Assembly: GCA_030694465.1 (NCBI GenBank)
Contig: JAUXYJ010000103.1
Location: forward strand, 1-27,056
DNA: 27,056 nucleotides
Reading direction: 5' to 3'
Source of the DNA: Deltaproteobacteria bacterium
GTDB taxonomy: Bacteria; Myxococcota_A; Polyangia; Polyangiales; Ga0077539
Shown here: positions 1 through 27,056 of the stretch, one piece after another
Numbering within the stretch: the stretch's first letter is position 1
Layout of the letters: the number at the start of each line of letters is the position of its first letter
Translations under genes and position numbers: made by a program
The notes under the pieces: generated by a model
What the model saw: the letters and a program-made list of their open reading frames with translations, nothing else
Database searches by the model: none
What the model was told of the DNA's origin: nothing

Positions 1-213
1 GGGCGTGCGTGAGTAGGGCTCGATCACGCAGGGGCGCATGGCGATGCGGCCCAACAGCCCGCGCTCACGCAGGCCCTCGGCGTTATCGCGAGGCTCGGCG
101 ACGATGTCCAAGGCGAGAGAGACCAAGCTCACAGATTCTTCGAGGGTGACATCGCAGTGGGGCGCCAGCGTCGCGTCTGCGAGCCCCTTGGCGAAGAGGT
201 CGTGCCACTTCAT
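1..213 (-). CDS. Hypothetical protein, N-terminal part only; the gene runs off the 5' edge of the window
   Basis: Reverse-strand frame from ATG (complement of 211-213) reads MKWHDLFAKGLADATLAPHCDVTLEESVSLVSLALDIV... with high GC3 and no stop before position 1. The ORF track omits it because it has no in-window stop. An in-frame stop lies just upstream (complement around 262). Confidence 0.4.
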   Translation of the reverse strand, partial: MKWHDLFAKGLADATLAPHCDVTLEESVSLVSLALDIVAEPRDNAEGLRERGLLGRIAMRPCVIEPYSRTP

Positions 214-282
214 CGGGCAGCGCAATGCAGCGCAGGTGCCAGCGCGAGGGGGTACGTGATTTCAACGGGTTGCGTGTGCGTG

Positions 283-369
283 CATGGCGGGCTCCATGGC
301 GGCGGCCATGGCGGTGCACCCGTTGGCAGGCGCTCGGCCAACGTTGGCTGGCACTCGGCCAACGTTGGC
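283..369. promoter_or_regulatory. Phased repeat arrays in the divergent intergenic region: three CATGGCGG copies at a 12-bp period (283-314), then three CGTTGGC half-sites at a 21-bp period (321-369), two of them perfect 12-bp palindromes GCCAACGTTGGC at 337-348 and 358-369
   Basis: Read directly from the sequence. The arrays sit between divergent starts at 213 (minus) and 539 (plus). Perfect dyad symmetry at a two-helical-turn spacing is typical of an operator for a dimeric or tetrameric regulator. Confidence 0.5.
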
Positions 370-538
370 AGTGTGCGAGCGGCGACGTCGCCGGGTGAGA
401 TGGGCAAACCAGGCAAAGAGATAACCTTCGCTTCGAAGCCCCTTTTTGCACGCTTCACGCGCACGCAGCCCTCGAAGCAGAGTATCACGCAGCCCAACAC
501 ATCTCTTTGCACCACTCGCCCTCGACCGCACACCTGCC

Positions 539-1519
539 ATGACCGACCCTTCGCCTTCAGAGCCCACAGCAGCCCCCGAGCCCGCAACGCCGCGCGTACC
601 CAAGCGCGTGGTCGCCTCACGCAGCGGAGCCGCCAACGCCAAGGCCGCCGCCAAAATCGGCGCCGCTGAGCGGGACTTCAAAAAGTACCTCCCGTACATC
701 GGCGTCGCGTCCACCATCGGAGTGCTCGCGCTGCTCGTGCGGACCCCAAGGTTTGCCTCGGCCGGCTGCCTCGCGATCGGCTGCGTGCTTGGCGCGCTCT
801 TGCTCTGGCTTGGGCACAGCTACCGCGTGTCGCTCCCCGCGGACGACAAGCTCCGATGGATGCTCACGCCCATCACCGCGATGATCTTGGCCGTCGCGTT
901 TGTGCCCTTCGCGCGGGTGGTGTTTCCGCCCCCACCGGTGGGCGTCGTGCAGCTCAGCGCCTCGGACGAGCATCACGAAATCCCTGTAAATTCGGCCACC
1001 AATCTCTGGATCGACGTGTCGGGTCGCCAATCCCCGACTGCCGTCGGACTCGCGGACTACACCCTCGCCCTCTCGCTCGACGCGCAGCGCCAGCGCGTCG
1101 CCGGGCGCCTGCGCGGAGAGCCCGGTGACCCTGTCCTGCACGAACGCAACACCCTCGCGATCCACGGCCCAGGCACCCTGCGCGTCGAGCTCCGTGGGCT
1201 CTCAAGCGCCATCGCCACGCCCATCACCGTGCAAGTGCACGGGCGCCTGGTCCCCACAATGCCGCTGCTCGTGGTGCTCGGCGCCCTGTGGATCCTCGCT
1301 GCGATGATCGACACTGCGCTCTACCGCCGCGGCGTCGAGCCCTCCTACGCTGCCGCGATGGGCATCCCGCTCATCGCCGTGGCCTACTACCAACTGCGCA
1401 CCATCACCGGCGAGAGCATGCCCACAGAGCTCGCTGGCGGCGCCCTCTTGGGTGCGATCTTGGGCGGCCTCGGCGGTGAAGTCCTCGCGCGTATCGGCCG
1501 CATGCTCGCCCCCAAGTGA
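539..1519 (+). CDS. Polytopic membrane protein of unknown function (three N-terminal TM helices, a central beta-rich extracytoplasmic segment, C-terminal TM helices)
   Basis: ATG at 539 inside the 446-1519 ORF. Hydrophobic helices include VASTIGVLALLV, CLAIGCVLGALLLWL and PLLVVLGALWILAAMI. GC3 is high. No family recognised. Confidence 0.6.
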   Translation: MTDPSPSEPTAAPEPATPRVPKRVVASRSGAANAKAAAKIGAAERDFKKYLPYIGVASTIGVLALLVRTPRFASAGCLAIGCVLGALLLWLGHSYRVSLPADDKLRWMLTPITAMILAVAFVPFARVVFPPPPVGVVQLSASDEHHEIPVNSATNLWIDVSGRQSPTAVGLADYTLALSLDAQRQRVAGRLRGEPGDPVLHERNTLAIHGPGTLRVELRGLSSAIATPITVQVHGRLVPTMPLLVVLGALWILAAMIDTALYRRGVEPSYAAAMGIPLIAVAYYQLRTITGESMPTELAGGALLGAILGGLGGEVLARIGRMLAPK

Positions 1520-1529
1520 TCGCACGCGA

Positions 1530-2423
1530 TCAGCGATTGGGCTGCAAAATCACACTCGATGCAAAGCCCGCCGACAAGCGATAGTCCTTGCCCCCTTCGG
1601 CCTGCACGGTGACATCGCGGTAGCTCGACACGGTCACCCGCACCTCGCGCGTGCGAAAGTTCGCCTGCGTAAGCAACCCCGAGGGCACCCACACGCGGCC
1701 GCTCGTGCGCGGGATGCAGACGATGGTTGGCGCGGGGTTTCCGGAGTCGCGGGCTTCGAGCGTCACGAGGGCGCTGGTCCCATTGGCGCTGCGCCAGCGC
1801 AGATCCAGGTCCCCCATGGTAGGCCACGGGCCGACCGCGAGGGCGGTGGGCGAGGTGATCTCAACGGGCCCTGGGAGCGTCGTGTTCGCGGTGAGATCCG
1901 TGAGCGTATCTCCATCGATTTCGGCACCTGAGCGCACGCTCACCGCGGCCCCGGCCATCAGCGCTTCGCAGCCCGCAAACGGCGCGTTGATGCCCGCGGC
2001 ACCCACCATCCCGATGCGCATGCTTGGGCACAGCGCGATGGTCTCGTTGAGCGAGCCCACAGTGACGTCAAGCGCACCGGCACAGACCCAATTCTGCAAG
2101 GGAATTTGCAGGTCTACCGCAGGCGGATACATCACACACTCGCCCTCGCGTGCGAGCATGTTGCGCGACCGCCCGTTGCCCGCGCTCGGGTCAAAGAGCA
2201 GCGCTTGCACACCACAGCGCGCAGTCTCGCCCGCCGACGTCGGGGGCCTGTACGCGGTAAACACCACCGAGCGCGTGGGCGTCATGGTGGACTCTAGGTA
2301 GGGCCCCGCGGAGGGCAACGGGCCGCCCATTTCACCGGGCGGCGCGCCACACGAGGCCATCGCGGACAAGAGCAGCGTTGAGGTCACACGGGGCAGCAAA
2401 GCGAGCGTCACAGGGGTCTTCAT
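1530..2423 (-). CDS. Lipoprotein with a Cys-rich mature domain, function unknown
   Basis: Signal peptide MKTPVTLALLPRVTSTLLLSAMASC with a lipobox-like LSAMASC. GC3 about 85%. The overlapping plus-strand ORF 1651-2301 is S/P/R-rich junk. Confidence 0.65.
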   Translation of the reverse strand: MKTPVTLALLPRVTSTLLLSAMASCGAPPGEMGGPLPSAGPYLESTMTPTRSVVFTAYRPPTSAGETARCGVQALLFDPSAGNGRSRNMLAREGECVMYPPAVDLQIPLQNWVCAGALDVTVGSLNETIALCPSMRIGMVGAAGINAPFAGCEALMAGAAVSVRSGAEIDGDTLTDLTANTTLPGPVEITSPTALAVGPWPTMGDLDLRWRSANGTSALVTLEARDSGNPAPTIVCIPRTSGRVWVPSGLLTQANFRTREVRVTVSSYRDVTVQAEGGKDYRLSAGFASSVILQPNR

Positions 2424-2456
2424 GGCGTGCGCCCGAGGGTAGCACCCACGCGACGT

Positions 2457-3401
2457 TTACCGCCCCGAATGCGGCGATTTGACCATCAAGCGCGCGCGGA
2501 CCCAGCGCTGAAAGGGCACGCGTTCGCCGCTGATCAGCCAGCGCCTGCGGTCGTACTGCTCGTCCACACGATCTGGGATCTCAGAGTTAAGCGCCTGTCG
2601 GACCTCCCCCTGCACCGCGACACGACGCCAGTTGCGAAAGCCACCACCGTCGCTGCGCGAGCCGCCAGGATAGCGGTCGGTCAGGGTGCGCGCGGACATG
2701 CTGTTGTCTGGGTGGCCATCGATCATGTGCACTTGGCCATCGGGGTCGACACGCCACACGATCAGCACGTGCCCGTTGGGGTTGTAATACACCGTGCCTG
2801 GGTGCACCGAGTGGCGATCCACGCGGGTGGGGTACGTGTCGCTTCCCGCGACCTCGGGGCCCATGCGATAAAACCCCGAGTCTACGTCGCTGGCGAGCGC
2901 GTTAAAGAGCGCCCTGGGGGTGCGATAATCCGTCCAGCGGCGCAGGCCTGCGGGGCGCACACTGGAGCGATAGCGGCGATCACGGCCATGGCCCACGGTG
3001 TCACGCGCCCACACAAACGGGAGCCCTTGCCTGAAGGCAAAGTACGCACGCAAGGTGTAGGGCACATCGCCGCAGTCGGCGTGCAAGTTGAGTGGGCGCC
3101 GCGACGCGACGTGCAGGGGGTTGATCCTGGGGTTGTTGAGGCAACGCGAGAGCGTGCCGCAGCGGTGCTCGGACACGCCACGGCCAATGGCGGTGACAAA
3201 CTGGCCGAACTCAGTTTCTGCTTGATCGTTCCAGACGCGGCGGGCAGGCCAGGCTTGCGCCATGGGCTGGTCAAAGGGGTTGGGACCATCCGCAAGAGCG
3301 CTGGCGGACATCAATGTCACACACGCTGCAGCCGAGGCTCCGACCAGAGATGAAAGAGGGCGCTTCAGAGAGCGCCCTGCCTGGGGGAGGGTTTCTTTCA
3401 T
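2457..3401 (-). CDS. Secreted protein of unknown function; may have a papain-like (NlpC/P60 or CHAP-like) Cys...His arrangement
   Basis: Signal peptide (LVGASAAACVTLMSASALA). Conserved-looking HADCGDVPYTLRAYFAFRQG and NPNGHVLIVWRVDPDGQVHMIDGHPDNS segments. The family assignment is a guess. Confidence 0.55.
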   Translation of the reverse strand: MKETLPQAGRSLKRPLSSLVGASAAACVTLMSASALADGPNPFDQPMAQAWPARRVWNDQAETEFGQFVTAIGRGVSEHRCGTLSRCLNNPRINPLHVASRRPLNLHADCGDVPYTLRAYFAFRQGLPFVWARDTVGHGRDRRYRSSVRPAGLRRWTDYRTPRALFNALASDVDSGFYRMGPEVAGSDTYPTRVDRHSVHPGTVYYNPNGHVLIVWRVDPDGQVHMIDGHPDNSMSARTLTDRYPGGSRSDGGGFRNWRRVAVQGEVRQALNSEIPDRVDEQYDRRRWLISGERVPFQRWVRARLMVKSPHSGR

Positions 3402-3511
3402 GACGCAGCCAGACTACCGCGTGTCAGCGAGCAGCGATAGACTTGATTATCCCTTTGAAATGATTAGGTTTTTGGGTTTATGGACCCCAGGAGTGACGAG
3501 GTGGTCATTCG

Positions 3512-3527
3512 TCAGCAAATTTGCTGA
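3512..3527. promoter_or_regulatory. Perfect 16-bp palindrome TCAGCAAATTTGCTGA in an AT-richer spacer
   Basis: Seen directly. It lies 10 nt past the stop of the regulator gene and about 115 nt upstream of the start of the secreted-protein gene (3401). It could be an operator or a short terminator hairpin. Confidence 0.35.
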
Positions 3528-3537
3528 GTTCACCGAA

Positions 3538-4926
3538 CTACTCGCTCGGCTCGTCCTCGTCGTCACCGCTCCGCCGGATCCCCAGGGCGCGCATCTTTTT
3601 GTAAAAATGCGACCGCTCGAGCCCTAAATCACGTGCCGCGTGCGTGGCGTTTCCCTTGTGGTGATCGAGCGCGCGCTGGACGAAGTCTCGCTCGGCGCTC
3701 TCGGTCATTTCGCGCAGCGACAAGCCCGGTCGGTAATACCCATCGGCGCTCGCACCCGCAGAGCCTCCGGTGACCGCGCGCACGTCGTGCTCATCGATCA
3801 CGTCGTGGGTCGTGAGAATCACCAAGCGCTCGACGAGGTTCTTGAGCTCGCGCACGTTGCCCGCGAACGACTGCTTGGCCAACAAGGTCATGGCCGAGGG
3901 CTGGATGCTCTTGAGCGAGCGATCATTGGCCTCGCAGCTCGCGGGCAAAAACGCCGAGACCAGCAGCGGCACATCTTCGCGTCGCATCCGCAACGGCGGA
4001 ACGTGAATGTTCAGCACGTTGAGCCGATCGTACAAATCCGCGCGAAATCGCCCGGTACTCACGTCACTCACGAGGTCTCGATTGGTCGCCGCTACGATGC
4101 GCACATTCACCTTGTGGACCTCGTGCCCGCCCACGCGCTCAAGCTCGCCTTCTTGCAGCACCCGCAGGAGCTTGGCCTGCATCGCGGCGGGCATGTCTCC
4201 CACCTCGTCCAAGAACAGCGTGCCCCCGTGCGCGCGCTCGAATTTGCCCCGACGCAACCGCGCTGCGCCCGTAAAAGAGCCGGCCTCGTGGCCAAAGAGC
4301 TCGCTCTCGATGAGCTCTGCGGGGACGGCTGCGCAGTTGAGCTTCTCAAGCGGCCCCTGCGCGCGCTTAGAGCCCTCGTGAACCGCCCGCGCGACGAGCT
4401 CTTTGCCGGTGCCACGCTCGCCCGTGACCAGCACGGTGGCGTTGGCGTTGGCAGCGAGACGCACGCGCTCGCGCAGCTCGCGCATGGTGCTGCTGTCGCC
4501 CAAGAGCCCCGAGCCTACGCCGGTCAATCGCCTGAGCTTCTTGTTCTCGGCCGAGAGCCGCACGAGCTCGAGCGTGTTGGCGATCGTGAGCAAGAGCTTG
4601 TCGGTCGAGAGCGGCTTCTCAAGAAAGTCCTGCGCGCCCAGCCGCGTCGCTGACACCGCGGTCTCGATGGTGCCGTGCCCAGACATCACGATCACCGGGG
4701 TATCAATGCCCTGTGCACGCGCGCGCTCGAGCACCGCGAGGCCGTCTAAGCCCGGGAGCTGCACGTCCATCAAGACAAGGTCATGCGCACGCGAGCCCAT
4801 GCGATCAAGCGCGCTGGGCCCGTCGACCGCAGAGTCTACGTCGTAGCCCTCGACTTTGAGCGCACTGCGAATGGTACGAACGATATTCGGCTCGTCGTCC
4901 ACAACCAGAATGGATGCACGTCCCAC
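3538..4926 (-). CDS. Sigma-54-dependent transcriptional response regulator (NtrC/AtoC family): receiver, AAA+ sigma-54 activation domain and a Fis-type HTH
   Basis: Receiver ILVVDDEP...DLVLMDVQLPGLDG. Walker A GERGTGKE, the GAFTGA-type loop ESELFGHEAGSFTGA, and LFLDEVGDM. C-terminal HTH ATHAARDLGLERSHFYKKMRALGI. The ORF track extends to 4965 (GTG). GTG at 4926 is the more plausible start, six residues ahead of ILVVDD. Confidence 0.85.
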   Translation of the reverse strand: MGRASILVVDDEPNIVRTIRSALKVEGYDVDSAVDGPSALDRMGSRAHDLVLMDVQLPGLDGLAVLERARAQGIDTPVIVMSGHGTIETAVSATRLGAQDFLEKPLSTDKLLLTIANTLELVRLSAENKKLRRLTGVGSGLLGDSSTMRELRERVRLAANANATVLVTGERGTGKELVARAVHEGSKRAQGPLEKLNCAAVPAELIESELFGHEAGSFTGAARLRRGKFERAHGGTLFLDEVGDMPAAMQAKLLRVLQEGELERVGGHEVHKVNVRIVAATNRDLVSDVSTGRFRADLYDRLNVLNIHVPPLRMRREDVPLLVSAFLPASCEANDRSLKSIQPSAMTLLAKQSFAGNVRELKNLVERLVILTTHDVIDEHDVRAVTGGSAGASADGYYRPGLSLREMTESAERDFVQRALDHHKGNATHAARDLGLERSHFYKKMRALGIRRSGDDEDEPSE

Positions 4927-4996
4927 AAGCGTCAGTGTATGCGACAACGCCCGCTCGCCACGCACACTCTTTGCAACCGCTCACCCATTGTCCGCG

Positions 4997-7858
4997 ATGA
5001 ACGCACGCACCCTCGCCGCCCTCGCTCTCGCTGGCGCCGCCTCGCTCGCCGCCGAATCGCTCGGCGCGGTGCTCTTGCGCCCCGCCCTGGGCGCGGGCTC
5101 ACTCACGTCCGCGGCCATGGTCGCCGCGGCCCTCGCGGGGCTCGCCACCGGCGCACTGATCGCCCTTCGTGCGCACAAGCACCAGCGATTTCGCTGGCTA
5201 AGTGCACACGGCCCGAGCGCCCTCTTGGGCACCCTCGCCCTCGCCACTCTGGCCCTCCCGCGCGCCCTCCCTGCCCTGGCCACGGTGATCGCCCCTGCCC
5301 TGTACGCGGTCCCCTCGGCCCTGCGCGCTGCCCTCGCGGCCCTGTGCGTCCTGCCCCTGACCACCCTGTCCGGGGCAGCGTTTTCGCTCCTCGCCGCACG
5401 CACCGACGACCGCGCATCTGAGCGCACGGCCCTCGCGTCGGCCGCTTCGTCCATGGGCTCGGCGCTGGCCTCGTTGCTCTTGCTCGCCTGGGCGGCGCCC
5501 ACCCTCGGGGCCCTGCACACGCTCGACCTCGCGGCGGTTCTCTTCGCGCTCTCTGCTCTTTGTGCGCACACTTCGCTTGTAGATTTGCAGCTCGAATCAG
5601 CAGTTGACCAAGCGCCGACGGTCCGCACTCCCCACGCGATCGCGGCGATCCTCGCGCTCGTGGGCTTTGCCTCGATCACCGTGCAGCTCGCCGTCTTGCG
5701 CGTGCTCCAGCTCGCGTTCGCCCCGACGATCGTAGCGTTTGCCGCGACGCTCGCGGGTCACACCCTCGCCCTCGCCCTCGGAGAGATCGCGACCCTCGCG
5801 TGGCTCAAGCGAAAATCCCTGACAATTCACAGCACAAGTGAGCACGCCAGTCTCCGCGTAGCCATTGCGCTCCTCGTCTTCGGTGCCCTGCTCAGCACCT
5901 GGCTCTCGCGCGCGTTTCCCTTTGCGGTCGCGAGGATGATCTCCGTCAGCGGCGTGTCGTTTGAGCGCATGTTAGCTGCAGCATTTGTGTGCGCGCTCGT
6001 TATCTCGCTCATCCCCATGGGTGCGGTAGGAGCAACACTGTCTCTCTCAGCGCGCAGTGTTGCTCCTGGCGCAACACAGGCCACCCCGCGCGCGGTGCTA
6101 TGGCTCGCCGTGGGCAACACGCTCGCAGCCCTCGTCGCGCCCGCGATGCTCATGCCACGGGTGGGACCGCAGGGGCTCATGGCCGCGAGCGCCCTGTGCG
6201 CGATGCTCGCACTTGGCCTGCATATTCACAGAACAGAATCACTCGGTGCCCGCAAAACAACGCTAGCCCTCGCCCTCGCGTTTACCCTCGGCGCAGCCCA
6301 GCTCGCGCGCACCGTCGATGGGCACACGCTCACCAGCGCGCCGTCGCTCTACACCGCGCAGACCTCGCTCGGGACCCTCGCCTCGATTCGGCACGAGCCC
6401 CTGGCCACCGTGTCCATCCGCAGAGACTCTAGCGGCGAGATCGCCCTGCAAATCGACGGAAAAATCGACGCGACCGCCCTCGGAGATGCCCCCACCCAGA
6501 CCCTCCTTGGGCTCATCGCGCCCACGCTCGTCGCGCGCCCCACGCGCGCGCTGGTCTTGGGCCTCGGCTCGGGTCAGACCGTGCAGGCCCTACGCGCGGT
6601 CCCGGGAGTCTCACACGTCCGTGTGATCGAGCGCCTCGAGGGCGTCATCGCGGCCGCGCAGGGGCCCTTTGCGCAGAGCAACGGAGACGTCCTGCGCCAA
6701 GCCAACGTCGAGCTTGTACGCGACGACGCCATGCTGGTCTTGCGGGCGAGCCCGGCGCGCTACGACGTGATCGTGTCCGAGCCGTCTAACCCGTGGGTGT
6801 CGGGCATGGCGGCGCTGTTTACCGAGCAATTTTTCAGGCTAGCGAGAGAGCGGCTCACCGACGGAGGCGCGATGGCCGTGTGGTTTCACGGCGGAGACAG
6901 CGCGCTCACTGCGTCGATTTGCGCCACGTTTGTCAGCGTGTTCGCGAGCGCGGCCCTCGTCGAGCTGGATGCCCGCGGCGACTGGATGCTCTTGGGCTTC
7001 GCGCGGCGCCCCTCGCTCGACGTCGACGCCATGCAGCGACGCTTCGAGGACCCGTCGCTCGAGGCCCTGCGTGCTCGCGCCGAGACCCCTGATTTGGCCA
7101 CGCTCTTGGGCCGCTTTGTCGCAGGTCCCGAGGGCCTCAGGGCCATCTCGGCGTCGGGTGAGGTGCTGCAACAAGACGCGCTTTACTTGGAGTTTCGCGG
7201 GCTCCGCGCAGGCGATGGCCCGCTCGCTGCGATGGCGCTGGTGCAGCGCGCGCAAGACCTCCCGCTCGCCGGACTCGGCGCACACGGTCGCGCGCTCACG
7301 ACCCTCTTGGACGACGCGAGCGCGTCCCGCGAGGCAGGGATGCACGCACGACAACGCGAGTCGCTCTTTGCGCGCGGAGCCCTCGATCAAGCCCTGCGCG
7401 AGGGCGAGCTCGCCGTGGCCGCCGCGCCTCACAACGAGAGCCACCGCCATGCGCTCGCGAGGCTCTATCTCCGCAGGGCGCTGCTGCGCAAACGTGGGGG
7501 CGAGCTCGGGAGCGCCATCGACGACTTGCGCAGCGTGTTAGAGAGCCACGGACAGCCACAAGACACATTTCGAGCAGCAGTTTTGCTCGCCGAATGGCGC
7601 GCAGGGACCATCGATCCGCTGGGCACCATGCGCGCACTTGAGCGCGCGATCTCGGTCGCGGACGCGATGCACGCGCGTATCCCGGGCATTCGGCTGACGC
7701 AAGCGAGGCTCAAGGCGTCGATCGGCGACTACGTCGTGGCGCGCGCGCTCATTGAGCAAGCGGGGCGCGAGTGCGACACGGACGCGACCTGTGCTGCGGT
7801 CCAGACGCTGCGGCGCGAGCTCAACGCGGTGTCACCGGCCGAGACTCACGCACCCTAG
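4997..7858 (+). CDS. Fused membrane protein: N-terminal polytopic (MFS-like) domain, a spermidine-synthase-like (PABS/SpeE fold) domain and C-terminal TPR-like repeats
   Basis: ATG at 4997 (MNARTLAALALAGAASLAA) avoids overlap with the divergent regulator. More than ten hydrophobic helices. PABS-like motifs LVLGLGSGQT, DVIVSEPSNPWVSGMAALFTEQFF and GGAMAVWFHG. The C-terminus is helical and repeat-like (ALARLYLRRALL...). Confidence 0.75.
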   Translation: MNARTLAALALAGAASLAAESLGAVLLRPALGAGSLTSAAMVAAALAGLATGALIALRAHKHQRFRWLSAHGPSALLGTLALATLALPRALPALATVIAPALYAVPSALRAALAALCVLPLTTLSGAAFSLLAARTDDRASERTALASAASSMGSALASLLLLAWAAPTLGALHTLDLAAVLFALSALCAHTSLVDLQLESAVDQAPTVRTPHAIAAILALVGFASITVQLAVLRVLQLAFAPTIVAFAATLAGHTLALALGEIATLAWLKRKSLTIHSTSEHASLRVAIALLVFGALLSTWLSRAFPFAVARMISVSGVSFERMLAAAFVCALVISLIPMGAVGATLSLSARSVAPGATQATPRAVLWLAVGNTLAALVAPAMLMPRVGPQGLMAASALCAMLALGLHIHRTESLGARKTTLALALAFTLGAAQLARTVDGHTLTSAPSLYTAQTSLGTLASIRHEPLATVSIRRDSSGEIALQIDGKIDATALGDAPTQTLLGLIAPTLVARPTRALVLGLGSGQTVQALRAVPGVSHVRVIERLEGVIAAAQGPFAQSNGDVLRQANVELVRDDAMLVLRASPARYDVIVSEPSNPWVSGMAALFTEQFFRLARERLTDGGAMAVWFHGGDSALTASICATFVSVFASAALVELDARGDWMLLGFARRPSLDVDAMQRRFEDPSLEALRARAETPDLATLLGRFVAGPEGLRAISASGEVLQQDALYLEFRGLRAGDGPLAAMALVQRAQDLPLAGLGAHGRALTTLLDDASASREAGMHARQRESLFARGALDQALREGELAVAAAPHNESHRHALARLYLRRALLRKRGGELGSAIDDLRSVLESHGQPQDTFRAAVLLAEWRAGTIDPLGTMRALERAISVADAMHARIPGIRLTQARLKASIGDYVVARALIEQAGRECDTDATCAAVQTLRRELNAVSPAETHAP

Positions 7859-7890
7859 GGAGCACAAAACTCGGAGGGAGAAATGATAAA

Positions 7891-7937
7891 CGCCGGTCAG
7901 GATGGCGTGGGGGGGGGACCGCCTCGGCTGACCGGCG
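7891..7937. terminator. Two-tier hairpin between convergent genes: 10-bp perfect stem CGCCGGTCAG/CTGACCGGCG enclosing an inner GGCG/CGCC stem and a G9 homopolymer
   Basis: Inverted repeat read directly. On the minus strand it is followed by a T-rich run (GTTTATCATTTCT). It sits in the 181-bp gap between the 7858 plus-strand stop and the 8040 minus-strand stop. Confidence 0.35.
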
Positions 7938-7971
7938 CAAAGAGAGAAAACCATGAAACCAAGACTGCCGC

Positions 7972-8003
7972 AACACGAATTCGTGTTTGCTCTCAATTTT
8001 TTT
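7972..8003 (+). terminator. Perfect 16-bp palindrome AACACGAATTCGTGTT followed by a T7 tract (CAATTTTTTT)
   Basis: Seen directly. It is a candidate intrinsic terminator for the long plus-strand gene, though the U-tract lies about 10 nt from the stem. Confidence 0.3.
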
Positions 8004-8039
8004 GAGATCCCTGCGAATTCAGCGGCGAAGTGATGGTTG

Positions 8040-9059
8040 CTAGGGTGCGGCGACGGGCTGCGTCGCTGCGCTCGCGGGGTCTTCGGCTTTAAAGCACGCG
8101 ACCTGGTGCGTAGGCCTCGCGCGAAGGGCCACCAAGGGCGGCGCAGAGACATCACACAGGCCCTTTTGCACGATGGGACAGCGCGGATGAAAAGCGCATC
8201 CGCTGGGAGGATTGAGCGGCGAAGGGACATCGCCCTCGAGCACTTGGCGCTCACGTTTGTGCTCGGGGTCTGGCACGGGCACTGCGCTCAAGAGGGCGCG
8301 CGTGTACGGGTGGCTCGGGTGATCGTAGAGATCCCGCGCCAGGGCGAGCTCAACGACGCGGCCGAGGTACATCACGGCGACGCGGTGAGAGAGGTACTCG
8401 ACGACCTTGAGGTCGTGCGCGATGAAGAGATACGCGAGGCCCAGCTCTTCTTGTAAGTCTTTGAGAAGATTAACAATTTGAGCCTGAATGGACACATCCA
8501 GTGCGCTGATGGGCTCGTCGGCGACGATAAACTTCGGCTCGACCGCGAGGGCCCGCGCGATGCCCACCCGCTGGCGCTGTCCGCCCGAAAACTCGTGGGG
8601 ATAGCGGTTCATTTGGTCCGGGCGCAGGCCGACCTTGGCGAAGAGCGCGGCGACTCGCTCGTCGAGGGCCACACGGCCGTGTGCCAGCCCGTGGATCTCA
8701 AGAGCCTCGGCGACGGTGTCCCTCACGGTCATGCGTGGATCGAGGCTCGAGAATGGGTCTTGAAACACGATCTGCATCTTGCGTCGCAGAGGTCTGAGCT
8801 CGCGCTGCGAGAGCTTGGTGATGTCCTGGCCTTCGAAGAAAATCTTTCCCGAGGTGGGCTCGATCAAGCGCAAGAGCGATCGGCCTAGCGTGCTTTTTCC
8901 GCAGCCAGATTCGCCCACGAGACCGAGGGTCTCGCCCGCGAAGACTTCGAGCGATACGCCATCGACCGCGCGCACGACGCCCGGCGGCCGAAAGGGCCCG
9001 CGCGACGCGCTGAAGTGTGTCGACAGATTCTCGATCCGAACCAAAGGGAGGTCACTCAC
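8040..9059 (-). CDS. oppF: Oligopeptide/dipeptide ABC transporter ATP-binding protein (OppF/DppF type)
   Basis: Walker [10 protein letters not shown], signature [15 protein letters not shown], Walker [13 protein letters not shown], and a C-terminal oligopeptide-transporter extension. The track start at 9119 (TTG) would overlap oppD by 26 nt. GTG at 9059 ([12 protein letters not shown]) is more plausible. Confidence 0.85.
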
Positions 9060-9093
9060 GGTTGCCGCGCGAGCGTACCCCACGAGCGAGGCA

Positions 9094-10086
9094 TCACGGC
9101 GTCGATTGCGCAGCGACAAAGCAGCGCACTTGCCTGCGCGCGTCGCCCTCGCCGGTCACCGTGATCTCGGGCTCTTTGTCGCCACACTGCGCTACGGCGT
9201 CGTCGCATCGGTCGCGAAATCTGCAGCCCTTCGGCAGCTTGCGAAGATCAGGCACGACCCCCTGGATCGTCGGCAAACGCTTTTTGCGAGCGTTGTCCCC
9301 GTACGACGGCACCGAGCGCAAGAGCCCCCGCGTGTACGGATGTCTGGGATCACGAAAGAGGTCCCGAGCCGAGGCCTCTTCGACCACACGGCCTGCGTAC
9401 ATGACGACGATTCGCTCTGCAAATTCGGCGACCAAACCGAGATCATGGGTGATGAGCATCACGGCCATGTTCGTGCGCTTTCGCAGGGCGCCCAAGAGCT
9501 CAAGGATCTGCGCTTGGATGGTCACATCGAGGGCCGTGGTGGGCTCGTCGGCGATGAGTAATTTGGGGTCGCACGCGAGGGCCATCGCGATCATGACGCG
9601 CTGTCGCATGCCGCCCGAGAGCTGGTGGGGATATGCGCGTACGCGCTCACTTGGCGAGGGAATTCCCACGAGTTCAAGCAGTTCGATCGCGCGCTCAAGC
9701 GCCTGCTTCTTGCTCTTGTTTTGGTGCAGCACCAAGCTCTCGGCGATCTGATCGCCCACGGTGTACACGGGGTTGAGCGAGCTCATAGGCTCTTGAAAGA
9801 CCATGGCGATCTCGCGGCCGCGAAGCTTGCGCATCTCGGGCTCTGAGAGGGCCAAGAGGTCTCTCCCCTCGAAGAGAATCTTGCCCCCCGAGATGCGCCC
9901 AGGGCGCTGGATCAGCCGCAGAATCGAGAGCGACGTGACGCTCTTTCCGCAGCCAGATTCGCCCACGATCCCGATCGTGTGCCCCGAGTCCACAGCGAAC
10001 GAGACGTCGTCGACCGCGCGCAGCACGCCCTCGTCCGTCGGAAACTCTGTGACCAATCCCTCAACCTGCAACAACGGACCACTCAT
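9094..10086 (-). CDS. oppD: Oligopeptide/dipeptide ABC transporter ATP-binding protein (OppD/DppD type)
   Basis: [15 protein letters not shown]..., Walker [10 protein letters not shown], signature [15 protein letters not shown], Walker [14 protein letters not shown]-loop ITHDL. Confidence 0.85.
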
Positions 10087-10143
10087 CGCGTAGCCACCGA
10101 GCCTACACCGCCCCTACGCCAAGTGTGCGCACCGAGTGAGCGC

Positions 10144-10746
10144 TCACAGCCCCACGCGAAAACCGATCGACGCTTCAAACCACGCCAGCGGCAACCGCTC
10201 GGGGCCCACCACACGGATCCGCGTGAGGGACATCACCGTCACGCCAAAGCTGCGCCTCCCCCAGATGTCTGCCCCGGCGCCGACCACCATGTGCCCTGCA
10301 AAGCTCTCATCGGGCGCTGTCGCAAGCGGCAGCTCACGGAGAGCAAATTGCGTCCACAAAAATCCCCCGCCCACGAGCGCAAATGGCCGAAATAACCCGC
10401 CCGGATAGTTGAGCCCGACCTTCAATCGCACCGCGTCTACGCTCACCATCACGCGCTGTGTGCGCAACGAGAGCGCGTCGGTCGACAGGGCCGTCACGGT
10501 GACCGCGGGCCCCAGCGAGACCGCCCGATCCGCGGTGGGATACACGTCGAGATCCCAGCCCGCGAGCAGGGCCCACCCAGGCTCTCCGCGCGCGCCGAGA
10601 TAAAAGCCATCGCTTAACAGGGTGGGCCTCCGCTCAGGGTCGCCAACCGCGTGCGCGTCGTGCGACAAGAGCCCCAACGCGAGCGCGGCGGCCAACGCTG
10701 CCAACCCCTTCTCCCAACGCGCGATACGACACAACACTGAGGCCAT
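10144..10746 (-). CDS. Small outer-membrane beta-barrel-like protein with a signal peptide
   Basis: ATG at 10746 gives MASVLCRIARWEKGLAALAAALALGLLSHDAHA, a signal peptide. The rest alternates hydrophobic and polar residues with Gly/aromatic-rich strands (GGGFLWTQF, FRVGL end). It is co-directional with oppD 57 nt downstream. Confidence 0.5.
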   Translation of the reverse strand: MASVLCRIARWEKGLAALAAALALGLLSHDAHAVGDPERRPTLLSDGFYLGARGEPGWALLAGWDLDVYPTADRAVSLGPAVTVTALSTDALSLRTQRVMVSVDAVRLKVGLNYPGGLFRPFALVGGGFLWTQFALRELPLATAPDESFAGHMVVGAGADIWGRRSFGVTVMSLTRIRVVGPERLPLAWFEASIGFRVGL

Positions 10747-10825
10747 GGTACTGCATCCGCGTCCACGCACTGCCATCTCTGTGATCGCCATTTTTACCAG
10801 CGTATTTGCAGTCAATTGTGCGCCT

Positions 10826-11215
10826 ATGCTCTTGGCTCTTCGCGCTACGCGGCGCGCAGCGATCACGCGCACCGTGCCCCTCGACCTCGCTGTCCGCGGA
10901 GACACACGGCACGCAGACGCGCGGTGGCGGTCGTCGTGTGCCACGCGGCGTGAAGCGCAAGAGCCCAGCGACCAAGGCTGGGGATTTGAGCCCGCGCGAG
11001 CGGGCCGTTACCGGGTGCAGGTCCGCGCCGAATTCGACGTCACCCTCGCGGTGTTTGACGCTACGCGAGAGCTCGTTTGCAGCGATGACGCGATGGCCAT
11101 CGCGCAGAGCGAGGTCACCGTCACACTCCAGGCCCATGCGCGCTACGCGGTGGTCGTCGATGGCGCCGATGGGGCGAGCGGCCCCTACGAACTTATCGTG
11201 CAATATTGCCCGTAA
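10826..11215 (+). CDS. Small protein consisting of a standalone PPC (bacterial pre-peptidase C-terminal) like domain
   Basis: GRYRVQVRAEFDVTLAVFDATRELVCSDDAMAIAQSEVTVTLQAHARYAVVVDGADGASGPYELIV matches the PPC pattern D.L.V.D....SEV.V.L.A.A.Y.VVVDG..GASGPYEL.V. Both overlapping ORFs (10806-11345 plus and 10634-11269 minus) are Arg-rich junk. An alternative start at 10745 would add a signal-peptide-like MVLHPRPRTAISVIAIFTSVFAV. Confidence 0.5.
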   Translation: MLLALRATRRAAITRTVPLDLAVRGDTRHADARWRSSCATRREAQEPSDQGWGFEPARAGRYRVQVRAEFDVTLAVFDATRELVCSDDAMAIAQSEVTVTLQAHARYAVVVDGADGASGPYELIVQYCP

Positions 11216-11222
11216 AACGAAC

Positions 11223-12593
11223 TTACGCGGCCGCCGACTGGGTGGCCTCTGGGGCGCTCTTGGTGCCACGCGAGAGGTCTGCGCGCGTGGGCAACTCGAT
11301 CACAACGCGCGCTCCGCCGTTGGGAGTGTTCTCTGCGCGCACTGAGCCACCGTGCGCCTCGGCGATGCGTCGCACGAGCGAGAGCCCAAGCCCGACCCCG
11401 CGTGCCTCGCTCTCGCGTGCACGTTGGCCGCGATAGAAAGCCTCGAACACGCGCTCGCGGTCATCGTGGTCAAACCCATCGCCTTCGTCCTCGACGGCAA
11501 ACGCGATGGTGTCTCTCGCGGCGCCCTCGCTCACCCGAAGAATCACGGTTCCGCGGCCATATTTGCGGGCATTGTCGAGCAGTGCGCCGAGCGCGCGCGA
11601 GAGCAGCGTAGGGTCTGCGTGGACCACATTGAGGGTGCTGTCCATCTTGACCGCTTCGCTCGGGAGGCTCGCGCGATCTGCGGCACGCTCTGCCACTTCG
11701 CGTGGGTCCAACGCGCGCCGCGAGAGCGCAGAGAACTCTAGCCGTGCGCTCGCCAAGAGCTCACCCACGAGCGAGTCCATCTCGAGCACCTCGGCCTCGA
11801 TCTCATCGAGCGGGTCTTTGCCGCTGCCCGGCGCGCTGCCGTCGCGAGCCATCTCGAGCAAGATCCTGACGCGGGCGAGCGGTGTGCGCATTTCGTGCGA
11901 AACTGCAGCCAAAAGCTGCCTCTGCTCTTTGACTTGGCGCTCAATCCGCGTGGCCATCTCGTTGATCGCGCGCGTGAGCTCGCCGACCTCGCCTGGGTGC
12001 GTGTGACAGAGGTTTGCCCGACGCGAGAGGTCGCCTTCGCCGAGCGCTTGCGCGACGCGTGTGAGCTCTTCGATGGGGCGCGACAAGCGATGTGCGACCT
12101 TGTTTGAGATCGCCCAGAGCATCAATCCGCCTGCCAAAAGTGTGATCAATGTGCGCCAGGGCGCGCCCTGCATGCGGGTCCGTGTGAGCGAGATCTCGAC
12201 GGTGCCCAGCGCGTGCCCTTCGCGATCTCGCACCGCGGTTGTCCAGTGGGGCACGAGGCCACCGAGGCCGCGCGCAAAGCCGTGCTCGGTGATCACTTGG
12301 CCACGGAGGTCACGCACGCGCACACCAAATCCGAGGTCTTGCCCATACGAGCGCGCGAGCTCGTCGCGGCCCGCAGAGTCATCCCAGACCCGCGCGAATC
12401 CTGCAGAGACAAAGCGCTCAACGCGCGCGCGCTCTGAGCGAATCGAGGTCTCGGGCGAGGCCACCATGTGCATGGACATGGCCACGGTGAGCGTGGTCAT
12501 CACGATGGCCACGCCGAACCACGCGAACAGCCGGCGATGGAGCCGTGCGCCCAGGTAGCAGCGAAGGCTGGGCATGGGTTTGGTGGGCATCAT
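11223..12593 (-). CDS. Two-component sensor histidine kinase (two TM helices, HAMP, HisKA, HATPase_c)
   Basis: H-box LAAVSHEMRTPLARV. N/G boxes VEDEGDGF and GVGLGLSLVRRIAEAHGG. TM helices are present. The start codon ATGATG overlaps the TGA stop of the regulator gene. Confidence 0.9.
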   Translation of the reverse strand: MMPTKPMPSLRCYLGARLHRRLFAWFGVAIVMTTLTVAMSMHMVASPETSIRSERARVERFVSAGFARVWDDSAGRDELARSYGQDLGFGVRVRDLRGQVITEHGFARGLGGLVPHWTTAVRDREGHALGTVEISLTRTRMQGAPWRTLITLLAGGLMLWAISNKVAHRLSRPIEELTRVAQALGEGDLSRRANLCHTHPGEVGELTRAINEMATRIERQVKEQRQLLAAVSHEMRTPLARVRILLEMARDGSAPGSGKDPLDEIEAEVLEMDSLVGELLASARLEFSALSRRALDPREVAERAADRASLPSEAVKMDSTLNVVHADPTLLSRALGALLDNARKYGRGTVILRVSEGAARDTIAFAVEDEGDGFDHDDRERVFEAFYRGQRARESEARGVGLGLSLVRRIAEAHGGSVRAENTPNGGARVVIELPTRADLSRGTKSAPEATQSAAA

Positions 12594-13288
12594 GGGTCTC
12601 CTTGGGCGGTGTCGCGCGCGAAGACATAGCCTACGCCGCGCACGGTCTTGATGAGCTTGGGTGCACGCGAATCGTCGCCTAATTTGGCTCTCAAGTGCGA
12701 GACATGCACGTCCACGGTGCGCTCGCCCACGACCACGTCGTCGCGGCCCGCGAGGGACAAGAGGGCGTCGCGAGGGACGACCTTTCCGGCGCGGCGCGCG
12801 AGCGCCAAGAGCAGGTCAAACTCGAGCCCTGTGAGGTCCAGATCGCGGCCTTCGAGCTTGGCTTGTCGTGAGCCGACGTCGATGTTGACCCCCGCCACGG
12901 TGATGTGTTCTCGGGAGCTGTCGGGCATCACGCGGCGAAGAACAGCACGGATTCGAGCCAGCAATTCACGCGGTGAAAATGGTTTGGCCAGGTAGTCATC
13001 GGCGCCGAGCTCGAGGCCCACGACGCGGTCGGTTTCGTCTCCGCGCGCGGTGAGCATCACGATGGGCACAGTGCTCTTGCCACGGATGCGTCGACACACC
13101 TCGAGCCCATCGATGCCGGGCATCATGATGTCGAGCAGCACGATGTCGTACGAGCCGCGATCGAAGGCCTCGATGCCCTTGAGGCCATCGGCGGCGCGCG
13201 TCACCAGCACACCGTTCTGTGTGAGATACGTGGCCAAAAGGTCCGAAAACCGGGGGTCGTCGTCAATCAAAAGGGCTCGCACTGTCAT
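12590..13288 (-). CDS. OmpR/PhoB-family two-component response regulator
   Basis: Receiver ALLIDDD...DIVLLDIMMPGIDG...LTARGDETDRVVGLELGADDYLAKPF. Winged-helix C-terminus TVRGVGYVF. Confidence 0.9.
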   Translation of the reverse strand: MTVRALLIDDDPRFSDLLATYLTQNGVLVTRAADGLKGIEAFDRGSYDIVLLDIMMPGIDGLEVCRRIRGKSTVPIVMLTARGDETDRVVGLELGADDYLAKPFSPRELLARIRAVLRRVMPDSSREHITVAGVNIDVGSRQAKLEGRDLDLTGLEFDLLLALARRAGKVVPRDALLSLAGRDDVVVGERTVDVHVSHLRAKLGDDSRAPKLIKTVRGVGYVFARDTAQGDP

Positions 13289-13364
13289 CGCGGTTCTGGA
13301 GAGTGTACGTCACTGCGCACGCTGCACACTCTCCGAGTGCAGCGTGCGCGCGGGCCACAAGCGG

Positions 13365-13577
13365 CTACTGCGTCACAGGACGAACACGGAGCGCGGGAGC
13401 CTGTGCCGTAGCCTCAAGCGCCGCGGTCGCGCACCTCCGCGCCATGTCATTGCGCGTAGCCTCTTGCATCGCTTGATGCTGTGCGCGCCTGTGTTTTAGC
13501 TGGTGAAACCCACTTGAGTAGCCACCCACAACGCCGAGGGCCAAGAGCCCCATGAGAATCTTTCGAGCCATAAACAT
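13365..13577 (-). CDS. Small (about 70 aa) single-pass membrane protein, co-operonic with the two-component system
   Basis: ATG with an AAGGAG Shine-Dalgarno 5 nt upstream (complement of 13578-13592). TM helix KILMGLLALGVVGGYSSGF. GC3 is lower than in neighbouring genes, so confidence is moderate. Confidence 0.4.
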   Translation of the reverse strand: MFMARKILMGLLALGVVGGYSSGFHQLKHRRAQHQAMQEATRNDMARRCATAALEATAQAPALRVRPVTQ

Positions 13578-13628
13578 TGTCACTCCTTCGAGAAAAACGT
13601 GGTTGATCCAGACCGAGACCCTGCAGGG

Positions 13629-14204
13629 CTATCCGCGGTAGGGCCCGCGAGGTCCGTGGTGGCCAAAGGGCCCACCGCGTCCGCCACGTCCGCCGCGAAA
13701 ACCCCACGGCCCTTCGGCGATGAGCTCGGCGAGCGTCTCTCGCTGATGGCCATCGAGCGCCTCGTGGACCTTGCGAAGTGAGTCTGTGATCACCTCATGG
13801 AGCGCATGCATGGACTGCTGATGGGACTGCTGCGCGGTGACAATCGCGGCCTCGTCAAAGACCTCTCCACGCACGGCGCGCGCGAGATCTTCACGAGACG
13901 CACGCACCGATTGCCAAGCATTTCGCAGGGCTTCGCGGTGCGCTTCAAAAGCCGCGATCATCACTTTTTCTTGTCCTGGCGTCGTGTCCAAGCGCTCAAA
14001 GAGCATGCGAAGCATCCAGCGCTCACGGGGGTGGGCGCCGGGGCCCCAACCACCCCACGGGCCGTGATCGCCGTGGCCGCGATGTCTGTCATGACCGCAG
14101 TGACCTTTGCCGCAACCGCCGCGACCGCAGCGTCCACGACGGCCTCCGAAAGAGAGCTTGGCGAGGGCCATGAGGCAGAGTGTTCCGAAGATAAATCCGC
14201 ACAT
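13629..14204 (-). CDS. Periplasmic CpxP/Spy/ZraP-like (LTXXQ / heavy-metal-resistance family) protein with a His-rich N-terminus and a Gly/Arg/His-rich C-terminus
   Basis: Signal/anchor MCGFIFGTLCLMALAKLSFGG. Two LTxxQ-like motifs (RLDTTPGQEKVM and LDGHQRETLAEL). His-rich GHCGHDRHRGHGDHG. C-terminal GFRGGRGGRGGPFGHHGPRGPY. It is the first gene of the operon containing the OmpR-type RR and the HK, the classic envelope or metal stress arrangement. Confidence 0.5.
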   Translation of the reverse strand: MCGFIFGTLCLMALAKLSFGGRRGRCGRGGCGKGHCGHDRHRGHGDHGPWGGWGPGAHPRERWMLRMLFERLDTTPGQEKVMIAAFEAHREALRNAWQSVRASREDLARAVRGEVFDEAAIVTAQQSHQQSMHALHEVITDSLRKVHEALDGHQRETLAELIAEGPWGFRGGRGGRGGPFGHHGPRGPYRG

Positions 14205-14644
14205 AGTAAGTACCTTGTGGTGCCTTTCGTGTGCGCAATGACAGGCGCTCTCAGCGAAGAGCGCGCTTGCACGGCTGCGATACCGATCACTGCGACTCCC
14301 TCAGTGATGCATCTCGGATTGTGAAGACGTCAGGGGCCGCTCTGTAAACAACTGTGAATCCGTATGCGCCCCCCCTAGCCCCGCGCGAACAGAGGACACA
14401 GATGGTTGTCAACGCAACGACTACTGCACCGAACGAACCTTCACTCTAACGAAGGCACTCTACGGTGCGGGTTCCCAGACTGAATCCACAGGCGAGTGAG
14501 CCGGTGAGACAAGTTGTCACTGCGTGTCAGCGAGCGGATGACAACACGTCAATCGACCTGACAATTCGCTAATCGAATCAATTTTCGGAACAGCGCTCTC
14601 AACCAGCGCGTTGCACATACAACCCAGTGAGAGCGCAGCAACCA

Positions 14645-14662
14645 CTGCACCCCCCGGTGCAG
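14645..14662. other. Hairpin CTGCACC-cccc-GGTGCAG inside a 650-bp low-GC non-coding region
   Basis: 7-bp perfect inverted repeat with a 4-nt loop, read directly. No U-tract follows. Confidence 0.25.
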
Positions 14663-14858
14663 GTCTTCTGGGTAAAGCCACTCGGTAGTTTCTATTATAC
14701 CGACAAAGACATCTAGTTTACTGAACAACCTCGCGCTACAGTCGGACCTCGAACACCGAGGCCGCTGAGCGTGTATCGGTCGGTGAACGTGATCGCCGTG
14801 TTGCGATGTTCTGCACACGACTCACTCACGCGCGCCGCCAGAAAGAACGAGTTAAGTC

Positions 14859-15149
14859 ATGCAAGCACTTCTGGTTGGAGGAGATTACGTCGAGCCGCTG
14901 ATCGGGACCCTCAAGGCGCGTGGCTTTGAGCGCGTGCATCACTGGGATGGCCGCAAGCAGGGCGACACGCGAAAGTTGCTCCCGCAAGACGTTTCGCTGG
15001 TCGTTGTGCTCACGGACTACACGAGCCACCCGCTGCTTGAGCATCTGCGATCGCAGGCACGTCGTCGCGGGATCACCGTGGTCTATTCGCGCCGAAGCCT
15101 GGTCGAAGTCCGTCAACGCTTGGACGCCCAAGAGCTGCGGGCGGCGTAG
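14859..15149 (+). CDS. Small conserved hypothetical protein, DUF2325-like
   Basis: MQALLVGGDYVEPLIGTLKARGFERVHHWDGRKQGDTRKLLPQDVSLVVVLTDYTSHPLLEHL...VVYSRRS resembles the DUF2325 pattern (GGD..., HWDGRK, D.V.LTD..SH, S.RS). Family assignment is from memory. Confidence 0.5.
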   Translation: MQALLVGGDYVEPLIGTLKARGFERVHHWDGRKQGDTRKLLPQDVSLVVVLTDYTSHPLLEHLRSQARRRGITVVYSRRSLVEVRQRLDAQELRAA

Positions 15150-15409
15150 CGCGGCGCGTTGGGCAGTTGCACACAAATCCCAGCAGGTTCGCAGGAATTT
15201 CTGAGATTTGCAAACTGCACAACGGGCGTTGCGTTGCGTGTGAGTGCGCGTATCTTTTGGCCTCGCGCTGAGGGTCTCGGTGGACTTGTCACAGAGCCAC
15301 CACAGCACACCGGGGAAGCCACACAACTCATCCGCACCGATGCGCGGTCGCGGAAGGGACAAGCAAACCACTGGCTCCCCAAACCGACGCGCGAAGAAGA
15401 GCAATCACC

Positions 15410-15643
15410 ATGGCTGACACACTGAAAAAAGGCTCAAAGGGCGACAGCGTCAAGGCACTTCAAGAGAAGCTCGGGATGCTGGGCTACACGCTCGCGGCAG
15501 ACGGCGATTTTGGCAACGGCACCGAAGACGCAGTCCGCCAACTCCAGAAGTCCTTTGGCTACACCGTCGACGGCATTGTGGGCGACGGCACCATGTTTCT
15601 CGTCGACCAGCAGCTCGGCCTCGGCTGGAAGGCCAACGGGTAA
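15410..15643 (+). CDS. Small standalone peptidoglycan-binding (PG_binding_1) domain protein
   Basis: GDSVKALQEKLGMLGYTLAADGDFGNGTEDAVRQLQKSFGYTVDGIVGDGT matches the PG_binding_1 consensus (G..V..LQ..L...GY....DG.FG..T..AV..FQ...GL..DG.VG..T). GA-rich RBS GAAGAAGAG upstream of the ATG. Confidence 0.65.
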   Translation: MADTLKKGSKGDSVKALQEKLGMLGYTLAADGDFGNGTEDAVRQLQKSFGYTVDGIVGDGTMFLVDQQLGLGWKANG

Positions 15644-15654
15644 CTCACTCACCT

Positions 15655-15728
15655 CGCGCGACAACGCGCAGGACCCAACGCAAGCGCGACAAGCGCGACA
15701 AGCGCGACAACCGCGATAACCGCGTATT
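15655..15728. repeat. Tandem 9-bp repeat array (unit GCGCGACAA): three perfect central copies flanked by degenerate copies (CGCGACAAC, CCAACGCAA, CCGCGATAA, CCGCGTATT)
   Basis: Read directly. It lies in the 88-bp spacer between the PG-binding gene stop and the B3/4 gene start. Confidence 0.6.
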
Positions 15729-15731
15729 TTC

Positions 15732-16406
15732 GTGTTGAACAACGGAGCCTCTCCGTATGCTCGCACAGTGACCCTCTCGCTCACTGTCGCAACACATCCG
15801 TCGCTCTGTTTGCAGCTTATCGCGACCCAGTGGCCCGCTGCCCTGGGCGGGCTCTCGAGCCCTGCGCTGGGGGCTGAACCTCCCGACGCAGCCTCGCTTC
15901 CGCGGGCCGACGACACGCTGCGAGGGCACGTGCGAGACCTCCTGCGGCACGGCGGGTTTAAACCCACGGGGCGCTCAAAGCCTTCGTCTGAGTACCTCTT
16001 GCGCGTGGCCAAAGAGCAGCCCCTCGCGGCCATCAACGTCGCGGTCGATCTGGCGAACTACGCCTCGCTTCACAGCGGGCTACCGATCTCGGTCGTGGAC
16101 CTCGACCGGACCGCGCTGCCGCTGGCTGTGCGCCTCGCGGCCCCGTCGGAGCAGTACGTGTTTAACGCCTCGGGCCAGGTCCTCGACGTCGCAAACCTGC
16201 TCTGTCTGCACGACGCGCTGGGGCCCTGCGCCAACGCCGTCAAAGACGCCCAGCGCACCAAAACCCACGCAGATACTCGCACAACGCTCACGCTGATTTG
16301 GGCACCTGTCGCATGCAGAGAGCACAGCGAGCGCACACGCGCGTGGCTCGATGCACGCTTCGCTGAGGCCCAAGGGCGCTCCCTCGCCGTCGCGATCGAG
16401 CGCTAG
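15732..16406 (+). CDS. Standalone B3/4 domain protein (PheT B3/B4-like tRNA-binding/editing fold, COG3382-like)
   Basis: INVAVDLANYASLHSGLPISVVDLDR...LAVRLAAPSEQYVF...VKDAQRTKTHADTRTTLTLIWAP resembles the B3/4 core (VD.xN..SL..GlP....DLD...g.l.vR.A..GE.f). The start is uncertain: 15732 is GTG and there is no in-frame ATG nearby. Confidence 0.45.
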   Translation: MLNNGASPYARTVTLSLTVATHPSLCLQLIATQWPAALGGLSSPALGAEPPDAASLPRADDTLRGHVRDLLRHGGFKPTGRSKPSSEYLLRVAKEQPLAAINVAVDLANYASLHSGLPISVVDLDRTALPLAVRLAAPSEQYVFNASGQVLDVANLLCLHDALGPCANAVKDAQRTKTHADTRTTLTLIWAPVACREHSERTRAWLDARFAEAQGRSLAVAIER

Positions 16407-16450
16407 CGCGCAGCACGCAGAGTTCGCGCTCGGATGCAGCCGACCGAAGA

Positions 16451-16508
16451 CATAGTCTGTCACTCGTTTTGTCTGCAAATTCGGACGCAAACGCTGTGAC
16501 AGACTATG
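16451..16508. repeat. Long imperfect hairpin: 13-bp perfect inverted repeat CATAGTCTGTCAC / GTGACAGACTATG extended by CGTTT/AAACG, enclosing an approximately 22-nt loop
   Basis: Read directly, between the B3/4 gene stop (16406) and the next plausible ATG (16556). Confidence 0.5.
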
Positions 16509-16555
16509 ACTGCAATCACTTCTCATCAGGCAAAACACTAGCGCATGATCCACTC

Positions 16556-16897
16556 ATGAACGCAGCCACGAAGCACTCGACCAGCACCACCTCTGCCCGC
16601 TCGACCCAGTCCATGCAGGTCCTCTCGTTGGTGCGTGTCGCGAGCACCCAGCGCAACCGTCGAGCCTCTTCGGTGCCTGCACGCGATCACCGTGGCAGCG
16701 CGCTTCACACCCTCGTGGGGTTTGCGCTGGGCGCGATGATCACGCTCGCTGTGATGTTGGCACACACGCTCGCGCCTACGCTCCGCGCGCTCTCGACCAG
16801 CACGCTCTTGCTGCCCATCGCGTGTGTGATCGGGGCGTGTCTCGTGCGCACCCTTGAGCGCGCTACGACCCAGCGTTATCGCAGCTCGACCGCGTAG
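16556..16897 (+). CDS. Possible small two-TM membrane protein
   Basis: ATG (MNAATKH...) inside ORF 16469-16897. Hydrophobic segments LVGFALGAMITLAVMLA and LLLPIACVIGACLV. It is convergent with the pseudokinase gene and overlaps its stop by about 20 nt. Weak support. Confidence 0.25.
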   Translation: MNAATKHSTSTTSARSTQSMQVLSLVRVASTQRNRRASSVPARDHRGSALHTLVGFALGAMITLAVMLAHTLAPTLRALSTSTLLLPIACVIGACLVRTLERATTQRYRSSTA

Positions 16898-19197
16898 TCG
16901 GTGTCCCAGGTCTCGTGCACAAAGGTAGGGAGCGCTACGGTGCGCACGGCAGCCTCGACACAAGCCCCAAGGGGGGTGTTGTGCAGGGCGGGACCAAAGA
17001 GCTCGACGCGCGCCACTTGGCCTGTCGAACCGGTAAACTGCACGGCAAAACGCGCCGTCATCGGCGCCGCGGGGTGACACCGAGCGCTCACACGGACCTG
17101 CATCGCGCGGCGAGCGTTTCCGCGCACGCGCCAATGCGGCGTCTGCTCGCCGTTGTGTCCGTCGACGCGCAAAAGGCCGTCTTCGGGCGACGGCGAAGCG
17201 TCTTCGGGCTCGACCGCAGGGCCTGCGTCTTCGGGCGCGCTGGGCGTGGGTTCGGGTAGCGCCACAGCAGCATCGGCGACCTCTGGCGTGGGCTGCGGCT
17301 CGGCGGCGTCTTGAGGCTCGGCGACCAAGGGAATTTGCAGGGCGTTTGCGTCTTCGCTGGCCTCGGAAGCGGGCTCCGTCACCGCGCCTGCGTCCTCGGT
17401 CAGCCCCGTGAGCGGGGGCGATCGCGGCGGATTGACCGAAGGGACCCCATTGAGCTTCGAGAACAAGAACGCGCCCCCGGCGATGCCGCCTACGAGCCCG
17501 ACGATCGCAGCCAAGACCACCACCATCGGACGCTTGGAGCCACGCGCGGCGTCCGGCGCTGCCCTCGCCGCAACGGGCACTGAGGGGCGCTTGGGCGCGA
17601 TGGGCATCGGCACCGGAATCCCCATGTCAAACAGTGGCGGCACCTCAATGTGCTCGCTGACGGCAGGGGACAACTCGACGCTGATCCCTGGCACCTCAAG
17701 GTCCATGGCGATGGCTGGAGCGTCGTCGTCCTCGGGATCGTGGCCCACTTCGAGCGCCGGGGGAGCGTCCGCCAGAGGGACCGGCCCCGGACTCTTAGAA
17801 GACCCAGAAGTGCTTGAAACTACAGGAAATTCTAAGATCTCATCTGTGACCTTCGGGTCTAGCGTGTCGAGGTCAATGTCAGTCAACTCAACCGAGTCAA
17901 CTGGGTCTTCGTCCTCGACGAGGTCAGCGAACAGCGCGGCGTCTGTCCGCTCGGTCTTCTCGGTCTCGAGAGGGCTGCTGGCCGCGATCGGGACGGACAG
18001 CACAGCGCTAGGAGGCCCGCTCATGGGCTCTAGCCCCAGCGACTCGGGCGCGATGCCCATGAGCGTCGATTTGCTCGCTCGCAAGGCCGGCCGAAGGGGC
18101 GGCATCGAGGGTGGGTGTCGTGCAGAGTCGGAGGGAGCCACTTCGGGAGCGGGAGCGTCGGCCGCAGCGACAGGCGCGACGCCCCTGAGAGTCGTGGTGG
18201 TCGAGACCTCTGGCGCCTCACTGGCGGACTTCGTCGCGCTCGCGAGGCTCGATGCGCTCGGGGATTTCGTTGCGCTCGCGAGGCTTGATGCGCTCGGGGA
18301 TTTCGTTGCGGAGGAGGGCAACGAGGGAGCGCGAACGGGCGATGGGATCGAGAGTTCGGGCACCGAAGGCGTGCGTGAAGAGGACTTAAGCCCCGAAATC
18401 GAAGGCGCCGCGGTGAGCGCTGCCGACAGCGCCTGGGCAAAGCTTAGACAGCTCGGAAACCGCGCCACGGGGACACTCGCCGTGGCACGCGCGAGGACAC
18501 GCGCGAGGGGCGTCGCTGCCGGGACGGGCGCGAGGAGCACTTCGGCCAATTGTCCAAGCGCGTAGCGGTCGGAGGCGGGCTGCGGCGAGCGGCCGGCGAC
18601 GTCTTCGGGTGCACGAAACGTCGCCTTGATTTGGGCCGCTTCGTGGACGTCTTCGACGCGCGCGGCAAGAAGAGCAGCAGCGAATCCCGCGTCAAGAATG
18701 CGGGGAGCGCGTGTTACGCGGTCGACGCGAATGGTGTCCAAGGACAGCAACAAGTGCACGATGGGCGGGCTGAGCGCGTGCATGGCGTCCATCGCTTCGC
18801 CCACCGCGCGGATGATCTCTAGCGCCTCTGCGCGAGGCAGCGAGCCCTCTTCGTCAAGCACCTCGCGCAAGGTGGGGCCATCCACCCACGAGGTCACAAT
18901 GACCGGAAATCCCATCTCGACGCCCGACGCGAGCAGCTTTGGGATGTGCGGAATACTGACCTTCGCGAGCCACTGCGAGCGTCGCGCGAACGCGTCGATG
19001 TACGCCGCGCTAGGCGCATCCGAGCGCAGCGTGGTGATGGAGACAATCTCGGTCTGGCGCTCGGTGTGATGACCGCGATAGGAGACCCAGGCTTCCGTCG
19101 CGTAGGCCTGCGCCTCTACGAAGTACTCACCCGCTACGACGTAGCCAGCGGGAAGGGTCCAGCTCGCATCCGAGTTCGTGACAGACATCGGCTGCAT
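16876..19197 (-). CDS. Membrane-anchored Ser/Thr protein kinase-like protein, probably a pseudokinase: N-terminal degenerate kinase domain, Ser/Ala/Pro low-complexity linker with a 12-aa tandem repeat, one TM helix, and a C-terminal extracytoplasmic Cys-containing domain
   Basis: The kinase-fold region has an APE motif (FRAPEDV) but lacks the G-loop and the VAIK Lys. It has HLLLSLDTIRV in place of HRDLKPEN and DAG in place of DFG. TM helix MVVVLAAIVGLVGGIAGGAFLF. The C-terminal domain is of unknown family. Confidence 0.7.
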   Translation of the reverse strand: MQPMSVTNSDASWTLPAGYVVAGEYFVEAQAYATEAWVSYRGHHTERQTEIVSITTLRSDAPSAAYIDAFARRSQWLAKVSIPHIPKLLASGVEMGFPVIVTSWVDGPTLREVLDEEGSLPRAEALEIIRAVGEAMDAMHALSPPIVHLLLSLDTIRVDRVTRAPRILDAGFAAALLAARVEDVHEAAQIKATFRAPEDVAGRSPQPASDRYALGQLAEVLLAPVPAATPLARVLARATASVPVARFPSCLSFAQALSAALTAAPSISGLKSSSRTPSVPELSIPSPVRAPSLPSSATKSPSASSLASATKSPSASSLASATKSASEAPEVSTTTTLRGVAPVAAADAPAPEVAPSDSARHPPSMPPLRPALRASKSTLMGIAPESLGLEPMSGPPSAVLSVPIAASSPLETEKTERTDAALFADLVEDEDPVDSVELTDIDLDTLDPKVTDEILEFPVVSSTSGSSKSPGPVPLADAPPALEVGHDPEDDDAPAIAMDLEVPGISVELSPAVSEHIEVPPLFDMGIPVPMPIAPKRPSVPVAARAAPDAARGSKRPMVVVLAAIVGLVGGIAGGAFLFSKLNGVPSVNPPRSPPLTGLTEDAGAVTEPASEASEDANALQIPLVAEPQDAAEPQPTPEVADAAVALPEPTPSAPEDAGPAVEPEDASPSPEDGLLRVDGHNGEQTPHWRVRGNARRAMQVRVSARCHPAAPMTARFAVQFTGSTGQVARVELFGPALHNTPLGACVEAAVRTVALPTFVHETWDTDYAVELR
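18229..18310. repeat. 36-bp tandem direct repeat, 2.3 copies with two mismatches, inside the pseudokinase linker; it encodes ATKSPSASSLAS twice
   Basis: TTCGT(C/T)GCGCTCGCGAGGCT(C/T)GATGCGCTCGGGGAT repeated. Read directly. Confidence 0.7.
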
Positions 19198-19255
19198 CGT
19201 AGTCCTTCACGATGCGACTCGTGAAGCGTGCAGTGATGTCTTGGTGACGATGGTG

Positions 19256-20626
19256 TCAGTGCGTGACCGCCGCTGTAGGGGCAACGGATCGCGGACCGAC
19301 GTACCGCAGCGGGGCCCCATCACGGGGACCAAAAGTGATCCCTCGGCGAACCGAAACCTCTGCAGTATGACTGGCCAACTCAAACGTGTGCCTTCGAATG
19401 AGTTCGGCCAAGACCTGCTTCATTTCGTACATCGCGAACGCCGCACCCACACAGCGTCGGTGCCCTCCGCCAAAGGGTAAGAACTCAAACGGCGAGAATT
19501 TTCGCTGCAAAAATCGCTCAGGCACAAAGCCCTTGGGGTCAGGATAGAGCGTGGGGTCTTCGTGAATCGTCGCGATCGAGACGCTCACGGCAAACCCGGC
19601 GGGGACCACCATGTTGCCGATCGTGAGGGGTTTTTCGAGTCCGCGGACCACATCGATGACCACGGGGTGCAGCCGCAGGGTCTCGCTGCAGACCGCGTCG
19701 AGGTAGGGCAGCGCGGCGATGGCCTCTGCGTCCGCGTGGGGCGCGAGCCCATCAAGCTCGGCACGCAATCGCCTCAGCGTCATGGGGTTGTCGTGCAGCA
19801 GCCACATCGCCCACGCGATCGAGATCGCGGTCGTCTCGTGCCCGGCGAGCAAGAGCGTCAAGAGCTCGTCTCGAAGCTCCGCGTCCGAGAAGCTGCTCCC
19901 ATCGTCGTAGCGCGCTTGCATCATGAGCGAGAGCACATCGTCGCCGTAGTGCTTCTCTTCGCGACGCCTGTGAATTTCCTGATAGATCTTGCTATCCACA
20001 GCAGCGCGCGCTTTTGCAAAATGTGCCCACGGTCCCAGCCCAAACGGCGCGACGCGCAGGGCCTTAAAGAACATCAGCGCGGGTGTCCCCGACTCCATCA
20101 TCGTGGTCACCAGGCGCGTCCATTCGTGCATGACCTCGCTGTCTTGTGCCCCAAACACCGTGCGCAAGATCACCTCGAGAGAGATCTCTTGCGCGGACTG
20201 GAGCATGCGCACCACGCTCCCCTCGCTCCAGCGCCCGCTCGCGTTCACCGCGGCCTGACGCATCACCTCGGCGTAACCCCGCATGCGCGCGCCGTGCAAC
20301 GGCGGAGTCAACAGCTTGCGATCACGACGGTGACGCTCACCGGACACCAGCAAGAGCGACATGGGGCCCACGATGGGATCCAGCGCGTCGGCGCCCCATA
20401 CGGCCAAGGTGTCGGGGTCTGCGGTAAAGACCGCACGCGCGTGCTCGGGCGTACTGACCACGACGAGCGGCCCTCGGAGCGTCTGGAGCAAGAACGGCGA
20501 GCCATAACGCTGGTGATTCTTGCGATAAAATCCCGACGCATCACGGAGATACTGCAGCGTGACAAAGAAGCGAGGGTCCTTGGGTCCCTCAAAGGACCGA
20601 GCGCTTTGCGATTGCATGAGTGACAA
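19256..20626 (-). CDS. Cytochrome P450 monooxygenase
   Basis: I-helix LLLAGHETTA, ExxR ETLRLHP, PERF, and the haem-binding loop FLPFGGGHRRCVGAAFA (FxxGxRxCxG). Confidence 0.9.
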   Translation of the reverse strand: MSLMQSQSARSFEGPKDPRFFVTLQYLRDASGFYRKNHQRYGSPFLLQTLRGPLVVVSTPEHARAVFTADPDTLAVWGADALDPIVGPMSLLLVSGERHRRDRKLLTPPLHGARMRGYAEVMRQAAVNASGRWSEGSVVRMLQSAQEISLEVILRTVFGAQDSEVMHEWTRLVTTMMESGTPALMFFKALRVAPFGLGPWAHFAKARAAVDSKIYQEIHRRREEKHYGDDVLSLMMQARYDDGSSFSDAELRDELLTLLLAGHETTAISIAWAMWLLHDNPMTLRRLRAELDGLAPHADAEAIAALPYLDAVCSETLRLHPVVIDVVRGLEKPLTIGNMVVPAGFAVSVSIATIHEDPTLYPDPKGFVPERFLQRKFSPFEFLPFGGGHRRCVGAAFAMYEMKQVLAELIRRHTFELASHTAEVSVRRGITFGPRDGAPLRYVGPRSVAPTAAVTH

Positions 20627-20704
20627 ACTTTCTCAGTGGGCGGGAGGGCATTCTCGCGAGAGAGAGACAGAGGGTCTGCGCGACCCTCGCGCAAGGTACC
20701 TCTG

Positions 20705-22114
20705 TCAGCGCGCGATCGTCACGCGCGGGAGCGAATGGACCGAGAGCCAAATCACAGGCAGATCGTTCTCGCTCTGCGCCGAGAGCACGCGGGCGAGCGC
20801 TTGTTCGCCCACGTCCATGAGCCCCGCGAGGACCCTGTTGCGTGTGCGAGGGATGTACCCAAGCATCTCAGCGCGCGAGGTCTTGATCGCGATCGCGCGG
20901 TCGTCGTGCGTGTTTTGCCTCTCGCGCTCAAGCACGAGCGCGTCGCCCTCGGCGAGCGAACCCAGCGCAGCACGCGCCTGGTGAAACTGAGCTCCCGCCA
21001 CCGAGCACTCGAGCACCGCGACCGGGCGCGGCGCGACAGGCCACGTGAGGGTGTGATCTTCGGGCAGCCACGGAGTGCATTCTCTCACTGAAATCGCAGT
21101 GACATCGTCACCACGCTGGTGCCGCAATTGGTCCCCCACACGGAGCCCTAGCGAGGCCAGCGCGACGTCGCCGTGTCTGCGCCCAACGCCCTCGGACCAC
21201 GAGAGGTCAAAGCGCGTTTGTCGCACCCATTCGGCCAGCGAGAACACGCTCGCGACGCCTTGATGCTCGGCAGAGGGGTGCTCGCTCTGCAATCGCCCGA
21301 TGAGCATCTCGAGGTGCGCCAGCGTCTGCGCTCCGCGGAGCCACACGGTCCCTAGGAGCGCGCGCTCTCGCTGCATCTGAGAGAGCGCAAAGAGGTAGGC
21401 TCCTTGCGGGTGGTCCCAGCAATAATCCATACGATCGGCTTCTAAGAGCGTCCGCGCGACCACCCGCGGCGCGAGCACTGGGTCGTGCTGTGCCATGCGG
21501 TGTAGCGCGCTCGCCGTGGCCATCGGAGCGCCCCGCTGCGCGAGCCGATGCGCGGCCAATAAGTATACCGCGGCGGCGCTTCGGATGTCTCCGCGAGGGT
21601 GCTCAAGCGCGCCACGGAGCGCACGCTCGGCTCGCCCCTCGGCGACCCCCGCGGCGGTCCACGCGAGGGCAGCGAGCGAGTACACTCTGCGCTCGCCCGC
21701 GAAGTCTTCACCGAAGGCATTTCGCCTGAGGATTTGCTCCCAAAAGGCAACCTTCTCGGCATCATCGTCTCGCTGCATGCCGAGCAGACAGAGAAACTGC
21801 CGCTCAAGCCAGGGCTCATCGACCGGCGCGTCCACCGCATAGCGCGCGCCGAGCCACGAGAGCAAAAGATCGCGCTCTTCGTCTCGCGTCTGCACGACGT
21901 GCGGTGTGGGCCCCAGTCCCAGCGACACGAGGTCCTGTTGGCGCAATCGGTCCTGCAAAAACGCAGGCCGTTGCACCCGATGCTGGTGCGCACGCTCGTA
22001 GCTCTTGAGCGCCGTCATCGCGCGCCGGACGTCACGCCCCGCGGTAGAGATCACGTGGCTGGGTTCGCGCGCGGCGCGGTGCCACAGGCTGAGTGGGTCA
22101 TGCGCGAGTTGCAT
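20705..22114 (-). CDS. Protein with a C-terminal HIRAN domain and an uncharacterised alpha-helical N-terminal region of about 370 aa
   Basis: C-terminus VAGAQFHQARAALGSLAEGDALVLERERQNTHDDRAIAIKTSRAEMLGYIPRTRNRVLAGLMDVGEQALARVLS matches the HIRAN pattern (G.........L..G..L.L.RE..N..D.nAI.v......lGYiPr..a..La.l.D.g). The N-terminal part matches no family I recognise. Confidence 0.6.
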   Translation of the reverse strand: MQLAHDPLSLWHRAAREPSHVISTAGRDVRRAMTALKSYERAHQHRVQRPAFLQDRLRQQDLVSLGLGPTPHVVQTRDEERDLLLSWLGARYAVDAPVDEPWLERQFLCLLGMQRDDDAEKVAFWEQILRRNAFGEDFAGERRVYSLAALAWTAAGVAEGRAERALRGALEHPRGDIRSAAAVYLLAAHRLAQRGAPMATASALHRMAQHDPVLAPRVVARTLLEADRMDYCWDHPQGAYLFALSQMQRERALLGTVWLRGAQTLAHLEMLIGRLQSEHPSAEHQGVASVFSLAEWVRQTRFDLSWSEGVGRRHGDVALASLGLRVGDQLRHQRGDDVTAISVRECTPWLPEDHTLTWPVAPRPVAVLECSVAGAQFHQARAALGSLAEGDALVLERERQNTHDDRAIAIKTSRAEMLGYIPRTRNRVLAGLMDVGEQALARVLSAQSENDLPVIWLSVHSLPRVTIAR

Positions 22115-22189
22115 TGCCTTCGTAGACCACTAGCACACGCGCGAGAGCGAGCGCAGGGACCATGGTCAGGCTATGTCACAACCAATCCA

Positions 22190-22236
22190 CCTGTGAATTC
22201 ACTGTACAAATACGGACAACCGGAGCGATTCACAGG
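22190..22236. promoter_or_regulatory. 9-bp inverted repeat CCTGTGAAT ... ATTCACAGG (29-nt spacer) overlapping a 10-bp palindrome GTGAATTCAC, in the 115-bp low-GC spacer upstream of the HIRAN gene
   Basis: Read directly. The second arm overlaps the stop codon of the upstream peroxidase-lipoprotein gene (22230). Confidence 0.35.
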
Positions 22237-24086
22237 GTCTCGAGGTACGAGACCAGCTCGTCGAGCTGTGTGCCGTTAAGGTGCGCGGTACGACCATGGC
22301 GTTCGCCGCCGCCGCACTGCGGGTCAGAGAACCTCGCGCGCAGCGTTGCGGCGCAGCCGTTGTGCATAAAGGGCGAGCGCCACGCGAGGCCGCGCAGCGA
22401 GGGGACCTGAAACGCAGCTCCAGTCCCTACGTCTACGGTCTGGTTGTTGGTCCCTTGAGCGCCACCGTGGCAGCTTGCGCAACCGACAACGGGGTCGTGA
22501 AAGAGCGTCTGTCCACGCGCTGCGACGGGGTCCATGGCGCGCATGGGCGCACGTGCTGGGAGGCGATCGATCCAGCCTTGGAGCGCCGCCACCTGGGGCT
22601 GGTCGAGGATGGGACCGCTCATTCGCTCAGAGAAAACGCTGCTCATCAGGTGCGAGATGCTCTGCATGTCGCCGTCCCAGTGAAAGGGCTCGGTGCCGCT
22701 CAGGCCGCCGCGAAAGGCCTGCGTGCGGCGAGGGCCGATCGAAGCGAAGTTCCATACGCGGCCGTCTTCGTCGCCTTCGGCGTGACAGGACGCACACGCG
22801 AGCCCGCTGCCCGAGTCCGAGTGAAAAATCGTGAGCCCCGTGTCGTTACGAGAGTCACGCGAGAGCGCGATCGTGCGGTTTGTACCGGGCAAATAGAGCG
22901 CCGCCGGCTCGCGAAGCTGCAACACCACGGCCTCGCCCACGAAGGCCACGGCCGTCGCCTGGCCCGGGAGGCTCCGAGGCATCAAGTTCTCATGACCGAT
23001 ACAGTTCAAGCGCTCGGTAAGCCCCGCGCCAGGATGAACCATCACCTGCGAGTGCGACGCAACGCGCGCGTTGCCTGGGATCGCAAACGCGAGCGTCCCC
23101 AGCGACGAGACCGCGACATCCACCGCGAGGACGGCGTCCACGATGGGGCTGTCGCCGCTGACCACTGCGGGCCTCTCGCTGCCGTTCGTCGAGAACACGC
23201 TGACGGCGCTCTCGACAATCCCACCCGAGCCACACTGCCTCCCAGTGCCACCGTAACCGCCCTGAACAATTGAGATTTCTTTATCGAGCGCGCGCTGGTG
23301 GACCATGACCACTTGACCGTTGAGTCCGGCCACCATGCGCCACGCGGTCGACGGCTCAGCACGCGCAGGGGCGACGGGCTGAGATGCGCCGCCACGGTCT
23401 TCGATCGTTGGAGAAAAGCCCGAATTCCGCTCAAAGGTCGTCGGCGCGACGGGATCCAGCGCGCGGCCTTCTGCGGTCACCGTGATCACTTTGGCGGACC
23501 GAAACTGCGTCACCAACAGGCGTCCATCAGGCAACGCGACGATGTCTCGGAGGTCTTGTGCGAGCTTGAGGCTGCGTGTGACGGCGCCGCTCTGGGCCTC
23601 CATCGACACGAGCTCACCGCCTGCGCACGCAACATGGACGAGGTCGTGCGCGCGGTCGTACGCGATTCCGCGAGGAGAGACACAGACCTCTCGGCGGCTC
23701 ACGACGCTCCCCGCCGAGGGATCGACGACCGCGACGGCGCCTGCACCGCGCAACACCACGTGCACATGACCTCGGAGGTCTTCGACGCTGCGGCCAGGCT
23801 CATCGCCCGCACGCAACGCGATCTGACGCACGGCTTGGGCCTGGGAGAGGTCCGCGACGAAGACCGCGTCACGCTCGGGATCGGCCGCAAGCGCGAGGCC
23901 GCTGGACAGAATCTGTAGTGTTCCGCCAGAGATCGGGACCGCACGATGGCGCGTGCTCACCGTGGCCCCGAGCACAGGTTGGGAGCCTGGCCGAGTGAGC
24001 TGAGGCGGCGTCTCTTGGATCACAAGATTGCAGCCAATGAGCCCAACGAGCGAGAGAGCAACAAGGAGCCTAGGGGGGTGCGTCAT
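22230..24086 (-). CDS. Lipoprotein with N-terminal YVTN-type beta-propeller repeats and a C-terminal di-haem cytochrome c peroxidase (CCP/MauG family) domain
   Basis: Signal peptide plus lipobox LVGLIGC. Two CxxCH motifs (CASCHAEGDEDG and CASCHGGAQG). A CCP-like distal region VPSLRGLAWRSPFMHNGCAATL. Propeller-like repeats VFVAD...VAVVDPSAGSVV...PRGIAYD. Confidence 0.8.
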   Translation of the reverse strand: MTHPPRLLVALSLVGLIGCNLVIQETPPQLTRPGSQPVLGATVSTRHRAVPISGGTLQILSSGLALAADPERDAVFVADLSQAQAVRQIALRAGDEPGRSVEDLRGHVHVVLRGAGAVAVVDPSAGSVVSRREVCVSPRGIAYDRAHDLVHVACAGGELVSMEAQSGAVTRSLKLAQDLRDIVALPDGRLLVTQFRSAKVITVTAEGRALDPVAPTTFERNSGFSPTIEDRGGASQPVAPARAEPSTAWRMVAGLNGQVVMVHQRALDKEISIVQGGYGGTGRQCGSGGIVESAVSVFSTNGSERPAVVSGDSPIVDAVLAVDVAVSSLGTLAFAIPGNARVASHSQVMVHPGAGLTERLNCIGHENLMPRSLPGQATAVAFVGEAVVLQLREPAALYLPGTNRTIALSRDSRNDTGLTIFHSDSGSGLACASCHAEGDEDGRVWNFASIGPRRTQAFRGGLSGTEPFHWDGDMQSISHLMSSVFSERMSGPILDQPQVAALQGWIDRLPARAPMRAMDPVAARGQTLFHDPVVGCASCHGGAQGTNNQTVDVGTGAAFQVPSLRGLAWRSPFMHNGCAATLRARFSDPQCGGGERHGRTAHLNGTQLDELVSYLETL

Positions 24087-24255
24087 CGTGAATCCTTCGG
24101 AGAGGCCAGCATGAGAGCGAGGGTCAGGGTGGGTGCGAGCTATGCAGCAAGCGAGCCAGCGACGATGCGTGCTGAGTCTGTCACCATTCGGCGTGCGAAT
24201 TGCCTAGCCCAATCACACAAGCCCGCTCTCAAGCCCCATGCGGTCGTCACTGTCG

Positions 24256-25032
24256 TTACTGTGACACGGTGTGCCGATCATGCGTCGCTCGGGTGTCTGA
24301 TCCCAGCGGAATCCCAGGCCCCACGAACCTAGGCTGCGTGTGCAAGACCGACGTGTCCAGCACTGCCCGCACCCGCGCAAGCCACTCGCGCACGGCGTCT
24401 ACGCGGCGACTCTTGTAGCTTCGCTGGTCAGCGATTACGCCGATGGCGTCCAGGTGAAACGCGCGCGCCAACCACAGCGAGCGCGGCAGATGAAACGCCT
24501 GCGTGCACACCGACGCGCGACGCGCAGAGAAGACCTGCGCAGCCCGTGCCATGCTGTCGAGTGTGCGAAATCCGGCGTGGTCCACGTAGATTTTCTCGCT
24601 CGGGACTCCGCGCGCGAGCAGCCACTCGCGCATCGCGCGCACCTCGTCGTAGCCATCGGTGCCGTGGTCGCCGGACACGATCACATACGAGACAAGGCCA
24701 CGACGGTAGAGCGAGAGCCCGCAGGCCAGGCGGTCTTGCAAGATGATCGAGGGCTGCCCGTTGGCATACACCCGCGCGCCTAGGACAATCGCGACCTCGG
24801 TCTCGCGCGCGTTTGCAAGCGAAAACACCCGCGATTGTGCGCTCACTCGCACACGATTTTCGGCCCACATGGCGAGCCCAAAGAGCACCACCGCGAAGCC
24901 CAGCACGACCCACAGCGCGCGCTTGGCGATGCGCTTGGCGCGTGCAGAGCGTGAGGAGCGCGGCGATTTCGGAGAGGTCGGGGTCTCGAGGTCTGAATGG
25001 GTCATCGCGCGAAGGGATCCAGAGACTTGCAC
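24256..25032 (-). CDS. SanA/YdcF family (DUF218) membrane-anchored protein
   Basis: N-terminal TM helix ALWVVLGFAVVLFGLAMW. DUF218 core AIVLGARVYANGQPSIILQDRLACGLSLYRRGLVSYVIVSGDHGTDGYDEVRAMREWLLARGVPSEKIYVDHAGFRTLDS. An alternative start is MTHSDL at about 25005. Confidence 0.75.
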   Translation of the reverse strand: MQVSGSLRAMTHSDLETPTSPKSPRSSRSARAKRIAKRALWVVLGFAVVLFGLAMWAENRVRVSAQSRVFSLANARETEVAIVLGARVYANGQPSIILQDRLACGLSLYRRGLVSYVIVSGDHGTDGYDEVRAMREWLLARGVPSEKIYVDHAGFRTLDSMARAAQVFSARRASVCTQAFHLPRSLWLARAFHLDAIGVIADQRSYKSRRVDAVREWLARVRAVLDTSVLHTQPRFVGPGIPLGSDTRATHDRHTVSQ

Positions 25033-25131
25033 GAACGAGGACCGCGAGGATATTCCGCGTGGGGTCGCGCAGAGCAGTGCATCGTGGCGGGTGTGTCTGT
25101 GCTAGTGGCTCTGCCCACAGAGGTCTGCGCC

Positions 25132-26163
25132 ATGAACCACAACGCAATCGAGAGCCTCGCGCTCGCACCGATGGAGGGCGTGACCGACGAGGTCGTGCGC
25201 GCGATCTTCGCGGACTTGGGCGCCGTGGACTACGTCGTGACCGAGTTCATCCGCGTGACCAGTGAAGTGCTCACTCGCAAGCTCCTCTTTCGCGCGTGCC
25301 CAGAGCTCTTTGACAGCGCGACGCTCGGCCCAGTGCCTGTGCACGTCCAGCTCTTGGGCGGCAACGCCGAGCTCGTCGCAGAGAGCGCGCGCGTCGCGGT
25401 GTCGTGCGGCGCACATACGATCGACCTGAATTTTGGCTGCCCCGCCAACACGGTCAACCGCCACGATGGGGGCGCGACGTTGCTCAAAAATCCCGCGCGT
25501 GTCGAAGAAGTGCTCACTGCGGTGACTCGCGCCGTAGGCAAAGACATCGCCGTGAGCGCCAAGGTCAGGCTCGGCTGGGACCGCAGTGAGACCATTGTCG
25601 AGATCGCCAAGCACGCAGAACAGGGCGGCGCTCGGTGGCTCACGGTGCACGGACGCACGCGCACGCAAGGGTATGCTCCGCCTGCAAATTGGCAGGCCAT
25701 TGGCCAAGCGCGCGAAGCCGTGCGCATCCCAGTGATCGCCAACGGAGACTTGTTTGCGCCCGAGGACCTCGCGGTGTGCCAAGCCGAGAGCGGCTGTACG
25801 CGCTTTATGTTGGGCCGCGGAGCCATCGCGCGCCCGGAGCTCTTTAGGGTCATCCGTGGGCTCCAACCGAGCTTCGACTCAAGCGCAGATCGCCTGCAAA
25901 TTATCACGCGGTTTATCTCAGAGAGCATGGCCCGCGGCGAAGACCGTGAGCGTGTCACCCTCGCGCGCACCAAGCAGTGGCTGCGCGTCATGGGGGGCGC
26001 CGAGCCAGAGATCGCGCAGGTGTTTGAGATCATCAAGCGCACCGAGACGCTCAATGAGTGCAGCGACCGATTGTTGCAATCTCGCGAGACGCTCTCGCGC
26101 GGCGAGCCTCTAAGTAGCCTGCACACACCCCGAACACCGAGCCAGACCCACGAATCATGCTGA
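25132..26163 (+). CDS. dusC: tRNA-dihydrouridine synthase, DusC-like
   Basis: LAPMEGVTD, VTEFIRV, ACPEL, VQLLG, LNFGCPANTVNRHDGGATLLKNP, VSAKVRLGWD, VHGRTRTQGY, IPVIANGD and MLGRGAI are near-identical in pattern to E. coli DusC blocks. The start was chosen at ATG 25132 (MNHNAIESLALAPMEGV). Confidence 0.85.
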   Translation: MNHNAIESLALAPMEGVTDEVVRAIFADLGAVDYVVTEFIRVTSEVLTRKLLFRACPELFDSATLGPVPVHVQLLGGNAELVAESARVAVSCGAHTIDLNFGCPANTVNRHDGGATLLKNPARVEEVLTAVTRAVGKDIAVSAKVRLGWDRSETIVEIAKHAEQGGARWLTVHGRTRTQGYAPPANWQAIGQAREAVRIPVIANGDLFAPEDLAVCQAESGCTRFMLGRGAIARPELFRVIRGLQPSFDSSADRLQIITRFISESMARGEDRERVTLARTKQWLRVMGGAEPEIAQVFEIIKRTETLNECSDRLLQSRETLSRGEPLSSLHTPRTPSQTHESC

Positions 26164-26732
26164 CCTTTGAGCCCCTCCAGCCCGAGAACTTCGACCGCTA
26201 CGCGGCGCTTCAACGCGACGCCGGGTGTGGCGGTTGTCACTGTATGTTTTGGCATTTCGAGGGAGACAATCGCGCGTGGCAGCTGCGCGATGCGAATGAC
26301 AATTGCGAGGCAAAACGCACGCTTGTTGACGCACAGAAGACCCACGGGGTCCTCGCGCTCCGTGACGGGATCGCCGTAGGGTCACTGCAGCTTGAGCCTC
26401 GCGCGAGCCTCACGAAGCTCACGCAGCGAATGCCCTATCGCGACCTTGAGCCCCTCGACGCGGTCTGGTCCATCGGGTGTGTTTTGGTGCATCCCGACGC
26501 GCGCAAGACCGGCGTGGCGACGGCGTTGGTGCAAGCCGCGGTCGATCACAGCGCGCGATGGTTTGGTGCGCGGTGGCTCGAGGCGTACCCGCGGCTGGGC
26601 GATGAGCTGCGGGACGAAGAGCAGTGGATGGGACCGGACGTTGTGTATCAACGGCTGGGCTTTGAGCTCACCCGCGAGCACATGCAGTACCCTGTTTATC
26701 GCCGTGAATTACCACGGATTGTGACACTTTGA
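26157..26732 (+). CDS. GNAT-family N-acetyltransferase with an unusual Cys/His-rich N-terminal segment
   Basis: GNAT core WSIGCVLVHPDARKTGVATALVQAAVDHS...YQRLGFE. N-terminal CGGCHCMFWHFEG...NDNCE. The ATG overlaps the dusC stop (ATGCTGA). Confidence 0.7.
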   Translation: MLTFEPLQPENFDRYAALQRDAGCGGCHCMFWHFEGDNRAWQLRDANDNCEAKRTLVDAQKTHGVLALRDGIAVGSLQLEPRASLTKLTQRMPYRDLEPLDAVWSIGCVLVHPDARKTGVATALVQAAVDHSARWFGARWLEAYPRLGDELRDEEQWMGPDVVYQRLGFELTREHMQYPVYRRELPRIVTL

Positions 26733-26754
26733 CACGCAGACGAAAGAGCAAACG

Positions 26755-27056
26755 ATGACCCTGAACGAGATTGAAGTCACCAAGATCAATGGCGCTCCCC
26801 TGAAGCTCTCTGAGCTCGCTGGGAGCGTCGTGTTGTTTGTCAACGTCGCGAGCCGCTGCGGTTTTACTCCGCAATACGCGGGGCTTGAGGCGCTGCATCG
26901 CGAGCTGTCCCCCAAGGGCCTCGTGGTGGTCGGCGTGCCGGCCAACGAGTTTGGCGCTCAAGAGCCCGGGAGCAACGACGAGATCGAGAGCTTTTGCGGG
27001 ACCAAGTACAATGTGACCTTCACGATGTTGGCCAAGCAGGTCGTCAAGGGAGGCGA
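26755..27056 (+). CDS. gpx: Glutathione peroxidase (Gpx/BtuE family), 5' part only; the gene runs off the 3' edge
   Basis: VLFVNVASRCGFTPQYAGLEALHRELSPKGLVVVGVPANEFGAQEPGSNDEIESFCGTKYNVTFTMLAK matches the GPx signature (VASxCGxT, FPCNQFGxQEPG equivalents). No stop within the window. Confidence 0.8.
   Translation, partial: MTLNEIEVTKINGAPLKLSELAGSVVLFVNVASRCGFTPQYAGLEALHRELSPKGLVVVGVPANEFGAQEPGSNDEIESFCGTKYNVTFTMLAKQVVKGG

Follow-up and report, generated by a model that had tools for sequence, protein, structure and literature searches.

A palindrome array between two divergent genes is one member of a repeat family dispersed in myxobacterial genomes and linked to an uncharacterised protein gene

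The window analysed in the present study is a stretch of 27,056 nucleotides that begins at one end of a 313-kb contig in the source MAG ('Deltaproteobacteria bacterium'). Its first two genes diverge, and the starts that an earlier note on this DNA had assigned to them, 213 on the minus strand and 539 on the plus strand, both agree with the NCBI gene calls of that MAG. The minus-strand frame that begins at ATG 213 has an in-frame stop just upstream, and thus the region between the two starts is intergenic. Neither flanking gene gave a match in Pfam or NCBIfam, and no homologues of the leftward gene were found. The features of this end of the window are as follows.

1..213, minus strand: 5′ part of the leftward gene, 71 codons, truncated by the contig end, GC3 0.86
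241→226, minus strand: σ54-type -24/-12 element TGGCACctgcgCTGCA, one mismatch, 13 nt before the leftward ATG
283..314, unstranded: CATGGCGG three times at a 12-bp period, a local tandem repeat
316..327, unstranded: degenerate first copy of the 12-mer, GCACCCGTTGGC, right half-site intact, three mismatches in the left half
328-336: spacer AGGCGCTCG between the degenerate copy and the first perfect palindrome
337..348, unstranded: perfect palindrome GCCAACGTTGGC, copy 1, from the sequence and from shuffles
349..357, unstranded: 9-bp spacer TGGCACTCG between palindrome copies 1 and 2
358..369, unstranded: perfect palindrome GCCAACGTTGGC, copy 2, able to pair with copy 1
539..1519, plus strand: rightward gene, a 326-aa hypothetical protein with three homologue clusters only

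The earlier note had called this DNA unusually ordered, and the repeats that it described are all present: three copies of CATGGCGG at an exact 12-bp period (283-290, 295-302 and 307-314), three of CGTTGGC at an exact 21-bp period (321-327, 342-348 and 363-369), two perfect 12-bp palindromes (337-348 and 358-369), and an extended direct repeat, the 16-bp CTCGGCCAACGTTGGC (333-348 and 354-369). The order is non-random. The exact palindrome GCCAACGTTGGC occurs twice in the window, as against 0.00 times in 100 dinucleotide-preserving shuffles, and CATGGCGG five times where 1.62 are expected, with five or more in 0 of 100 shuffles; Tandem Repeats Finder reports both arrays, one with a period of 12 and 2.7 copies, the other with a period of 21, 2.4 copies and 90% match. 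The degenerate copy GCACCCGTTGGC stands in exact 21-bp phase with both perfect palindromes, and degenerate copies also occur at the edges of the arrays at loci L053, L146 and L139. There is no further copy of GCCAACGTTGGC in the 27-kb window. As a conserved companion of the palindromes CATGGCGG was rejected, since it accompanies an array only in the window and lies beside none of the palindrome arrays at other loci; it is a local tandem repeat outside the conserved element, and it is unexplained.

The window contains several further repeats. The 5′ region of the plus-strand gene has a perfect 10-nt inverted repeat, GCAAAGAGAT/ATCTCTTTGC, at 413-422 and 501-510 with its arms 78 nt apart, a weak hairpin of terminator type with a T-run after it (426-448), and two direct repeats, CTTTTTGCAC/CTCTTTGCAC at 442-451 and 503-512 and two copies of CACGCAGCCC at 462-471 and 486-495. 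Tandem repeats are found at 18226-18310, within a Ser/Thr-kinase-like ORF (36-bp period, 2.4 copies, 93% match), and in a coding region at 15681-15724, where the 9-bp unit CAAGCGCGA is present in 4.9 copies.

A scan of positions 1-700 for σ70 promoters gave nothing, and the most concrete promoter signal of the region is the σ54-type element TGGCACctgcgCTGCA. It is the sole match in the window with at most one mismatch, against a chance expectation of 0.82 per window, and its position 13 nt from the leftward ATG implies that the transcript has almost no leader. Measured from this element, the palindromes are 96-128 bp upstream, at the distance classical for a UAS. The window also encodes, at 3538-4965 and thus 3 kb away, an NtrC-type protein (response-regulator/σ54-activator/HTH_8), along with OmpR-type regulators; nothing ties these regulators to the motif. 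The presence of both a σ54-type element and an NtrC-type activator nearby made it attractive at first to see in the two dyads, which are spaced by two helical turns between divergent genes, an operator or upstream activating sequence dedicated to the divergent promoter, to which a regulator of the locus would bind cooperatively, for instance the NtrC-type protein acting on the σ54 promoter at 241→226. The NtrC sites of glnAp2 form just such a pair of upstream activating sequences for an enhancer-binding protein upstream of a σ54 promoter, and the window resembles that arrangement in having two dyads ~100-130 bp upstream of a -24/-12 element.

Comparison with other genomes argues against this dedicated-operator reading. 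The earlier note had proposed that conservation of the sites be sought in orthologous intergenic regions, and no such conservation was found: at the three loci that encode homologues of the rightward gene (L002-L004), the gene upstream is a co-directional LysR gene instead and GCCAA-NN-TTGGC is absent. Because the leftward gene lacks homologues and those of the rightward gene follow a LysR gene, an alignment of orthologous intergenic regions has nothing to draw on. The motif itself is found elsewhere. A scan of 185,579 species genomes for two copies of GCCAANNTTGGC separated by 0-30 nt returned at least 118 loci. Among the matches listed, the gap histogram has its top peak at a gap of 10 (24 pairs), with 11 pairs at a gap of 9 and a lesser peak of 14 pairs at a gap of 18. 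Exact CG-centred pairs with a 21- or 22-bp period account for 16 loci among these matches, 15 of them in Polyangiales, Polyangiaceae, Sandaracinaceae or 'Deltaproteobacteria' MAGs; in the same list several genomes have two to four such loci, and some arrays reach four to five tandem copies. Metagenomes scanned for the exact pair contributed 17 more loci, all with a gap of 10. Altogether, 380 kb of these loci hold 40 arrays of 2-5 copies each, and almost every copy that seems to be single is accompanied by a degenerate one 22 bp off. The spacers of the relatives are 9-10 bp long and variable in sequence, and the period is 22 bp in most of them, the 21 bp of the window being shared only by L028, L119 and L026. 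The array in the window is thus one member of a dispersed myxobacterial repeat family, GCCAA-NN-TTGGC in 2-5 copies with a 21-22-bp period, whose arrays come almost without exception from Polyangia (Myxococcota) assemblies. Several short-read contigs (L001, L127, L132, L137 and L138) start or end at an array or within about 100 bp of one, as is expected if the unit is present in multiple copies in the community; in L001, a 3.5-kb Logan contig of SRR13727538 on which the window's own gene lies, just 14 bp precede the first palindrome.

The genes around these arrays were assigned at unique loci from GC3-based ORF calls, with the flanks read by eye. Eight arrays lie between divergent genes, six between convergent genes, 11 between co-directional genes and one, at L006, in frame inside a leuS-like ORF, the sole exception to their extragenic position. 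This spread is roughly that of random intergenic placement. The bias toward promoters that the earlier note had wished to see examined is therefore lacking in the relatives, which argues that the array does not serve the two genes flanking it as a dedicated operator; between convergent genes, moreover, no promoter is expected. A σ54-like site occurs within 300 bp of 2 of the 40 arrays, where about one would be expected by chance, and for this reason the σ54 enhancer idea, at first favoured, was dropped. Similarly, one match with at most one mismatch per window is itself about what chance would give, the association known from glnAp2 is not seen at other arrays, and the enhancer-binding proteins encoded near arrays, in the window and at L146, are only paralogues with 36% identity. 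With the paired motif present some 40 times in relatives and missing from the loci of the rightward-gene homologues, we regard a dedicated operator as very unlikely. The interpretation in the earlier note of two dyads bound by a dimer of dimers thus holds in one part, in that the arrangement is non-random and most likely accommodates a dimer per dyad at about two helical turns, and fails in the other, that it serves this promoter in particular. The array does not show this divergent promoter to be specially designed for regulation; local control of the leftward gene more likely rests with the σ54-type element, a promoter that the array could modulate.

The 12-mer is self-complementary, so that the two copies of GCCAACGTTGGC in the window can pair as a hairpin with a 12-14-bp stem. 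Its RNA fold has an energy of -41.7 kcal/mol and a z of -2.9, and the DNA fold a z of -3.5. A strong hairpin on both strands, together with the many arrays that lie just past stop codons or between convergent genes, might suggest that the element acts as RNA or DNA structure and has no protein partner, whether as a bidirectional terminator, as a transcript-stabilising stem-loop or as a product of replication slippage. In the window, however, the array is placed where two genes start divergently and no transcript end is expected, and it has no T-tract. Rfam gave sub-threshold microRNA noise only for positions 1-1000, and terminators do not need an identical 12-mer conserved across families. As such a structure would also leave the linkage to one protein family described below unexplained, we consider it extremely improbable that a hairpin is the whole of the matter.

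The variation within the arrays is informative in this regard. CG, CA, CT, TA and TG are all seen as the central dinucleotide of the palindrome, and the centres within one array are often non-complementary (CG with CA, CG with TA), a pattern that fits recognition of half-sites in duplex DNA better than a requirement for a hairpin. The variants are genome-specific and common to the copies within a genome: DASXHD01 has the pair GCCAACTTTGGC/GCCAAAGTTGGC both in front of a gene of the linked family (L140) and at two dispersed loci (L018 and L069), and at L142 the odd pair GCCAACATTGGC/GCCGAAATTGGC stands at the gene and again, inverted, 2 kb off, with spacers that share 6 of 10 bases. At one orthologous site represented in three assemblies, the palindromes are identical at 24 of 24 positions and the spacer at 8 of 10, while the adjacent non-coding flank is unalignable; conservation of the palindromes next to so diverged a flank suggests selection. 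The scan pattern fixed the half-sites, and this in part builds in their conservation among the scanned arrays; the unbiased set is that of the gene-proximal arrays to which the protein led. The array in the window is real and belongs, almost certainly, to a conserved kind of DNA, either functional or selfish.

At L124, a metagenome contig, two arrays bracket one small gene. Searches by tblastn and HMM place genes of the same protein family next to arrays at L124 (on both sides), L136, L138, L053, L052, L131 and L135. Five family genes were also picked by homology alone, as an unbiased test, and four of the five are preceded by a GCCAA-NN-TTGGC pair whose gap is 9-10 bp and which lies 16-90 bp from the start codon; the fifth (L147), which looks frameshifted and has little upstream DNA, has no array. 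The array family is thus linked to a protein gene. No array was found beside the distant family members at L148 and L149 or beside the paralogue at L028, and the link between gene and array therefore holds for the closer subfamily. Upstream of the distant member at L149 there is an inverted repeat, GTCGCAAC-N5-GTTGGCGAC (~2270-2295), that keeps a GTTGGC half-site with a spacer and may be a diverged site. The 27-kb window contains no array-linked gene of the family. The family comprises 36 close clusters, and 345 clusters in 1.84 billion representatives; few of them carry taxonomic labels, which say Polyangiaceae, and a look-up of cluster names gave one 'Polyangiaceae' label.

The protein is ~230 aa long and has no match in Pfam, NCBIfam or PHROGs. 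Its AF2 model (pLDDT 88, pTM 0.68) has a Lys/Arg-rich N-terminal tail, followed by six helices that form one domain (residues 14-114) and by a small α/β domain at the C-terminus (125-215). Conservation is highest along R77-x-A79-x-R81-x-x-R84-V85, which places the invariant residues on one helix. The best structural matches of the helical domain are the DNA-binding domains of KorB, Spo0J and ParB, with modest scores. Foldseek found no significant match to the protein in the PDB, a PDB profile search returned summed TPR-repeat artefacts only, and hhalign detected no similarity to an approximate Spo0J sequence. Given the modest structural scores and the null results of Foldseek and hhalign, we infer DNA binding by the family protein rather than demonstrate it; such binding is probable. 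No conserved HUH/Y motif is present in the protein, and neither conserved neighbour genes nor a KorA or ParA partner were seen at the loci examined. The earlier note did not recognise the palindrome as the site of a characterised regulator, and indeed it matches no described regulator site; a full-text search of the literature for the motif returned unrelated eukaryotic papers only, and searches on REP or RAYT in myxobacteria gave nothing relevant. Both motif and protein family are new to the libraries and literature searched, while the principle is a familiar one.

Taken together, these observations lead us to think, on balance, that the arrays, a lineage-wide repeat family in Polyangia, are landing sites of this uncharacterised ~230-aa KorB/ParB-like protein. 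In such a model, one protein dimer would bind each 12-bp dyad through its GCCAA half-sites, leaving the two central bases free to vary, and a spacing of 21-22 bp would put neighbouring dimers on the same face of the DNA, where they might bind cooperatively or form higher-order assemblies. An array beside the protein's own gene would allow autoregulation, and the dispersed arrays, some near promoters and some far from them, would act like the OB sites of KorB. If the model is right, the cognate protein of the window would be encoded elsewhere in the genome. We infer both the dimer stoichiometry and any regulatory effect in the window.

A close precedent for such landing sites is KorB, the ParB-family global repressor of the IncP plasmid RK2, whose OB sites act both at promoters and far from them (PMC11790492). 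The system described here is, in contrast, chromosomal and restricted to Polyangia, its sites are tandem arrays of 21-22-bp period where OB sites are single, and no KorA or ParA partner is seen. Nor is there sequence-level similarity between KorB and the family protein, which has no detectable ParB/Srx CTPase N-domain: neither ParBc nor any other Pfam entry matches, and in the model a basic tail precedes the helical domain. The sopC centromere of F is an array bound by the ParB-type protein SopB, and the loci resemble it in that tandem arrays of short palindromes lie next to, up- or downstream of, the gene for a ParB-fold HTH protein. They differ from it in the many arrays per chromosome, the absence of a ParA neighbour, the much shorter period and the lack of evidence for partition.

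REPINs, in association with RAYTs, provide a second point of comparison. REP and REPIN sequences are extragenic palindromic doublets, capable of forming hairpins and dispersed in both orientations (PMC3337134, PMC3116915), and RAYT genes are flanked by REPINs (PMC3337134). The arrays are like them in being extragenic, hairpin-capable doublets that occur in both orientations with related copies per genome, and in flanking a single gene. They differ in that the flanked gene does not encode a Y1/HUH transposase, in the unit, a perfect palindrome of 12 bp as opposed to an imperfect one of ~20-25 nt, in a core that is conserved across families and in an apparently low copy density. On such a view the 34-bp doublet could be a hairpin in single-stranded DNA spread by a transposase, RAYT-type Y1 or other, with the linked HTH-like gene as a passenger or a domesticated partner. 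Several observations fit such a selfish repeat. A single genome, JBILQT01, has units with near-identical spacers at separate loci and in either orientation (L030/L031 and L036/L045), and at L142 the whole unit is repeated in inverted orientation with a related spacer. The number of copies per array varies from 2 to 5, the hairpin is strong, and in the CT/AG variant the two copies stay reverse complements. The arrays on both sides of the associated gene at L124 recall RAYTs flanked by REPINs, and one array, as noted, is in frame inside the leuS-like ORF of L006. There the palindrome pair (7898-7931 of JACPFM010000091.1) is part of a leucyl-tRNA-synthetase-like reading frame (…ALPTLASSAANVGSS…), which suggests that a unit was inserted into coding DNA.

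Two further findings bear on this transposase-spread reading. At L146 a Y1_Tnp gene of IS200/RAYT type (2084-2764), which encodes the HUH motif HVHLIVE, immediately precedes the array-linked gene and abuts the array; the palindrome pair forms its last codons, and an NtrC-type activator gene follows the linked gene. In addition, a second perfect 12-bp palindrome, GTAGCCGGCTAC, forms tandem arrays of the same 22-bp period directly beside GCCAACGTTGGC arrays at L125 (~760-860), L129 (~1580-1640) and L133 (~1090-1150). REP elements begin with GTAG, as does GTAGCCGGCTAC. The shared period hints that several protein/palindrome pairs may coexist.

Against a selfish repeat of this kind, a Y1 transposase gene was found at just 1 of ~45 loci (in pieces of 8-20 kb), and the associated protein lacks a conserved HUH/Y motif. 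REP sequences normally differ between species, whereas the core 12-mer is identical across families (Polyangiaceae and Sandaracinaceae) and only the spacers drift. Array density appears low: the 20.7 kb of L140 contain one array and most 8-kb blocks lack a second, yet three arrays share the 9.7-kb contig L139; among the matches listed, in pieces of 8-20 kb, there are 2-4 arrays per genome. Mismatched centres break the hairpin in several arrays, and the conservation of an orthologous site next to a diverged flank suggests selection. We therefore consider it unlikely, though less so than either a local operator or a hairpin alone, that the arrays are REPIN-like repeats spread by a transposase. 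This account and that of landing sites for a KorB/ParB-like protein are not mutually exclusive.

For the window, these studies mean that its divergent promoter is less special than first thought, and they yield a rule for annotation, namely that paired GCCAA-NN-TTGGC sites are not to be read as local operators. The 12-bp palindrome array and the unannotated family constitute a directly testable pair of protein and site. More broadly, the genomes of the Polyangia are very large and little studied, and few of their global DNA-binding proteins have been characterised. We tentatively raise the possibility that they carry an undescribed chromosomal system, in which an orphan KorB/ParB-like protein without a CTPase domain and tens of dispersed tandem arrays of its 12-bp palindromic site might act genome-wide as a silencer, an insulator or a nucleoid organiser, or in which the arrays might be a REPIN-like replicator with a non-transposase partner. 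Such a system could help to tell binding-site regulons from REPIN-like selfish repeats.

Follow-up and report, generated by a model that had tools for sequence, protein, structure and literature searches.

The DNA analysed here (the window) is a stretch of 27,056 nucleotides from a Polyangiales-type myxobacterium, in which a gap of 654 bp separates two divergent operons (Table 1); every other gap in the window measures 260 bp or less. The left operon is read on the minus strand and starts with a gene of the CpxP/Spy family, followed in order by a small membrane ORF, an OmpR/PhoB-family response regulator (12590–13288) and a HAMP histidine kinase. The CpxP-like protein belongs to a periplasmic family, has an N-terminal region rich in Cys, His and Gly, and its homologs carry the NCBI name “periplasmic heavy metal sensor”. 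These homologs have 184–195 aa and match with 100% query coverage, which supports the long form of the gene. One gene caller shortened it to 128 aa, and an exact-protein look-up of the 191-aa product returned no record because gene callers had truncated its gene. The right operon consists of the DUF2325 and PG_binding_1 genes; the third gene of this cluster, B3_4, varies between lineages and was seen only in the window and in one relative, L023. A literature search on DUF2325 returned passing mentions only. Both gene starts that bound the gap are supported by conserved N-termini, i.e., MCGFxxGTLCL at the CpxP-like start (14204, minus strand) and MRAL/MQAL..GGDY at the DUF2325 start (14859, plus strand) in all relatives.

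Table 1. Features of the spacer and the genes next to it (window coordinates).
Feature	Position	Strand	Remarks
CpxP/Spy-family (Metal_resist/LTXXQ) gene	13629–14204	-	First of left operon; Pfam PF13801 and PF07813
Spacer	14205–14858		654 bp
Degenerate internal duplicate of 14589–14616	14240–14272	+	Inside window-specific insertion
Block A, operator-like, 41 nt	14318–14360	+	Three GT(G/A)AA half-sites at offsets 0/+23/+33; nine-lineage consensus
Third half-site TGTGAAG, promoter-proximal	14320–14326	+	Fixed 23-nt offset from tandem box in nine lineages
Tandem repeat GTAAA-CAACT-GTGAA, CpxR-box-like	14344–14358	+	Predicted to be bound by the OmpR-family regulator of the left operon
TGACA(A)/TTGTCA cluster, candidate second operator	14404–14586		Members at 14406–14411 (-), 14539–14544 (+), 14559–14564 (+)
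Inverted repeat GACAAgTTGTC; palindrome GACAAGTTGTC of the TGACA cluster	14508–14518		Named earlier, present
Block AATTCGCT of the TGACA cluster	14563–14570		
Inverted repeat ATTCGctaatCGAAT	14564–14578		Named earlier, present
AT-rich block AATCGAATCAATTTTCGG	14572–14589		Named earlier, present
GGAACA-N15-GCGTTG, bipartite ECF-sigma-type promoter candidate	14587–14613	+	Faces DUF2325
9-bp perfect inverted repeat GCGCTCTCA/TGAGAGCGC	14593–14636	+	Window-specific; no counterpart in relatives
Hairpin CTGCACC-cccc-GGTGCAG	14645–14662	+	Window-specific, within insertion relative to all relatives; no U-run
AT-rich block TCTATTATACC; -10-like box TATTAT at 14693–14698	14691–14701	+	Named earlier, present; aligns with CTATAnT of the relatives' sigma-70-like promoter
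Conserved dyad/small stem ATCTAGTTTACTGAACA	14711–14727	+	TTCR-N6-YGAAC in relatives; left arm degenerate here
Leader hairpin region, core stem CGGACCTCG-aacac-CGAGGCCG at 14743–14764	14731–14790	+	dG -28.1, z -2.7
DUF2325 gene	14859–15149	+	Right operon; Pfam; pair with PG_binding_1 adjoins spacer in all syntenic loci
PG_binding_1 gene	15410–15643	+	Right operon; Pfam

The same gene order, with kinase, regulator, small ORF and CpxP-like gene on one side of the spacer and DUF2325 and PG_binding on the other, recurs in Polyangiales/Myxococcales, in six or more further lineages, whose homologous spacers measure 401–443 bp. All organisms compared are metagenome-assembled. Locus L001 is 100% identical to the window, comes from the same organism and was left out as having no comparative value, and a metagenome scan with a coding anchor yielded three loci, two of which end at the spacer. 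When the spacers were aligned globally with MAFFT, the motifs of the window were misplaced around its insertions, and a motif-anchored comparison was used instead. In this comparison 7–10 lineages share several motif blocks with unchanged order and strand, which supports the complex regulatory region that the earlier note had offered as one of three alternatives; the other two, a non-coding RNA gene and a scar of horizontal acquisition, did not hold up (see below). The surplus of about 230 bp in the window is a lineage-specific insertion, in part a local duplication.

The description of the gap as about 650 bp without a credible ORF was confirmed. Four ORFs of at least 40 aa overlap it, none of which matched Pfam at E ≤ 0.1, and the GC content by codon phase stays flat across the gap, as opposed to a strong periodicity in the genes on either side. 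A decayed gene, or a small protein-coding gene that has been overlooked, might be sought in the 89-aa ORF on the minus strand (14549–14818) or in the three shorter ones, and similarity between the translated spacers was indeed detectable. However, the same DNA blocks gave translated matches in every one of the six frames, and this places the conservation at the level of the nucleotides and not of a protein. The indels that distinguish the spacers of different lineages are not multiples of three, and the 89-aa ORF sits in insertions found only in the window. Together with the missing codon periodicity and Pfam matches, these observations make a coding origin of the gap very improbable.

With 55.8% GC, the spacer is the lowest of all 654-bp windows that can be placed on the 27 kb (mean 65.2%, sd 2.8), which confirms the low GC content reported earlier; the flanks, put at about 68% in the same report, were measured at 61–65% immediately beside the spacer. 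The AT-rich blocks, the hairpin and the short inverted repeats that had been listed were all located in the sequence. The composition is not a special mark of this gap, because the remaining intergenic gaps of the window are similarly low (49–70%, pooled 58.6%) and so are the homologous spacers of the relatives (58–60%, against 66–69% in their flanks). Non-coding DNA of this genome simply has such a low GC content, and only the length of the spacer is unusual. At a genome GC of about 65%, a drop of 10 points is the normal look of non-coding DNA and no evidence for foreign origin.

The view that the gap is a scar or boundary left by the horizontal acquisition of a DUF2325/PG_binding/B3_4 cluster could point to the lowest GC of the window and to the downstream B3_4, found only here and in L023. 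It was refuted by the yardstick that the earlier note had itself set, i.e., the same spacer between conserved flanking genes in related genomes. DUF2325 and PG_binding lie beside the CpxP-like operon with a homologous spacer in six other lineages, B3_4 alone being variable, and an arrangement conserved in at least six lineages indicates that the genes were inherited together. The spacer also equals other intergenic DNA in GC content, and the marks of a genomic island were absent: neither a tRNA, an integrase nor a flanking repeat was found near it, the rest of the window shares only chance 11–14-mers with it and holds no dispersed copy, and a search of the PLSDB plasmids in distant mode gave zero matches. 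Horizontal acquisition was rejected on the conserved synteny, and its probability is close to nil. A false lead is thereby removed, in that nothing here indicates horizontal transfer or a new RNA gene.

On the side of the CpxP-like gene, the spacer contains Block A, whose ungapped consensus CtGTgAAGaC..GAGcGGtctc.gcGTGAACaAgTGTGAAG holds in nine lineages and which was the only block picked by an unbiased 10-mer footprint (7 positions vs 1.5 in shuffles). It lies 115–155 bp upstream of the CpxP-like start codon in the window. The block stays with the CpxP-like operon even where the gene opposite has changed or was not seen, as in L023, which carries a 1-Cys peroxiredoxin gene in the place of DUF2325, and in L022. 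Within Block A, the pattern GTRAA-N5-GTRAA has a single match in 27 kb (0.03 expected) and one copy per locus in the relatives, always inside the spacer; the form GTGAAC-N4-GTGAAG is conserved in nine lineages, and in every lineage the CpxR-box-like site precedes the CpxP-like start by 100–160 bp. The tandem has the form of an OmpR/PhoB operator, with direct-repeat half-sites of 5–6 nt and a period of 10–11 bp, and like such operators it stands before the operon that encodes the regulator and has been conserved along with it. The published CpxR site is GTAAA-N4-8-GTAAA (PMC5063474), and MtrA binds 6-nt repeats 5 nt apart (PMC5650626). The resemblance to a CpxR box is an analogy only, the adjacent regulator not being a CpxR ortholog.

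Between Block A and the start codon, inspection by eye and pattern searches gave no convincing -10 box from which the CpxP-like operon could be transcribed, nor a promoter of sigma-70, sigma-54 or ECF type, and the sigma-54 pattern TGGCA-N6-TGC had zero matches in any spacer. The minus-strand TTCACA might serve as a -35 element for this operon, with nothing -10-like found 16–18 nt downstream of it.

A close parallel is the cpxP–cpxRA locus of E. coli, where a CpxP/Spy-family gene likewise neighbours the genes of a HAMP kinase and an OmpR-family regulator. The GTAAA-N5-GTGAA found upstream here is one base off the CpxR consensus GTAAA-N5-GTAAA, and by analogy autoregulation would be the expected logic. 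In contrast to E. coli, the cpxP-like, regulator and kinase genes are co-directional and apparently form one operon, an extra half-site stands at a 23-nt offset, and the divergent partner is the DUF2325/PG_binding operon. The two signalling proteins fall below the NCBIfam equivalog cutoffs for CpxR (180.2 bits, cutoff 341) and CpxA. The best NCBIfam model for the regulator is MtrA, also below its cutoff (229.7 vs 300), and its closest solved structures are those of MtrA (best), RegX3 and BaeR; judged by these scores, it is a generic OmpR/PhoB-family member and not a CpxR ortholog. The operators of MtrA, OmpR and PhoB share with the tandem their two direct repeats of 5–6 nt and the 10–11-bp period, whereas the Streptomyces MtrA site, (G/T)T(G/A)ACC-N5-GT(G/T)AC, differs from the half-sites GTGAAC/GTGAAG seen here, and MtrAB is actinobacterial and stands in another gene context. 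A further relative in design is ZraP–ZraSR, in which a two-component system also accompanies a periplasmic Metal_resist/LTXXQ protein rich in Cys/His metal ligands. There, however, zraP is transcribed from a sigma-54 promoter and ZraR activates sigma-54; unlike ZraR, the regulator here is OmpR-type, and TGGCAC-N5-TTGC is absent from every spacer.

No k-mer family other than (C)TGACA(A) is common to the middle segments of the spacers in six lineages, and the window has 5 copies of it against 0.39 expected. Palindromes of the form GACA-N3-TGTC are present in the window and in L002, L016, L024 and L005–7. This TGACA(A)/GACAnnnTGTC cluster is probably the operator of a second factor.

On the side of DUF2325, the bipartite element GGAACA-N15-GCGTTG, with 12 specified bases, matches the window once and none of 100 shuffles, whereas the short pattern GGAAC-N17-CGT is not significant alone (0.87 expected). 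One copy stands in every syntenic locus, with N16 in L018 and an unrelated spacer in L026, and none was found in the non-syntenic loci, where DUF2325 or the CpxP-like gene has another context. The two boxes and their spacing are conserved, while the 15–16 nt between them differ across eight lineages. The motifs AAC and CGT, the hallmark of ECF promoters (PMC8103513), are separated by 17 nt, in keeping with the spacing of about 16–17 nt between ECF -35 and -10 boxes. No ECF sigma/anti-sigma pair (Sigma70_r2/r4) was found among the scanned ORFs of the window or the called genes of the related loci, which sets the locus apart from autoregulated ECF-dependent promoters, where the pair is adjacent. 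The missing gene does not exclude this promoter type, since members of a regulon need not adjoin the sigma gene. The element also resembles the EcfG-type promoter GGAAC-N16-17-CGTT, the boxes GGAAC(A) and (G)CGTT(G) standing at a distance of 17 nt from AAC to CGT around a variable spacer in eight lineages; EcfG is alphaproteobacterial, so that the resemblance is one of promoter type only.

In the window, the ECF-type element overlaps an internal duplication, the second, degenerate copy of which lies in the part of the spacer close to the CpxP-like gene. The two copies align with a local score of 30, a value reached by 0 of 500 shuffles (mean 12.1, maximum 26), and the degenerate copy is absent from the relatives, which have gaps in these alignment columns. 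Both this overlap and an alternative local alignment, in which CTCTCAAC..CAGCGCG of the window matches the relatives' sequence upstream of the -35 box, tell against the ECF-type promoter.

Between the ECF-type promoter, which in the relatives lies 130–143 bp from the DUF2325 start, and that start, the relatives possess a second promoter of sigma-70-like form, TTGTCA-N16-TATAnT (TTGTCC-N16-TATAAT in L026). The window retains the TATTAT at the homologous place without a -35 box at proper spacing, the nearest homologous sequence, TTCTGG, being about 21–22 nt away. Judged from this alignment, the window has lost an intact sigma-70-like promoter, the -35/-10 spacing being broken; the sigma-70 promoter scan did not call the box at 14691–14701 and gave a single weak, non-conserved promoter-like site at 14538–14565.

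The sequence that follows these elements is rich in inverted repeats. The hairpin at 14645–14662, which is followed by GTCTTCTGGG, was not called as an intrinsic terminator, and the terminator scan of the spacer returned only weak, non-conserved sites in numbers similar to shuffles. The conserved dyad is present in one copy per locus, with a perfect TTCAC-TTTA-GTGAA in L026. In the alignment, 94% of its cells are paired, as opposed to 28–54% when the arms are slid, and two pairs show double changes. Downstream of the dyad, 9 of 10 lineages have a hairpin whose relative position is constant although its stem sequence is not; L026 lacks it. RNAalifold recovered the small stem only, since the exact place of the second hairpin varies from lineage to lineage.

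These structures raise the question of whether the right half of the spacer acts as RNA. In one reading it is a cis-regulatory leader (an attenuator, a thermosensor or a ligand- or protein-binding element) that would control the translation or stability of the DUF2325 message, with the dyad and the hairpin working as RNA and not as DNA sites, an arrangement compatible with promoters elsewhere in the spacer. It can call upon the folding of the plus strand, with z of -3 to -3.9 against shuffles confined to 14525–14844 and exceeding that of the minus strand, as well as on the recurrent hairpin with its changing stems, on the small stem, where GC-to-AU double changes occur and variants give G-U rather than A-C, and on L023, where promoter and leader are kept together before a different gene. 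Against this, Rfam gave no match at any threshold, one lineage has no hairpin, and the long leader of the window is mostly a lineage-specific insertion without counterpart in the relatives. Short GC-rich hairpins are moreover common by chance, the z-scores of the individual leader hairpins are modest (-0.1 to -3.2, several above -1.5), and a palindromic site for a protein would account for the dyad just as well. A regulatory RNA leader thus appears unlikely, with some chance left to it.

Alternatively, the spacer could hold a free-standing small RNA gene, for example one dependent on an ECF sigma factor like the sigma-E-dependent MicA and RybB, which would start near 14620 and end in a hairpin. 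The ECF-type promoter candidate with stable hairpins after it and the unusual length of the spacer would suit such a gene. Yet no hairpin carries a U-run, and the terminator-like calls are weak and not conserved. With the ECF-type promoter so close to DUF2325 in the relatives, and a second promoter in between, there is no room for an independent conserved gene, and window and relatives have little in common in the sequence 3′ of the promoter. Rfam 15 gave zero matches at gathering thresholds over the whole window and at E ≤ 10 over 14100–14960, and ARAGORN found no tRNA or tmRNA. The non-coding RNA gene proposed earlier is therefore unsupported and seems decidedly improbable; with its position downstream of promoter-like elements, a structured 5′ leader of DUF2325 fits better than a free-standing RNA gene.

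The spacer is most likely a bidirectional promoter and operator region common to the two divergent operons, as far as can be read from its conserved motifs. The left operon is a Cpx-like sensor module for envelope or metal stress, in which the phosphorylated regulator would bind the three half-sites of Block A and so exert autoregulation, in the manner of CpxR at cpxP and cpxRA. In the other direction, the DUF2325–PG_binding operon would be transcribed from the ECF-sigma-type promoter, and the transcript would begin with a hairpin-rich leader, about 240 nt long. The dyad just after the -10-like box has a right arm, nTGAACA, that resembles the half-site of Block A, so that the rightward promoter may be a second target of the regulator. 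The TGACA cluster in the middle of the spacer would probably serve another factor, and the extra length of the spacer relative to its relatives stems from lineage-specific insertions, one of them the local duplication. The result, of modest practical value, is a candidate cis-element map for an uncharacterised module of uncultured Polyangiales that resembles Cpx and Zra and would respond to envelope or metal stress; it offers a candidate operator with three GTGAA-type half-sites and a candidate ECF-type promoter, and links the module to a DUF2325/PG_binding pair of unknown function.

A more speculative and rather unlikely extension is that the rightward elements, i.e., the ECF-type and sigma-70-like promoters, the GTGAA-type dyad and the leader hairpin, form a portable stress-responsive cassette of Polyangiales, perhaps including a cis-acting leader RNA or a dual-mode regulator. 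If so, the leader RNA would be previously undescribed, and the regulator would read GTGAA repeats in both tandem and inverted arrangement, coupling a Cpx-like sensor to both divergent operons. This rightward module precedes DUF2325 in most lineages and the 1-Cys peroxiredoxin gene in L023.

The spacer between the divergent CpxP-like and DUF2325 genes measures 654 bp, from the CpxP-like start at 14204 (−) to the DUF2325 start at 14859 (+), and both boundaries can be taken as secure from the protein N-termini, with MCGF(I/V)xGTLCL and M(R/Q)AL..GGDY, respectively, kept in all relatives examined. Homologs of the 191-aa CpxP-like query are full-length (184–195 aa, coverage 100%); one gene caller cut the protein to 128 aa, and such truncation, to ~126–128 aa, is frequent (L001, L005, L007) and makes the intergenic gap appear still longer (843 bp). 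Codon-phase GC showed strong periodicity in each flanking gene and none over the spacer, and no Pfam match was obtained for any of the four ORFs of at least 40 aa overlapping it, which confirmed the non-coding gap described in an earlier note on this DNA; the small features named there were likewise all found in their places. The same note had remarked on a low GC content between flanks of ~68%. The flanks measured 61–65%, and at 55.8% the spacer was indeed the lowest of all 654-bp windows in the 27 kb (mean 65.2%, sd 2.8), but it was not anomalous against the other intergenic gaps (49–70%, pooled 58.6%), i.e., its GC is normal for the non-coding DNA of this window. Homologous spacers in relatives have 58–60% GC versus 66–69% in their flanks. 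What is unusual is the length, the remaining gaps of the window all being at most 260 bp, and the spacer is probably a control region between divergent genes that is long but otherwise unremarkable.

Relatives were found via exact-protein look-ups with DUF2325 and CpxP-like homologs, combined with a DNA-pattern scan whose anchor was the sequence coding for the CpxP-like N-terminus; those with names are Polyangiales and Myxococcales MAGs, and the window itself belongs to a metagenome-assembled “Deltaproteobacteria bacterium”. L001 is identical (100%) to the window and stems from the same organism, and therefore gives no comparative information. The arrangement of histidine kinase (HK), response regulator (RR), small ORF, CpxP-like, spacer, DUF2325 and PG_binding was observed in six further lineages (L002/3/4/17, L005/6/7, L011/12/15/21, L016, L018 and L024/25), with spacers of 401–443 bp, and a seventh locus, known without its DNA, has a gap of 545 bp. 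At L023 the CpxP-like operon lies opposite a peroxiredoxin gene, L022 has just 353 bp of upstream DNA and no DUF2325, and L026, the nearest DUF2325 homolog (71% identity), has just 143 bp of upstream DNA. DUF2325 homologs in unrelated contexts (L008–10, L013) carried none of the spacer’s conserved motifs. One option of the earlier note, that the spacer is a scar of horizontal acquisition, is refuted by this co-inheritance of the spacer and its flanking genes; the spacer neither recurs elsewhere in the window nor matches a plasmid. The sole variable member of the “three-gene cluster” in that note is the B3_4-domain gene after PG_binding, which occurs only in the window and L023 and is replaced by a short hypothetical ORF in the remaining syntenic lineages.

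Global alignment of the window’s spacer with those of relatives gave 45–49% identity. MAFFT displaced motifs around three window-specific insertions, and element order was followed by a motif-anchored comparison, in which the conserved elements kept a fixed order across lineages. This fixed order favors another option of the earlier note, a “complex regulatory region”, and the spacer is quite probably a bidirectional regulatory region.

Coordinates of features in and around the spacer
Feature	Position	Strand	Remarks
NtrC-type sigma-54 activator gene	3538–4965	−	receiver, Sigma54_activat, HTH_8; no obvious tie to spacer
Small ORF	13365–13583	−	68–79 aa
CpxP/Spy-family gene	13629–14204	−
Folding window in CpxP-like gene	13845–13964	both	120 nt; z −2.9, −2.6
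Block A	14318–14360		ungapped 41-nt consensus CtGTgAAGaC..GAGcGGtctc.gcGTGAACaAgTGTGAAG; nine lineages incl. L022, L023
TGACA(A)/TTGTCA cluster	middle of spacer		some form GACAnnnTGTC palindromes; plus AATTCGCT block
GGAACA-N15-GCGTTG	14587–14613	+	1 match in window, 0 in 100 shuffles
9-bp inverted repeat	14593–14601/14628–14636		window-only
“Clean hairpin” of earlier note	14645–14662		window-only
−10-like TATTAT	14693–14698		within the earlier note’s TCTATTATACC; sole intact remnant of sigma-70-like promoter in window
Dyad TTCR-N6-YGAAC	14711–14726		directly downstream of −10-like box; left arm degenerate in window
Leader hairpin to DUF2325 start	~90 nt		window-only
Folding region past DUF2325 stop (15149)	15125–15244	+	z −3.65
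Terminator-like hairpin + T-run	15235–15252	+
B3_4-domain gene	15732–16406	+
773-aa protein gene	16876–19197	−
Cytochrome P450 gene	19256–20626	−
469-aa protein gene	20705–22114	−	C-terminal HIRAN domain; no obvious tie to spacer

The left operon (−) consists, in order, of a CpxP/Spy-family gene (PF13801, PF07813), a conserved ~70-aa ORF, an OmpR/PhoB-family response regulator and a HAMP/HisKA/HATPase kinase, and the right side (+) of DUF2325, a 77-aa PG_binding_1 protein and a B3_4-domain protein. The best NCBIfam model for the regulator was MtrA (229.7 bits vs a cutoff of 300), with 180 bits for the CpxR model (cutoff 341), and its nearest solved structures were MtrA, RegX3 and BaeR; the best models for the kinase were RstB/CpxA (~161 bits vs cutoffs of 478 and 486). 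Both are generic family members. In the CpxP/Spy-family protein, the conserved hydrophobic N-terminus (MCGFxxGTLCL) leads into a low-complexity stretch rich in Cys, His and Gly, RRGRCGRGGCGKGHCGHDRHRGHGDHGPWGGWGPG, a composition suggestive of metal binding. The small ORF, with an N-terminal hydrophobic helix and no Pfam or NCBIfam match, was called in the same position between the CpxP-like and response regulator genes at every related locus, and may be a membrane accessory to the two-component system.

Block A, an operator-like segment on the CpxP-like side of the spacer, includes GT(G/A)AA three times, as half-sites with offsets of 0, +23 and +33. An unbiased footprint (10-mers with at most one mismatch in at least 3/5 lineages) recovered exactly the Block A segments and none other, at 7 positions versus 1.5 in shuffles. 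The pattern GTRAA-N5-GTRAA has one match in the 27-kb window, where 0.03 are expected, and a single copy per related locus, always in Block A. The published CpxR site is GTAAA-N5-GTAAA, from which GTAAA-CAACT-GTGAA of the window differs by one base (PMC5063474), and in its overall layout the latter resembles sites of the MtrA type (PMC5650626). We infer that the left operon’s OmpR-family regulator would bind Block A at its tandem and proximal GT(G/A)AA half-sites, an assignment that we consider somewhat probable, and would autoregulate the operon of cpxP-like, small ORF, RR and HK in the manner of CpxR at cpxP/cpxRA. The main weakness of this model lies on the left side, where no convincing −10 or alternative-sigma promoter was found from Block A to the CpxP-like start. 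As in the Cpx (or Zra) system, a CpxP-family periplasmic protein would be tied to a two-component system that autoregulates through an operator, here a predicted one; unlike Cpx, the regulator and kinase fall below the CpxR and CpxA equivalog cutoffs and the gene order is different, and unlike Zra, the spacers have no ZraP-type sigma-54 site, nor was a sigma-54 promoter pattern found in the window’s spacer. The locus is not a strict member of the Cpx/Zra module.

Among the six lineages tested, the only k-mer family common to every middle segment was (C)TGACA(A), with 1–5 copies per lineage versus 0.2–0.4 expected; 4 of the 15 TGACAA copies of the window lie within the spacer, which makes up 2.4% of the sequence. 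This cluster is probably the site for a second factor.

On the rightward side, GGAACA-N15-GCGTTG is present once per syntenic locus (N16 in L018) and once in L026. The 15 nt between the two boxes are unrelated across lineages, the signature of a bipartite promoter, and the boxes carry the ECF-sigma hallmarks, AAC at −35 and CGT at −10 (PMC8103513). The element is missing from L022 and L023, and therefore belongs with the DUF2325 side. An ECF sigma factor encoded elsewhere would drive DUF2325 and PG_binding from this candidate promoter, whose ECF-type assignment we likewise lean towards; no cognate sigma factor was found among the ORFs scanned. Relatives have, in addition, a sigma-70-like TTGTCA-N16-TATAnT 68–71 bp upstream of the DUF2325 start, which would add a housekeeping-type input; L026 has TTGTCC-N16-TATAAT and L023 has TTGCAG-N17-TATATT. 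In the window, TATTAT and the homologous −35 remnant are ~5 nt too far apart, and this promoter looks disabled. In the dyad, 94% of cells paired versus 28–54% when slid, with double changes at two pairs; it is perfect in L026 (TTCAC-TTTA-GTGAA), and its right arm, nTGAACA, is similar to the Block A half-site. It might be an operator, perhaps bound by the left operon’s regulator, or else form a 5′-terminal stem. A GC-rich hairpin, differing in sequence each time, lies upstream of the ribosome-binding site in 9/10 lineages, and none is present in L026. At L023 (2080–3027, and also 701–1681, of that locus) a 1-Cys peroxiredoxin (AhpC-TSA/1-cysPrx_C) replaces DUF2325 opposite the CpxP-like operon, and upstream of this gene the sigma-70-like promoter is kept, together with a GTGAA-type dyad and the leader hairpin; PG_binding_1 and B3_4 genes are close by, without DUF2325. 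It is quite improbable that this rightward cassette, made up of promoter, dyad and leader, holds a novel cis-regulatory RNA or a dual-mode operator.

The earlier note had also proposed a non-coding RNA gene. The spacer folded better than shuffles on the plus strand (z −3.7, from 20 shuffles only; minus strand z −1.0), and in sliding windows the signal was limited to 14525–14844 (+), with z −3.0 to −3.9 and none in the left half. Against such a gene, Rfam gave no match to the spacer at any threshold, no tRNA or tmRNA was found, and a U-run was absent after every spacer hairpin. The well-folding region follows the promoter-like elements, with most of its plus-strand structure in window-specific sequence, and the simplest reading would be a structured 5′ leader, ~240 nt long and transcribed from the ECF-type promoter, rather than a separate RNA gene.

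About 230 bp of the window’s spacer have no counterpart in relatives. The segment 14240–14272 is a degenerate duplicate of 14589–14616 (~30 nt, imperfect; alignment score 30 vs a shuffle maximum of 26, 0/500), and the expansion is therefore at least partly a local duplication. Of the two copies, one overlaps the interval and −10 of the candidate ECF-type promoter, and the second falls within the CpxP-like gene’s 5′ UTR region; three copies of the 9-mer GCGCTCTCA, counting its complement, occur in the spacer (14245, 14593, 14628).

Outside the spacer, the only folding signal above shuffles in flanking coding sequence was within the CpxP-like gene. Unusually good folding was also seen directly past the DUF2325 stop, and the terminator-like hairpin called ahead of the PG_binding gene, in the 260-bp gap, may act inside the operon as an attenuator or partial terminator. 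Farther away, a 773-aa protein, which shows ATKSPSASSLAS-type repeats in tandem and an extended low-complexity region rich in Pro, Ala, Ser and Glu, and whose homologs in relatives give weak Pkinase matches, is followed by a cytochrome P450; synteny of these two genes with the locus holds in L002, L005 and L011.

Follow-up and report, generated by a model that had tools for sequence, protein, structure and literature searches.

A HIRAN-domain protein gene with a conserved upstream box in a syntenic chromosomal block of myxobacterial metagenome genomes

The window, meaning the whole 27,056-nt stretch of DNA analysed here, carries three consecutive minus-strand genes for a HIRAN-domain protein, a cytochrome P450 and a membrane pseudokinase, which the initial annotation had described as a candidate novel operon. 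The ORF listing contains all three reading frames as annotated, and the features of the region are as follows.

22230-24086, minus strand: cytochrome c gene, 618 aa, upstream of the HIRAN gene and on the same strand
22190-22236, minus strand: hairpin of a 9-bp inverted repeat and a 10-bp palindrome
22165-22177, minus strand: box of 13 nt, GACATAGCCTGAC, conserved with the consensus GWCATASNCTGWC; candidate transcription-factor site of the HIRAN gene
22129-22135, minus strand: TGCTAGT, which resembles an extended -10 box (TGnTA) and precedes the HIRAN-gene ATG by 14 nt
20705-22114, minus strand: HIRAN-protein gene (ORF), 469 aa
21425-22114, minus strand: N-terminal DPLxxW helix and HEAT-like helical repeats, aa 1-230
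21065-21412, minus strand: divergent MM3350/PRiA4_ORF3-like alpha/beta domain, aa 235-350
20720-21022, minus strand: HIRAN domain, aa 365-465
20670-20688, minus strand: hairpin 2, 7-bp arms, in the HIRAN-P450 gap
19256-20626, minus strand: cytochrome P450 gene, likely start ATG 20617
19205-19226, minus strand: hairpin 1, 8-bp arms, in the P450-pseudokinase gap
16876-19197, minus strand: single-pass membrane Hanks-type pseudokinase gene, likely start ATG 19188
18412-19188, minus strand: pseudokinase domain
17461-17529, minus strand: TM of the pseudokinase
16879-17181, minus strand: conserved C-terminal domain of the pseudokinase
16556-16897, plus strand: small-protein gene, 113 aa, two predicted TMs
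16448-16511: the 13-nt box as an inverted pair, its arms of 16 nt being 94% complementary and separated by 32 nt; lies beyond the interval first annotated

Counted from the first possible start codons, the intergenic gaps are 78 and 58 nt, as previously reported. With ATG 20617 as the start of the P450 and ATG 19188 as that of the pseudokinase, they widen to 87 and 67 nt; the Met encoded at 19188 is aligned with Met1 in the orthologues. A site scan agreed that terminator-like sites are absent from both gaps, and an Rfam scan of the window gave no matches. GC content is even around the locus and no integrases were found there, so the context is not that of an island. The 618-aa product encoded upstream is a predicted lipoprotein with two CxxCH haem motifs and a CCP_MauG/cytochrome c-like C-terminus; the gene had gone unmentioned in the initial annotation.

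The 469-aa protein has the HIRAN fold of PF08797, which Pfam places at aa 367-453 (E 1.4e-14; 54.1 bits against a cut-off of 24.7), in line with the original assignment. The N-terminal ~370 aa, earlier regarded as unassignable alpha-helical sequence, instead comprise ~230 aa of helical repeat and an alpha/beta domain at aa 235-350, and are homologous to proteins composed of HEAT and PRiA4_ORF3 domains. Both homology to bona fide members and fold place the alpha/beta domain in the PRiA4_ORF3/MM3350-like group (PF07929). The N-terminal homology emerged solely from an all-against-all profile search. PF07929 itself was not matched at E ≤ 10 by the N-terminal 365 aa or by five orthologues, the single Pfam match of the N-terminal region at E ≤ 10 was a sub-threshold one to DUF480 (E 0.12), and the best E in a PDB profile search with this region was 0.24. 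The PRiA4_ORF3 signatures WDxDHLY and FDYGDxH are replaced by QGVASVF and RHQRGD-DV in the window protein. The AF2 model of the 469-aa protein, with 39 distant relatives added to the alignment, has a pLDDT of 92 and a pTM of 0.91; 10 close homologues by themselves gave a pLDDT of 62, with aa 215-374 below 50, and it was the distant relatives that mended the model.

The HIRAN-protein family consists of 10 clusters at 90% identity and two divergent members. It is rare, two peptide patterns matching 4 of 185,579 species-level genomes, and confined to myxobacterial MAGs, with few further loci coming from genome and metagenome scans. Among 50 aligned members of the HEAT plus PRiA4 type, 11 carry HIRAN, and its presence and a Pfam PRiA4 match are mutually exclusive. 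Across the family, F377, N401, H403, D404 and R423 either never vary or show conservation of at least 90%. In a motif alignment made by eye, rather than a residue-level superposition, they correspond to HLTF Y72, N91, Y93, D94 and K113, reportedly the residues of the 3′-end pocket in the HLTF HIRAN structures of 2015. Two neighbourhoods of the ~360-aa HEAT plus PRiA4 relatives were inspected; one adjoins HTH, TPR and UPF0175 genes and gave no functional lead, and the annotated context of the other is almost nil.

No recognisable catalytic domain is present in the HIRAN protein, which is most likely a non-enzymatic, predicted 3′-DNA-end-binding adaptor with its own regulated promoter. By analogy with HLTF, the HIRAN domain would hold a free 3′ DNA end, and the HEAT/MM3350 module may bind a protein partner or ligand, the protein thus acting as an adaptor. 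The combination of HEAT, MM3350-like and HIRAN parts is not found in the searchable literature, and it provides a first contextual link between the PRiA4_ORF3/MM3350 family, whose function is unknown, and DNA ends, although the great rarity of the HIRAN-protein family limits its general impact.

The second gene encodes a P450, as annotated (Pfam E 2.8e-73, 247.7 bits), and FGGGHRRCVG, AGHETT and ETLR are readable in the translation; no NCBIfam model reaches its cut-off for this protein, which is 68% identical to the P450 of L004, one of the related lineages compared below. The description of the third product as a pseudokinase also proved sound. A weak Pfam kinase domain spans aa 48-221 (E 7e-9), and the kinase fold is accompanied by degenerate catalytic residues that do not fit an active Hanks-type Ser/Thr kinase. 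Relative to Mycobacterium tuberculosis PknB, the beta3 Lys is replaced by Thr, the alphaC Glu by Arg, HRD by HLL and the catalytic-loop Asn by Thr, leaving only the DFG Asp, within DAG. The loop in the L004, L010 and L012 orthologues shows this same degeneracy, H(Q/L)LLS. There is one hydrophobic segment (~aa 557-579), and the C-terminal domain matched no Pfam or NCBIfam family. In a homologue search, the pseudokinase domain retrieved three remote kinases but none of the known orthologues, probably owing to a kinase-saturated word index. In L004 and L010 the pseudokinase start is preceded, at a distance of 8-10 nt, by a conserved TAC(C/G)AT box, for which our own alignment differs from that of MAFFT, and this box suggests that the conserved, catalytically dead, single-pass membrane protein may have its own promoter.

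Gene neighbourhoods were compared across eight lineages including the window, all of them myxobacterial metagenome genomes. As these belong to one clade and several are short contigs, neighbourhood statistics are weak. The proposed HIRAN-P450-pseudokinase unit is not supported, since HIRAN and P450 genes are directly adjacent in only one of the eight, the window itself, and neither order nor adjacency is conserved beyond background synteny. In L003, L004 and L010, genes for SRPBCC, DUF1214 and sulfotransferase/SDR proteins lie between HIRAN and P450, with P450 the fourth of the run and, in L004, beginning 10 nt past the sulfotransferase/SDR gene. P450 is the last gene of this SRPBCC-DUF1214-sulfotransferase/SDR-P450 run in the three sister lineages. 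The three preceding genes were searched for in the window and are absent, and the window P450 abuts the HIRAN gene because they are missing. L012 lacks P450, its HIRAN and pseudokinase genes being adjacent with a gap of 69 nt, and neither P450 nor pseudokinase occurs within 10 kb downstream of the HIRAN gene in L002/L009. Genes downstream of HIRAN are on the opposite strand in L002 and L005, and in L013 the HIRAN gene is monocistronic, with opposite-strand genes on both sides. The cytochrome c gene is the immediate upstream neighbour in six of the eight lineages and is absent in L012 and L013.

Over ~25 kb around the locus, gene content is shared across the genomes apart from local indels and one inversion, and the block includes GNAT, Dus, DUF218 ... 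B3_4, LTXXQ protein, response regulator and histidine kinase genes. Co-occurrence of HIRAN and pseudokinase is therefore expected from vertical descent, and the three genes are probably neighbours in a vertically inherited Polyangiales-type chromosomal block rather than a dedicated three-gene system. An operon would have tied the sensing of DNA ends to membrane signalling and oxidative chemistry, a connection for which the comparative data offer no support. The locus serves instead as a worked example of how lineage-specific gene loss in a long syntenic block can mimic a novel operon.

The 115-nt gap upstream of the HIRAN gene is indeed low in GC (54.8% against 65.2% for the window), but GC values of 49-56%, equal to this or below it, recur in several further gaps of the window. 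The 9-bp inverted repeat (22228-22236/22190-22198) and the palindrome (22193-22202) exist upstream of the HIRAN gene, but their reading as an operator is not supported; the sequence is not conserved. The stop codon of the cytochrome c gene (22230-22232) falls within the left arm of the 9-bp repeat, unrelated GC-rich hairpins occupy the dyad position in other loci, and the dyad is a non-conserved hairpin across that stop codon. Both gap hairpins, proposed as attenuators, are likewise present but lack conservation across orthologous gaps. Hairpin 1 is not kept in the corresponding gaps of L004, L010 and L012, and the HIRAN-P450 junction that contains hairpin 2 was found only in the window genome. 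Perfect arms of the same length arose in 7 (9 bp), 5 (8 bp) and 84 (7 bp) of 500 dinucleotide shuffles, and folding z values are -1.28 for the dyad, -1.63 for hairpin 1 and -1.49 for hairpin 2; equally good folds were obtained from 12-19 of 200 shuffles. These repeats are only mildly unusual in arm length and ordinary in folding energy.

A different element upstream of the HIRAN gene is conserved. The box GWCATASNCTGWC is present there in all eight lineages, in reversed orientation in L013, and forms the largest invariant non-coding block in a 7-locus alignment (11 of 14 columns, T72-C85). Both L012 and L013, which entered the comparison once the box was already defined, contain it. Three matches occur in the window, where 0.01 would be expected, and in ~250 kb of related DNA the box is absent other than at sites upstream of the HIRAN gene and the small gene. 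In five orthologous loci, 28 nt separate a TGnTA(C/G) box from a 15-nt frame of the conserved box upstream of it; in the window the separation is 27 nt. The distance from box to TGnTA is 38 nt in L012 and ~39 nt in L013, one helical turn more than 27-28 nt, which fits a transcription-factor site that depends on the face of the helix. TGnTA precedes the start codon by 12-16 nt in five loci (the window, L002, L004, L005 and L010); in L003 it is 22 nt from the in-frame TTG, and in L012 it is 35 nt from the ATG. Judged by its consensus, TGnTA may be a promoter element. The HIRAN gene would accordingly form its own transcription unit, driven via GWCATASNCTGWC upstream of the -10-like TGnTA.

The inverted pair at 16448-16511 forms a 13-bp stem (fold z -6.4 and -5.6), and its arm length was reached in none of 500 shuffles. 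The 13-nt box itself recurs within it at 16449-16510, and the pair lies 45 nt upstream of the small-protein gene at 16556-16897, which is convergent with the pseudokinase gene, the 3′ ends overlapping by 22 nt. The orthologous small gene in L010 shows an identical 45-nt spacing and 22-nt overlap, and L012 also has an orthologue. In the L010 pair (20298-20360), G-to-C changes are found in both arms and the spacer is unrelated, and the second site upstream of the small gene in L012 is degenerate, with two mismatches on either strand. From the placement of the box, the HIRAN gene and the small membrane-protein gene probably share a regulator. Compared by eye, the box and its surroundings fit neither sigma-70 -35/-10 spacing, sigma-54 (GG-N10-GC) or an ECF/RpoE-type promoter nor CRP/FNR half-sites, and they likewise do not resemble published LexA boxes of Escherichia coli, Gram-positive bacteria, Myxococcus xanthus, Geobacter or Bdellovibrio. 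As a sharply defined cis-element common to two genes, it is directly testable as a regulator site.

Three other interpretations of the locus were weighed against vertical inheritance of neighbours. HIRAN and pseudokinase genes might be co-transcribed, with P450 an optional accessory, and the pseudokinase might relay an envelope signal to the DNA-end-binding protein. In the window, L004, L010, L012 and probably L003 the two genes share a strand, so this part of the proposed association stands even though the three-gene unit is not supported. Together with the direct adjacency in L012 and the short, terminator-free gaps in the window, this makes co-transcription possible, read-through in the window genome and a functional link both being conceivable, and genes bearing the 13-nt box flank the block on both sides. 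Yet the ~25-kb synteny renders such linkage poorly informative, and between 0 and 4 unrelated genes intervene (none in L012, one in the window, four in L004 and L010), with a group II intron also present in L003. The HIRAN genes that lack a nearby pseudokinase (L002/L009), the monocistronic gene in L013 and the putative promoter box of the pseudokinase in L004 and L010 further count against it, and a functional pair appears doubtful. A broader version, in which GWCATASNCTGWC marks a small lineage-specific stress regulon, possibly the SOS-type DNA-damage regulon of this clade, with the HIRAN adaptor and a small TisB-like two-TM protein as members and the pseudokinase between them as HIRAN partner, is improbable.

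The box itself could be an RNA hairpin or a REP/REPIN-like repeat, serving for instance in processing or termination; the HIRAN copy would then be a decayed singlet. REPINs typically occur as an inverted doublet plus singlet, a pattern matched here; the pair folds strongly, and the changes in both arms of the L010 pair preserve pairing while the loop is wholly different. Against this, the box is kept where HIRAN proteins are only 32-49% identical to that of the window, its distances from the start codon of the small gene and from the -10-like box are fixed, and the ~250 kb of related DNA holds no further copies. Single copies form a stem of at most 4-6 bp, the orientation is flipped in L013, and the degenerate second site in L012 would give no strong stem. 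This explanation is unlikely, and a transcription-factor site is preferred. Finally, the locus could represent a HIRAN-plus-kinase anti-phage or toxin-antitoxin system (HipIN, HipL or the PADLOC candidate PDC-M03). PADLOC matched the HIRAN protein to PDC-M03B and the kinase-like protein to PD-T4-6, MAD6 and MkoA, and HIRAN-HipA kinase modules have been described (PMC8262856; PMC11706625). However, the PADLOC matches are limited to the generic HIRAN (aa 366-454) and the generic kinase fold, the kinase is Hanks-type (Pkinase and APH matches) rather than HipA and is catalytically dead, and the N-terminus of the HIRAN protein is HEAT plus MM3350-like with no HipS-like domain. The block is also stably syntenic, of even GC and free of mobile-element genes. 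The domain tests largely refute a defence island, and this possibility is very remote.

Several known systems resemble parts of the locus. In HipN and HipL, HIRAN is fused to or paired with HipA-family kinases (PMC8262856), and these, like PDC-M03, resemble the locus in that a protein with a kinase fold is encoded close to a HIRAN domain; here the partner is a Hanks-type membrane pseudokinase, no HipS-like domain is present, adjacency is inconsistent and there is no island. Hanks-type membrane kinases of myxobacteria and actinobacteria, such as PknB (PDB 1MRU, 3ORM), are the best matches of the N-terminal domain of the pseudokinase (E ~1e-11) and share its layout of cytoplasmic domain, TM and extracytoplasmic domain, whereas the pseudokinase and its orthologues retain none of the catalytic Lys, Glu, Asp (HRD) and Asn. 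Eukaryotic HLTF/Rad5 proteins (PDB 4S0N, 4XZF, 4XZG) have a HIRAN domain, but HLTF also possesses a SWI2/SNF2 ATPase and a RING, both absent from the 469-aa protein. HIRAN is not, as had been supposed, rare in bacteria: stand-alone bacterial and phage HIRAN proteins exist alongside HipA-kinase-linked ones. In the stand-alone bacterial lp_0118 (PDB 3K2Y) HIRAN occurs by itself, while here it is C-terminal, behind the HEAT-like and MM3350-like module. For the PRiA4_ORF3/MM3350-like domain (PF07929; PDB 2I1S), the nearest relatives are the ~360-aa HEAT_2 plus PRiA4_ORF3 family of unknown function, within which HIRAN is present only in the subfamily of the window protein.

The window is even in composition (65% GC) and ordinary chromosomal in gene content, with an NtrC-type activator, ABC ATPases, an OmpR/HisKA pair and an LTXXQ protein, and B3_4, Dus, GNAT and DUF218 genes. 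The three minus-strand genes that the initial annotation had combined into an operon are present in the ORF listing as described, and a further gene lies directly upstream of them.

16876–19197, minus strand, kinase-like protein (pseudokinase) of 773 aa, with a weak Pfam kinase match over aa 48–221
19256–20626, minus strand, cytochrome P450 of 456 aa (Pfam, E 2.8e-73)
20705–22114, minus strand, HIRAN protein of 469 aa, with a C-terminal HIRAN domain at aa 367–453 (Pfam, E 1.4e-14)
22230–24086, minus strand, directly upstream of the HIRAN gene, cytochrome c gene for a predicted lipoprotein of 618 aa with an LIGC lipobox, two CxxCH haem motifs and a CCP_MauG/cytochrome c-like C-terminus

Orthologous loci from related myxobacterial metagenome genomes (L002–L016) were recovered, giving 8 distinct lineages: the window, L002/L009, L003/L011, L004, L005–L008/L016, L010, L012 and L013. 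In a tblastn map the entire region is syntenic among the recovered loci, in the block order GNAT–Dus; divergently DUF218, cytochrome c and HIRAN; then P450 and pseudokinase; then B3_4, LTXXQ and two-component genes. In 6 of the 8 lineages (not L012 or L013, which lack it) the cytochrome c gene lies next to the HIRAN gene on its upstream side, across gaps of about 55–190 nt, mostly about 100–115 nt. Downstream of the HIRAN gene, the window has the P450 and then the pseudokinase gene. L004 and L010 carry SRPBCC, DUF1214 and sulfotransferase/SDR genes, all absent from the window, ahead of P450 and pseudokinase, and L003 has the same SRPBCC-to-P450 run with a group II intron insertion, its fetched stretch ending at P450. 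In L004 the P450 gene starts 10 nt past the sulfotransferase/SDR gene and therefore belongs with that run. The pseudokinase gene follows directly after 69 nt in L012, which has no P450 gene; opposite-strand genes come first in L002 and L005, neither P450 nor pseudokinase was found within 10 kb in L009, and in L013 the HIRAN gene is monocistronic, with opposite-strand genes on both sides. HIRAN orthologues do often co-occur with a P450 or kinase gene, but this is indistinguishable from background synteny. The proposal of a novel operon of three genes, with a dyad as its operator, is only partly supported: its genes and domains stand, but the direct HIRAN–P450 junction is unique to the window genome among the 8 lineages, and the dyad is not conserved.

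Several other features of these loci were recorded. The L003 insertion (10278–11681) encodes a group II intron reverse transcriptase (RVT_1 and GIIM) between the SRPBCC and DUF1214 genes. In the window, a Cpx-like set at 11223–14204 (LTXXQ/Metal_resist periplasmic protein, OmpR-family response regulator and HAMP–HisKA kinase) is syntenic with L012. Also in the window, an ORF of 75 aa (15410–15634), unlisted and located between the DUF2325 and B3_4 genes, encodes a PG_binding_1 domain (E 3.5e-16); L010 and L012 conserve it. The sole match of a 1000-aa ORF at 4856–7858 is weak and spermine/spermidine synthase-like (aa 560–673); as listed, it shares about 110 nt at its 5′-end with the divergent ORF of the NtrC-type activator.

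An operator had been proposed in a 9-bp inverted repeat and 10-bp palindrome upstream of the HIRAN gene (22190–22236), and attenuators in hairpins of the P450–pseudokinase gap (19205–19226) and the HIRAN–P450 gap (20670–20688). All three structures exist, but they fold weakly (z-scores of -1.28, -1.63 and -1.49, respectively), their perfect-arm lengths were reached in 7, 5 and 84 of 500 shuffles, and the orthologous gaps conserve none of them, leaving those roles unsupported. The cytochrome c gene ends within the left arm of the 9-bp repeat, which takes in its stop codon. By eye, each locus with this gene has a different hairpin at or just past its stop codon (chance-tested only in the window, where it is not significant), a pattern that would fit a hairpin at the 3′-end of the cytochrome c gene and not an operator.

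Among the non-coding columns of an alignment of seven loci, the largest invariant block reads TGACAT.G.CTG.C. Written as GWCATASNCTGWC, this 13-nt box has 3 copies in the window, where 0.01 would be expected; across about 250 kb of related DNA its copies are confined to the upstream regions of HIRAN genes and one further conserved site. L012, without the cytochrome c gene, and L013, where the box is reversed, were examined after the box had been defined, and both carry it. Downstream of the conserved box comes a TGnTA(C/G) box, whose distance from a 15-nt frame of the former is exactly 28 nt in five loci and 27 nt in the window, but longer in L012 (38 nt) and L013 (about 39 nt). From the TGnTA(C/G) box to the start codon there are 12–16 nt in five loci, among them the window, while L003 has 22 nt and L012 has 35 nt. 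The conserved box looks like a putative site for a transcription factor, in phase with a -10 element.

22165–22177, copy of the box upstream of the HIRAN gene
16448–16511, two box copies as an inverted pair (16-nt arms, 94% complementary, 32-nt spacer), outside the interval of the initial annotation
16556–16897, gene for a small predicted two-TM protein, 45 nt downstream of the box pair, convergent with the pseudokinase gene and overlapping its 3′-end by 22 nt

L010 has the box pair and small gene in matching layout, with identical 45-nt and 22-nt distances; its two arms are conserved, each showing a G-to-C change, whereas the spacer is unrelated. In L012 the orthologous small gene is preceded by two weaker box sites (1 and 2 mismatches) and is still beside B3_4, despite an inversion of that segment with respect to the kinase gene. 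The main rival explanation is that the pair forms an RNA hairpin or a REP-like element; its fold z-score is -6.4, and its arm length was reached in 0 of 500 shuffles. The box thus accompanies both the HIRAN gene and the small two-TM gene, which suggests that one regulator acts on the two.

The N-terminus of the HIRAN protein had been called unassignable, and this is not so. Close homologues (10 clusters at 90% identity) are all 453–474 aa long and all carry HIRAN. A search of 1.84 billion representatives with a profile built from the N-terminal 362 aa matched 117 proteins; of those checked, no more than four (P0001, P0008, P0011 and P0014) carry HIRAN, and most others are about 360 aa, those sampled showing Pfam HEAT_2 and PF07929 (PRiA4_ORF3 family). 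The N-terminus aligns to this group over aa 4–355 (profile–profile, 99.85% probability), a stretch that includes the N-terminal DPLxxW motif, and AlphaFold2, with distant relatives in the alignment, gave a pLDDT of 92 and a pTM of 0.91 for the HIRAN protein. Alignment and model tie the N-terminus to the HEAT_2 and PRiA4_ORF3 family. The MM3350-like domain is divergent, with the WDxDHLY and FDYGDxH family motifs replaced, and is undetected by Pfam. No function is reported for PF07929 in the literature found, where it appears only as an annotation label or among the accessory ORFs of transposons.

Aligned by eye, residues Y72, N91, Y93, D94 and K113 of HLTF correspond to F377, N401, H403, D404 and R423 of the HIRAN protein, which are invariant or nearly so across its family. 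The roles of the HLTF residues reportedly come from HLTF structures of 2015. A summary of them is given in PMC8262856. Since the HIRAN protein has no catalytic domain, it is taken as an adaptor that would hold a 3′ DNA end and either present it to the binding partner of the HEAT/MM3350 module or report it through that partner.

Alignment of the kinase-like domain to M. tuberculosis PknB shows replacement of the beta3 Lys by Thr, the alphaC Glu by Arg, HRD by HLL and the catalytic Asn by Thr, the DFG Asp being the sole catalytic residue retained. The degenerate loop, H(Q/L)LLS, is common to the L004, L010 and L012 orthologues, indicating that the predicted loss of catalysis is old. A long Pro/Ala/Ser-rich, low-complexity linker, in which a 36-nt tandem repeat (18226–18310, 2.4 copies, 93% matches) encodes SATKSPSASSLA repeats, leads to a single hydrophobic segment (aa 557–579) and a conserved C-terminal domain of roughly 100 aa that has no family match. 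The likely start is ATG 19188 (Met4), aligned with Met1 of orthologues and 7 nt downstream of a TACGAT box; the first possible start is 19197. The P450 start is called at ATG 20617 in the public record, the first possible being 20626. Its translation contains the haem-thiolate loop, I-helix motif and ExxR, and it reached the cut-off of none of the named NCBIfam models.

Taken as a whole, the initial observation is partly confirmed. Its view of HIRAN as rare in bacteria is not borne out, as stand-alone (3K2Y), phage and HipA-linked HipN/HipL forms have been described. PADLOC matches at the locus are at domain level only, and no description of the HEAT, MM3350-like and HIRAN architecture was found in the literature searched. 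Unlike HipN/HipL, the locus has neither a HipA kinase nor a HipS-like domain, and what can be defended as new is a rare fusion carrying HIRAN, whose gene has its own conserved control box.
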